From Monocercomonoides exilis PA203 (lineage: Eukaryota > Protista > Preaxostyla), in the NCBI GenBank assembly GCA_001643675.2, contig LSRY02000033.1:372001-436000 (forward strand): a stretch of 64,000 bases of DNA, given 5' to 3'. Below the pieces are notes generated by a model. The model was given only the letters and a program-made list of their open reading frames with translations. It did not search any database and was not told the origin of the DNA. A program made the translations under genes and the position numbers. Below, piece after piece: positions 1 to 64,000 of this stretch. Each line of letters opens with the position of its first letter. The first letter of the stretch is position 1.

Positions 1-1
1 A

Positions 2-3000
2 TGCATTTTCATTGTGAGAGCAAATGAATGCAGCTTCTTGTCCATTGCAGCATGTTACATCTTGTACAATGCTTTCATATATAGAAGCTTGTTGATTAAT
101 ACCATTCAATGAAATCAATGGAACGCCTTGAGTAATAAATGATTTTATCGTGGATTTTTGAATAACCAGAATTCCATTAACAGTAAATATCGAAGTTTCG
201 AATTTGCTCAATTTAGAATGCTTATCATCAGGCAAGATCATGCAATCCTCAATCATACAAGTACCACCATTCACATTTACCAATGTTGACTTTCTGCATT
301 TCTCTTCCTGAGAATTATGTAAAATAGTTGCTTTTTTAATGCTCATTTCACCATTTTGTAGAACACTAAACATCACGCTTTTCTCATTTTCAAAGATGGT
401 ATGGATTGCTGTGTTTGCAGTTCCTTTACCTTCGATTACAATTTGCTTCTTCACTTCAATTGTTTCCTTTTCTTTATCAAACACTGGAGATAATAACAAA
501 ACTGTTCCTTGTGTCCAATCAATACTTTTTTCAACAGCAACTTTAATTGACTTGCAAGGAACTTCATTTTTAAGACCGCAATTATCATCCTCGTTCTCTT
601 TTGATTGATCAGCATTTCTAACCTTGTCTTTCATTCCAATATATTTCGGTCTGTCATGTTCCTCTTTGCTTGATCCGTAATATTTGACTCTATTATTATC
701 ATTTGTAGAAGTTAAACTTGGATAAAATGGTGACGATTCTCCATCTTCAGGCAAATCCGCTTGTGTATCTTCGATGTATGCATCCATTCCTTTTGGTGCA
801 GTATTTCCTTCAAAGAATGATCTAATCTTTGACTTATCGTTCTCAGCATTTTCAGCTAACATGTAAAATGCACCTCCCTTTTGACTTGCTTTGTTACTCT
901 TAAACTTACATAATTGAATGCTTAAAGAAGAATCAGTTGGTGTAGGAGGAATAATGTAGACTGCTCCAGCTTCATCAGAAGATGAACATGAATCAACAGT
1001 AACTGATGTCATACTGAACCTTGTTCTACAATGACAATAAATAGCACCTCCCTTTGCTTTTGTTCCCGTAACTTCGCAATGTGTAAATTCACCTCCTATA
1101 ATATCCAAAGTATTATAGAATGAATCAACTGATATTGCACCACCATGTGCAGCTTTCTTTTCCACGTCATCACCAGTTAAAGAACTTGAGCACTTACATG
1201 TTGTAAATTTGCATTGTTCAATTTTACAAACTGGTTTGTTTATGTCATCTTCCTCTCTAACAAGGTTGAGTACACCACGATTGCTCTTGCATTCAATGTT
1301 AGTAAACTCGCATTTTGAAAGTGTTGCCGTTCCACCAATTTCTATCACTGATTGAAGGAATGTGCTAGATGTTTGACCTCCAACAACACAATCTGTCATA
1401 GTCAACGAAGATCCTTTTGACTGAATAATTGCCATGATTTCAATGTTAGTATTTGATTCAAATGAAAACTTAACTTTATTTAATCTCAAGTTACCATTAG
1501 CATTAATTCTAAACACAGCAACTGCTTGATCAAAGCATAAGCCTTTGCTAAATTTAATTGGTGATTCAATAATTATATTTTCAATAGTTAATGAAGAACC
1601 GGATACAGTTAAATATCCTCCATCATCTTCACCAACGTTTGCTTGTTGCTGGCATTTAATTGTTGCAGGAGTATCTGTTTTCGTTGAAACAATCTTTAAG
1701 CCTTTTGTAAATACATATGCTTGCTCTAATGTGAATGATTTACCCGATTCAATATGAATTACAGTATTAGCTGTTCCATGTGTCATAGCATAAGGCAACG
1801 TCAAGCAAGGATAGTATTCTGGTCCACACCAAATATCGTCTCTTGGATTAGTTGACATCACATAAATGTCATCGTCTACGTAATTTTCAATTAGAGAATA
1901 TAAATCAATTGGAACAACATTGAAAATATTTCCTGAATCTAAGCCAACCATAACATTATGTGTTTTACTGAAATATCCTGCTCCAAATACATCTTCTGTT
2001 ACGTAATCCAATAGACTGGAAACTTTTAAGAACAGGCAAGTTCCATGCTTTGCTTTTCCTGTTCCTTTAAGAGTCACATCTTTTGTCAAACCACCAGACG
2101 GCATAACTGATAAATCTAAATACAATCCAGCTCCATAACCATCAGATGAAGAGCAATCACATCCCGCAAATGAAAGATCTCCACTTAATTTTAACATTCC
2201 GTTTGTTGATTGACTGATATAAGAAATAGCTCCACCTTTGTTGGATTGTGGTGATTTGCAATTCGTGAATGTACATTTGTTGATGGTAAGGAATATTGGT
2301 GCCTCTTCAGTAGAAACGCAAGTCATAATGCTTGATTCTCCATTGACATTACAGTCCGTTTGAATATTATTAAATTCAGAATCCTTCAACGATATTGTTC
2401 TAGAAGAAGCAGAGTTTACTTCCATTAATGGTACTCCATACAAATTAAATCCTTTAATTTCTATTCCATCTAATGAAAGAGAACCTCCTTTAACACTGAA
2501 TAAAGATTTTGTAAATCCTTTGACTTTCACATGTTCATCATCACTAGAAATAGTCATTTTCTGAAGAGTAATTTCTCCATTATTTGAAACTTCAAACAAA
2601 GCGGTTTCTCTGTTTGCTGCTTTTGTAGAGTCATGTTCCAAATAAAACTGAGATAATGTTAATTTTCCAGTTCCTGAAACCGCGAAAAATGCAGATTGCT
2701 GAACAGTTTCAAACACAGTGTATAATGTTGAATTATCATCAGTTTTAGGACCATTTCCTTGAATAGAAATTGTGTTATCATTAAATGTAAATGGAGTAAC
2801 TTCTTCAATGTATGATCCTTTTTTGCATTCAACAATTCCAACTTTTGTAGGAATTATCGTAAGAGCCTTATGAATTGTTTTACATCTGAATTCCGAATTA
2901 TCAGTAACACATTTCTCTTCACCAATATCATGTCCATCCTTTGGATCAACAATAAAAGATTTTCTATATTTTTTAATCCAATGTGGTTCCTGGACATGTT

Positions 3001-6000
3001 CCTCTTTGTATTCATGATAAACATATCCATCTTCAACTGTTGTCCAAGACTGAAGGAATGGAGACGCTGTTAATTTATTTGCAAGTTTGTCCAATAAATA
3101 AACATCTTTTCCATTTTCTGAAGGGTCTTTATTATTATCGAAAACAATATTTATATCTCCATTATGCGGTTTCGTCATTTCCCAATAAATACCACTTCCT
3201 TTATGGGCTTTACACTGAGAAATGGTAACAGAACTAATAGTGCATCCATCTGGAATTTGTTCCCAGTACATTGCTCCTCCTCTTGTGCCTTCAACTCCAT
3301 CTGTTCTTTTTCCAACTGAAATATCGCTTCCAGAAAATTGAACATTTACAAGTTCAAATTTACTGGTAACTCCCTCCAAATATAATGCACCTCCTCCAAT
3401 ACTCTCTTCACCTCCAAGTCCGCATCCAATAAATTGTCCACCATTAATTACAAGTGACTTTGCAGTCTTTTCGCAATAAATAGCACCTCCTTTTCCTTTC
3501 TTCTCTGTGTTAGCACACCCAGAGAATTTACAATCAAATATTGAAATCTCCATATTAGCTCCGCTAATGCTGAATACTGATGATTTTTTAGTTGATGTGA
3601 TTGAATTAAAGCTGCAAGATTGGAAATTATATGATCTTTCTCCCAAATTAAACAAACTTTCTTCGACAATTGTAACAAAAGAGCAAGTGATTGACTTGAG
3701 TAATTGTGGATTAACTTCTTTATGTATCTTTATTGGAGAGTAAGTAAATTTGGCAATACTTGTTGCAGTGGGAACAACTTCCAATGAATCGATTGACAGC
3801 AATCCTCCCTTTGCATTCAATATGGCAAAAGTGATTTCATCAGTCCCAGGATGAATAAATTGAACATCCTTCATAATCATCGAAGATGTCGCTCCATCGG
3901 TTGAAATCAATGCTCCAGTTGCAAGTGAGCACACATCTGTAAATGAATTTGGATAATCAATCCTCACATAATCAAAAGTCATTTTAGCTCTGTTCATAAT
4001 TGCAGCATCGTCTCCAAGCGCACCCTTAAGAGAACCTTCAAAAGTAATTAACGATCTTGTTGAAGCTCTACCATTGCTACTTGCAAATTTGACACCTTCT
4101 GTGAATTTCCAATCAATTCCATTTTGAACTTTAACATTTGTAACAATCAAAAATGTTTGCTCTCCAACCATGTCAAATTTATCACTTATAATGTACTTTA
4201 ATGTTTCACAAGGATAGAGAGAATCTCCGCAATATGTCAAACCATCACGTCCTTTATCTGCAACAGAAACATGAACACTTGCTTGCTTTTTGAATGTTGT
4301 ATAGTAATATGACAATTCATTTGGTTTTTCTCCTGTATATTTATCAATACCAACCTTTGCATTAGTAACTGGTTCGGGTACAAGAGTTTTAGGAACAATT
4401 TCGTTCACAATAACTCTTCTCAAATCATTGCATTCAATGAAGAAGTCATATCCAATCTTTGCTTTATTTTCAGTAAATCTTGAAGCTGCATCAATCGAAA
4501 ATTCAGAAGATCCTAAGGAAATGTAAAACGCTCCACCTTTTCCATTTTCGCTGCAAGAACATTTTGTGAATGTTGTTCCATATATGTGGAATTTTTGAGC
4601 TGCACTTCCTGATGTAAATGTAACAACACCTCCTTTAGATGACCCAGGTGATGATATTTCACTAAATGTGCATCCTTTTAATGTTAAACTATATTTGTTA
4701 TTTCCAATAGTTTGTGAATCCACAATGCATCCTCCATCTCCGCCACATCTTGAAATTGAAGAAAATGTAGTTCCTTCAAGATTAATAACTCTCTCATCCG
4801 CAGCTGTTGCTCCAACCAATCTAAACAATGGTGTTGAAGTGGACAAAAATGATTTAACTGTGCAAGATATCAAATTTAAATGTCCTTTTGTAACTTCAAA
4901 CAAAGATACTTCGAGTTTTGTTTTGTGAGAATGTTTATCGTCCGGTTGGAATGTTATTGAATCAAAAATCATAGTTCCATCTTGCAAATCAAATGGTTTA
5001 GTCTTTCTGTTTGACTCTTCAGTTGTATCATGTTGTATAATAAATGATTTTGCTGTCAATTGGCCTTTATTAACTTTCAGAAGAGATAAATGTTCATTCT
5101 CATGATTCTTAATAGTATGCAAAACAACATTTTTAGATGATGCTTGCATCATTATTTGTTTTGCTCCAATGTCAATTGTTTCGTGTTCATTCAAAAATGC
5201 ATTACTTACTAAATTAACTGTGCACTCGCACCATTCCAACGATTTATCAACTGCTAATTTAATTGTCTTACAATCTTTATTGGCCGCTAAACCGCAATCA
5301 TCTCCTTCATATGTTGATGCTTCATTTGCATTTCTCTTTCTAATATCATCTGAAATAAATGTTTTCTTAACAGCCTGAACTTGACCGTTTTCATAGAATA
5401 CTCTATTTTCTTGGACTGAATTTGTTAAACTATCATAGAATGGTGAATCCACATCTGAATTAACGCTAGCTTCATCCTTCATATAAACGTCAATACCATG
5501 ATTTGTAGCAGTGTTACTTTCGAATATGCTCTTTATGTTCTTTGCATATGTTGCACAAGAATCAGATTTGAAATAGAAAGCACCTCCATTTGAAGCAGAA
5601 TTCTTTATAAATTTGCATTGAACAATATCAGCTTTAGAACTTGCAATTATATAAATTGCTCCTGCATGCATTTTGCTTGAACATTCCTGGAACGTACTTC
5701 CAATAATCTTAAGAGCAGCAACTTTATTCAAATATAAAGCACCACCACATGCATCAGCTGCATTTGTTGCTGACCCATTAACAGAACATGATTTAAATGT
5801 ACAATCAGAAATGGTCAATGCTCCAACAAGTTCTTCTGTGCATAATGCAGCTCCTTTCCCATTTTCTTTACTTGAGCCAGAACAGATGCACTTTTCGAAC
5901 AAGCAGTTTGAAATAGCAACGTTTGCATTTATTGTTTGATCATCTTTGTCATTTTTCAATAGCATCAAACCCTGATCATCCTTTACAGTTACTGATATAT

Positions 6001-9000
6001 AATTACAGCTTGTCATTTTAACCTTACTGAAAAATACAAATGGAGTCAAGGTACAAGTTACCTGTTGCAATTCAACATTTGTTAATTGAACATCACCTTT
6101 TGTTTCTTTTATCAGACGAATTGGTATTGTATCTCCTGAAAATTGAACATGATTCATAATTAAAATACCATTAACATTGTCAACTGTAAATACAGCTGCT
6201 GGTTCAAATCTACATACAACATCAGTGAAGCTGTTAGGAACTTTAACTGTAACGTAATTAACTGTCAACTGGGAGTGAACAGTGAAAAATCCTGCTTCAT
6301 CGTTTTCAACAGTTTTCTTTGCAATTAAAGATAAAGAAGTTTTGATATCATTATCAACTGAATTAATGGTAATAACATTATTGAACACATATGGCGAATT
6401 AACATTAAATGAATGTGCTTTACCTAGATGAATAGTTCCTGTTCCTGAAAGATGCTCCATTCCATATGAAAATGATTGGCATGGATATGCTTGTGGTCCA
6501 CAATAAATATCATCATTTGGAATACTTTGATCAACAGTTTTATCATAAATATAAACATTTGATTCGCTATAATGATCATATAAAGAATACAAATCAACAG
6601 GAACAGTGGTAAACACTCCTTTTTCGTCCAGACCAACCATTTCGTTCAAATTATGTGAAAAGATTTGTTCTTTAAATACTTTTTGAATATTATTTCTCAA
6701 ATCAATTCCTTTCACAAACAATGTTTTGCCCTGTGATGCTTGATTACCATTGCATGTGAGTTTTAATCCAACAACGTTCAACTTTGGCATTACAGAAACA
6801 TCGATATAGAACGCTCCACCTCTTGAATTTTGTCCTTCAGCTTTACAGTTGGAGCTTGAAATTGTGTTCGTTAACGTTAATTTCGAAAGTGCTGATGAAG
6901 AAATAAATGAAACGGCTCCACCTTTTGCTGATTCTTGAGCTGTGCATTCAGTAAATGTACATGAGTCAACTGTTAAATCAACAGGTTGAGCATCAGTGGA
7001 GATAACACTCATAATTGAAGCATCACCTTGAACGCTACATCTAAGATTAACATTATTAATATTCACATTCTTCAACTTCAAAGCAAGTGCTCCTTCTCTG
7101 TTGCCAGAAATCAAAGGATTATATTTCAAATTGAAATTTCTAATTGATACTGATGTTAATTCAATATCTCCTCCATGTACGTTAAACATTGAAACAGTAA
7201 AGCTCTTTGATGATTGATGTACATCCTCTGTATCCAAAATAATGTTTGTTAATGTTAATTTTGCCAAATTATCAACAGTAAATAATGATGTTTCTCTGTT
7301 TCCTTCTTTCGAAGAGTTGTGAGTTATTGTGAAAAGTGAAATTCCAAACATCATGTTCGCAGAAACATGGAAAAACGCTTCATCTGATTTTTTCTCGTAC
7401 ATAGTTTTCAAAATACAATTTTCAGCTTTTGTTTCTCCCAATATAGAAACAGATTTATCTTGATATGCAAATGATGTTAACTCTTCATCATATGTTCCAG
7501 TTTTGCACGTAACTGTTCCAACCTTCCCAACAATTAGGTCTATGGCAGTATGAATATGGCGGCAAGCTTCTGCATCTGCAGCATCAGCCGCTTTACAACT
7601 ATCATCATTTTCAACTTTTGAATCAACATTATAGATAGATCTCATGTATTTCATCCAATGTTCTTTTTGTTCTGGTTCCTTTCCTTCAACTTCCAATTTA
7701 ACATTTCCAGTTTTATGATCAGAATAGCAATCTTTAAATGGGGATTCTACAAGCGACTTTGTATTATCAAATAAATGAACATAATGTTGATCATCCTCTA
7801 ATCCCTTAAATGTAACCAACAAAGTATTAACTTTGTTGGCATAAACCCAGTACAATCCCCAACCTTTCAAATCTGTAACTCCTACATGATTAATAACATT
7901 AATAACAGTATTTTCAATCTTTGTTCCTGTTGGAACTTTTTCCAAATAAATAGCTCCTCCCTTATGTAAAGCATCACAAGATGTGAATGTTGAATCAGTA
8001 ATTGACAATGTTGTCGTTAACTGTACAACACAAATAGCACCTCCATAACTTTCTTCTTTATCTTCTTCATTATGATCTTCTCCTGTTACTGAACAACCAG
8101 AGAATTCACACTTTGAAATTGTTAATCCACCTGCTCCTTTAACTCCTATTGCGCCACCTCTTCCTTCTTTTGCTTGACCAACGCAACCAGTAAATGTGCA
8201 TCCACTAATTGTGTACACAGAAGGAGTTCCTGTCAAACTAAATACTGAAGAATCATCTTTTGAAGAAATACTTGTAAATTTGGAATTAGTAATGGTAAAT
8301 TGCATTTCGTCAATTCCCATCAAGCAAGTCTCTTTTACAAATATGTTTGAAAATATAAGATTGTTAAACACATGCGATTTTACAGCTTTCTTCATGATTA
8401 TTGGAGAAGTCAAAAATTTCAATTGCCCTTCAATTCCTGTTCTTTCAACATTAACATTATCCAATAAAACAGATCCGCTTTTAATATTCAATAAAACAAA
8501 TCCGATTTCTGATCCAGTAGATCCATGATTCATATTAATATCTCTTAAGGTCAATGATGCAGATGCTCCATCACTTGTAATCAATGATCCTCTAGCTAAT
8601 GCACAAACATCATCGAATTTATCTGGAAAAGTCAATTTAATTGATTCAAATGTCATTTTTCCATTATTCAAGATTGCCTCGTTATCTTTAATAGCAGCTC
8701 TAAGATCTGATTTAAATTCCAATGTAGCCTCTTCAACCGAATATCTTGTGAATTTAACTCCTTCAACATATTTCCAACTGAGTTGTGTTTCAACATCAGC
8801 TCTATTAATAATCAAGAACACTTTCTCTCCAGCGCCAGCAAATCTATTGTTCATAATAAACTTCATTGATGAGCAAGGATAAGTTACATCACCACAATAT
8901 TCATAATTATCATTTCCTCTATCTGCAACAGAGATATGAACTTGCTCCTTTTTAAGAAATGAAGAATAGTAATAATATAAATCAACAGGTGTATCACCAG

Positions 9001-12000
9001 TGTAGTCATCTTCTCCCATTTTTGTTCCATTTTTAGTTGAGGGAACAACATCACTTCCAATAACAGATGGTATTATTACTTTCCTCAAATCATTTGATTT
9101 AATAAATATATCCGAACCATATTTTGCTGAGGTGTAAGAATATGAAGATGCTTGAATATTTACGTTATTCCAATTACTTAACTGCAGATAAATAGCTCCT
9201 CCTTTTCCTAAATCTTCATCGCATCCACATCTCACAAATTTAGTAGATCGATCAATCTTAAACACTGAAGCATCGCTATGTCCGAAATATGTAATAACTC
9301 CTCCTATTTTCGAATCTGGTGATGAAGATTCATTAAAAGTACATTTATTTATTTCAACAGCATATGTAGCTCCATTGGTACCTCTGCAAGAAATAACAGA
9401 TCCCTGGTCTCCTCCACAACATGAAATTTTCATAAACGCACAACTAGTTAAAGCCACTGAAGCTCCTGTTTGTTGCAAAGTGATTATAGAAGAATGTTCC
9501 ATTTTAAATTGTTCAATTGTGGTATCTTTCATTGTCAACTTAGCAGACACAGTAAATAATGTATTTTTAAATTTATCAGAAAGTGGCTGTCCTTTTGTTG
9601 GTGTAATGACACAATTTTCAACATTCAACTCGCCAGCAGCAACATTAAATAATCCACATTCTAATAACTCAGCTTTTTCCCAATCATGATAAATGATTGA
9701 TCCTCTCGTTGTCAACGATCCAGCATTTATCTGGAATAAATATGTATTCTTTGTAGTGAAACTAGTTTTAATTCTAGATCCTGTATCAGTTGCTCCTTTT
9801 CCTTCAATAGTTATTAATTTTCCTCCAATAATAATGGTTTTATCTTCATTATGAAATTCCTGAGCAGCGAGTGTAACAGTACATGGAGTCCAAGAAAGAC
9901 TGACATCAACACCAACAAATATTGATTTGCAAGCTGTTTTACCACTCAAACCACATTCTGCACCCTCACCGTTTTGTGTTGGATCTGCTAACCTATTTCG
10001 CACATCATTTCCAATGTACATTTTCTTATTTCCTTCGTTAGCTCCATTTTTATAATAAAGTCTTTTTTCTTCATTATTTGATGAAATAGATTCAATAAAT
10101 GGTGATTTATCATTTTCATCTCCGATTGAAGTACCTTGATCTTCAAGATAAACATCATCTCCATGAACACTTCCAACATTTTTATTAAAAACGCTTTTAA
10201 CTTTCTTTTGAAGCATCGATGCATCCTTTGCAAGCATATATATTCCTCCACCCAATTTTGCGATATTTGATTCAAATACGCATCTATCAATGCTTAAGCA
10301 ATCAACATTATTTGTAGTTTCCATGTATATTGAACCACCATTAGAGCCTGCTGTGCATTGACTAAATGTACAATCCTCGATACTTAATGAACTACACAAC
10401 TTTGAATAAATGGCTCCTCCCAATCCGTCTTTTGAAGCAGATTCGCTTGTGCAATTCAAGTTTGCAAACGTTGAAGTTTTAATGTTCAGTCCGTTAACTT
10501 TCTCTTCAACATAAATTGCTGTTCCTTTTGGAACTTTATCTGTTCCTCCAATGCTCGTCATTCCTGAAAAAGTACAATCTTCAATGACACATTTGGCTGA
10601 CATTGGTCCTGTCTTAGCATCATCATCATGTCTTAATGCAATCAACCCTTCCTCCATTAATTTGAATGTACCCCTCAAAAATTTGCAATTTTTAATATTA
10701 GATACTCCTCCAAGATCAAAAGGAGGAACGCTATATGTTGTTGAAACATTCAAAATCACACCATCCAAATCCAAATTACCATTTATCTCTTTGACAAGAC
10801 TCATACTCATGATTGATCCACTTGAAAAATTAAATTTCGAATTTTGAATTGTCAAATGTCCATTTTCTTGGATTCTAAAGACAGAAGTAGGTTCGTACAT
10901 ACAAACTTTTTTCGTAATTGTCTTTGGAAATACAAAATCGATCATGTCGAATTTCAATGAACCAGCATCAATCGTAACTATAGCTGCATCATCACTTGTA
11001 ACATCCAAAGGATTGATTATTATTGTTGCAGAACTCTTTGAATCAATTGGATCAAATGAAATCCTTCCAGAAATAGTTAAGACTTTTTCAAGTGAATGAT
11101 TTTTCAATTGTTCAATATGAACATTAGTAACTTGTCCAACTTGTAAATGTTTTTCAATTACATGTGAAAATGTTTTGCATGGATAAGTCTTTGGTCCACA
11201 ATAAATTGCATCAACAGGATCAGTTGTTCCAATGTTCACAGTTGTAACATAAATGTCTGTATCAGTAAATTCTGTAAATAACGAATAAAGATCAACAGGA
11301 TATTTCTTAAAGTATGGAGTATCAAGACCAACCATTTGATGCATTTCGTTACTAAGATGAGCAGGTGTGAACATTTTTTCAGTTACAAATGTTTTTAAAT
11401 CAGGAGCTTTAACAAATAAAGTCTTTCCATCAGACGCAGAATTAGCATTCGTTCCAAAAGTTCCTGTCAATTCTGTGTTTGGAGATGTTTTATTAATTTC
11501 CACATAAACAGCTCCACCTAATGAATTAACTCCTTGAGCTTCGCATGCATGGAAATTATTTGTGTTAGTGATTTTCAACAAATGTGTTTCTGAAGTTGAA
11601 ATGAAACAAATTGCTCCTCCTTTAACAGACTCTTGAGAAACGCATTCGTCAAATGTACATCCATCAATATTTAGTTGGACATTTCCAACTTTGCTATCAG
11701 ATCCAATAGATATAACTGATGCTTCTCCAGATACAGAACATCTGAGATGAATGTTTGAAAATTCAGTATTTCTAAAGTTATATGTTGTGGCTGTTGTACG
11801 TGACCCAGCAATCAAAGGACTTCCATTCAAATGAAAACCACTAACTTTAGAATCGCTTAACGTTAAAGTTCCTCCTGTAACAGAAAATACTTGCGTTGTG
11901 AAGCTTTTTATTGGAGTATGATCTTGTCCTTCAGTGTGAATATCACAAGCAACCAAATTGAGCTCTCCGTTTCCAGAAATATCAAACAAAGAAATATCTC

Positions 12001-15000
12001 TATTTTGTCTATTTGAAGAATAATGAGTAAAATCGAAATTTTCAATTGTCACTCCACCTGCACATGAAATTACAAATAATGCAGTTTGTTTATCAACAAA
12101 ATTAGTCCTAACCTTAATTTTGTTTGGACCTTCAAAAGGTCTGAGAATAAAACCTCCAATTCGATCATTAATTGGCTTCTTTTCTTCGTAATATCTTTCT
12201 TTATCTCCATCCTTTGTCATGTACACAACTTGAATAACAGCTTTAACATTATTAGCAAGTATACTCACTCCTCTTCCGATGGTTTTACAGTCTTTTGTTT
12301 CATCCTCTAACTTGCATCCATCTTTATCAGGATCGTCTTTTCCGTCCATACCATTAACCTTATATGTTGATCTACGATAAGAAATCCAATTAAAAGAATT
12401 ATCATTTCCGTTTTCGTTTATGATAAGAGAATTTTCTTTTGTAGTTGTCCATGAAGACGCAAACCATTTTTGTTGAATTGCAGCTGGTTTTTGAATATAA
12501 ACATCCACTCCTGTTGCTCCTTCATTACTCAAAAACACCATTGTTGCAACAACTGTTAAGTCATTATTGATGTTCGTCATGTACAATGCTCCACCTTTTG
12601 CAGCATTGCATTTTGAAAATGTGACATCTGTAAATCTAGATGTTGCAGGAATTTCAGAAACAAATACAGCTCCTCCGTTTTCATCAGCCTTGCATGTTGT
12701 AAATTTAATGTTGTTGAAATTAAAGGTTGTTGTAATTCCGCTCACATAAATTGCTCCACCACTTTTTGAAGTGGTGCAAGTTGTAAATTCTGAGTTTTGA
12801 ATTGTAAGAGAAGTCAATGATTTTTCAAATCCAATTGCTCCTCCTTTTGCATTTTCTCCATTTGATTTACATTCATCAAACTTGCAATCGCTTAAACTAA
12901 CAGTGGATGCTCCCTTCTTATCATAAAACACAGCAGCAGTAGTTCCTGTAACACTCTTTGCTTCCAAATTATTGCAGGTAAATGAATTTCCATTTAATTC
13001 AAATAAACTTCCTTTTTTAATGGAAATACTATCCAATTTGATATCTTTCATGGTTGTAATTTTTGCATTTTCTTCGAAAATAAATGGTGATTCATCAAAT
13101 GATATCGCGTTGTTTTGAATTCCATCTTGATAATTCATTTTAAAGAGAGTAAATGATACTGAACCTTTTGAAAATACACCAAATTTAAATGGCATATCTA
13201 ATCCTCCACCAGAAATATAAACATCATTGAAAACCACATTTGCTGAAGTATCCCCTTTCAGTAACATTCCTGGTTTACATGTTGACGAAAATGCATTTGG
13301 AATATTAATGCTAATTGTGTCAAAAGTAATTTTGTTTCTAATTAGCATTACCTCTCCATCTTTTTCATATACATTTAAAGAAGCTGGGAAAGAAAGCACA
13401 CTCCTACTTCCAGCAACGCTTGTAAATTTGTATGCCAAAGACCAAGTTAACGCACTTTCCATATTTGCTCCATTAATAACAGTAAAGATTTGTTCTCCGT
13501 TTTTGTTATGTCGATTATTCATGATGAACGATAAAGTTTTGCAAGGATATACATTTCCCCCACAATAATCATAACCGTCATTTCCTTGATCGCTTGATGA
13601 AACTGCAACATTGTTACTTTTAGTAAACGCTGTGTAGAAGAAGCTTAAATCTATGCCATTGTCCCCTGTATATGTATCATCACCCATTCTCAGCTTTGCA
13701 GCAACGCTTCCAATAACTTTTGGAACTTTATCAGCTGTAATTAAAGGTCTAAGATCATTTGCATGAATCCACATATCAGATCCTAATGCTGCCTTGTTTG
13801 TAGTAAATGTAATTGTATCCTCCATCTTTAAGGTTGATGCACTTGATAGATCCATGTAAATAGCTCCTCCTCTCCCCTTCTCGCAGCTGCAATTTGTAAA
13901 TGTTGTTTTTCCTAAAATTGAAACTTTGGAGCTTGCATCTGCACTAATATAAACAGCACCACCTTTTGAAGATATTTTTGCAGTATTATTTTTGAAAGAA
14001 CATCCATCAATTGTAATTGCAGAATTTAATTGTACCAATTTGGCTTCAATAACCGAAGCACCATCTGAGCAATCTCTCTCGCAATATGAAAAACTGGACT
14101 TAATAAATTTAATTTCTTTACAATCACTAATTTGAATAACTGGAAATCCTCTCAAGTAAAACTTATCAACAGAAACCGAATCAAATGTTACTGATCCATC
14201 AGAAATTGAAAACAATGCAGCATTAAACAGCATTCCAGTATTTTTATGTGCGTTATCTGCCTTTACAGCAACATCATATAAACTGATAATAGCTTCCTGA
14301 TTAGTAACTGTCATTAATGAAACCTTTTCGTTGTTTTTATCTGTAGACATGTGCATTAAAGTCAATTTTTCAAGGCCAAATTTGCAACCATCTCCAATAG
14401 CAAATAAACTCTTTGAATCCTCTTCTAAAATCACTTGAATAATGCTCGATTTGCTTGCACCTCTAATTGTTTGTGAAACACCTTGTGCAGGACTCAATGT
14501 TTTATCATCGTGAGTATATGTTCCAATCAAAAGAGAAACAACAGTGGGTCTAAATTTAAAGCTTTTTTCCATTGCGATTTTAATTGTTTTGCATCTTGTT
14601 GTTTCTGTAAATCCACAATTGTCATCATCTTTCCCATGTTCATTATCAAGATCAACTTCTCGAACGAGAGGTCCATATTTTGGCCATTCTTCATGTTTAT
14701 CTTGATGATAAAACCAGTTTTTCTGAGCATTTGTAACAGATTCTGCATCAAATGGATTTCCTTGAAGATTTTTAGCTGTGTCCATACAGCAAACATCAAA
14801 ACCTTGTTTTGTTTTATCCGTATGATCTGCAACAAAATTATCAACGAATAAAACCTTTTTAAATGGTTGTGTATCTGTTAACGCATCCACAATAGTATAA
14901 TAAATAGCACCTCCATATGAAGCTCCACATTTTTCGAAAATAACATTGTTCATTGTAAAAGATGAAGTTGCATCAAAATGAATTGCACCACCTTCATTAG

Positions 15001-17020
15001 TTGCAGTAAGTGCTGTAAAGCTTGATTCAGTAATTGCTACTGCTCCGTATTTGGAGCCATCCTCTTTCTTCAAATATACTGCCCCAAAAATGGTTGAAAT
15101 TGTATCAAACTTACATTTAGTAATAGAAAGTTCAATTTCTTTTGTCGATTGAATATGAATCATGCCTGATTCACTTGCAGTGATAGATTCGAAGACAGAA
15201 TTTTGAATCTCAATTTTTGTAATTTCATTTGAAAATGCATTCTTAGCATTTGGTTCATCAATCAATTTGAACACTGAAGGAGCTTTAATATTCTTCACAT
15301 TAATGTCAAGTAGTTGATTGAAATTAATAGAAGAATATAAAAGGAAAGGAGATGCTCCAAATGTTAATAATTTCTCTTCTCCAAATGTACATTGAGAAAT
15401 TATAACAGTTCCCTTTGCGGCTTTTAATATTGGAACTGCTGTTATTGCATTATCAGCTGTTAAAATACATTCTTGTAAAGTTACTTTTGCATTAACATTA
15501 CCTGATTCTGTTATTCCACATCCTATCAACACTTCAGGCGATCCTGATGCGCTTTTGGATAACTTAATTTTTAATTTTTGAAACGCAACTTCCTTTGTAA
15601 TAACTGCAACCACTGCAGCGCTATTGTCCGTAATTCCTTTAATTCCATCAGCAAAAATCAAGATAGATTTTTCATTTGTTGTTGAAGTTCCAACAAATGT
15701 AATTGAGTTTTTGGATAAATCAGGGTCATCATTGCTAGCTGGATCTGCATCTTTTAATTCCATGCCTATCATATTTGCAGAAGTCAAAATTTTTACCATT
15801 CTAACTTGTGTTTGGTCAATAAAATGACTATCAAAAGCCTTTCCAAGAACTGAGCATGGATAATTCATCAAACCACAATGTTGAACTGTTTCCGGATTTA
15901 ATCCATTTGATGAAATATACAATTCAGGAAGCTTTGTTTTATGGAACACATAATACAAGTCTATGTCGTATTGATACGTAGCTCCTCCACATACAAAGAA
16001 TTGTCCATCAGCTTGTGAATCTTCCGTAATAAACTTTTGAAGATTTGTCTTTAAAGCGTTATCCGTAACATCATTCACTTTAAAATAAAAATTTTTTCCA
16101 ACTTGTGCAACATTTGCATCAAAGATATTTTTTTCTTTGTCAATTTTTATGTCGTTGCTGCTGATAGTAGAAAGAAATATGGCTCCTCCTTTCCCTTGGC
16201 ACGAGCATCTAGCAAAATTATTTGCATTGTCTCCATCAAAATAAACTTTTGTTGAAACATGATCACCATTAATTGCAATTGCACCTCCTTCGATTGAACT
16301 TGAAGTAATATCTTCGAAAGTTGATCCTTTAACATTAACTTGTATTCCTCCGTGAACGTTAATAGAAATTGCTGCCTTATTCTCTTCGATTGTAATTTTT
16401 TTAAATGAACAATCTTCAAATGTAATTTCTCCGATCAATCCAGTAAAACTTAATGGAGCTAATTTCAAAGTTTTTGAATTTACCGGTTCGATGGACATGG
16501 TTTTCGCAGTAAAAGATTTTCCCGAATGCTCTATAAAACGAAATGCATCCAAATTATCAGCAATATCAAATTCACTATTTTCCAGTGTCATAGAACTTCC
16601 AGCAAATGAAACAAGGCTTGCTGGCTTAAATCCACAAACATCATTAAATTGTGAAGGAACTGTGATCTTAATGTTGATAATCTTCAAAGCAGTTTGAGTA
16701 GTTACTGTGATTATTCCATTTTCCAATTTATCAACAGACAAATCAGCAGGAAATTTTAAATTTGCTTTTTGGTCTGTTGAAGATGTTATAGTAATTGTTC
16801 CAAAATTCCAAATGATATTGCTTTCTGCATTTGCCGATTCGTCAATCTTTAAAGATACTTCTCCTGTTGTTTTAAGCAGACCAACGGCTTTGGTCATGCT
16901 TTCACAAGGACTATTTTGAGTACACTGACCATCGTTTGCACCATCTTTAATATACGCTTCTACGCTATCTCCAGCAAATAAATAGTTGAAAAAAAGTGTC
17001 AATATGAACGCAACTGACAT
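2..17020 (-). CDS. Giant secreted/surface protein (>5,670 aa, 3' end beyond window) made of repeated pectin-lyase-like/Pmp-like right-handed beta-helix modules
   Basis: ATG at 17020 begins MSVAFILTLFFNYLFAGDSVEAYIKDGANDGQCTQNSPCESM (signal-peptide-like). The same frame still reads open at the window start (..DVTCCNGQEAAFICSHNENA) and in the internal segments I translated. Recurrent GGAI/GGAF/FxxC motifs and CGxxxxPC caps. Absence from the ORF track fits there being no stop inside the window. Confidence 0.9.
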   Translation of the reverse strand, partial: MSVAFILTLFFNYLFAGDSVEAYIKDGANDGQCTQNSPCESMTKAVGLLKTTGEVSLKIDESANAESNIIWNFGTITITSSTDQKANLKFPADLSVDKLENGIITVTTQTALKIINIKITVPSQFNDVCGFKPASLVSFAGSSMTLENSEFDIADNLDAFRFIEHSGKSFTAKTMSIEPVNSKTLKLAPLSFTGLIGEITFEDCSFKKITIEENKAAISINVHGGIQVNVKGSTFEDITSSSIEGGAIAINGDHVSTKVYFDGDNANNFARCSCQGKGGAIFLSTISSNDIKIDKEKNIFDANVAQVGKNFYFKVNDVTDNALKTNLQKFITEDSQADGQFFVCGGATYQYDIDLYYVFHKTKLPELYISSNGLNPETVQHCGLMNYPCSVLGKAFDSHFIDQTQVRMVKILTSANMIGMELKDADPASNDDPDLSKNSITFVGTSTTNEKSILIFADGIKGITDNSAAVVAVITKEVAFQKLKIKLSKSASGSPEVLIGCGITESGNVNAKVTLQECILTADNAITAVPILKAAKGTVIISQCTFGEEKLLTFGASPFLLYSSINFNQLLDINVKNIKAPSVFKLIDEPNAKNAFSNEITKIEIQNSVFESITASESGMIHIQSTKEIELSITKCKFDTISTIFGAVYLKKEDGSKYGAVAITESSFTALTATNEGGAIHFDATSSFTMNNVIFEKCGASYGGAIYYTIVDALTDTQPFKKVLFVDNFVADHTDKTKQGFDVCCMDTAKNLQGNPFDAESVTNAQKNWFYHQDKHEEWPKYGPLVREVDLDNEHGKDDDNCGFTETTRCKTIKIAMEKSFKFRPTVVSLLIGTYTHDDKTLSPAQGVSQTIRGASKSSIIQVILEEDSKSLFAIGDGCKFGLEKLTLMHMSTDKNNEKVSLMTVTNQEAIISLYDVAVKADNAHKNTGMLFNAALFSISDGSVTFDSVSVDKFYLRGFPVIQISDCKEIKFIKSSFSYCERDCSDGASVIEAKLVQLNSAITIDGCSFKNNTAKISSKGGAVYISADASSKVSILGKTTFTNCSCEKGRGGAIYMDLSSASTLKMEDTITFTTNKAALGSDMWIHANDLRPLITADKVPKVIGSVAAKLRMGDDTYTGDNGIDLSFFYTAFTKSNNVAVSSSDQGNDGYDYCGGNVYPCKTLSFIMNNRHNKNGEQIFTVINGANMESALTWSLAYKFTSVAGSRSVLSFPASLNVYEKDGEVMLIRNKITFDTISINIPNAFSSTCKPGMLLKGDTSANVVFNDVYISGGGLDMPFKFGVFSKGSVSFTLFKMNYQDGIQNNAISFDESPFIFEENAKITTMKDIKLDSISIKKGSLFELNGNSFTCNNLEAKSVTGTTAAVFYDKKGASTVSLSDCKFDECKSNGENAKGGAIGFEKSLTSLTIQNSEFTTCTTSKSGGAIYVSGITTTFNFNNIKFTTCKADENGGAVFVSEIPATSRFTDVTFSKCNAAKGGALYMTNINNDLTVVATMVFLSNEGATGVDVYIQKPAAIQQKWFASSWTTTKENSLIINENGNDNSFNWISYRRSTYKVNGMDGKDDPDKDGCKLEDETKDCKTIGRGVSILANNVKAVIQVVYMTKDGDKERYYEEKKPINDRIGGFILRPFEGPNKIKVRTNFVDKQTALFVISCAGGVTIENFDFTHYSSNRQNRDISLFDISGNGELNLVACDIHTEGQDHTPIKSFTTQVFSVTGGTLTLSDSKVSGFHLNGSPLIAGSRTTATTYNFRNTEFSNIHLRCSVSGEASVISIGSDSKVGNVQLNIDGCTFDECVSQESVKGGAICFISTSETHLLKITNTNNFHACEAQGVNSLGGAVYVEINKTSPNTELTGTFGTNANSASDGKTLFVKAPDLKTFVTEKMFTPAHLSNEMHQMVGLDTPYFKKYPVDLYSLFTEFTDTDIYVTTVNIGTTDPVDAIYCGPKTYPCKTFSHVIEKHLQVGQVTNVHIEQLKNHSLEKVLTISGRISFDPIDSKSSATIIINPLDVTSDDAAIVTIDAGSLKFDMIDFVFPKTITKKVCMYEPTSVFRIQENGHLTIQNSKFNFSSGSIMSMSLVKEINGNLDLDGVILNVSTTYSVPPFDLGGVSNIKNCKFLRGTFKLMEEGLIALRHDDDAKTGPMSAKCVIEDCTFSGMTSIGGTDKVPKGTAIYVEEKVNGLNIKTSTFANLNCTSESASKDGLGGAIYSKLCSSLSIEDCTFSQCTAGSNGGSIYMETTNNVDCLSIDRCVFESNIAKLGGGIYMLAKDASMLQKKVKSVFNKNVGSVHGDDVYLEDQGTSIGDENDKSPFIESISSNNEEKRLYYKNGANEGNKKMYIGNDVRNRLADPTQNGEGAECGLSGKTACKSIFVGVDVSLSWTPCTVTLAAQEFHNEDKTIIIGGKLITIEGKGATDTGSRIKTSFTTKNTYLFQINAGSLTTRGSIIYHDWEKAELLECGLFNVAAGELNVENCVITPTKGQPLSDKFKNTLFTVSAKLTMKDTTIEQFKMEHSSIITLQQTGASVALTSCAFMKISCCGGDQGSVISCRGTNGATYAVEINKCTFNESSSPDSKIGGVITYFGHSDASVFKIDRSTKFVRCGCDEDLGKGGAIYLQLSNWNNVNIQASSYSYTSAKYGSDIFIKSNDLRKVIIPSVIGSDVVPSTKNGTKMGEDDYTGDTPVDLYYYYSSFLKKEQVHISVADRGNDNYEYCGDVTYPCSSMKFIMNNRFAGAGEKVFLIINRADVETQLSWKYVEGVKFTRYSVEEATLEFKSDLRAAIKDNEAILNNGKMTFESIKLTFPDKFDDVCALARGSLITSDGASASLTLRDINMNHGSTGSEIGFVLLNIKSGSVLLDNVNVERTGIEGQLKFLTSPIIMKKAVKSHVFNNLIFSNIFVKETCLMGIDEMQFTITNSKFTSISSKDDSSVFSLTGTPSVYTISGCTFTGCVGQAKEGRGGAIGVKGAGGLTISKCEFSGCSVTGEDHNEEDKEESYGGAICVVQLTTTLSITDSTFTSCDALHKGGAIYLEKVPTGTKIENTVINVINHVGVTDLKGWGLYWVYANKVNTLLVTFKGLEDDQHYVHLFDNTKSLVESPFKDCYSDHKTGNVKLEVEGKEPEQKEHWMKYMRSIYNVDSKVENDDSCKAADAADAEACRHIHTAIDLIVGKVGTVTCKTGTYDEELTSFAYQDKSVSILGETKAENCILKTMYEKKSDEAFFHVSANMMFGISLFTITHNSSKEGNRETSLFTVDNLAKLTLTNIILDTEDVHQSSKSFTVSMFNVHGGDIELTSVSIRNFNLKYNPLISGNREGALALKLKNVNINNVNLRCSVQGDASIMSVISTDAQPVDLTVDSCTFTECTAQESAKGGAVSFISSSALSKLTLTNTISSSNCKAEGQNSRGGAFYIDVSVMPKLNVVGLKLTCNGNQASQGKTLFVKGIDLRNNIQKVFKEQIFSHNLNEMVGLDEKGVFTTVPVDLYSLYDHYSESNVYIYDKTVDQSIPNDDIYCGPQAYPCQSFSYGMEHLSGTGTIHLGKAHSFNVNSPYVFNNVITINSVDNDIKTSLSLIAKKTVENDEAGFFTVHSQLTVNYVTVKVPNSFTDVVCRFEPAAVFTVDNVNGILIMNHVQFSGDTIPIRLIKETKGDVQLTNVELQQVTCTLTPFVFFSKVKMTSCNYISVTVKDDQGLMLLKNDKDDQTINANVAISNCLFEKCICSGSSKENGKGAALCTEELVGALTISDCTFKSCSVNGSATNAADACGGALYLNKVAALKIIGSTFQECSSKMHAGAIYIIASSKADIVQCKFIKNSASNGGAFYFKSDSCATYAKNIKSIFESNTATNHGIDVYMKDEASVNSDVDSPFYDSLTNSVQENRVFYENGQVQAVKKTFISDDIRKRNANEASTYEGDDCGLAANKDCKTIKLAVDKSLEWCECTVNLVSNAFLNEHETIDIGAKQIMMQASSKNVVLHTIKNHENEHLSLLKVNKGQLTAKSFIIQHDTTEESNRKTKPFDLQDGTMIFDSITFQPDDKHSHKTKLEVSLFEVTKGHLNLISCTVKSFLSTSTPLFRLVGATAADERVINLEGTTFSSISRCGGDGGCIVDSQTIGNNKYSLTLKGCTFSEISSPGSSKGGVVTFTSGSAAQKFHIYGTTFTKCSCSENGKGGAFYISLGSSEFSIDAASRFTENKAKIGYDFFIECNDLRRVIVNEIVPKTLVPEPVTNAKVGIDKYTGEKPNELSYYYTTFKKQASVHVSVADKGRDGLTYCGDSLYPCETLKYIISDKFDMVGEQTFLIVTNVKVQNGIDWKFTEGVKFASSNGRASTRSLITFEGSLKGALGDDAAIMNRAKMTFDYVRIDYPNSFTDVCSLATGALISTDGATSSMIMKDVQFIHPGTDEITFAILNAKGGLLSIDSLEVVPTATSIAKFTYSPIKIHKEVNPQLLKSITCSFVTIVEESLFNLGERSYNFQSCSFNSITSTKKSSVFSISGANMEISIFDCKFSGCANTEKKGKGGAIYCEKTAKSLVINGGQFIGCGLGGEESIGGGALYLEGVTSKFELVNVQFSGSDISVGKRTDGVEGTRGGAMYWEQIPDGCTISSVTISQCKAHKGSGIYWEMTKPHNGDINIVFDNNKDPSENGKDVYLLDKLANKLTASPFLQSWTTVEDGYVYHEYKEEHVQEPHWIKKYRKSFIVDPKDGHDIGEEKCVTDNSEFRCKTIHKALTIIPTKVGIVECKKGSYIEEVTPFTFNDNTISIQGNGPKTDDNSTLYTVFETVQQSAFFAVSGTGKLTLSQFYLEHDSTKAANRETALFEVSNNGEITLQKMTISSDDEHVKVKGFTKSLFSVKGGSLSLDGIEIKGFNLYGVPLMEVNSASSRTISLKDSEFNNIQTDCNVNGESSIMTCVSTEEAPIFLTINKCTFTNCKSPQSNKGGAISYISQSTNGMLKLSGDLSFAGCDCSSSDGYGAGLYLDLSVMPSGGLTKDVTLKGTGKAKHGTCLFLKVSSLLDYVTEDVFGAGYFSKTHNVMVGLDSGNIFNVVPIDLYSLIENYVDDDIYVMSTNPRDDIWCGPEYYPCLTLPYAMTHGTANTVIHIESGKSFTLEQAYVFTKGLKIVSTKTDTPATIKCQQQANVGEDDGGYLTVSGSSLTIENIIIESPIKFSKGLCFDQAVAVFRINANGNLRLNKVKFSFESNTNIEIMAIIQSKGSSLTMTDCVVGGQTSSTFLQSVIEIGGTATLSKCEFTNIECKSNRGVLNLVREEDDINKPVCKIEQCKFTTCKCSSSLTGDDVEKKAAHGGAISVDSFYNTLDIIGGEFTHCEVTGTKAKGGAIYCHCRTRFSMTSVTVDSCSSSDEAGAVYIIPPTPTDSSLSIQLCKFKSNKASQKGGAFYMLAENAENDKSKIRSFFEGNTAPKGMDAYIEDTQADLPEDGESSPFYPSLTSTNDNNRVKYYGSSKEEHDRPKYIGMKDKVRNADQSKENEDDNCGLKNEVPCKSIKVAVEKSIDWTQGTVLLLSPVFDKEKETIEVKKQIVIEGKGTANTAIHTIFENEKSVMFSVLQNGEMSIKKATILHNSQEEKCRKSTLVNVNGGTCMIEDCMILPDDKHSKLSKFETSIFTVNGILVIQKSTIKSFITQGVPLISLNGINQQASIYESIVQDVTCCNGQEAAFICSHNENA
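520..15900 (-). repeat. Diverged higher-order internal repeat, period about 4.67 kb (about 1,555 aa), each unit made of four roughly 390-aa modules
   Basis: YCGDSLYPC ~4210, YCGDVTYPC ~8880, YCGGNVYPC ~13550; IWCGPEYYPC ~1810, IYCGPQAYPC ~6490, IYCGPKTYPC ~11185, HCGLMNYPC ~15860; CGLKNEVPCKSI ~560, CGLAANKDCKTI ~5275, CGLSGKTACKSI ~9935, CGFTETTRCKTI ~14595. Confidence 0.85.
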
Positions 17021-17777
17021 GGGTATTGGTTAACTTTCTCAACTAAATAAAATAACCTTAATACAATACAAACACTTAAATAAATATGGGAACAGAAATT
17101 ATCATTTTTTGTTCATCTTTCAATTAAAATATTAAAAAAACACATATTATTGAAGTTTTTTCATTCTATTTACTCATTTGGATATATTCATATTTATTTT
17201 CAAGAAATCGAAATATTGATTTTCTTCAAAATTCTCAAAGCAATCGTTAAAAAATGTTTATTGCAAATTAAAAGTTTGTGAACCATGAAATAATACAATG
17301 ATGTGTTTATTGCATAAGTTGAAGAAACAAGTTAATGGTTGTGTTTTCTGTGCAGCGCAAAATCGTTTTCAAAATCATCAGAAACACCAAAATTTTCTTA
17401 AAATGAGAATTTTCACATTCAAAAAGAAAATAACTTTTGTTTTCATTAAAATTTAAACTTTTTGATATTGAAAATTTTTTCAGTAAAATATAAAATTTTT
17501 CAAAAATTGAAAACGCTCACAAGAAAATAATTTTAATTAAACATTGCTTCCTATTCAAAAGTGAAAAAATGATTTACACAAAATTTCAAGGGAGAGTGAA
17601 CAAAATTTTGTTCGGTTTTGATCAATTATTATTTAGAATGCAAAAATTATTGTTTCGTTTGAAAAAATTATTAATTCGTTCTCAAATTTTTTATTTAGAG
17701 AACAAATTTAAATTTTGTGAATATATAGGGTGGTCATTCAAAATTTGCGCAAATAATTAAAAATTGGAAAATAAAAA

Positions 17778-19450
17778 ATGAATTATCAAATAATTTTCGA
17801 TGTCGCAAAGTTTTGCACTTTGATCGGGAAGAATTCTTAACATATTAATGAAAAACTACAAATTGCATATGGTGAAAAATATCCGGATATCAGAGCGATT
17901 CATTCATGAAACATTAGAACTCAAAGGCTAGAAGGAATTGACATGAGGCACCATAATCACGGCATGCCATCTAATGAAGTGTCAGAAAAGAAAATTCAAC
18001 AAGCAGTGGAAGACAATCCTCCCATTTGCTCCAGAGCATTGGTGTGGCAGTTAAGGGTTGGAAAACAACAATTGTGAGGATTCTTCATGAGAAATGGGAT
18101 TTCCATTCTCACAAAATTAGGTTATGCTATGTTCCCTGAATGAGGATCAGAAAAATTTTTGTGTTCAAATTTGCATGCAATTCCTTGATAAATTGAAAGA
18201 CAAACAGAAAATGAATTTTGAATGGCTGATTTTCGGAGATGAGTCCTTTTTCAACAAAAAATGTATTTTCAAATGCAAATGGAGAAAAGGAAAGCTGAAG
18301 CGTCAATCTCCGCAAAGAACGCTTATTAAGAAAAGAAATCCACGTTCACAATTTTCATTTCTGTCCATGGGTTGTTTTTTCTTTATATTCTTCCAGAAAA
18401 ACCAAAAATGAATGCAGAATATTTCGTAAATTCGATTATAACGATTATTTATCAAATTAAAAATTGGACTTTCTTCCGTTTCTTCTGTGGATTATTTTGT
18501 TCATTTTGAAAATGCACGTCCGCACACACGGACAATGTCTAAAATCATTGCTGAGGAGAATCATTTGAATATTCTTCCGCATCCTTCTTATTCTCCTGAT
18601 GTTGCGCCATGTGATTTTTTCCTCTTCAGCTACATAAAGCAGGCTCTGAAAGGGAAAATTTTTTCTTATTCTGAAGAATTACACCAAAAATTATTCAAAA
18701 TCGAAAAATTTTAAAACGAAATTTTAAAACTTTCAATCAAAATCGAATTTTTAATATTAAAAAACATATGTTTGCTATAGTTAATTCAACTGAAAAAAAA
18801 CACAGTAATTTTGTTTATGTGAATATCATCGGCAATGTTTGTTTTGTTTTTTCTGCAAATATAGAAGATCTCAAACCAAAATAAACTCAAAAATAAACTC
18901 CTCACAAAACTGTAGAAATTTGCTTCATTAAAAAAGAAATAGGTATTTTACCATTGAAAAAAAAATAATAAAAGAGCCAACACCGTTCTCATCATTCTTT
19001 TCAAAATTGGTTATAAAAACTATATTTTTCTTTGGGAAATTTTATGAGAAAAAGCGTGCTTTCAATTGAGATAAGTTTTAATTTTATCATTATTCTTCTC
19101 CAATTTGAATTACACAATTGTTCAAAAAGAAGCATAAGAAAATATTGAAAAAGCGATGAAAAATTATTGCAACAACAAGTTTTGTTTATATTTCTGCAAA
19201 AAACATTTTTTTTGACTTTCATTGATTTTTTTTCAATTTTTCGAAAATCAGAAAAATTTCGAACTTTCGACTTTGTTTGAAAGTTTATCGATTTCGATTG
19301 AAAGTTTTTCTATTTTGAATTATTTTTGATGAATAAATAGAAATAAGAAATATTTTTCATTTAAAATCTTCAGACATGATTATTCGTGCCTTTGAAAGTT
19401 GGATAAAGCGATTGGAATTATAGAAAACTCATAATGGTGAATATTCTTAA
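17778..19450 (+). pseudogene. Mariner-family (DD34D-type) transposase pseudogene, interrupted by an insertion at 18682-19331
   Basis: N-terminal HTH-like segment (HINEKLQIAYGEK), LIFGDESFF, HFENARPH, then 34 residues to the D of YSPDVAPCDFFLF. The C-terminal RAFESWIKRLEL*KTHNGEYS* lies after the insertion. Several stops and frameshifts; second catalytic D is E. Probable left end TA-GGGTGGTC at 17726. Confidence 0.9.
18682..19331. mobile_element. 650-bp non-autonomous TIR element with CAC-type terminus and 5-bp target duplication, inserted in the mariner
   Basis: Left CACCAAAAATTATTCAAAATCGAAAAA versus right TTTTTCTATTTTGAATTATTTTTGATG (imperfect inverted repeat). Inner inverted pair AAAACTTTCAATCAAAATCGA / TCGATTTCGATTGAAAGTTTT. 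Flanks AATTA and AATAA. Removal restores the transposase frame. Confidence 0.75.
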
Positions 19451-19520
19451 AATTGATTTTATTCACAATTATTTTTTTAACTAGATCAAATTTTTTTATA
19501 AATAATATTTAGGACCATAT

Positions 19521-20534
19521 TAGGGTCAGCTTTTTAATGGGACTTTTTCCTTAATTGGCACTTTTTTTGTTTTCGCATGCAAAATGTCGAGAAATGAGAA
19601 GTAGTTTTCAGCATTTTAAAAATCCTTTTTAACAAGTTTTATTCTATTTATTTGCAGTTTGTTTTTATATTTAAACTTATTACACATAGAGAAATTTCGT
19701 TTTTTTGTTAAATTTAAAAGGACTTTTTCTAGCTAACTGGGAATCGCTCAAGAAATTGGGGACATGTTTTATATTGCATTTGCTTCGAACTATTAATCTT
19801 TAAAATCTTTTTTTTTCACAAACACTTTTTTCTTGATTTTTTCGCATTTCAAATTTTCATCAGCATGCTAACGTAAAACTGTTTATTTCTTTATTAATAT
19901 AATGAAATGAAAAAAATAAAAATATGATATGAAAAACATATTCTTTAATAATGAAGTGTTGTAAAAACAAAACATTACTTTTTTCTATTTGTCAAGAGCT
20001 TCACTTTGTTACAAAAACTTGATCATTGCACATTTTAAGTATGCGCAATTTGTCCGCTAAAGATAAATAGAAAAAAGTAATGTTTTGTTTTTACAACACT
20101 TCATTATTAAAGAATATGTTTTTCATATCATATTTTTATTTTTTTCATTTCATTATATTAATAAAGAAATAAACAGTTTTACGTTAGCATGCTGATGAAA
20201 ATTTGAAATGCGAAAAAATCAAGAAAAAAGTGTTTGTGAAAAAAAAAGATTTTAAAGATTAATAGTTCGAAGCAAATGCAATATAAAACATGTCCCCAAT
20301 TTCTTGAGCGATTCCCAGTTAGCTAGAAAAAGTCCTTTTAAATTTAACAAAAAAACGAAATTTCTCTATGTGTAATAAGTTTAAATATAAAAACAAACTG
20401 CAAATAAATAGAATAAAACTTGTTAAAAAGGATTTTTAAAATGCTGAAAACTACTTCTCATTTCTCGACATTTTGCATGCGAAAACAAAAAAAGTGCCAA
20501 TTAAGGAAAAAGTCCCATTAAAAATCTGACCCTA
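19521..20534. mobile_element. 1,014-bp foldback element: two 470-bp inverted arms, 74-bp spacer, TA at both ends
   Basis: Arm 19521-19990 (TAGGGTCAGCTTTTTAATGGGACT...ACTTTTTTCTATTT) is the reverse complement of 20065-20534 (AAATAGAAAAAAGT...AGTCCCATTAAAAATCTGACCCTA). One mismatch seen near the tip. No ORF. Confidence 0.93.
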
Positions 20535-20555
20535 TAGATTACACAAAATACCGTT

Positions 20556-20690
20556 CACTGAACAAAAAACCGGACAAGATCGATTTCTCAATAACTGCAA
20601 AAGGAATTATTCTGACAATTTTCATTAAAATGCGCCTCATCAATGCAAACTTATTTGATATGCATGACTTTCAAAGAAACTTCATTTGCG
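20556..20690 (+). repeat. Copy of a dispersed repeat also found at ~59612 (+) and ~60225 (-)
   Basis: AAAAAACCGGACAAGATCGATTTCTCAATAACTGCAAAAGGAATTATTCTGA matches AAAAAACAAGATAAGATCGTTTTCTCAATAACTGCAAGATGAATAATTCTGA (~59616) and the reverse complement of ~60168-60222. Confidence 0.75.
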
Positions 20691-21272
20691 TTCATAGAAA
20701 ATAATTATCGAAATGCAGGAGATTCTCAAAATCCAATTTCTCAGGGACATTAATAATTATTGATTCAGAGCACATATAAAGCTGTTTTGAAAGTCTCGTA
20801 TAGGCATTTGCGACAAGGAAGAATAAAGCGATGCAAGTCGGTTGAATGACAAAACCAATGTCGAGTGTTTTGTTTTTTATTTTTAACCTTTTTATTTATT
20901 TTTTATTTTTTTGCATGATCGAACAATTAAATTTGACTTTTTCGAAAATCAATAATTTATAAGACGACATTCAAGACAACAATGACCCAAAAATGCAAAA
21001 ATTCGAGAGTAAAACTAGTTTTTAAACAATGGAAGATGAAACGAAAACACTCAATTGTAGCAATCAAACCAAAAGAAAAAAAGTGATTTTAATCCAAAAA
21101 CAATTGTCAGATCATTTAAAATATTTTATTTCACTTCAAACAATTAAAAAAAATCAAGTAAAGAAAATTGAAGCTATGCTGTTTGTTTTCATTTTATTCA
21201 ATCTGTTCATATATTTCTGTATCTTTAAATAATCTTTATTGAACGCTGCAAGTTGTCTGTAGCGAGGTTACT

Positions 21273-24200
21273 TCAAATTAATTGAATTCGTACATGACAA
21301 ATGCAACTGTAAGTTGATGAGCAGAAGCAAAAATTGATAAAAGGTTTTATTTTATTTGAAGAAGGAGCAGAAAAAATAGCAGAAGCAGCGAGTAAGGAAG
21401 ACCGAAACGACAATTGCTGATTGTTTTGTGTTAAGACAATAGAATTAAATGGAAGAGAAACCGGAGAAGATGTCGAAACAGGCACAGAACTTTGAGGAGG
21501 AGGATATGGAGGAATTGATGTTGACAGATGAGGAACTGTTGCTTGTGATGGAAAGATCGACTTGATTGGCTTTTTATTTGGTTCATTTGCTGTTTGTGGT
21601 ATGCTGCACTTGATAGAATCAAGAATTGGAACATATTGTGTTGCAGAAAAAATTGTGATATGATGAAGAGTTGACTGAGAATTTAAAGAAGATAAAAGCA
21701 TAGTTGGAGTGTCAGAAGATTCACTTGTCTTATACGCATCATTTGTTTTTTCTTTCTTTTCATTTTCTTCCTCCTCATTTATATCAAGTTCTTTGTTTGC
21801 TTGTTTGATTGACTGATCCTCTCTCTCTCTCTCTCTTCTCTCTTTCTTCTCTCTTCTTTCTTTCTTTCTTTCTTTCTGTTTGTTTGTCTGTATGTCTCTG
21901 TCTCAATTTCCATTTCCTTATCTCTCTCCTTCTTCCTCTGCATTTCATCCTCTGCTCTCTTCTACACATCCACTAACACCCAAATGGGCTGTCCGTCTAT
22001 TGACAAGTATGTCATCCCAATTTTTGAGTCGTTTTCAGCCATGCCACTCTTATCCCCAGCACCTCAAGTTCTTCTCATTCAGCTGCAGCTGTAGTTTCTT
22101 CTCTTCCTTCGTTGCTGTCACTTTCTTTAACTTAAAGCGAATCTCTGCGAACTTCTCGTTCTGTAGCCTTTGCGCTTCTTCTTCATTCTGTTCAGATTGG
22201 ATTCGACTCTGCTCAGCCTCCTCCCACTTCCGCTTCTTAGCAAGCATCTTCTTCTCCTTCATCAAATTTTGCTTTTCTTGTTTTAAAAAATTCTCTTCTT
22301 TTCATCTCTCAAAATCTTCTCAATATTTTTTTTCTTTTTCATCTCTTTTCAGCTCCAACCTTCTCTGCACACATCGCTCTTCAATCTCCTGGTGCTTCCA
22401 CTTCACTTCTCCTGATATTTTTCTCACTGCATCTAAATCTCCTTTCCTGACTTTATCATTCGAACACCTTCGTTCATTATCCATTTCAGAGTTTCCACAG
22501 CTTGTTATTTTTTGAATCTAATGCTTCTTTTAAGTCATATGTTTTCAACCTCTTTCGTTTTTGTTTTAACTATTTTCTTCCTGCTATCCTCTTCTTCAGT
22601 CAGTCTTGTCAGTAAAGCATCGTCTCCTATTCCTCCCTCCAACAAATTATTCCTTTCGTTCTCCGAATTCATCTTATTCCTTCTGAAGTATTCGTTCGTT
22701 GCGATGCTCCAGATCTCCGTAAATAACACCTTCTCTCCGTCTTTCATATCCTTATCCAGAGTTTCCTGCTCCATCGCCAGTAGATGCTGAACACCCTCCT
22801 TCATATCGCGCAACTTGCCGCTCCTCCGCTTCTGGCCGATGCGCTTCCAGCTCTTGCTCTCCAGATTTCTCCTCACGCCTTTCATTTCATTCGGATTACC
22901 CACAGCCACAGATCCAGCAGCCGCTTCTGCACCTCTCATCACCAGATTACAATCGTGCCAAGCGTCTAAAGATGCGAAAATCGAAGTTTTCATGTTCGAC
23001 AGATTTCGAAATCGAAGGAAATAGCTAAGAGATCGGTGCATCGTGAGGTGCGAAAGACTTAATAGCATTTGAGAATGTTGTGACTGGAGATGTTACCGAC
23101 AAATGCGAAGAAGCAGAAGTGAATGAAATCAGTGATTTAAAAAACTGCTATTTTGAAGTTAAGACATTTGAGGAGTTTCTGTCTTTTGTCGAATTGCCTC
23201 GGTTTATGCATTCAGTTGCTGATGCTGCAATGTCAAATATGTGACTGCGGATGGAGTTGAGAATCAGAAACGGATAGATTTTGTGCTTCCATTGGTGAAT
23301 TTGCCTCGTTTGATGGAAAAATATTTCAGTGAGTTGACAATGGATAGAAAATAGATTGGTTTGCAATTCGTTGTTCAAATTGAAAATGTGATGCAGATAA
23401 CATTGATGGAGAAAGTGTTTGCGTGGAAGTAATATCAGAAGGATGTGATGGTGGGCTCATTATAGGAGTGATGTTGTTTGAAGAGGAAGTCTAAGAATTA
23501 GGTTGAAATTGTAGCTGGAACTGTTGCTATTGCTGTTGTTGTTGTTAAAGCAATTGCATGTTTTGGAGCTTGTTTTGAATTTGAAAAAGCACTTGCTGTA
23601 GCTGCAGCTCCGATAAAGACCAGAAATTGTGGCAAAATAAGATGACATTCTGGGAGGTGATTGACGTGATTGAGGAGAGAGAAGAAGGAGAAGGAGAAGG
23701 AACGGAAGGAGAAGAATGAGGTGGAGAAGGATGTGGAAAGAGAAGATGAAGCAGAAGAAGTTGGATTGGGAAGATGAAAAGAGGAGATGTTGAAAAGAGG
23801 CGATGGAGAAGAGAGTTTTGGAGGTGGAAGTGGAGGAAGAGAATGAATAGTGCAAAGAACAAAGAAGGCAGAAGAATAATAACCAAACAGATTGTTATTA
23901 TTCTTTTTTTGCGATTGCTTTCAATGTTAATCAGCTTTCTTTTTCTAAATTGTTCGAAGTATCTTTTTCTTTTTCTTATTTCCTGAATAATTATTGAATT
24001 CTGAATATCTCCAAATTCATACAACTTTTTTCTATTAAAAATTTGAATGAGATACTTTTCGTTGTGCTATTTGAATTATGATATCTTATTCATCACAAAT
24101 CATAATAAATTATCATCCTGAGTTTTGACAATTCTATCATACTTCTTTCCTTATTCATCGTATTGCAAAATAAAACCAATCACCCCAGTCAAATTTTTTC
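21273..24200 (-). pseudogene. Decayed gene fragment for a low-complexity Ser-rich/charged coiled-coil protein of unknown function
   Basis: Coding-like minus-strand frames (KEKKMLAKKRKWEEAEQSRIQSEQNEEEAQRLQNEKF; Ser/Pro-rich tracts) broken by many TAA/TGA stops and frameshifts. Boundaries are approximate. Confidence 0.5.
21819..21905 (+). repeat. Compound pyrimidine-rich microsatellite ((CT)n, (CTTT)n, (GTTT)n)
   Basis: ctctctctctctctctcttctctctttcttctctcttctttctttctttctttctttctgtttgtttgtctgtatgtctctg. Confidence 0.85.
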
Positions 24201-24466
24201 TGCACGTTCACTCGTTATTTCCATTTATGGTGTTTGCTTTCAAAACTCAAAATAAATAATTATTATGGAATGCATTCAAACTCTTTTCTCCATAATAACG
24301 TTAATAATATAAATTTCTTAAAGCAGATGCAATACTTTTGCAAAATGTTGTTTTGGACATAATATAAACTGTATCGGACAGACAAAACTCTCCATTTCAA
24401 TAAAATTTTTTCTTTTTTTCAAGTTAAATATGATATTTTTGAAAAAACGTTTGCAAGGGCGTATTT

Positions 24467-24469
<3 letters not shown>

Positions 24470-24497
<28 letters not shown>
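24470..24497 (+). repeat. Poly(A) tract, 28 nt
   Basis: Uninterrupted A run next to the 3' end of the Merlin-like transposase remnant (poly-T on the transposase sense strand). Confidence 0.9.
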
Positions 24498-24499
24498 CT

Positions 24500-25561
24500 G
24501 TTCTGGGGATGTGCACCTTGTCTTTTTCATCAATATTATCACTTCCAGAAGATCTTTCAGATGATATTTCTTCTGTTGCTGTAAAAGGAGAATCATCATC
24601 TTCGTCAGATTCTTGGATTCCATGTCACTAAATTCGATTGGAGTTCCCATTTATTTATTTTCACTTTCTTTATAAAAAACCATGCTCTCCGCAAATTCTG
24701 ATAATTCCATTGATTTTCTTTTTGTTAATCTAAGTTCTGCTATTGTATCGTCTGTATGTCTCTTTTGAATTCCACATCAAGGGAGAAATTTCTGAAATTC
24801 TTTCCAAACAGCTTCAATAGTATTTGTGCACAAACCTTTTTCAGTTTTGGATCTGTATTTCTGATATACAGCGTGAAGATATAATCCCAATGATTTCAAT
24901 GATGCATAAGCCTTCCATTTGTCGGAGAAAATTGTAGAACCTGGGGTAACGTTTGTCATTATTAATGGATAATTGTTCTTTTTTTCTGTTCTTTACTCTT
25001 ATGATGATGAATTTTCCTTGTCCTCCTCCAGTTTTTTTTTCGACCATGCCAAAAAGCCAAATTTTCTTTTTTCTTTTTTCACGGTGATACTTTCTTCGTC
25101 TGAGCAGCATTTCATCGATTTCGACGATCTGTCCATCTTTTCCAAGCTGTAAAAATTTTTTATACAGTTGAGAAACTCGAACTTGTCGTGATAAATTCAT
25201 GTAATATGAGACTGTATCTTTATTGACATTAAGAAGCATGCGCATATGCTTATTTTTTTTATCGAATGAATATGAAGAGCAGCAAAAGCAAAAATTTTGG
25301 AATTCCCAATCTGGAATATTTCATATGTGTATCTCCGAACAGGGCTTTTCTGGATTAATAATTAGGGCACTTAAAAATTCTATCCTGAACAGAGTTTTTT
25401 ATCAAATTCATAATTGATCCGCACTTATCACACTCCATCTTTTTGTCCGATAAATTTTGCAACATAAACAAATCCCAGCAAATTTTCTCATTATGAAACA
25501 TAGAAAAATAAGAAGAGATCTCCCTCTTTTCCTCCAGATAACTATTGTTTTTAATAATCAT
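24500..25561 (-). pseudogene. Merlin / IS1595 (ISXO2-like) DDE transposase pseudogene
   Basis: N-terminal zinc ribbon (CDKCGSIM..FKCP); VEIDEMLLRRRKYHR..WLFGMVEK; PGSTIFSDKWKAYASL; TNTIEAVW; acidic tail. Split over three or more frames with an in-frame TGA at 24777. Confidence 0.88.
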
Positions 25562-26509
25562 TATCCCTTTTAAAAAAAAAATTCTCTGTTAATTTTTGAA
25601 ATTTGAAATTGAAACAGATCCGAATTTTTGAGGTTGTTCTTTTGCCAAAATATATAATAAATAACATTTGATGCAAAAAATGTTGACTTAATTATTTTTA
25701 ATGAGTATCGGTCTTATCAACTATAACCTCAAATTAATCTAATGTTTGAAAATTATTTGTAAAAATTTGTTAAAGTGGGTGATTATTTTTGAATCATATT
25801 TTTTCTTTCAAAAATTTCGGTTCGATAATTATACTTGAACATCAAAAAAAGATCACTGAAAAATGAAAAGACTCACAAATAGCATCATCATCTTCAATTG
25901 AGCAAAAACGTTTGTCTGTCATACAGCTGTGATGAATTCAGCATTCGAAAACAAAATATCTGTGAAAGGCAAACAATCTTTGAAAAATAAGCACGCCGAA
26001 AAAAGATATGATTTCAATAATAGTCACCCATGTTCTTCAAAAAGTGAGTTCATGTAAAAAAATATTATTCTTATAATGATAAATTCTTTCTTCATTCAAG
26101 TATCTTTCAATTATTATTGTCGATTATTCATATTATTTCACAGAAAAAATCGGGTTCCAACATGTTACATTTCACCTTAATCTCTAATATTATTGATACA
26201 CCAGTTAGTTTATAAAATGGCAAGTGAATTCTGAGAATATGTTTCGTTGATTCAGTTTTGAAAGGTTCAATGTTGTGAAGAGAAGAAAAATAGGCTCATT
26301 TGGAAAAAAATAATATTGCATAACATTTAAGCATCAAAATATCCATCAATTCAAAATATGTCAACAAACCAATAATATTCATATCTTTTTTTAAAAAACA
26401 ATTCCTTATTGAAAATAAATCGATTGATCCAAGCTTTCAATTCATCACATATGATATGTGCTAATACTTCAATTTGGAAAAATTTGTTTTCGTATAATGT
26501 AACTTTACT

Positions 26510-29500
26510 CTAAAAAGTATTGAGATCTGAAATTGCCCATAAAACACGTTCAAGGCAATCTGTTGTCAGATTAATTTTCTGACATTTTTGAAGATAACTT
26601 TGAAGGGCTTGACTTTTGCTTTCTTTTTCATTATTTCCTTTGAATAGTATATCATCACATACATCTACAGGCTTGTTAAAACAAAGGAATGACTCCAAAA
26701 ATTTGCTAATTTGAGAATTAGAATCAGCTTTATTTGTTAAACGAGCCGATGAAAAATATAGAAGGAAACTTTTATACACCAAAAGAATAACAGCTTTGTT
26801 TGCAGCTTCTTTTTTCCCATCGCAACAATAATTCATTTTCGCTGGAAAATGCTTGCTATCAATTGCATTGTAGTATATTTCCAGGAATTTTCGCTGTGCA
26901 AATATCAAACTTGACAATGTAATGATTATTTGTTCATTGCTCCACTCGAAAAATTTCCCTGCAAATATCATTTCACAAATTAGAATGGGATTCATTGATG
27001 TAATGCAAGCTGCACATCTACCTTTGAGGGTCAATTGAATATCTCTTGTAATATATCCAAGCATATTTAACACCTTCAGCATTGCATATAAAATAAAAAA
27101 TTTCTTTTGGCTATAGCCGTACAACAGAATAGCATCTTGTCCTTTGTTTGAACTTTTTAACAGGATTTGATTCTCGAAATTTTCCAACACACATTGAACT
27201 TTTCCATTGCTAAAATTCTTCCATGAACAAATTGTTCGCTCGACGCAAAATACCTGCTGGATAATCCGACTGTACACTACATCTTCTACTTCCATATCTT
27301 CCAGTGGATCAAGTAATGGCACACCTAATTCGAAGCGCTTTATGGTAGCAGTGAGCATTAAGTGCAAAAAACTGATAGCATTTTCATTCCAAACATCTGC
27401 GGGAACAAAAAGTCGTATTGGAGAAATAGCTTTAATTGCTTTGTGAGAAACGGTAATCATTGATAACTTAGACTTTGTCTCAACGTCAGACATAATTACA
27501 GAACGGTGGCTTCTTTTTGAATAGTTTATTTTTTCCCGAACTCCAGATGATTGACTGCTTTGGAAACATATTCTCTGTATCTGTTGCGATGGAATAAGAA
27601 CATCAACAAGCCAATAGTCGGTGTTGCTATTGCAGTTATCGCCACAGTCAAAAACATGCTCTTCATTAAAAAATTCATTATCCATTTTTTCAAAAGCTGA
27701 TTTTTGATAAAAATTCAAATAGCTTGTGACATTCCCTTTTGTTTGCACATGCTTTAAATGCTGACTGATGTCTTTAATAAAATGCTGGATATATGGATTT
27801 TGCTTCAACATTTTAATTTTTAAATCAGTGTTACATTTTACATTTCCCTTTCTTTCTTTCTTTCCTATGGCAAACTGTCTCTCCTTTTCATTTCTCTCTT
27901 CAGTAACCTTTCCAAAGAACCTTGCTCTTTTTTTTCTGTTCATTCTTTTTTGATTGAAATCTTCAAATTGTTCTGAATCCAACTCAGAAGCCTGTCTTAT
28001 CCCAATCACAATGCCCCACCCAAGATCATCCTGTCCTTTCGACACTTTTACAAGTCGGCCCGAGTTCAGATAAGGTAGTAAAGATTGAGATCTCATCGTA
28101 TAGTTCAGCAATAGTCGACGAAGATATATGAGAAAAACAACAACAGAAAATTTGTCTGCATTTTCAGTGTCGCCAGCACTGTATGTTGCGTTTGGTCTAT
28201 AATGTAATTGCTTTGAAGCTAAATGTGAGATTTGCAAAACAAATAAAAGTTTGAAAATGTGGATAAATTATGATTTAATTTTTTGGAAAAAAAAGATAAA
28301 AATACAATAAAATAAAATATATTTTAACATTAAACAAAGAAATATTTTGCAAAAACTGAATTTAGTAATGAAAGATTCATCATACCTTTAATATGATATG
28401 GAGTTTTGTGAGTATTGAAGAACATTGCAAATGTTTGTGAATAGAAATTATCAATCATTTTTTCCATTGACATTCCCTTCTTTTTCCAAAATTCGCGAGT
28501 TTTGTTAAGAGAACTAATCAACAAAAGAAGAGACGAAAATGAATAATGATGAGTAAAACGAATGCACGGCGAAAGCCCCTGAAAATATTAATAATTAGAG
28601 CAAAACCATTTGGTATTTATCAAAAAATGAATAATCACATAATCAATGAAATAAAAAGCAATATTCTTTATATTTGAAAATAACCTTTAAGAAAAGAAAA
28701 GAAAAGAAAAGTAATGAAAAGAAAATAACTGTTTCGAAAATTCTATAAAATTTGAATGGACAATCTAATTTTGAACTTACACTTTTAATTATTCGCTTAA
28801 CATACTAATACAATCTGTTTAAAATATGCAATTTGTAGTCTCCTTCTTGTAAGCACGATTACAGTTCCTGATTCATCAATGCTTGGTCTCCCAGCGCAAG
28901 CACATAAATGTTGATATACAATCGGAAGCATCTGCAAATACAAATAAAAACATCCTGAAACAATTTAAATAATAATTCTTAACATACGTCATCCTTAAAA
29001 TAGCCACAATTTCTGTCACAGCTTTCATCTTTGAGAATTTCCCTTTTTGCCATTGAAATTTTCTTCTTATGCCTCACTGCCTTTCCATAGATCTCGCCTT
29101 TTTTCCCTCTGCCAACGAGCCCATCCAACTTGATAACAACCGATTGAGCGACAGAAGGCCTTCCCACAGCAAACTGCGGAGTCGCTACAAGTAAGTCCAC
29201 AAGTCCGTTGCAGAAGCACTCTTCGCTAATCGATCGAAGACTGGGATGCATGCTGTCGTGCCACAGCCCAATGCCGCACGTCAGCAAAGAAGACACCAAT
29301 TTTGCTTGTGGATATTGCTGAAAAGCGGGTGACAGCCGCACAAGAAGAGATGCCAGCTGATCCTCAGCAATCTTCCGAAGGAGATCAGAACGTTGAGATG
29401 TGCAATCTTAATATATCCAATAGGTCAATCAACAAAAGGTTAATTGAAAAAAAAAAAAATAAAGAATATTTCACGAATATGAAAAATCGATGGAGTGATA

Positions 29501-31083
29501 GATTAATCAAAGCTATTCTTTTTCTAAAACGAAAACTTCCTCAGATAAATGTTTGGAAAATAAAAGTTCATGATTGTGCTTGCTCAAATATTCTCGAATT
29601 GATTCAAACCTTTGGATTCATTTAGAGATGATTGAATAGAATACTTTGCTAATGCAATCGCTGTATTTTCAGCTTCATCAAAATTTGCACAAAATATAAT
29701 GCAAGGCATCATCTTCTTTCGCATTAGCATTTTCACAACGTTAACTTCGTCATTCATTACATTGAATCTCTCATTCATCAATTTCTTTTTTTTAATTTTC
29801 TTTATATCATCTTTTTCTCCATTTCTGTAATTTTCATGAAAATTTTCTTCAAATACCCCATTTTTGTCTGTTTTTTGTAAATATATTTGTTCGTTTCGAT
29901 CATCTGCCGCATGTTTTTCTTCTTTTATATTTTGAGACATTTCATTCAAACTGCTCCTTCCAAAAGATTTTCTTGAACCACTTTCCATAAGTTTCATAAC
30001 TTTATGAAATATGTCCAAGTAAAATCTTTTCTTCTCATCGAAAATTAGATAAGCACCGCAAGAACCTGTTGTATCATTGCATATTAGTTTGTTTATATTT
30101 TTACAAAAAGAATATTAATCATCCAAACAGCATTAACAAAAAAAAAAAAAAAAGCATTGAAATTCAGATACTAAAAATTAAAAAAAAAATATGTGCAAAC
30201 CAATGCTATGTATGTAATGATTTAATAAAATAGGCGCACAATCTGTTACAATGTAATGACAAATTCGTTCTGTAACATTAACAATCCATTCGGCAATTTC
30301 TTTTGAATCTGTGCAAATCGGCATAAAAAAGCCAAACGAGGAACACAATGATAATAATAATACGATTTCATCCCAATGCACAGATTCTTCCACATCAAGA
30401 AAGTCCAAGTTTGGATCAAAAAATGATTTATCAAAAAGAACCCACGCAACTTCAACCGATGACCAATGATCCGAAGCAATTTTCTTCAGCATCATTGATG
30501 CAGTTATGATGATGCAATGCGAATTATTTCTAATTGTTTTCTCGCTGGTGATGAGCCCCAATTCTGGAATAATTTTGGATAAATCATCATAAATTTGAAA
30601 AGCAACAGATGAACTGGCCGTGATATAATAAGCGTATTTTTCAGAAGGAGATATTAACTTAAAAATGTGAATAATAGCTTCATTGAATTTGAATGATGGA
30701 AAAGCTGAAACAACGAATGATTCTCCTTTAAATAATGCAAAAATAAATAATTCAAACAAAAAATAAATACACAATATATACCCTTTGAGATAACATTGCA
30801 TAATGACTTTAAACATTCCTCTTCGGAATTACTCGATTCATTGACAATCGGACTTTCCAATGCTTGCGAATTTAAATAAGGTACCTCAGGCTCTTTACAA
30901 ACTTCATGATAATATCTAAATGGAGCATTGTCATCACCACTTTTTTTAATACATTTCTAAATAGTAATGAAAATGAATTCTTGAAAATTGAACAAAACAT
31001 ACATTATTTTCTTCATGAAAATCAAAAACAATAGGAATATCAGATTCTTGTCGGAAGCGCTTTCCATCAATTTTATTTATCAT
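26510..31083 (-). CDS. Multi-exon Mtr4/Ski2-like RNA helicase homologue with degenerate catalytic motifs (3' end uncertain, possibly to ~25920)
   Basis: ATG 31083. Introns 31002-30957 and 30781-30726 (GT..AG, in phase), with more downstream. Colinear Mtr4-like blocks: GESFVVSA, ELGLITSEKTI, EVAWVLFD, EIAEWI, PCIIFC, LLTCGIGLWH, GLVDLLVATPQF, AGRPSIDESGTVIV, arch/KOW PYLNSGRLVKV..GWGIVI, GVPLLDPLEDM, LKGRCAACI..LICEMIFAGKF. Confidence 0.85.
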
Positions 31084-31327
31084 TGTTTTTGTTATTTAAA
31101 AGAAAAGTACTTTGAAACCTTCTTTCTTTCCAAAAACTCAAATAAAATTTAAATGATCTTTAAGAACATTTGAAGTATAGTCCAGATCTTGCTTTGCGAG
31201 AATTTTTTTATTCTAACGCTATAAAGGTTAGCTTTTAACAATGATCTTTTCAATTCTTGAAAGCTTTTATAAATTATATCTTTTATTTAAATGATATACA
31301 AATAGCGAGTCTGAAATATCGAGAGAA
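31084..31327. promoter_or_regulatory. 244-bp divergent intergenic region, probable bidirectional promoter
   Basis: Separates the start codons of the Mtr4-like gene (-) and RPL5 (+). Inferred from geometry only. Confidence 0.5.
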
Positions 31328-32248
31328 ATGCCGCTTCACAAGATTCAAAAAGATAAAGCCTACTATCGTCGCTATCAAGTAAAATATCGTCGTAGACGTG
31401 AGGGTAAAACTGATTATACGGCTAGAAAGGCACTTATTATTCAGGATCAGCGCACCATCAACAACCCCAAGCACAGACTTGTTGTTCGTATCACAAATCG
31501 TGATGTTATCTGCCAAATCGTTATGGCTCATGTGTACGGGGATAGTTGCATGTGCAGTGCTTACTCTCACGAGCTCAAGAGATATGGCATCAAGGTTGGT
31601 CTCACAAATTATGCTGCATGCTATGCAACTGGTCTTCTTCTTGCACGCCGCTTGTTGGCAAAATTGCACCTTGATAAATTGTATCCAGGTGTGAAAGAAG
31701 CGACCGGAGAATCAAAGCCAGTTGTTCCAAATGCAAAAGGACCACGTCCGTTCAAGGCCTTCCTCGACGTTGGTCTTCACAGAACAACAACTGGATCAAA
31801 AGTATTTGCAGTTATGAAAGGAGCAACTGATGGTGGCATGAACATTCCACACAACGACAAGCGTCTTGTTGGGTACAACTCCAAAACAAAGAAGCTTGAT
31901 GCAGCAGTTCTTCGTGAGCACATCTTTGGAATTCATGTGTCCAAATACATGAAGGATCTGAAGAAAGAAGATGAAAGAGCATACAAGAGCCACTTCTCGC
32001 AATACATTAAGGCTGGAATTACAGCTGATAAAGTTGAAGCAATGTACAAGTCCGCTCATGCAGCAATCAGAGCCGATCCATCATTCAAACCAACCGAGAA
32101 AAAAGTTCCAGAAAAGAAAGGACCATTGTTCCCAGGAGGGCAAATGAAGAAATGGCCGTTGAAGTTGAGAAGACAAAGATTCAGACAAAAGTTGGCCAAC
32201 ATCAAGAGAAAGCAAAAGTCTGTCAATGCTGCTCTTCTTGACATGTAA
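31328..32248 (+). CDS. RPL5: 60S ribosomal protein L5 (uL18)
   Basis: KAYYRRYQVKYRRRREGKTDY, RLVVRITNRD, SAYSHEL, GLTNYAACYATGLLLARR, FKAFLDVGL, KGATDGG, AHAAIRADP; 306 aa, intronless. Confidence 0.98.
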   Translation: MPLHKIQKDKAYYRRYQVKYRRRREGKTDYTARKALIIQDQRTINNPKHRLVVRITNRDVICQIVMAHVYGDSCMCSAYSHELKRYGIKVGLTNYAACYATGLLLARRLLAKLHLDKLYPGVKEATGESKPVVPNAKGPRPFKAFLDVGLHRTTTGSKVFAVMKGATDGGMNIPHNDKRLVGYNSKTKKLDAAVLREHIFGIHVSKYMKDLKKEDERAYKSHFSQYIKAGITADKVEAMYKSAHAAIRADPSFKPTEKKVPEKKGPLFPGGQMKKWPLKLRRQRFRQKLANIKRKQKSVNAALLDM

Positions 32249-32704
32249 AAATAGGGGGTAAAAAATGGATGGGAACATTCTCAAAAAATCTCTCGATGAA
32301 AAGGTGAGCATATAGAATAATTGAAGTTTTTGCTGTTGTTGAAACAGTATAATTTATGCGCTGTTTAGCATTTCCTTTTCATCATTTCGCTTTATAGTTA
32401 AAAATTACAAAGTTTTCAATGTTATTCCTTTATTTGTTTTAAATACAATTTTGTGAAACGTTTTCATTTTGATAACAAAACTGTGCTTAAAAGTTATGAG
32501 GGAAAATTCATTTATGAATTTCAATCCAAAATTTGAATATTCTAATAAATATTGAAAAATTGATGTTTGAACAACAAGGAAACTGGAAATAAAGAAAGAA
32601 GATTGTAATTTTCATGAATCTACAACATATAAAAATGCAACATTGGAGAATTATATCGAAAAACTTAAAAATTGATTTTTGATCAACCCACCTTTTATCT
32701 TAAA

Positions 32705-35700
32705 ATGTCATTTGCCAAAACTCTTTTCACTGTACAAAAAGGAGAAGAAAATGACATTTTTGGATATCTGGATGAAGAAAAGAATAAAGCAATCTCTAGT
32801 CTCAGTACATATTTTTCGTTGCCAAACGAAAAATCGAAGCAAGATTTGAAATCTGGGATATGCTTTGTTGATTCTCAAGAGATACAGATAACAGATGAAC
32901 AGCAAGCTCTTATATGCGCTATAAGTTCGCATTTTGTATGCTTATCGTGTTTTTATTTGTGTAATTAAAAAAATAAAACGAACATTTTTATTTTTAATAT
33001 ATTTCCTTATTTCTCTGTGGAAAATAAAATTTAACAAATGATACTTGGACAATCAGCGACTCGATGAAATTAAAACAGCTCAGTTATTGCATCATTTCAT
33101 TCAAGAAGTCTGGAAAAGAGAAGTCTGTCATTTATTTCGAATTCACAGGATTAACATTCCGTTAATGAATTTGATTTTCTTTAGATCGATCCAAATAATA
33201 TGAAAGAATTTATCAACCAACTTTTTTTGTTTTATTTGAACGAGAGGCATAGCCTCTTGGAATTGTTCACAACATTAATTTTGAAAGCAAATAACACTGA
33301 CGACATACTCTCAGAAACAGTTGGAGACTATTTAAATCAAATTTCAATTCTTCTTACTCCACCAGAGAAAGAGGAGGAGGTAAATATCCCACCTTCCGGA
33401 GAAGCATTGGATGGACTTTCTGTTTTTTCTCCTCCTCAATCACCTGCAAAGAATTCAACTGCAACTCCATTTGGAAACGACTCAGCTTATTCAAAACATT
33501 TATCAACATCTTCAATCGAAGAATTAAAGAAATTTACATCATTTGGACCATCTGATCTTCTTCATCCTTTGGATTCGCATCAATTGACAGGATTTGTTGG
33601 ACTGATTGTCTCATGTATAGACTACATTCTTGACATAGATCTTTCGCCAACAGGAACTTTTGGAGCAATTCCAGAGAAAGCCAAAACAAGTACGATAACA
33701 TTAGGAGGTACGTCAGCTGGATCATCAGCTGATTTTTTATCGGTTCTGGAGATGCCCTTTGACCGCGATACTTTTTGTATCTCTCTTTTACGAGAAATCA
33801 GCCTTTTGTACGATGCTCTGTTCCTGGTGTCATACACAGACTTGTGTGCAATGCGAGCAAAGGATTACTCCACCGTGATCCGAAAGACCTCAATGCTGCA
33901 CCACAAACTATCTCTTTTCATTGAGAGGTACTACATGCCTTCTTCCACACATGCAAGCACTTCACAAACGCAAGGTATCTCTTCCAATACAAACAGCTTT
34001 GGACAGTTCTCTTTCACTTCACTGCTTTCAGCTCCGTCCACTGCTCCAGAAACTGCACATTCACCATCGTCATCTGATTCTGCTCCTGCGATGCCTTCAC
34101 TCAGCACCAAAGAGATATCTACTGCAGTCCGAGCAATCCAATTGCGTGCGTCGCTTGTGCTTGTGGAAGCGATGAAGCTGGAGTGCGCAATGAACATAGA
34201 GAAGACATTCGCACCACCTCCACCATCAGCTCTGGAGTCATTGGCATCTGCAGGCTCTTCTTCTGACGTGCCGCATCTTTCGCGCCGCTTGTCGTCTTTG
34301 CCTCCGTCTGCTGCGTCGCTGAGCCGGCGAACTTCATCACTTAACAGCAACAGCAGCAATGCGAGCGCGTACAGCCTTAGACTCAGTCGCATCCCTTCTC
34401 TCGTCTCACTGTCTGCGCAGACGCTGAGCAGCTATTTTTCACCGAATGCTATTCAGTCGTTTTCCCCTTCTTCTGCAGATTCTCCGGATGCATTACCATC
34501 CACTCGTACCAAATCATTCAAAGCCCTCACTTCGCCACGTGCGAGCACGCTTTCAGGAAAGAAAGCTCTGAATGCACCACAATCAGATCTTTCGTGCAGG
34601 AGCAATGACAGCAGCAATCCCCAAGGCAAAACACTCAATTCCTCTTTGAATGACCAGAGCACGCTTTCCTTTGTGCTCAGCAGCGAACACAGAAAGCTGA
34701 TCTCAGACTGCTTTGCTCAGTGGATTAAGGCTAGCCCCAGTTTTGATGGCGCATATGGCTCAGGACTTGAACTGGGATTCAAATCATTCGGAGAATCTGG
34801 AGCTTCCACTCTGTCTTCGTCATTGCAGCCTTTTGGCTCGGAATCACTTTCATCTTTTTCCTTATCCTCCTCCGCCTTAACATCTGAAGCTTCTTCTGGT
34901 TCTTCCTCTGCCTCCTCTTTATTTGCATCATTTGGTTCCACCCAATCAGTCATTTCGCCGTCAGCTGCTGCTTTCGGTTTTGACAGGCTCGACGCGAATG
35001 CAGCTGCATGTGCATCTTCTTCTGTTGTTGCATCGGTTGGCTGCGTCGCTTGGAGCTGTTTGCTGCTGAAGCACATTCAGTGCGGTCTTCTGGATGACTG
35101 TGTGGATGATGCGAGTGCAGGCGGAAATGCCTGTGGAGAGAATGAGCTGGAAAGCAACGGAGCCAGGCTCGAAAGAGCGAACAGCGTCCAGTTAGCTGCA
35201 TTTGGGGCAGGCGGAGCAGGTTCCAGCGATGGCACGCCGATGGAGTTTGAGAGCAGGCTATATGGGCAGCAAAGATCTTCGCCGCTGTCTTCTCTTCCAC
35301 CGCTTTCTTTGTCGCAGTTGGATCTGACGGATAGCGACACAGAAGAAATGGTTAGTGACAAGACACAGATGTCAACAGTGGATCTGATTTACTGGCTGAT
35401 AAACGCTTCGCTGCTGCGCAAGCCGTTTGAGTATTTGCTGGAGCGGCTGAAAGACGAAGAGGCAGAAGAAAACGAAAGCGAGTGGTGTTTGGCGGGAGAT
35501 AGGCTGAGCGGAAAGGAAGGCAGCGGATTGGGCGAAGATACGAGCGAATGGGATGATGCTGTTCTGTTGTTTGATGTGTGCAAAGGAGAGAAAGATGAAT
35601 CAAACAAAAGAAGGAAAAGAGCAAAAAGCGGAAAATTTGGAAATCTGTCGAAATATGGAGGATATTCTTCAGTGTTTCGGAGGTCTTCGACACACAAGCA

Positions 35701-38700
35701 AGTTCTCTTTGGGTTCAAAAACGTGTTGTTGGAACTGATTTGCGTCGTATCGTCCACGCTCCGCGCTTCAAAACTGATTCTGCCTTCAATTCTGTCACAA
35801 ATTCCAGAAGACATCATCAGCATTATCCAGCAACACGATGCATCTCTAACACTTCCTTCGCCTTCTCCCAGCGCTGGCCCTTCTTTCCTCGCCTCTTCGC
35901 AACCCCCACCCACCCTCGGATCTTTGCTGACATATCTTTCCGAAGCCACTCGCATCAGCATCCCGTCTTCCACTGCGCTTTCGTCGCTTCTTTCTGTGGT
36001 GACCCATCGCCACCCGCCGCTGGCTGGGCTCTATTTCGAGATGGCGCTGAGCCGCCCGTCTCTGGCGTCACTGCTGTCGGAGGAGACAGCTACATTCCCC
36101 GCAGACTGCCTGCCTGCAGCGCGGCTGCTCGCCTCGCTTTCGCAGGATGCACAGTCAGCTGTGCGTGTTTGTGAGTTCATTGGCAGGATGGATGGATGTG
36201 CTGTTGTGGTGCCTGTGTCCTATCTGCTCCGCGGCAGAGCCAGTTTCGGGTGGAAGTCGATGGACGCAGACGGGAAGGAGCTCAAATGGGACGATGGAGA
36301 ACAGGTAGGCATGCTGGGCAGGACGGCAGGATGGCCAGCTGAGGAACTGAAGAACGACGACTTCGGAGGGTATGCACAGGCAGAGCTAGAGGCGCTACAA
36401 GAGAAAGCTGCGCTGCTTGAAGAGGCACTGCTGAATGCCCAACATGTACCTTTTATCAGACTGCACGAAGAATTCCCAGCTGCGAGGCATCTGATCATCC
36501 CCTCGGGATACGAAGGACAGATCATCGGATACGCCCCGCTGGCACAGGCAGCCGAAGACCCAACTCCGCTTTCCTTCACTTTGCCTCTTCCTTTACACTT
36601 CCTGAACGCAATGGGTCTTGTTGTGCAGTTCTTTCCGCAGTCACCTTATTCTGGTTGGCCTTTCCTTCTCCGCCCTTTCTTTGCGCTTTCTGCCGCCCAA
36701 TCGCCAGCTGATATTCTAAATCCACCAATGCAAATGGCTGAATCTTGCTCTTCATGGCAAAAGATCATAGCTAAACAACCAACTTCTTCGCTTTCCACAA
36801 CACATGCTTCTCTTCTCCTCATCCACTCGCTTATCCGTGCTCATCCTCCGATTCACAAAGTGATTGACCAACAGCTTTCTTCTGCATATGCTTCCATATC
36901 AAATGATTCTTCTTCTTCTCTAAACACTTCAAATGCTTCTTCTATCTTCGATAGCTCAATTCATTCATCCAATCAGTCATCACTTCAATTTTCATTGACA
37001 TCATCATTTTCTTCCACAGTCACGTCTGCATCCTCGCCTTCTTCAGCATCATCTTCCATCACTTCGCAAACACACAACACCCTTCAAACGCTGTCCCGCC
37101 CTGTTTCTGTGGCAAATGTGTGCATCTTACTCATTCACTCCATATCATCCCAGCTCACTTCATCGTCTGTTATCTCTTCTTCCTCCGAATCTGAGCGCAA
37201 ACAGCTTCTGGCACTGTCTTCTCTCGCACTTCGCACTCTCATTCTCCTCGTTCCTTGCTGGCTACCCTTTTGCCGCTCGTCCTGCTGCCCTAGCCAATTT
37301 GTGACAGGAAATGGTACTGCTCTGCCTGAAAGTGGGGTGTATTCGATTGAGCGAAGAAAAAGCGAAGAGATGGAAGAAGATTCAAAAAGCGTTACAAGCA
37401 CCTCTACATACGCAGAACGCTTCAATTTGCGATCTGCCACAATTAAAACGAACGTTGCAGACAGAATTTCCATTGAGATCAATCGAATGAAGGAAACGTT
37501 TGTCTCACTGTTCTCTGCACGTAACGTTGAGCTCAATACTGTTATTCATGATGCAATGAGCATCGTAACTTCAACCGAATCCAAAATGGGGTCTTATCAG
37601 ACGCTGCTGGCTTTGTTGAGGCTGTGCCGTGTTGTTGCCTCTTCTGCAAGATGCATCAAGCTGCCTGCGCTTTCTCTTTATTCAATTATCAAAGAAGCCT
37701 CAACAGCACCAAATACATCAGCAACAAGTGCATTCACTTCTTCTTCTTCTTCTTCTTCAATTCCAGTTCCTTTGAAACAAGAGGAACCTCAGCAGCTTTA
37801 TTCACACACTCCATCATCTACTTCAGCATCATCGTCCTTGCCATTAGATCTTTTGTCTATTTCATCTTTTAATTCACAGCTATCTGTAGACTCACTCCTC
37901 GCTAGCTTTCCTTTGAGCAACCCTTCTGTCCTCCTTTCTGAGATCAATTCTATTGTACGCCGCGATGTGTTTGTGATGATTCCGAATGTGTGGATTCACC
38001 ACAGCAAAGAAACGGAGCTGCTTTTGATGCTCCGATGCGCCGACATGCTCCGCCTTGTGCTCCAGTCGCTTCCGATTGAAGTTGCAATCTCAAACAGAAA
38101 GAGGAGAATCAAAAGAATAAAGCTGGAAGCAGCAAGAAATGCAAAAGCGAAGGCTGAAGGTGCTCAACTTCAGACAGGAAGACTGCGCGAATCAGATGAC
38201 TTCGGAGAATATGATGATGGAGTTGAAGACATGTTGTTGGCTTCTGTTGAAGATAGAATAACAGCTGACGAAAAGGAAAAACAACTCTTTCCATCGCGCG
38301 AGACAACTTCCATGGAGAATGTGGCGATTGCAGCCTTAACGAAAAACATCGACTTAAATCAAAATACTCGAACAAGAGCAGCACAAACATCTTTTCTGCA
38401 ACAACAATCAAAAAATGCTCATTTGCAGAGTTTCCATTCATCCCCCAATCCTCTCCACCAATCGCGTGCTGAGCTTCTTGTCTCCCTCAAAACTGACCCT
38501 GTGCTGCAGAAGACGCTACTCGCGCTGACGGCATCAGGCGGCCTTTCGATGAGCGTCGCAGAGCAGCTTTCGGCATCTGGCCAGCAGAACATCGCGGCTG
38601 TGCTGGAAGAGACGGTTACAGCCTGCTTGGAGGTTGTGGAGATTGTGCTGATTTCACTCGAGTTTGACTGGAGGGAAAAGGAGAGCTCGCGACCAAGCGA

Positions 38701-41700
38701 GTCGGCTGTGAAGGAGCAGGAGGCGAAAGTCAGCGAGATGATGAACGGAATTGGCTCCGGATCGAATGCAGCAAATATCGGAACAGCAGCTTCATCAGCA
38801 AACGGAAGTGCGAAAGGAAAGCAAGCAAATTCGTCCACTTCGGCTTCTGCATTGAGAGATTTATCACAATTTGAAAGGCTCATTCTCACTTTTCTTGTTG
38901 ATGTGCCTGCACAAAATGACTGTATGATCACAAAACAGACTGAACACAAAGAAACAGCAGCCAGTAAACTTCTGAAGGAGCTACTTGAAACAAGAAATCC
39001 AAATGATGCATCTGCATCATCTTCAGAAAGCTATTTAGCACATTCAGGGCAAACACACAAACAAGAGTCTTGCGAATGGCTGCTTGTGATAGCATCATAT
39101 ATTGCCTACCAGTCCAACAACAAGATTTCTACTGTCTCAACAAGAATACTTACTCATCTGTGCCGCATGAGTATACGATTCCCTCAGTTGCCTCCGCTGA
39201 TCCGCTTTTTTGGCAGCGAAAAGCACGCGATGCTTCTGAAAGACGCGATTGTTCTGAGATTCTCCGATCCAAACACTCCACACTCAGTTTCTGCTGCTGT
39301 GGTGGAGTTTATATCAGCTGCAATCGACTATCAGCCGTTGCTGGCGAAGCTGTTTGTGGAGAACGTGCTTCAATACGACGACAAAAATAGAAATGGCGGA
39401 AATCTTTCTGAAAATAACACCACAAATTATGCAGCAAACACTGCTAACGTTTTATCAGAGAATTCATTTTTGGGCTTTTCTTTGTCACTTCTCTGCGATC
39501 ATTTAGAAGAAACGGCTGACGAAAGGCCTGCGCTACTTGCTGGAACGATGCTTTTGCTCCGAAAGTTGTGGGGGAAATGCGATGTGTTTAGTGCAGCAGT
39601 TGATGCACTGGCTGAACATGAAGGCTTTTGGAAAGCTGTTCAGAGGATTGCAGAAGGAGTTGGAAAGAAGCTGATGATGATGAGCGGACGAAGAGAAGGG
39701 AAATGGGCATGGAAAGGAAAAGATAAAGAGAGTTCAGAAGAGAAGGTACCAGTTGAAGGCGAAGGAAAATTAAAAACTGAAAGCAACAATAATATCATAG
39801 ATGAACTGAGGATGATGAGAAAACAAAAGTTGAAGTGGCAGCCTGTGCTTACACCGTCATGCCTTCTCAGTGCGTATGCATCAAATGACACACAACGCTG
39901 CGCTCAGCAAAGAAATGCCAGCAAAAATGGGAATACCGAAGATTGTATTGATGCAAATGAAAATTCAGAAGACTCAATTTTGTTTCGAACTTTGCGAAAT
40001 TTGCTGAAGAAATGGGATTTCGGGGAAAAGGGAGATTTTTCCATAATAAGCGCGTTGCTTAGAGGTAGCAACGGTTCCAATTCTATTTCAACGTCGAATC
40101 AGATAACAAGAAACGGTGATCTGAATATTGATAGTGAAGTCCTACAGCGACTTGTAACATCCCAAAGAGAAGAAGAGAAAAAAATTGAAGAGATCGATAG
40201 AACAGAAACGATGGATGCGGAGCAAACAAAGGGGCTTGCAGAAGACAGACACCTGAGGGAGATGAGAAGAATGAGGAAGGAAATCAGAGAGGCACAACGC
40301 AAGAAAACCAGAACAACAAGCAGAGAAAACAATGGGAATGGTATGAGTGAAGATGAGGATGAACTTGGCGATGCTTCTGAATCATCATCTTCTTCCTCTA
40401 ATGGATTTGACATCGACTTTGAAGAAGATGACTCAAGCGATGGTATTATGTGTGAAGAAAGCAGATTAAATAAAGATTTAGCAAATAAAACAGGAACAAA
40501 AACGAGACAAAACAATGGAAATACTCATCTACCAGAAGATGCTTCACATATATTTGATAGAACATTGGAAGAAGAGCTGAAAAGAAAAAGTCGTTCTTTC
40601 TCATTTGCATACGAGAGCACTCCATCGACCTCAAAAAGCCCGAAGCCTCAAGTTATGCCAACTCTCATCTCCTCACCTTTTAACAATACATCGATACAAA
40701 GCCAGCCACTTTGGACACCAACGCTTTCTTCATCGTCTTCTGTCTACAGCAACAACGAGGAGAACATCGACGATGCGTGTGACGAGACAAATGGATTTTA
40801 TACGGAGGCAGCAATATCTTCAGTGCAGAAGTTAAATGATCAAAACCAGAATGCGATGTTTCTCGCTGGCTCTTCGTCTTCATCTTCTGCTCGTCACAGT
40901 CCCACCGCGTTTGCCTCGCTCTCGCCAAAAAGAACAGCAACTGCAATGAAGCGGATGCTGAGAGCGACGTGCCATCTTTCTGCACTCGAAACAGCGCGGA
41001 GTGTGGCGTTTGATCTGATAACAATTGAACTCTCGCTGATTTCAAGAGAGGCACAGCAGTCAATTCTTCGCGTGCTGCTTGAAGGCGAAAAGGCGATGGA
41101 AAACAACCAAAAAGCGACTGCGTCTTCGGCAACGAAGCCGTCTGACAAACTTCTCTCTGAAGTGTACATCAACAAGGCGTTCAAACTGCTTCGCGACGCT
41201 GAGCAGCGGATGAAAAATGTGGTTGGCCCGCTTCTTTCGCCTGAGTATCTGACAGAACTGACGGAATCCGTGACAGAATCGATCTCCGCCGAGCCATCAT
41301 TCCGTTCGCTTCTGTCGATTGTTTGCAGAATGAATGGAATCGATCTGGATTCATATCACTGTGCACACTCAACGCCTGAACGCTCGCTGTATTCTGGCGA
41401 TACAATGTTTGAATTCCACGCAAGTTATTTCGAAAAGGCTCTGATGATGGGATGCTTTGAAAATTCTGGTTTGAATTCATTTAGTTATTATTTAATTGTT
41501 TTTAATAAATAATTTTCTTTATTCTTTTTTAAAAAAATTGATTATTATTGTTATTCATAATAATATTATTTCCTTTAAACAAATTTTAGAAGTTTCCAAT
41601 GAACTGCTCAACGTGAGCACTTTCCCCGTTCGCTTCATTCCGTATTTGATGCGCCTTTCGAATGCTTCATCATTCCGCCGTAATTCGCGAATCCGTACTT

Positions 41701-44700
41701 TGGCTTCGTGGAAACGATTTGTGTCGACTGCAGCGCTGTGCAGATCGATGATTCCGGTGCAGCCGATATGGAAGCGCGACTCGAATGAAAATGAAAGCGA
41801 AAGCGAAAGGGATGGAAAAGCGAAACAGGGGAGCGATAGTCAATCTTCTGCTGCTTCAACAATCGGTCCTGATACGTTTGGCTTATCTTCTTCACAAAGT
41901 TATACAATGCAGGATGACAACCCTTCTTCTTCTTCTTCTTCTTCTTCTTCCAATTCAAATTCCCCTTCGCCTTCTCAAAGAGTTGTTTGTCCTTCTCCTC
42001 TTCTTAGAGCTGTCTTTCGTTCTTTAGCTGAGGGCACTCCACTCGAAGTGTTCAAACCTCTCTCATTAATTCAACAATTTTCTTCTTCTGCTGCAACAGC
42101 TTCTGCTTCTAATTCCAGACAATCAGACTTTGCTCCCTTTGAACTTATTCCTTCAACAACTGTGCATTTGCTGTGTGCCATCATTTTGGGAAGGATCACA
42201 CACATTTTTGCGAACCTTTCGCATAGCACCGACGCAGCAAAAATGTTTTCAGAGGGAAACAGATTCAGATCTGCTGACAGAGCTTTGAAAGAATTGAATT
42301 TCAGGAATAATTCTGATAACTCCAAGAACATTTCTGGTTCTCAAATGAACTCCAACAAACATAGCAGCAAAGGCACTTCTGTGTTTTCGTTCGAAGAGCG
42401 ACTTGCTGAACAAAGTGTTGCCGAAGCTGTGTTCTTGTTAAAAGCCTCAGAAAGAGCAGAAAAAATAGCGCCGGCCTCGTCAGATTCATACACTTTTTCA
42501 AGAAGCGGGAAAGGCAAGTCAACACAAATTCCTTTCTCTTCGCATTTTCTCCGAGCGGTTGTGGAGCAAAAGGAAGCTGCCAAGCAAAAAGTGACTGAGC
42601 TTATGAACGAGCTCCTGATGGTTGACGATGTTGGAAGACTGGCGCAGTTTGATGTGCTTTCGTCGCTTTTATCGCTCTTCGCATTTTTAGTCAGTTTATG
42701 CGAAGAATGCCCAAAGCCAATGAATGCAACGCACTACTTCCTTCGTTTTAGTGTTGAATCGGAATATGTTCCTGTTGATGAAATTGTGAGCGAGAAAGCG
42801 TATTCAAATAATTCAGCAAGACAAAGATGCATATTACCTCTGCAGATGCAGTTGGATCAACAAATAAACAGAACAAGTGTTGGCTCACAGACTGAATCAC
42901 AACAAGGCAAATCGTTGGAAATCAGCCAAATGGAAAGAACCAATCGATCAGTCAAGATTGTCAATGAATCTGTTCCGTTGTTTCTGCCAAGCAACATACC
43001 ACTTCCTTCCCCTTTTCAGAGCGATAGCTCGTTTGTTTTCCTCAAACAAACTTCTTATTCATCTCCAGTCCACCACGCGCTTTCCATCCGTCTCCTTTCT
43101 GCTTCATCTGTGCCTCCTTCACTCAACATCTACTCTTCCTCAAAACAAGATTCATCGAATCAAATATCCGCAACACCGACTAATTCGCAAATCAATTCTT
43201 CGTCTGCTGCTGCTTTCGACTCTCTTCTGTCTCTTCCATACTTCAGCAGGCTGACATTTGCTCCGTATTCCCTTTCCCGCCCAGCTTCTTTCCCGAAGCC
43301 GTCAGTTGCTGGACTTCCACTCTCTTTTGCTGTCTGCCTTTTCACTCAGCTTGCCAAATGTTTTGCTGCATGTTTGAGGTGTCTGTTTCCATTGAAATCT
43401 CGCCATCTGTCCGCAATCGTGTCAGCAATGACTTCACTTGTCCATCTACTCCCTGCAATTCCTTCAGTTGTACCGCTGATGAAAATGGACGAGCAGCAAG
43501 GTTTTACTCAAAACACTGCAAATTCTGTTGAAAACGTTCAGAGTACCTCGTTCGACTCTGCTCTATCTAAATCATGCAAAAATGTGGATATGCATTCGTA
43601 TGAAAAATATCAAGATAATTTTGCATCTCCAGTCATTAACGCGGCTTCTGATGCATCTTTTGCTCAGTTCTTACAGCCGACTAGCTTTGCAGATTTCGAT
43701 GAAGGACGATTGATATCTCCGATGAATCAGATGATGAGTGAAACTTCTACTTCATCTTCAGCCTCCATCCTCCAAACACACTTATCTTCTGTCACTTCTT
43801 CCATCGCTTCTCCAAAGCCAGCTGCCCGCAGGCCTCACATCTCATTTTCTGTGAATATTATTGCTGATCCAACAACTCCCCATTCATTTCCCACATTTGC
43901 ACCTGTTCCGCTTACAAAAAGCTCGGAACCTATTAACTTGGCCAATCAATCTCCTCATCTGATGAACAGTTATCACTCTTCGACGATTAACTTCAACACG
44001 CATACAGAAGAGAACGAAGGCGTGAACAACAAAAAAACAAGTGGTCACTTTGGAAACTCTAATCAAAATGAATGCGAATGCGGAAATCAATTTTCGGATA
44101 GCATTTACAATCTGCTCGTTTCTTCAGAGAATGATTTTTCTGTGTTGGATGATCGCAATGATGAAAGTGTTTCGAAACTACCATCAATCGAAGAGGATGT
44201 TTTGATGCAAAGGATGTTTTTCACTGCATTTACATCGGAGAATCACCGCTTGGATGAATCATTAATGAATAAATATTCTCAGTCATCATTTCTGACAGAC
44301 AAGGAAATGAGTGATAAACTCATAAATCAGCCTTCTCAACTTGTTTTATCTTCACAATCATTAACTTCTTATCTTGTTTCCAGACATTTCCCCATTTTCC
44401 CAACATTGTATCATTACTCTCGCTTTATTCAGCGCGTTGCCTTTAACGTTACAAGAGGTTGCATTGCGCTATTAAACTACAACACGCCAATGGCACCTCT
44501 GCGGCCAGGTTTGAAGATGATCGCATACACTCTGATTGTCTGTCTGATTCAACGCATTCTTTTCAGGCGATGCACCATCATCCCCGACATTCCACAAGGA
44601 AAGGAGAAACAGCCCATTGACGAGGAAGACTGGAACGATTCAATGCTCAAAGCTCCGGATGGCACTCCATACGCCAATGGATCAGGTGGTTATGCAAATC

Positions 44701-47700
44701 CGTCTGCTATAAAATTTGATAACCGTATGGGCTCGTCCATTCCTTCGGCCACGAACACACTTAACTTGTTTTCAAAAACGGCGGATAATGCTTATGAAAA
44801 TGAATTAAAACGGTTACAAGAAACGCCAAAAAGAAGTTCATTAACCGCGGATAGTGAAAACTCAGATATAGTTTCATGTGCAAACGAGGAGAATTGTCCA
44901 ATCAACTATAGGCAGATCATCACGCCGCTTAGCTTCAAAGGAATTATTCATTGTCTTCGATTGGACGAGCCAAGCACGCTTTCTCAGATCTTATCTGGTT
45001 TGAATATTCCCATATCGAATATCAAGCCACTTTCTTTTCTCAGAATTCCATATGACATTCCAGCAAATTCTGAAGAAACTTCCAACTTTAATCAGAAATT
45101 ATCTTTATATCCGTCTTCTACAAATTCTGCGTCTGCACAAGAAACTCCTTTCTTGCAGATGAATTCTGCTTTCATTAAATCTTATTCTACTTTTTCTCCC
45201 GCATCTCAATTTAATTTTCGCTTTGTGCAATTGAATTTGGATCTTATCCAATCTCTTCTCGTTGCCCAGCCTTTTCTGGCTTCTTTCTTTTTCAATGCAG
45301 GTCTTATCAACAAACTGAAAGCGATTGCAGATAATCTGCTTGGTACAATCAAGGAAGAACACAAAACTTGGGACAAAAGCAGGCTGGCTGCATACGGAGA
45401 TGAAGAGAGTGACTTATCTCAGATGACGCCAGCTTATTTCAGAGAAGAATTTGCCCAACAGTCTCGGCGAACGACATACCCAACGACGAATCTTCGTGCC
45501 TTTGACTCCGCTCAATCCGAAGAAGAGTTTCTGACTCAACCTTTTAATACGCCGACGATACCATACCTTCCAAACGGAGAAATAAACACTCAACACAGAA
45601 TTTGGTGCTTGATTCTGAGTGTTATCACTGCTTTCATACATGCTTTGCTTATTCAGCACAATTGGAAGAGCGTTGAATCAGCAATAAATTTTAAATTGAA
45701 GGGCAAAAATTGCTACGGAATGAGAGCAATTGATACTAAACTTGGACTGAAAGGAGTCAAAGCCTCCATTGCAATTGGGACACATTCAAATGGATCATCA
45801 TATTCTAATGACTCTGAACTCCCACCACTCATATCTGTTCTGAATGAAATAACAAGATTTGTGAATGAGCGGCTGCTGCTGATACTTCCCTCTATCGTCA
45901 GAAAGACTTATCCATATAACCATTTTACGATTGATGGACTGATTGAAGCAAGGCTGGTAATTTCTCTTGTCATAGCCATTGCACAACTTTCTAAGAAATG
46001 CGGTGAAGACACTATGAAACGAGCGCAAAGTGGAATTGATAGAAAATCACTTGGAAATAATGGAGGAAGCAGAAATAGTATGTTTGCTGAAGACGACTAC
46101 AATTATTCACCGAAGGAACAAGAAAAGGAAGATGACTCTTCTGAATCAAACGAGAGTGAAGTTAGCAATGGTAACGACTCATTGAACTATGGAACTCATA
46201 AATCGAGGTTTCTTCAAAAAGGAGATCTTATCGCAGAAGAAAGGAGACTCAGAGCCATGAAATACTTCCACGAAGATATCCAGAACTTAGCTTCACCAAA
46301 GAGAATAGAAGCTGTTTGGATGCAACTAGGGCAATCAGACGAAGGAACTTCTGAAGCGATGTTTGCTTCCTTACACAGAGCATATCCATGGACGCATCCA
46401 TCTGCATTTTTGTCAGAAATGGCGTCACAATTGACTTCGCAAAAGTTGAATTACATTTCTCAAACGCAATTTATCAACGATTACTCAAAAGATCTACCGA
46501 ATATTTCTCATGGCAAGTTGAAAAGATCGTCAGAACCAATGCAGCTATCTGGTCCACTTAGTTATTTGTCATCGACATTCCCGGCTCAATCTTTGGTTTC
46601 TAGTAAAAAGAATCGATTGAAAAAAACATATACAAAACTAACTCTAAATCGCATAGCAGCACTTGATGGCTCCGACTTCATTTTCGGTCTGACGGCGCTT
46701 CCGTCGCACCAGAAATCAGCTATGCGATCAATTCAATCTTTTCCCCGGCCTCTTCTTCCTCTTCACCCTTCAATCATTTTAGCTTTGAACGAGCTGTTTG
46801 CTTCTTTGATGCACTATTTGTCAACACCCACTTCAGTTCTCAAGGAACTTCTGCCAGTCACTTCTCAAGAAAAGGCTTCATCACTTGATCCATTTGCACA
46901 ATCGACACATTTGCTCCATTCGCAGATGCCAGAGCAGCAGTCTGTTGTTGTATCTACCATTTCTGCTCCATCTTTTTACTCTCTTTCATCCAATGCACTG
47001 CCAACAGGCTCGCTGTTCCGATCTTTGGGCTTTTCATCTGTACTTGGTTCATCGGCTTCCCGCTCATCATCAACTGGATCTAGCCTGTTATCAGATGTTC
47101 AAGCAACAGGCTCCATTGCATCTGTTGGTACATCAACAACTTCATTTACTTCTAATTCTGCTTCATCTACGGTGCTCTCATCGCCTTTCGGAGAAACGAT
47201 CATTTCTCTAATTACAACTATCATTGAACAGATTATATGCTACCTTCGAATAATCAGTCCAATGAAACTCGAGCAGCCACCTTTGCCGAAGAGACGACTA
47301 ATCATCAATGATTCGACACCATCTTCCATCGAAAATGATTTCCATCACAACAAAATAGAGCGTATTCTTCCTGAAGATTTAGCAAGAAAGAAAAAGAAAA
47401 CATTTGCTGAAAAGTCTTCCAATGAAGAAATGAAATCTTTATCAAACGATGAAACGTCTTCTTTATCTTCAATGGTAACATTACATTCAGATATACCAAA
47501 ACCTCTGAGAGTTCAACCATTTTCAGAAACACAGCAGTTTTTCAAAGATATTCCAGATATACCATGTCTTCTTTTCCTTCCTTTGACAAGCTTTTCCCAC
47601 ATTTCCACAATCCCTCCATTCACAATTCCGATATGCCTTATTCTCTCATTCATAGACTTTAACACTACATCACTCAGAACTCTAAGAAGACATCCAATAT

Positions 47701-49217
47701 TTTGTTCCATTTCTTCTTCTTCTTCAGCATCAAGCAGCTCCGCACCGTTAGCATCAATTTTATTCCGCTCTGTCTCTTCTTTGTCTGCAAACACGAAAAG
47801 CACTTTTGTGACTCCATATGCAGCCAGATCCGAACAATCTCCTTCATTTGATGCTCGTTCTCCTATGTCTGTCGGAGGAATGAAGAGACTAAACTCCATT
47901 TCTTCGATTCGCACACCATCTACGCTATTTCTTTTGAAACCTTCTCTTTCAAACAGAAGCATAGCGTGTGGAAGTTCTTCAATGGTTTCAAGGAATGAAA
48001 AGACTGTAGCATATGTGTCTGCAAATGCACGGTGGTTTGACGCTCTTAATTCAAAGAAGGCACTTCCCGGGTATATTCATCCGAATCTAGGTATTTTGAT
48101 GCCATCCTCAATTCTAGGCATTTATAAGAGAATTAAGATCAACTTGAAGAATGGTGATTTTAATGGCAATGTCTTAGATCGCATTGTTTTAGAAGCGAAG
48201 CGAAAGGATGCTGAAAAAAATTGTGTTTCTGACTTTCATTCTCCATCTGTTCTTTCAGTTTGCAGTCCTGCACAATTTTCATCAAGAAATAAATCTTTGT
48301 TATTTGGAGGAAGGCGAACGCCTCCTCCATCAACTTCGTTAGCAATGGTTTCTATCAGACAACGCTCTTTATCTCCAAATCTTTCACATTACAGCACTTC
48401 AAAATCTCTTCATCGAACTTTTTCGAGAAAGTCAACTTCAGCTGCTTTCAGTCATTCGGAATCGCTGACTCTAAGTCCAGAGATGCTCTTTTTAAAGAAA
48501 TCAGCTGATTCAACAAGAGTTTCTTTTCATATTCCTGCTCAATGCATTTCTCTTTCTTCTAAACCATTTATTGGTCAAAATACGTCATCTCATGCAAGCC
48601 AAGAGGAATCAAGCTCAACAACATTGTCCTCATTTCCACTTTCATCGCTTCAATCATCTCATATGTCTGAGGATGCGAATGCTTCCTCAAGCTCCACATC
48701 TTCCACTTCAAATTCCATTTCATATTTGCAGAATTCCCTTTCATCAGAAAATCTTTCTTTTGCTTCGCTTCAGAGCCTTCGTTCGGACATATGCAGGATA
48801 CTTCAAAATGTTACGCACTCCATTGTTATAATAGCATCTTTTGCCACTCTTCAAATACCTTCAACGTTCTTTGGAGATGATTTCGCTAAAAGCCAGATAA
48901 GAAAGTTCATCGAAACATTCTCTTGCGATTTTTCTCAATCTTACGTTGAATTTTTGAAGGAAGTAACATGCATCAAGGAATCTCTTTATGGTTTGGGTTC
49001 GACCAATGATGGAGCGAATTCGACTCAATTAAAAAATGATACTTTGAGTGAACAATTATTTGTTGATAGAATCAGCTCAAATCATTTTGGTGATTCAGTG
49101 CCATCTTCAAGTGACAGCTTACTAATTTCACATATTGAACAAGAAATAGAATTTATAGAAAAAATTGCCTCATGCATTATTTCAAGGTTAGAACAATATT
49201 GTCAGAATGATTCATGA
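32705..49217 (+). CDS. NUP188: Nup188-like scaffold nucleoporin, about 5,400 aa, 4 exons (32705-32935, 33057-33122, 33185-41468, 41590-49217)
   Basis: Three in-phase GT..AG introns join the 98-aa, 2770-aa and 2573-aa ORFs plus a 22-codon exon (16,209 nt total). Nup188-like blocks in order: ISSHFRLDEIKTAQLL, FYLNERHSLL, ESKMGSYQTLLALLRL, IASYIAYQSNNKISTVSTRILTHL, LKDAIVLRF..VVEFISAAIDYQPLLAKLF, PALLAGTMLLLRKLW..GFW. Nup205 is the alternative call. Confidence 0.75.
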
Positions 49218-49785
49218 TATTTAATTCAAAAGTATTTAAATAATATAATTTTTATAATCAGAAACTGATTGAAAAGACTTTAAAATAAATTTTTCTTTTT
49301 TGTTTGCAAACAACATTGCAGTTGATATTGATCTATTTTCTTTAACTCTGAACATTTTTGAATTGAAATGAAAAGTTAGAAAAAAACTTAGAACTGTAGA
49401 AATTTTGAAAAACAATAAAAAATACTGAATTAAAAGTTAAAAATAAAAACTTGTGCACAAAGCACTCTTTCTACAAGAATAATCACACAGATAAGATTCA
49501 CATAATAAAAAGATTCCAATGAAACACAATTTTTCCGTTATCCACTTTCAAAAATCGAAATACACAAAATAAAATAATAGTTAAATGAAGAAATACAAAA
49601 GAAAGAGATGACTTAAAAATACGCCAGCAACACTCATGAAGTTAAAAAAAGAAGAAAATTATTATTAATTATTTTGACATTTTGTTTAAAAAACATTTTA
49701 TAATGTTACAAAATATATAAATTCTTTAACAATCAAATTGTTGATAGAAAACACGAATGTGTTGATTGTTTAACACTGCACTTTA

Positions 49786-52700
49786 TCAGTCATCTTCATT
49801 CTGATTTATTTCCTTCAACAGTTTTATTGTTTCGTCCAAAGAAGGCCTGCCCCTTGGTTCATCTGCCCACGTTTCCTCCATCAGTTCTATCAGATCTTCC
49901 CCTTCAATTCCCTCTGTCAGCGGTCGCACTCCATCACTCATCATCTCCTGCGCTTCTTCAGCATCGCATTCACTCAATGGCACTTCGCCTGTTGTCATTT
50001 CATGGAGAATCAGTCCAAGTGTGAAAACAATTGCCTTTTCTATTTCCTCATCTCCTTCTTCTGGCGCCTGCCATCGCTTCATTTCTTCCTTCTCCTTTTC
50101 ATCCTCCAATTCATCTGTCAATAGGTATATTTCATTTTCGTTCCCTTCCTCAACAAAGATTGAATACGGACACAGCTGCCTTGACATCATTTCCACCCTT
50201 TCGTCTCCAACAGAAATCAAATGCTCAAACAGCTCTGCAACTGCCAAAACCACTTCTTTCCCGTCAACAACATTCATCGCTCTTGTTCCAAGTGTGAAAT
50301 TGCCTTGCACAGAATGAATTGCTGAATGCAATGTTTTGATGTTCTTTTTCTCCTTCTCTCTAAATGGCTTCTTTGCTGATATAACATTGAACGAATGGGA
50401 TTGTTGCATCCCAGCAGCAGAATCATTCTCGGAAAATGTCAATGTAGATTCCAAATCTGGAAGATCATTTTCATTCAGTATTTCATCGTTCACTGACGGA
50501 GGTTCTGGAAGATCTTCATCGTTGTCAATGAGAAGTGGAATTTGGCTCGTCATTCCTTCCAGCAATGTCGACGGCATCTCATTCATCTCAACACATCCTC
50601 CGCTCTTTTCTTTTCTCCCCTCGACTCTTCCCATCGTTTCTCCTTCTTTCAAACTAAATTCTACAACCCTCTTTTCTGTTTCCATTAATTTTTTTCGCAA
50701 AATCACAACAATCACAACAATCACAACAAATAAAAGAATGAAAATGACAAGGATAATTGAAAGAATAAACACAATGATAGGCCAAAATGATTTTCCTTCT
50801 TTTCCTCCTTCAGCAATCCTTTCATCTCCTTTTATTTTTGATTCTGTTTTGTTTTTCAGAATAAATGAATCAGTGGCCGATGGAGAATCAGCATTTCCAA
50901 ATAAAATGCACACCCTCACTTCTGCTTCACTTGGAACGCCTTCAAATGTATTGACAGGAACAGACCCATGCACCTCTTCTTCTGATATGAAACCGCTTTC
51001 ATCAAACAAATTTTTCTCAACCACCTCTTCATCTCCAATAGCAATAACTGTATTGAACGACAGGTTACAAGGAAGGAGAATTGATCCTCTGAACACGAGA
51101 TTTACCTTCTCCCCTGACTTTTCCGATGACACACTCTCCACCTTCGGGATGAAAAACGCAGATGCTCTTTCTCCTGCAATCCCTTCCAGTGTGCATCCTT
51201 CTTCCAATATCCATAGCGAGGTGTTGTCTTTCGCTCCATCCCCTCCCTTCAAACTCACAACCCTCAATTTTGCTGAGTCTCCACACAGAATGTTTCTTCT
51301 TATCGATTCATAATTCGCTATTGACGGATTATTGTTTTCGAATTCCCCTTTCTCAATCTCCACACTTCCTCCTGACAATGAAAGCCCGCCGTTCTTCGAG
51401 TTGCTGATTGTTGTGTCTTTCATCCCAACATTGCTGGATTGAACATCCACAATTGACCCATTCCACTGACACAGCTCTTCTAATGACTCTTCATTTGAAC
51501 TCAACTCTTGTGCGCCTGTCGTTCCATCAAATGCACACAAAGATAAGTTAACATCCGATAAATCTGTCAAAGTAGCAATTCTCCCCTTTTCCGAGGACGA
51601 GATGCATTTTTGGTTGGTGTAGTTCTCCAATTCCACCAATAAAGACGAAGGCAAAGACGAAGAAGAAGCAGCTAAACAGCACGGGCCAAACGAATTTCTG
51701 GTTATGTTTTGAAATGAAGACTGCTTCAATCTGAATTCTGAGTCATTTGATTTCACGCTCACTGCACATCCTTCCATAAGCATCGCGTTGGAAATGGCCA
51801 AGAAATTCATTTCGACATTTGCCTCTTCGCATTCAACAGAAATCAAGGATTCCTTTAAAACGTGTATATCGTCGAATTTCAAGTGGCTGCATTGGATGTT
51901 TAATTGGCCTCCTGAACCGTCTGAGGAAAGCACAATCAAGCTTGTTTTGCTCTCTGCATTCTTGATTTGAACCTTCTGGAGCTGAGAGTCTTTGCAGTTC
52001 AGAAGGATGAGAGCGGATCGATCAAACATGCAGCTTGAAACAAGCAACTGCTGCATGGACAGGCTTGCCAAATTGCGAAAATCAAATAACTCTCCACAAC
52101 TCATATCAGAAATGTTCAGTTCCATTAACAAGCAATATTGTCCGCCTCTTGCTGCCACGCATGAAGAACTGAGACAAAGGGAAGCAAAAGTGCACCCGTT
52201 GATTGATAGTCTTCCATTCTCCACGAGAATGATAGAGCAGTTCAATTTCGTTTCAGAGTTTCCAGTCGGATCTTCTTGAGTAAATGCTGCCCCTGAAATA
52301 GACAAGTTGCCATCAGTCAGCGATATTAAGCTGGTATGCGAAGAAGAAAATGCACTTCCAAACAGAATCTTCAGAAATTCCATTTTCACATTCGACGAGC
52401 ACGTAACAAGACTGTCTGTATTGCTCTCGACGGAGCAGTTCAGGTGGAGCACCCCTTTGTCGCTTTCCTGCTCCAGCGACTTGATCGTCACATCGCGAGC
52501 TCTTGCTTCCCCTGTCACCTTAGCGCTTTTGTTGATGAGCAAATTGCTGTAAGCTGAAGGAATGATGTGGGGCAGAGCAACATTCAAGGAAATGCAAGGT
52601 TCGCTTATTCCACCGCACTGGCGCGTGTCAGAGGCATTGTCCGCTGAAGAAGATGCAAATATCGTCTCGCTCTGATACACAACCACAAAAAGCAAGAAAT

Positions 52701-55700
52701 CTTGCTCATCATAATAATTCTGTTCTGTGCATCCCCACATAGCAAATTCTCGGACAAATGGAGGTCTGAAATCGAGCTGGAAGAGCTCGATGTTTATTTG
52801 AGATTTGATATTTGTGCATCGCACATACAAGTCTCTCCCCTTGAATGCCTTGTTATTCATGAAAGTTGTGTTTTCCAACAGAAAAGGAAGCAAGCCTTCA
52901 CTTGTGATCAAAGAGCAATCCAGAAATATTGCTCCTCCCCTTCCAGTCTCCGAGCAGAAGCACTCCGAGACAGCCGAAAAACGGCACTCGAAAAATCCCC
53001 CTTCGTTCAATTTCATAATCATTCCTCCCCCTTTCTCGCTTTGGCTGCTTCCGCAATTCTTGATCAATGTGTTTTGCACAGACACGCTGCAAGGCTCGCT
53101 GCCAGTGCAGCTGATGATGGAGGGCTCAGATGGTGCACTTTGGAGAAGCGAATGGAGCGTGCAGCATTTCAGTTGCACCGTTGTACTGCCGCCTTCATTC
53201 AATCTCTGAGACTCGCCTTTCCACTCAGCCTGAGCCAACACTGCAACAATGCTTTTACCCATCAGTTCCATGTTGTTCATTGAAACATTTGTCAAGTCAA
53301 TGCTGCTTCCATGTGATACCATCAGAATGTGTCTTTCGGCTTTGATGGATTGGAACGAGCAGAATGATAATTCGCACGTTCCAAACAGGCAGGCAACAAC
53401 ACAATAAGGAATGGCTGCCTCAGAAGCGCTGGTGAAGGAGCAGCCTTGAGCTGCAAAGGAGCTGCCAGTTGTGCTTATGAGTTTTGTCTGCTTCCATTCA
53501 GATCCATCCCAGCAGCAGATCTCAATATAAATGAGGGAGCATGTGCCTGCGTTTGTCAGCACAGAATCGCTATCTTCTTCCTTTCCTGCTTGAGGTGAAA
53601 TGGCTGCTCCGAAAGTCAAGACAGAACGAGACTTGGCATCAACCGAAGTCATAGTGACGTTTGAAATGTCAACCTCACAGTTCACCTGAGCTTCATCGAC
53701 GATCAAAAAAGTGTTCATGCTTGATTGTGCTGGATCTTCCAAAGCACGAAAATGTTTTTGCCCATACTCCATTGTTGAACATGGCTCTTCTGCACTCCCA
53801 CATCGGAGAACATCCCACCCGCTGTTCTTGCTGAGATGGATTTCTTGAGATGCAAATCCAATCAGAAATCGGCAAAGATCGAAGTTTGTCTTCGTGCTGT
53901 CGTTCCCAACGAACAAGTTTGTGTTGCTTGCTGTCTCACTCACTTCAAATGCTAATGTCTGTTTTGTAATCGAAACATTCAGGTCTGACGAAAGAAAGAA
54001 CATGTTTTTCCCATACTTTGCAGAGCATTGATTGAAGGCTATCTGCTGGAAGGAGAACGCATTGGAAGTCGTACAGTCAAAATAGATGCCGCCTCCCTTT
54101 CCACCTGCTTCACTTTCAGCGTAGCAGTTTGTGAATGTAGCGTTTTCCATCGTAAATTGCCCTTGAGCTTCAACGACGATTTTCATTGCTCCTCCATCCA
54201 TGCTCTGAGCGCCTTTGGCATTCGTGACATTCCAATGCAAACACTCAACATGGCTTGAAATTGAGGATGAAATTAGCACAGCGCTGTTTGCATCGCCGTT
54301 GGTGATCCCTTCAAAAGAGCATTGTGAAAGAGAAATAACCTCATCACTCGTCGCACCATCATTCAACAGTTTGAATGGTGATGATGGTATCACATGAATC
54401 AGAGGATAATCACCAAGGATAATTTCTTTCACTTTCAGCGAGATAACCGTCGGAGCTGCGATGCCATTCTCGCTAACTGCAATAGGTGCTTGACAGAGGC
54501 AGCCTAAATCAATCTGGCAGTCATCAATATTGAGTATCCCTCCACAGATCTGAAACATCCAGTAACTTATCTGGCTGGGCTCTCCCATTTGCACCCCAAA
54601 TGCGCACTTTGTCAACGACAGGTTGCTCTCAGAAGCAAAGAATATCAACGTTTCTATCTCAGCATCAAACGAAGATGGTAGCAAAAAGTGGATTGATTCG
54701 ATAGATACATTCCCCGTGGCTGAAATCACTTTTCCGCTCAAAGCATTCAGCGACTTGATACAGGTTACTCCAGCTCGCAAATCATCTGATGATCTCAAGA
54801 TAAAATTGTGCAGATTCATTTCGTTTTTGATTGTTGCTGAGTCAATAACAGCAATTGTCTTCACATCCAATTCTACCAGTCTTTTCACACAATAATCAAC
54901 CGATTTGCACGGATAATCCGAGAACCCACACACCACAGTATCGGCTCCATCGTTGCTTCCTGCATGGATTGTGCTTTCAACATCCTCCAGAAACAGAACC
55001 AACGGAATCGAATGCTCGTGATCATTTCCATTGAACCCACGCAAATCATCAAAGCAGCTATGACCCAGTGCATAAGCAAAAGGAAGAGTTTCATTTGTTA
55101 TCGATTCTCGGAGGTCTGGCGATCGAACAAACAAATCGTTTCCATGCTTCGCTTTGTTTGGCTTTTCTGACGTAAAAGAAGGATCTGTCATGGCAAATGC
55201 TGAATCTGAGTTCTCAAGATTCAGAAAGATCCCTCCCCCAAATCCCTCCTGCGAATCGAAAGGCGCCTCGCACTCTTCGAAGGAACATCGAGAAATTGTT
55301 GTTGAACATGTGTTTGGTAACGAGATGAACAGCGCCCCACCTCCATTTCCATCACCAGAAACAATGCAATGCTCAAAAGTGCATTTGTTTATTGAAGAAT
55401 CACAGCTATCCTCAAACCCTTCGCTCCACACTGCATTCAGGCATCCTCCGTTCTGCTCGCTCTCAACATTCAAAAAAGAAGCATTCGAAAGAGAGACAGA
55501 TTTGCAATCCGACAAAGCAATTGCACAGCCTTGCGAAAATCCAAATCCAGAGACATTCACAAATTTCATCGTTAACGAACCTTCTTCAACCTGAATCAAG
55601 GATTTTGTTGATGGCAGAGTCGATTGGGAGCTTTTCGCAAAACTGCACAGCTCCAGCTCAAGCAACCCAGAGGAGCCGACTGCAATTGCAGATCGGTTGG

Positions 55701-57731
55701 ACACACAAACAAATTGAATCCTCTTTGCATTCAGTGAACCATTGCCAATGGAGATCAAGCAGTCATTTGACGAGGCTTCGTTGCACTTTATTGCAGTTGA
55801 GTTGTTCTCTGCTCCGCTGAGAACGATATTTCTCCAGTCGATATCAATCATATCTTCTTTGAATTCTTCACTCGACATCAAAACATTTTGCCCCAAATAT
55901 GAATTCCATCTTGTCACTCCATATTCCACCGTTTTGCATTCCGAGCCTGTTCCCCCACAAGTGTTCACATTGCTTCCAGAATAGCTGATGTGTATTTCAG
56001 GCTGAGCAGTTGGTAGATAAGAATTATATGCAATTCCTCTATCTCCGCACAGCGGAGAATATTCGACGCATTGTACAACTTTTCTTTGGGCAGTTGAAAG
56101 CGAAAAACTTTGCAATATTTGAATTGTGTAATTATCCAAGCTAAATCCCGTTCCAATGAAAATATCTGCGGCATGCGTCGTTTTCTGCACTGTATTGTTT
56201 TCAAACAAGCAAAACTGTATTTTGACGTTCATATTAAAGATATTTTCGGAAGCGTCAAAGCCACCTGCTCCCATTGGAGCATCTCCATCATATAAATAAC
56301 AGTTTGACATCACAAAAATACTCCTTGGCTCTTGTAGAAAAACTGTTCCAGCATGACTGAATAATGCTTTATTGTCTTTGAACACAGAGTTGTAAATTGA
56401 TCCACTTCCTCCAAGATGCCATGCAACACTTCCTCCATAAGCTGCTGAACAATTTTCAAAAGAACAGCAAAGAATCAAAGCAAAATTATTTGTAATATGA
56501 GCAAATGCTCCTCCGATGGATTGTGCTCCCGTTCCTCTGCAACAATTAAATAAAGAATTTTCAATGTTGCAATCAGTTCCATTGCTAAAAATTGCTCCTC
56601 CATAACCATATGTGTTCGGAAACGTATCAGTGCATTTGGTAAATGTGCATTTGTCAACAGTGAGCTTGGCACTGTTGCTAACTGTTATTGCACCACCATG
56701 AACAGCGCTGCATTCTGTGAAAATGCAATCTTCAAATCTCACATCTTCTTCTGAAAAGGATTGGGCTGCATTTATATAGTTCTGATGGAAAATAGTATTT
56801 CTCGAGCAAAAAAAAGAAGTGTTCAAAGAGTACAAAAAATTTACGAGAGAATCCGAAATGAGAACGCTATAAATTGGATTCTCACAGTTATGAAATTCAC
56901 AGTTTTTCATTATGCATTTAAGCGGATTTCCTTTGAGAAAGATAGAATATTCGCATGCTTTCATGGTTGTGGTGTTTTTAAAAATGCTGTTTGTAGTTGA
57001 GACTTCAAGAAAATCAGCATCGGAAATCAATGGTGAAATACAAGTTAATAATGATTGGAATGAGCAAAATTCAATAAAAATGTAACTGCAACGAGTGTGT
57101 TTTTTGTGCATTTTGGATGCATCCGATTGGGTAAATTGCTTAGGAAATGATTGATAAATAGATGTGTTAAAAATTATAAATGTTCCATCGATACAATCCA
57201 AAATTGAATCCAATGAACATGAATATAAGTTCAAAGTGCAACAATGTAACCCTAATGAGGAATTTAAATATTGTCTTGTAAACATTTGAAAACCAGAAAG
57301 TCGTATGTTTACGTTGAGCAAATTTAGAGAAGTGTTAAACAATGAAATTTGTGTTTTCAATGTACTGATCTGTTTCACAAAAGCTCTTCCAATCGTTTCC
57401 TCAATTCTGTTGCTTCTTCTTTGAATTGACTGAAAGTTGAGACAACTCGAAATTTCAGCATTGGGATTCTGTAAAGAATTATTGAAGTATTGCTCTGATT
57501 GTTTTAAGTTTATGAAATAAGCATTATTTTTATATAGCAAATACAACTTTTACAACTATGATTGGAAAATGTATATTTATCACTATTTTTGCACACGCTC
57601 GCATTTTCATCTGAAAAAAAAGCTAAATGGTCAATATAACCCTGCGAAACAATCCTTTCACATTGAATTTTACTCATAATTGCTACGATGAATAAATGCA
57701 TTATAAAGTTAAATTTTACTGCGTCCATCAT
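49786..57731 (-). CDS. Single-pass receptor-like protein: beta-helix repeat ectodomain, transmembrane helix, truncated pseudokinase
   Basis: 2586-aa ORF with GGAI/FxxC/FxxN repeats and four CGxxxxxC caps (~55950, 54920, 53790, 52600); TM FWPIIVFILSIILVIFILLFVVIVVIVVIL-RKK (~50695-50790); C-terminal RWQAPE, VFTLGLILHEMTTGEVP, W..EP..RPS. The signal-peptide-like start is in the overlapping ORF 57731-57510, joined by a short intron or frameshift (unresolved). Confidence 0.88.
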
Positions 57732-58147
57732 TGAGCATTTTCTTTAGAAATTAAAAATTCAACTATTTTAATTAAAATAAATAGTTATAAGTTTTTTGAT
57801 CAAACACTCATAATAAAGAATTATGTTCACCTCAATGAAATTGTCAGAAATTTAGACAAAAAAACACATGTCACAAATGAGAAAATTTATATCTCATCCA
57901 TCATCAATGAAATGTCAAAGAAAAGAATTTTTTACAATTTTTTCACAATAAATAACGTTTTTGTCAATTCTTTTTGAAATTTTGCATTTCAATTACAAAA
58001 AATCAAATTTTTTTTGTATTTTTAATAACTTCACCATTTGCCATTCTAATTTGGAAAACTTTTTGTTTTTTAGATGAGACAACATATTTGACTAAGCATT
58101 TTCATTTATTAATATTCCAATTTGGATGAACTTTTTGTAATAAAAAT

Positions 58148-58636
58148 ATGTGTCTAAATTTTTTTAAAAAGTTCCTTTTGTTTAATTTCAAATTGAATAA
58201 AAATTCATATTTCGATCAAATTTCTGTTTCTACTCAACAAATTTTGTTGTTATGAAAATAATAATACTGCTGAGGTTTTGTTTCCATTCTTGAAAAGTTT
58301 CGTAAGTGGGAACAGCAATTTTATCAAAATATGAAATTTTTATATCATTTAATAATTAAACAAAAGGAACTTTTCAAAAAATTTTAGACATGTGTCAAAA
58401 TTTTTTTGAAAAGTTCCTTTCGTTTAATTTTCTAATAAAATAAAAATTTCAAATTTCGATCAAATTTCTGTTCCCACTCACCAAAATTTATTTCCATGAT
58501 AATAAAATCTTGACAATGTTATTATATCCATTTGAGTGAATTATTGTGAGTGGAAACAGAAATTTGATAGAAATATGAAATTTTTTATTTTTTGAAAATT
58601 AAACAAATGGAACTTTACAAAAAAATATTGACATGT
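58148..58636. mobile_element. Tandem dimer of a ~240-bp MITE-like element with ~85-bp imperfect TIRs
   Basis: ATGT-[GTCTAAATTTTTTTAAAAAGTTCC...GGAACTTTTCAAAAAATTTTAGAC]-ATGT-[GTCAAAATTTTTTTGAAAAGTTCC...GGAACTTTACAAAAAAATATTGAC]-ATGT. Confidence 0.85.
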
Positions 58637-59611
58637 GAAAAAAAAAAAGAATTTATTTTTATAATTGCGTAACATACAACAAATGATTAAAATTTGTGTT
58701 ATTAATTATAACGTTATTGTTAACTGTTTCAAAAGTTATTCTGTCTCTCTTTTGTTCGGAAACATTTATTTTTGTGTGTGTCAACTTGTTATTCAGCTCT
58801 AAATATGTCGTTGAACAAAAATTTTGACATCAATAATAAAATTTAACAATTATCTTAATAAACAGATTTATAATTGAAATTCGACTGGAAGGCACACAAA
58901 CATGCTTTGAATATGCTCAATTCAACTTGTCACAAATTTGAATCGAGCTTTTTTGATCCGAGTCAAATTATTTTTTGATTTTTTTTAACTGAGCAATTTA
59001 TTAAACAGAATTCAACCCCTTCAAGTTGATTTTTGTTTCAACTCACTCATTCAAACTGCGATAAAAAAAGCGAATTAATATAAACCCTAAAAAATTCATT
59101 TATTTCATTGAAAATTATACTGAATTTTGAATTTTCACGAAAATTGAAAATAACATTTTTTCACAGTTTTTGCAAACAATCGGCAGAATAAACTTATGTG
59201 CACAATATGCTATTTTCATAGCTGCGACATATGACAATAATGTAACCGGTCGAATCTTACGCATTAACCTTTATTTTTTGAAATACATACGAGGTCACAA
59301 AGCATTTTGTTATCTTATCAATAAAATTTGAATACGAAAATGAAAGTCAAATTTATTTTGAAATTTAATTAAGTTTAATAATGAAATAAGTGAAATAATT
59401 ATTTCATGCTTTGTGGAAAAAAAAATCAAAATTTTTCCTTAAATGATGTCAATTTATATTTTTTATATATCATTTTTATTTTTTAGAAATATTTATTACA
59501 AAATAGTTATTGGCAAAGAAACAGAAAGTGCTTTGACAATAACATTTTTCAATATTCAGGGAAACGATAAGGAAATAGACAAATTCATATTGCTCAAAAA
59601 ATTCTGGACTT

Positions 59612-60226
59612 CGTGAAAAAAACAAGATAAGATCGTTTTCTCAATAACTGCAAGATGAATAATTCTGATGATTATCCTTTCAATGAATATTATCTATGCA
59701 AACTCATATAACATACAAGAATCATTTATATGCAGAATGAATTTCATCAAAAAATAACTTTTAAAACCTTAGAATAAATGAATTTTGAGTTTCTCTAAAA
59801 TTTCTGTAATTTATTTTCAATATTTTGTCGATATGGGGGAAAACATCTAACTTCAAGCTTTTTCGTTGAAAAATTATAAGCTTTTGATTGACTTTATGCG
59901 ATAAAAAAAAATGAATGAAATGGGTTCATTTTTTAACATTCGTAATTGTCACAGTTCTTCATGATTTGATTTCAACAATGCCTGTTCACGGATCTGAAAA
60001 TCAAATTTATTTTGAAATCTGAGAAAGTAAAGGAAAGTTATGAGTGAAGCAATAATTTTGTTCTTTGAACAAAAAAAGCTTGAAAGTTCATATTTTCACC
60101 CATATAAAAATGAAAGACCGAAATGCCAAATGAGTTAAACCCGTTATAACATATTAAGATGAAAATCATCAGAATTTCTTCTTTTGTAGTTATTAAGAAA
60201 TCGATCTTGTCCGGTGTTTTTTGCAC
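59612..60226. repeat. Degenerate long inverted repeat pair, probably an old foldback/TIR element
   Basis: Outer arms share AAGATCG(A/T)TTTCT(C/T)AATAACT(G/A)CAA..ATTCTGATGATT. Inner arms share ATATGGG..AAAA..CTTCAAGCTTTTT (~59830-59865 versus reverse complement of ~60070-60105). Confidence 0.65.
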
Positions 60227-60628
60227 AATCTTTTATTAGTTTTTAAAATTTGAAAAAGAAAATTGTGTTTATTAAAAGATTGCGAAAATTTTTTTTTAAA
60301 ATTAACAACATTCAAATGTGTTGATTGAGTTTCATCTATACGTGCAATTAAATGAATAAGAACAAGGAAACGAACACTGAGTGGAAGAAATGATTTTAAT
60401 GCCTTTTTTACTTCTTAAGTTTTCAAAAAAAAAAAAAATAACGAAAAATATTTTTCTATTGCTGCGCAACAAAATGTTTTATTCCTCATTTATATTATTA
60501 TTTTATTTAATTTTAACCAAATATAACAATTATGCATATTTTGAAAAAATCAACACAAATTTTATTGGAAATATTTCTACTGAGGGAACGGATCATTTCA
60601 CAAAGCCACTTTTTTCATTATTGACGCA

Positions 60629-63600
60629 ATGGCAAGTATTTTGCCAGTTATGCTTCGCATATTTTTATTAATGCATTTTGGCCTTACAGTATATGAAGAA
60701 AACACTCTGCAATATTCTGCGTTAATCGGAACAAAGAGACAATTATCATATTTTTTCGATTTAAAAAATTCTACGCTTTTTTTAAATGCTATTTTGTTAC
60801 ACCAAGATTCAAATATTCCATTAATTACTGTTGACTTATATTCCAGCCTTCATCTTTCTTTATGTAAATTTGTAATTTCTCATAACTTTAGTTCATCACC
60901 ACTTATTGTTCAAGGAACTGTATCCCTTGAAAATTTTCAAATCAAAACTGAACATAATTTACCTTCTTCTTGCTCTGTTATATCCTGTCTGCAACATTCA
61001 GCGTCAATTTCTGTTCAGAATTCATTATTTAACTCAAATTCTTTTTACTCAACAAATTCTTTTCTGATATCGGGATATCATAGAGAATTGCATATTGGCA
61101 ATTGCATTTTTAGGAATATGTCAACATGTTCTCAAGCGAAAATTGCTTTTGAAAATTCACCTTCACAACCTTTTGCAAATGTTCAAAACACAATTGTTGA
61201 ACAAACTTTGAATCCTTGGGCCACACTTTTTTCCGAAAGTACTTTTTTCACTTCAATCAAAGTGAGTAATTCCTCAATTTGCAAATGTTTGAATTCAAAA
61301 AATGCCATTTACAGTAATTTGCTTTTATTTAGCGATACAACATTTTCTAATGTGACAGCTCCAAGTGGATCAAAAGGTGGTATTCTTTTGTTAAAAGACA
61401 TGATTTCATCATCATTTAATGCATGTTCTTTTATATGCTGCTGCGTGGGATGTCCAGATCAAACACCAAAAATTCAAGGTGGAAGCGGTGGATGTTTGTG
61501 GATTGGATCAATCAAAGGAGATTGCAGAATTTTTCGTTGCAATTTTTCTAGCTGTTATGCAGAAGAGACTGGAGGAGCTTTGACTGCACTATCAAATCAC
61601 CATCCAATTTATATCAAACAAACACAGTTTGTAAGATGTTTTTGCGGTGCTTGCAAAAAGAGATCATCTAATAAAGATAATGTGAAAGAATCATTCATTC
61701 AAAAAGATGGATACAACAAATGCAATGGTGGAGGAGCCATATTTGTTAGCAGCGGAGGAGGAATTGAAATGGATGATTGCAAAATTGAAGAATGCAAGAG
61801 TAATGGAGTTGGTGGAGGAATTTTATTTGACCTGAATGATATTGAATTATTAACTGAAATTAATGTTACATTGTGCCGTTTCGTAAGATGTTTTGCTGAG
61901 TATTGCGGTGGTGCTGTTGCTTTTTTTTTCAACAAGAAATTTGAATGCATTTCCTATTTAAATGCATTTGAATTTTCTTTTTGTTCTTTTGATCATAATT
62001 TTGTCCTTCAACAAAATTCTAAACATGATCAATTGAACTTACAGGAATTTTCTCAAACGTTGGCCGCAATTAGAAATGAGTATGTTGGTGAGATGGATGA
62101 ATCAGATATATTTATGAATGTTCCATGTGAATCTATGATGAGCACAAAATATTTTATAAATTGTTCATTTACAAATTCTCGTTGCAAAACGATTGACGAT
62201 GATAACAACACAATATTAGATCTTTTCTCGAAAGAAAAGAACGACACACATTTTGCGGAGAATGAAAACTTCAGTCAAAACAATTTAATAAAGAGTAACA
62301 CCATCAAAAAACAGAATGTTGGATCTGTATACGTTTCTGTAGAAGGAAATGATGAAAATTCTTGTGAGACGCAACAAGATTCTTGTGAATCAATAAACAG
62401 AGCTAAAGAACAATTGACTGAGATACCAAACATAATCATTATAATCAACACTGGAAAAGTGATTAATGAAATAACATTAGAAGATACAACATTACAGCCT
62501 CAAGCAGATTTAAATTATGTAGCAATACAAGTATCATTAAATAACTATCAACAATCACAATTTGGATTATTAAACTTTAAAGGAATATCATCAATTTATT
62601 GGACAAAAATAAAAGTAGGTCCGACGATCCATCACGAAGCGTTGATTTATGTGGAAGAGGGAGAGCTGAGGATCAGGAATGTTGGAGTTGTGGAAGAAGG
62701 GACGGGCGGGCTTGAGTTTGCGATAGGGATGATTGGGGCGGGGAGCGGAACGATTGAATCAGTGACGGTTGAAGGGCTGAGCTTTATGTCAGCGGTGTTT
62801 GCGGTGCTGGAAGGAGGGTCTGTGAGTATGAAAGGGGTGACGCTGAGCAAGTTGGGGATTGGGGCAGCAGACAAAAAAGCGAGTGCGATTGAATTGGCGG
62901 TTGGGGAAGGGCAGACGGCTACGATTGAAGGGTGCAAATTTGAAGAGATTGATGGGAGCACGATTACAGAAGGGAAAGGAGGAGCGATGAATGTGAGACT
63001 GGCTGGAAGCGGAAAACTTGAGGTGAAGACGACATCGGTGGTGAAATGCAAAGTGAATGAGGAAAGCGGGCGTGGAGGTGGGATGTATGTGCAGCTTGAA
63101 GACGGGTCAGGGAACGATTACAAATTTAATCTGGAGAAGATGGAAAATAATGGAGGGTTTAAAGGGCGAGACATATATTTGTCAGCGGAAGACTTGAAAA
63201 GTGCAGCATTGAGGAACAAGTTTGATTTTGGGATTTGGGAGGAGAGTTATGACCGTGTGAATGCGCTGTATGGAGAAGATCGTTTGAGAGAAGAGAGGGA
63301 TGTTGATTTGTTCGCGCTGTGGGAATACACGGGGAGCGATGTATACATTGGGCAGAGCGGGAAGGATATTGACTATTGTGGAGCGCACGATGATCCGTGC
63401 AAAAGTGTAAACTACGGAACGAAGCATCTGAAAGGAGGGGATAAACGGCTTGTGATTATTGATGAAGGAGAGTTTACCGACGAGTTCAGTGCTGAAGATG
63501 TTTCGATGGAGGGGGAAAGCACAACGGAGATGAAAGGTGTGAATGTTGTACTGGAAGAGAAAGCAGGAGCGACGAAGGGAGGGATGACGAGCAAAGGGAT

Positions 63601-64000
63601 ATCGAAGGTTGAATGGATCAGATTCAAAGTAGGTCCGACGATCCATCACGAAGCGTTGATTTATGTGGAAGAGGGAGAGCTGAGGATCAGGAATGTTGGA
63701 GTTGTGGAAGAAGGGACGGGCGGGCTTGAGTTTGCGATAGGGATGATTGGGGCGGGGAGCGGAACGATTGAATCAGTGACGGTTGAAGGGCTGAGCTTTA
63801 TGTCAGCGGTGTTTGCGGTGCTGGAAGGAGGGTCTGTGAGTATGAAAGGGGTGACGCTGAGCAAGTTGGGGATTGGGGCAGCAGACAAAAAAGCGAGTGC
63901 GATTGAATTGGCGGTTGGGGAAGGGCAGACGGCTACGATTGAAGGGTGCAAATTTGAAGAGATTGATGGGAGCACGATTACAGAAGGGAAAGGAGGAGCG
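60629..64000 (+). CDS. Secreted/surface beta-helix repeat protein (>1,120 aa, 3' end beyond window)
   Basis: MASILPVMLRIFLLMHFGLTV start (signal-like); frame consistent to the window end (..EGKGGA); GGIL/GGCL/GGAL/GGAI motifs; YVSVEGNDENSC..CESI and YIGQSGKDIDYCGAHDDPCKSV caps. An alternative start at 60474 in another frame is not excluded. Confidence 0.82.
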   Translation, partial: MASILPVMLRIFLLMHFGLTVYEENTLQYSALIGTKRQLSYFFDLKNSTLFLNAILLHQDSNIPLITVDLYSSLHLSLCKFVISHNFSSSPLIVQGTVSLENFQIKTEHNLPSSCSVISCLQHSASISVQNSLFNSNSFYSTNSFLISGYHRELHIGNCIFRNMSTCSQAKIAFENSPSQPFANVQNTIVEQTLNPWATLFSESTFFTSIKVSNSSICKCLNSKNAIYSNLLLFSDTTFSNVTAPSGSKGGILLLKDMISSSFNACSFICCCVGCPDQTPKIQGGSGGCLWIGSIKGDCRIFRCNFSSCYAEETGGALTALSNHHPIYIKQTQFVRCFCGACKKRSSNKDNVKESFIQKDGYNKCNGGGAIFVSSGGGIEMDDCKIEECKSNGVGGGILFDLNDIELLTEINVTLCRFVRCFAEYCGGAVAFFFNKKFECISYLNAFEFSFCSFDHNFVLQQNSKHDQLNLQEFSQTLAAIRNEYVGEMDESDIFMNVPCESMMSTKYFINCSFTNSRCKTIDDDNNTILDLFSKEKNDTHFAENENFSQNNLIKSNTIKKQNVGSVYVSVEGNDENSCETQQDSCESINRAKEQLTEIPNIIIIINTGKVINEITLEDTTLQPQADLNYVAIQVSLNNYQQSQFGLLNFKGISSIYWTKIKVGPTIHHEALIYVEEGELRIRNVGVVEEGTGGLEFAIGMIGAGSGTIESVTVEGLSFMSAVFAVLEGGSVSMKGVTLSKLGIGAADKKASAIELAVGEGQTATIEGCKFEEIDGSTITEGKGGAMNVRLAGSGKLEVKTTSVVKCKVNEESGRGGGMYVQLEDGSGNDYKFNLEKMENNGGFKGRDIYLSAEDLKSAALRNKFDFGIWEESYDRVNALYGEDRLREERDVDLFALWEYTGSDVYIGQSGKDIDYCGAHDDPCKSVNYGTKHLKGGDKRLVIIDEGEFTDEFSAEDVSMEGESTTEMKGVNVVLEEKAGATKGGMTSKGISKVEWIRFKVGPTIHHEALIYVEEGELRIRNVGVVEEGTGGLEFAIGMIGAGSGTIESVTVEGLSFMSAVFAVLEGGSVSMKGVTLSKLGIGAADKKASAIELAVGEGQTATIEGCKFEEIDGSTITEGKGGA
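62612..64000 (+). repeat. In-frame tandem repeat, unit 1,014 bp (338 aa); visible overlap identical
   Basis: AAAGTAGGTCCGACGATCCATCACGAAGCG starts at 62612 and at 63626. 62612-62986 matches 63626-64000 with no difference seen; the antisense ORFs ending at 62647 and 63661 translate identically. Confidence 0.93.

Follow-up and report, generated by a model that had tools for sequence, protein, structure and literature searches.

The window, a stretch of 64,000 nucleotides from Monocercomonoides exilis (to our knowledge the only eukaryote without mitochondria), ends inside a giant gene on the forward strand. The reading frame of this gene is open for 4,234 codons (4,219 counted from the ATG), and the whole frame of 12.7 kb is intact. 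In translation, the N-terminus resembles a signal peptide, and the C-terminus consists of a hydrophobic transmembrane helix followed by a 45-residue basic tail (KKRRKK). No part of the giant ORF matched a kinase domain, making the gene a kinase-less member of its family. A neighboring gene (49786–57546), on the other hand, carries ectodomain modules of the same family together with a kinase domain (PF07714). The features are listed below in window positions, or in positions of the window's contig (C29) where so marked.

60629..64000, + strand: 5' part of the giant gene; frame open from 60584, first ATG at 60629, end at C29:445288
60629..62611, + strand: AT-rich N-terminal region; third-position G 0.08–0.15; the final ~96 residues begin a beta-helix module that continues into the array
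62579..62611, + strand: final 33 nt of the AT-rich flank (KGISSIYWTKI), in-register homolog of the unit end (KGISKVEWIRF)
Between 62611 and 62612, + strand: 5' junction of the array
62612..63625, + strand: copy 1 of the G-rich unit; 1,014 bp, 338 codons; G 37.8%, C 11.3%
63626..64000, + strand: part of copy 2 inside the window; the copy reaches window-equivalent 64639
64640–65049 (window-equivalent), + strand: partial copy 3, 410 bp; followed by AT-rich sequence, in register at unit phase 411
C29:434612–435625, 435626–436639 and 436640–437049: the unit copies in contig positions, 100% identical

We compared the sequence with itself at an offset of 1014 and found it free of mismatches from 62612 to 62986, the final comparable position in the window; sequence 5' of 62612 is essentially unrelated at this offset. 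Beyond the window edge, which the array passes, the unit reaches 2.40 copies from 62612 (2,438 bp) with no mismatch among the 1,424 positions compared; both the number of copies and their perfect identity rest on one ONT/Pilon assembly. The identity described in the first-pass annotation for the two visible copies, synonymous sites included, is therefore confirmed and extends past the window. The whole array lies inside the one giant frame. Its units (1,014 bp, 3 × 338) are in frame, head-to-tail and near-identical, as in recombination-prone intragenic tandem repeats; the locus does hold a tandem array within a single gene. A period of 1,014 bp is outside the detectable range of Tandem Repeats Finder, whose limit is 500.

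The 338 codons of the unit are exactly one beta-helix module length, and the AT-rich modules on either side, although very divergent, keep register with the array at both of its ends. With phmmer, the upstream module aligned to unit positions 242–337, stopping at the junction, and the downstream flank picked up at unit position 138 with no shift. The predicted beta-helix domain begins at the CG...PC motif, about unit residue 243, so both junctions fall inside a domain; these alignments agree with the earlier description of an in-register, mid-module switch. They also make it extremely improbable that two different genes were wrongly joined at 62612. Such a misjoin would account for the abrupt compositional change and for a public gene model that begins nine residues before the junction, but both junctions keep frame and module register, the frame stays open for all 4,234 codons from the signal-like N-terminus to the C-terminal transmembrane helix, and AT-rich sequence of the same gene returns after the array.

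Matches to the modules define an oxymonad beta-helix ectodomain family found in M. exilis, Blattamonas and Streblomastix. There are 5,015 candidate module sites in the M. exilis genome (119 matches were scored), and eight further module matches lie within the giant ORF. An alignment of 25 modules had invariant residues at C14, G15, C21, G251 and G252; the repeated modules are ~340–390 residues long, start with a CG..PC motif and end with GRGGG, G.DI..... and DLF..W motifs. On these sequence features, the giant gene is a member of the oxymonad family that supplies the ectodomains of M. exilis receptor kinases. A large share of the "unclassified repeats," which account for 35% of the genome, belongs to this family. 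The tyrosine-kinase-like receptors, the genome's largest gene family (PMC6759080, PMC8767320), have ectodomain modules homologous to those of the giant gene; unlike them, the giant gene ends in its transmembrane helix and 45-residue tail. Neither paper discusses the modules of the ectodomain, nor their codon style or any internal array.

Searches of the unit, the N-terminal region and the downstream modules returned no Pfam family at E ≤ 10, and chlamydial Pmp and Pfam beta-helix repeat profiles were unmatched over the same three regions at the same threshold. An AF2 model of one module (pLDDT 89.8, pTM 0.88) was all-beta, with 24 short strands, and adopted a predicted right-handed parallel beta-helix. 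The top 50 Foldseek matches were almost all right-handed beta-helix proteins (enzymes and tailspikes; probability 1.00, E-values of 3e-3 or weaker), with the best comparison to pectin methylesterase 1xg2_A (TM 0.54/0.57). The module thus appears to share its fold with pectin methylesterases, tailspikes and autotransporter/Pmp-type adhesins, but at only 7%–13% sequence identity and without a sequence-family match. We found no evidence of enzymatic residues in the module, and, in contrast to these proteins, M. exilis strings its modules many times in one eukaryotic membrane protein. As predicted from the translation and the fold model, the gene product is a kinase-less type-I membrane, adhesin-like protein of right-handed beta-helix modules.

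Third-position G was 0.08–0.15 over the 700 codons upstream, 0.34–0.49 in the array and 0.10–0.14 just downstream, in line with the reported switch from AT-rich to G-rich codons at ~62612. First- and second-position G was roughly twofold higher in the array, and G-runs rose to 35 per kb versus 4.5 per kb; a search for G-quadruplex motifs (four G-runs, loops ≤12 nt) found none. At four-fold sites, G went from about 0.15 to 0.62, jumping exactly at both array ends, and C went from 0.09 to 0.02. The shift was codon-box specific and not a uniform A-to-G change: the C-ending fraction of NAY codons was unchanged (0.33 vs. 0.36), and AAG and GAG barely changed within AAR/GAR. We rejected the idea that an AT-rich ancestor underwent A-to-G hypermutation or editing, as T>G changes (24) equaled A>G changes (23) at aligned third positions and T>C was also common.

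These patterns bear on GC-biased conversion, mentioned as a possibility in the first-pass annotation; in its canonical form, acting between the tandem copies, it would have made the array richer in GC. The array indeed has a GC content of 0.49 against 0.31 for its flanks, and the change in composition covers the same DNA as the homogenization. However, the shift is strand-asymmetric, with C falling as G rises at four-fold sites, no T-to-C rise in NAY codons and hardly more AAG or GAG, and the G bias tracks the coding strand whichever way a gene is oriented. We therefore abandoned this explanation as very improbable. Selection on mRNA or translation was given a little more weight and is still improbable. 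Under this explanation, G-ending rare codons and Gly/Glu/Val/Ala-rich modules would be favored in expressed functional copies, for example by slower translation or by avoidance of A-rich processing signals, and AT-rich copies would drift. A style that is sense-strand bound and codon-box specific fits such selection, as does the absence of AATAAA from the unit, but AAATAA is not depleted there, and G fills only 4%–6% of four-fold sites in the actin and tubulin genes, which are highly expressed. Moreover, the AT-rich parts of the giant gene keep 10 kb of open frame and are therefore also under selection, and selection would not yield compositional edges that coincide with repeat edges. Codon optimization was rejected on the same actin and tubulin values.

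Of 27 family loci, 14 show this codon style, on the coding strand whichever way the gene runs. A comparison of GC3 with repeat identity had been suggested as a check, and G-richness did track identity: four-fold G correlated with nearest-paralog identity over 106 modules (rho 0.38, p 7e-5) and over 24 clusters (rho 0.45, p 0.026), in a sample biased toward modules resembling a G-rich query and with related copies that are non-independent. Four C44 paralogs had a four-fold-site identity of 92%–95% in their G-rich body versus 78%–87% in their AT-rich head. Among singletons in G-rich paralog sets, 178 were G>X versus 115 X>G (p 3e-4), suggesting mutation input away from G. In some paralog pairs with 100% identity, G was not notably high (0.28 in L045/L046), and duplication by itself is therefore not enough to produce the G-rich style. 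Across the family, G-richness and recent homogenization do go together, and the style seems to be a mark of DNA copied recently within the beta-helix ectodomain family. More useful than the array itself may be this compositional rule, by which family DNA that was recently copied or homogenized is G-rich on the sense strand, opposite to the codon preference of highly expressed genes, and decays by G-to-A.

The array probably arose when a module in the family's "recently homogenized" G-rich style was amplified in tandem very recently. Its copies differ by less than about 0.2%; unequal homologous exchange or replication slippage between module copies would have created them, or last homogenized them, very recently. 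Since the unit is made of whole codons and its ends are in register, each gain or loss would add or remove one beta-helix module and leave the frame intact. The style is that of family segments with near-identical paralogs, follows the sense strand regardless of orientation and appears to erode by G-to-A as copies diverge; the sharp compositional edges would therefore be the edges of a young or recently homogenized tract in an old AT-rich gene. Of the recent crossover or conversion proposed earlier, what stands is a very recent in-frame, in-register duplication or homogenization. The swapping of module cassettes between loci is not supported.

The unit was detected at this locus only, an outcome that the first-pass annotation had itself counted against cassette exchange. 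A DNA search of the whole 82.3-Mb genome placed it nowhere outside the array, the next best match in a protein search of the genome was 33%, the best match in an exhaustive HMMER search of 1.84 billion representative proteins was 36% or less, and a word-indexed search returned no donor. No donor or archive copy of the kind that cassette exchange would draw on was thus found elsewhere in the genome. We nevertheless considered the cassette exchange of the first pass in the form of an import, with gene conversion or double crossover bringing in at least 1.4 tandem units of G-rich sequence from a paralog, allele or strain that is itself G-rich and is either lost, unassembled or foreign. The compositional and identity edges coincide to the base at both ends, as expected of an imported block. 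The unit is about equally distant (20%–25%) from all 24 aligned modules and stands at 22%–33% to its neighbors in the multiple alignment, as far as any two modules; with no rate acceleration (41 vs. 37 lineage-specific changes), it was therefore not recently derived from its flanks. Still, besides the missing donor, nucleotide identity between flanks and unit is only ~60% and no exact run exceeds 5 nt, which is not enough to sustain homologous exchange there; the last 33 nt before the junction (62579..62611), for example, are about 61% identical to the unit end (counted by eye), with a longest exact run of 5 nt. The second half of the unit is closest to the module just downstream (43%, local alignment), a weak hint that the unit is native to the gene. 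On balance, we regard import as unlikely.

Two further observations concern the edges and the lineage of the unit. Sharp edges as such would be more simply explained by import from a G-rich donor outside the assembly. Recent origin of the unit from its neighbors by accelerated change is unsupported given the replacement counts above; by hand count, replacements toward G-rich codons were 28/41 on the G-rich lineage versus 17/37.

It is also conceivable, if not the likelier case, that the array is an assembly or polishing artefact in its details: the unit and junctions would be real, but the true copy number would differ (1.4 or many more), or small differences between copies would have been erased by random placement of short reads in ten Pilon rounds. 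A database protein (P0001) is identical to the ORF except that exactly one 338-residue unit is missing, giving a gene model with only 1.4 units, and the paper describing the assembly reports that multi-copy DNA was polished unevenly and that three scaffolds were corrected by hand, one of them nearly as long as the contig of the window. Against this, the array is only 2.4 kb, well under ONT read length, and the 12.7-kb frame is intact. More simply, P0001 may be a CDS taken from the earlier, collapsed 454 assembly and placed on the new one across a gap of 1,014 nt, as the gmap/PASA transfer of that paper would permit. A 300-residue junction-spanning query had no match among proteins of 165–525 residues, and an exact look-up of P0001 returned no record; both results say little.

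Surface adhesin genes such as yeast FLO/ALS, streptococcal alpha C/Rib and staphylococcal SasG/Aap contain long, in-frame, near-identical intragenic repeats, and recombination between units alters their copy number and the protein length. The M. exilis array resembles them in being in frame, near-identical and within a surface-protein gene. It differs in having only 2.4 copies of a unit that is a whole 338-residue beta-helix module length, in ending within domains and in a codon style sharply unlike the rest of its gene. The array is thus a textbook kind of feature, ordinary for adhesin genes, which would let the cell change surface-protein length by whole modules. Copy-number change is a plausible source of surface variation, and identical units could drive more variation in ectodomain length; the potential for surface variation noted in the first pass is retained in this form, and not as cassette exchange between loci. 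The one hint of a differing copy number is the gene model with 1.4 units, which may stem from the collapsed older assembly. Six other family loci of 3.6–3.9 kb each were without internal repeats of ≥80 nt, and such arrays are therefore uncommon in our sample.

Finally, we raise the possibility, which we think unlikely at present, that a sense-strand-specific, G-ward biased conversion or repair acts in M. exilis wherever family segments homogenize. Silent-site G would then be a clock of the time since the last homogenization, and the array (four-fold G of 0.62, 100% identity) would be its freshest product. As with GC-biased conversion in multigene families and tandem arrays, the composition shift is limited to homogenizing DNA and runs against an AT-ward mutation input; unlike it, the bias in the array is toward G on the sense strand only, with C depleted and NAY codons untouched. 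The process might be linked with transcription or with R-loops forming on non-template DNA where G is clustered, and G-clustered tracts might promote more recombination, in a self-reinforcing renewal of surface-protein modules. If the compositional rule described above is true family-wide, it would point to a strand-asymmetric conversion or repair bias distinct from canonical gBGC, and it would offer a simple marker for dating conversion tracts in the beta-helix ectodomain family. G-rich tracts can be long in this family, with locus L122 G-rich across 3.9 kb.

The array arose by recent, in-frame tandem amplification within the gene for an adhesin-like beta-helix protein. Comparing the sequence with a copy of itself shifted by 1,014 nt, we found zero mismatches from window position 62612 through the last comparable window base, and unrelated sequences upstream of 62612. 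This confirmed the identical repeat that a first-pass annotation had described from this position; the repeat runs beyond the window edge, for a total of 2,438 bp (2.40 copies), and none of the 1,424 positions compared is a mismatch. A DNA search of the genome (82,301,135 bp, 101 contigs) with the 1,014-bp unit returned three head-to-tail copies on contig LSRY02000033.1 (denoted C29; the window spans C29:372001-436000) and no match beyond them:

C29:434612-435625, + strand, unit copy 1, 100% identical
C29:435626-436639, + strand, unit copy 2, 100% identical
C29:436640-437049, + strand, unit copy 3 (partial), 100% identical

According to the assembly paper, ONT reads were assembled with Canu and polished with Nanopolish and Pilon, with uneven polishing of multi-copy DNA. 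Perfect identity and the 2.4 copies rest on this assembly and need read-level confirmation.

The codon switch from AT-rich to G-rich reported earlier at the junction was also evident, with the fraction of G at third codon positions going from 0.08-0.15 before the array to 0.34-0.49 within it and 0.10-0.14 after it, a shift that coincides exactly with both array ends. First- and second-position G are roughly doubled inside the array. The unit contains 37.8% G and 11.3% C, and exceeds the remainder of the open reading frame (ORF) in CpG observed/expected ratio (1.20 vs. 0.77) and in G-runs per kilobase (35 vs. 4.5). A phmmer search with the unit identified eight more, very divergent modules along the same protein; the one upstream of the array corresponds to unit positions 242-337 and stops at the junction, and the AT-rich sequence past the partial third copy resumes at unit position 138 with no shift.

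After rotating the unit to begin at a conserved CG...PC motif, we aligned it with 24 modules of other genes in the family. The AlphaFold model of the rotated unit was all-beta and confident (pLDDT 89.8, pTM 0.88), and Foldseek matched it to pectin methylesterases, pectate lyases, alginate lyases and phage tailspikes (TM up to 0.57, with E-values only 3e-3 or weaker), so the predicted fold is a right-handed parallel beta-helix. Both junctions map inside the modeled domain, around residues 97 and 233 of the rotated unit, and the claim that the switch falls mid-module at a homologous position was right.

Three stretches in or overlapping the window carry modules of this family:

Window 60584 to C29:445288 (9.3 kb beyond the window edge), + strand, array-bearing ORF, 4,234 open codons
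Window 49786-57546, - strand, ORF of 2,586 codons with a C-terminal PF07714 protein kinase domain (E 2e-7), receptor-kinase family member
Window 299-16345, - strand, module matches over about 16 kb, putative decayed family member

The array-bearing ORF has its first ATG at window 60629 and a hydrophobic, signal peptide-like N-terminus; its C-terminus consists of a hydrophobic helix, then KKRRKKRRRRKKK and a short tail. Pfam searches found no domain in it, kinase domains included, and it is a family member without a kinase. The gene is likely mis-modeled in the public annotation. The database model (P0001; 3,231 aa) starts nine residues ahead of the 5' junction (window 62588) with an extra MR added, lacks a 650-residue N-terminal part that includes the signal-like sequence, and is missing exactly one 338-residue unit relative to the ORF. 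Because the annotations of the current assembly were carried over from an older 454 assembly via CDS mapping, P0001 is probably that assembly's collapsed-repeat CDS, placed on the new sequence across a gap of 1,014 nt, in which case both array junctions would have independent support. The receptor-kinase ORF lies 3 kb upstream, tail-to-head with the kinase-less gene. The spacer upstream of the gene is very AT-rich (GC about 0.2) and holds a two-copy 244-bp tandem repeat (window 58148-58637, 79% match). Window 299-16345 has ordinary AT-rich composition and, despite its module matches, no ORF of at least 150 aa; it looks like a long pseudogene. Two abutting giant ORFs (window 33200-49217, + strand; 2,770 and 2,573 aa; patchy GC of 0.40-0.50) had no Pfam match.

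Word-indexed and exhaustive searches recovered hundreds of giant family proteins (1,500-8,000 residues) from M. exilis, the oxymonads Blattamonas nauphoetae and Streblomastix strix, and a few metagenome fragments. One B. nauphoetae protein carries the source name "adhesin-like", and many family proteins have a C-terminal kinase domain. The kinase-bearing members are the tyrosine-kinase-like proteins of M. exilis, which reportedly form its largest gene family and overlap with the genome's "unclassified repeats" (PMC6759080, PMC8767320).

A protein search of the genome with the unit gave 5,015 candidate matches, and the 119 scored were all 25%-34% identical. With the gene's own product set aside, identity to the unit did not exceed 36% anywhere in the genome or protein libraries. 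The cassette exchange with a visible partner proposed earlier was not borne out, as no other locus carries the unit, an outcome that the first-pass annotation had itself named as evidence against it. The unit's second half is closest to the module directly downstream (43% in a local alignment of 160 residues), yet in the multiple alignment the same pair shares 33% identity, which some other pairs equal or exceed. A relative-rate count (41 vs. 37) gave no acceleration. Together, these results argue that the unit represents an old, distinct module lineage and that only the duplication is young.

The array has the form A-B-A-B-A (A, 410 bp; B, 604 bp), bordered by the end of the upstream module and by a B-like downstream segment. 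In the simplest route, a G-rich A-B module would have stood beside an older module with its A part overwritten, and the gain of one unit would have taken a single event, unequal exchange or slippage, between the two A copies. The flanks share only about 60% nucleotide identity with the unit, with exact runs of at most 5 nt, making a diverged donor unlikely to have undergone homologous exchange at precisely these positions. The exactly matching compositional and identity edges favor one event that defined the tract or a process limited by the repeat, and the array may have originated through either in situ homogenization or import from an unsampled donor. Intragenic tandem amplification in an adhesin-like gene is a known kind of feature; what is unusual here is the codon style, G-rich and strand-specific, which is a mark of recently homogenized DNA family-wide and unlike canonical GC-biased gene conversion.

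Several explanations of this style were ruled out. Four-fold degenerate sites are 62% G in the unit vs. 15% in the remainder of the gene, and codon optimization is out, since this genome's actin and alpha/beta-tubulin genes use G at only 4%-6% of such sites. GC-biased conversion, raised in the first-pass annotation, fails in its canonical form, as four-fold C drops from 0.09 to 0.02 and NAY codons keep their C fraction (0.33 and 0.36). Against A-to-G hypermutation, third-position T>G is as common as A>G between the unit and its nearest AT-rich module. The codon shift is concentrated in GGG, GCG, GTG, ACG, CTG and TTG, with AAG and GAG only slightly up, and the unit is also richer in Gly, Glu, Val and Ala.

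G-rich stretches (G ≥0.33, or C for minus-strand genes) occurred in 14 out of 27 family loci, with the G skew always on the coding strand. The style can span whole gene bodies: locus L122 (C63:264189-268046) is G-rich along its entire 3.9 kb (GC 0.46-0.59, GC skew 0.24-0.85). L122, the one profiled, and L123 (C63:173410-177267) are inverted paralogs, 94% identical.

A proposed check, silent-site GC against repeat identity across the family, revealed a correlation of four-fold G with nearest-paralog identity in our sample (Spearman 0.38, P = 7e-5, n = 106 modules), which held after collapsing to 24 clusters (0.45, P = 0.026). The four modules with four-fold G <0.15 lacked a close relative; modules at 0.51-0.57 had partners 97%-100% identical. 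Four paralogs of about 2,700 aa on contig C44 (L027, L028, L013, L026) have an AT-rich first module followed by a G-rich body, switching close to where the second beta-helix module begins in four out of four; their four-fold-site identity is 92%-95% in the body and 78%-87% in the head, and the body therefore has a more recent common ancestor. Duplication alone does not make the style, since modules L045/L046 (C25) are 100% identical, yet have four-fold G of only 0.28.

Singleton substitutions in G-rich paralog sets lead away from G more often than toward it (178 G>X vs. 115 X>G, P = 3e-4), so mutation erodes G; those in the AT-rich head are balanced (31 vs. 35). G-rich tracts are thus either young or sustained by a fixation-level force such as biased conversion. 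Finally, we noted that L045/L046 (100 kb apart) and the strongly G-rich, likewise 100% identical L095/L096 (C27; 12 kb apart, four-fold G 0.51) are inverted module pairs, each on one contig.
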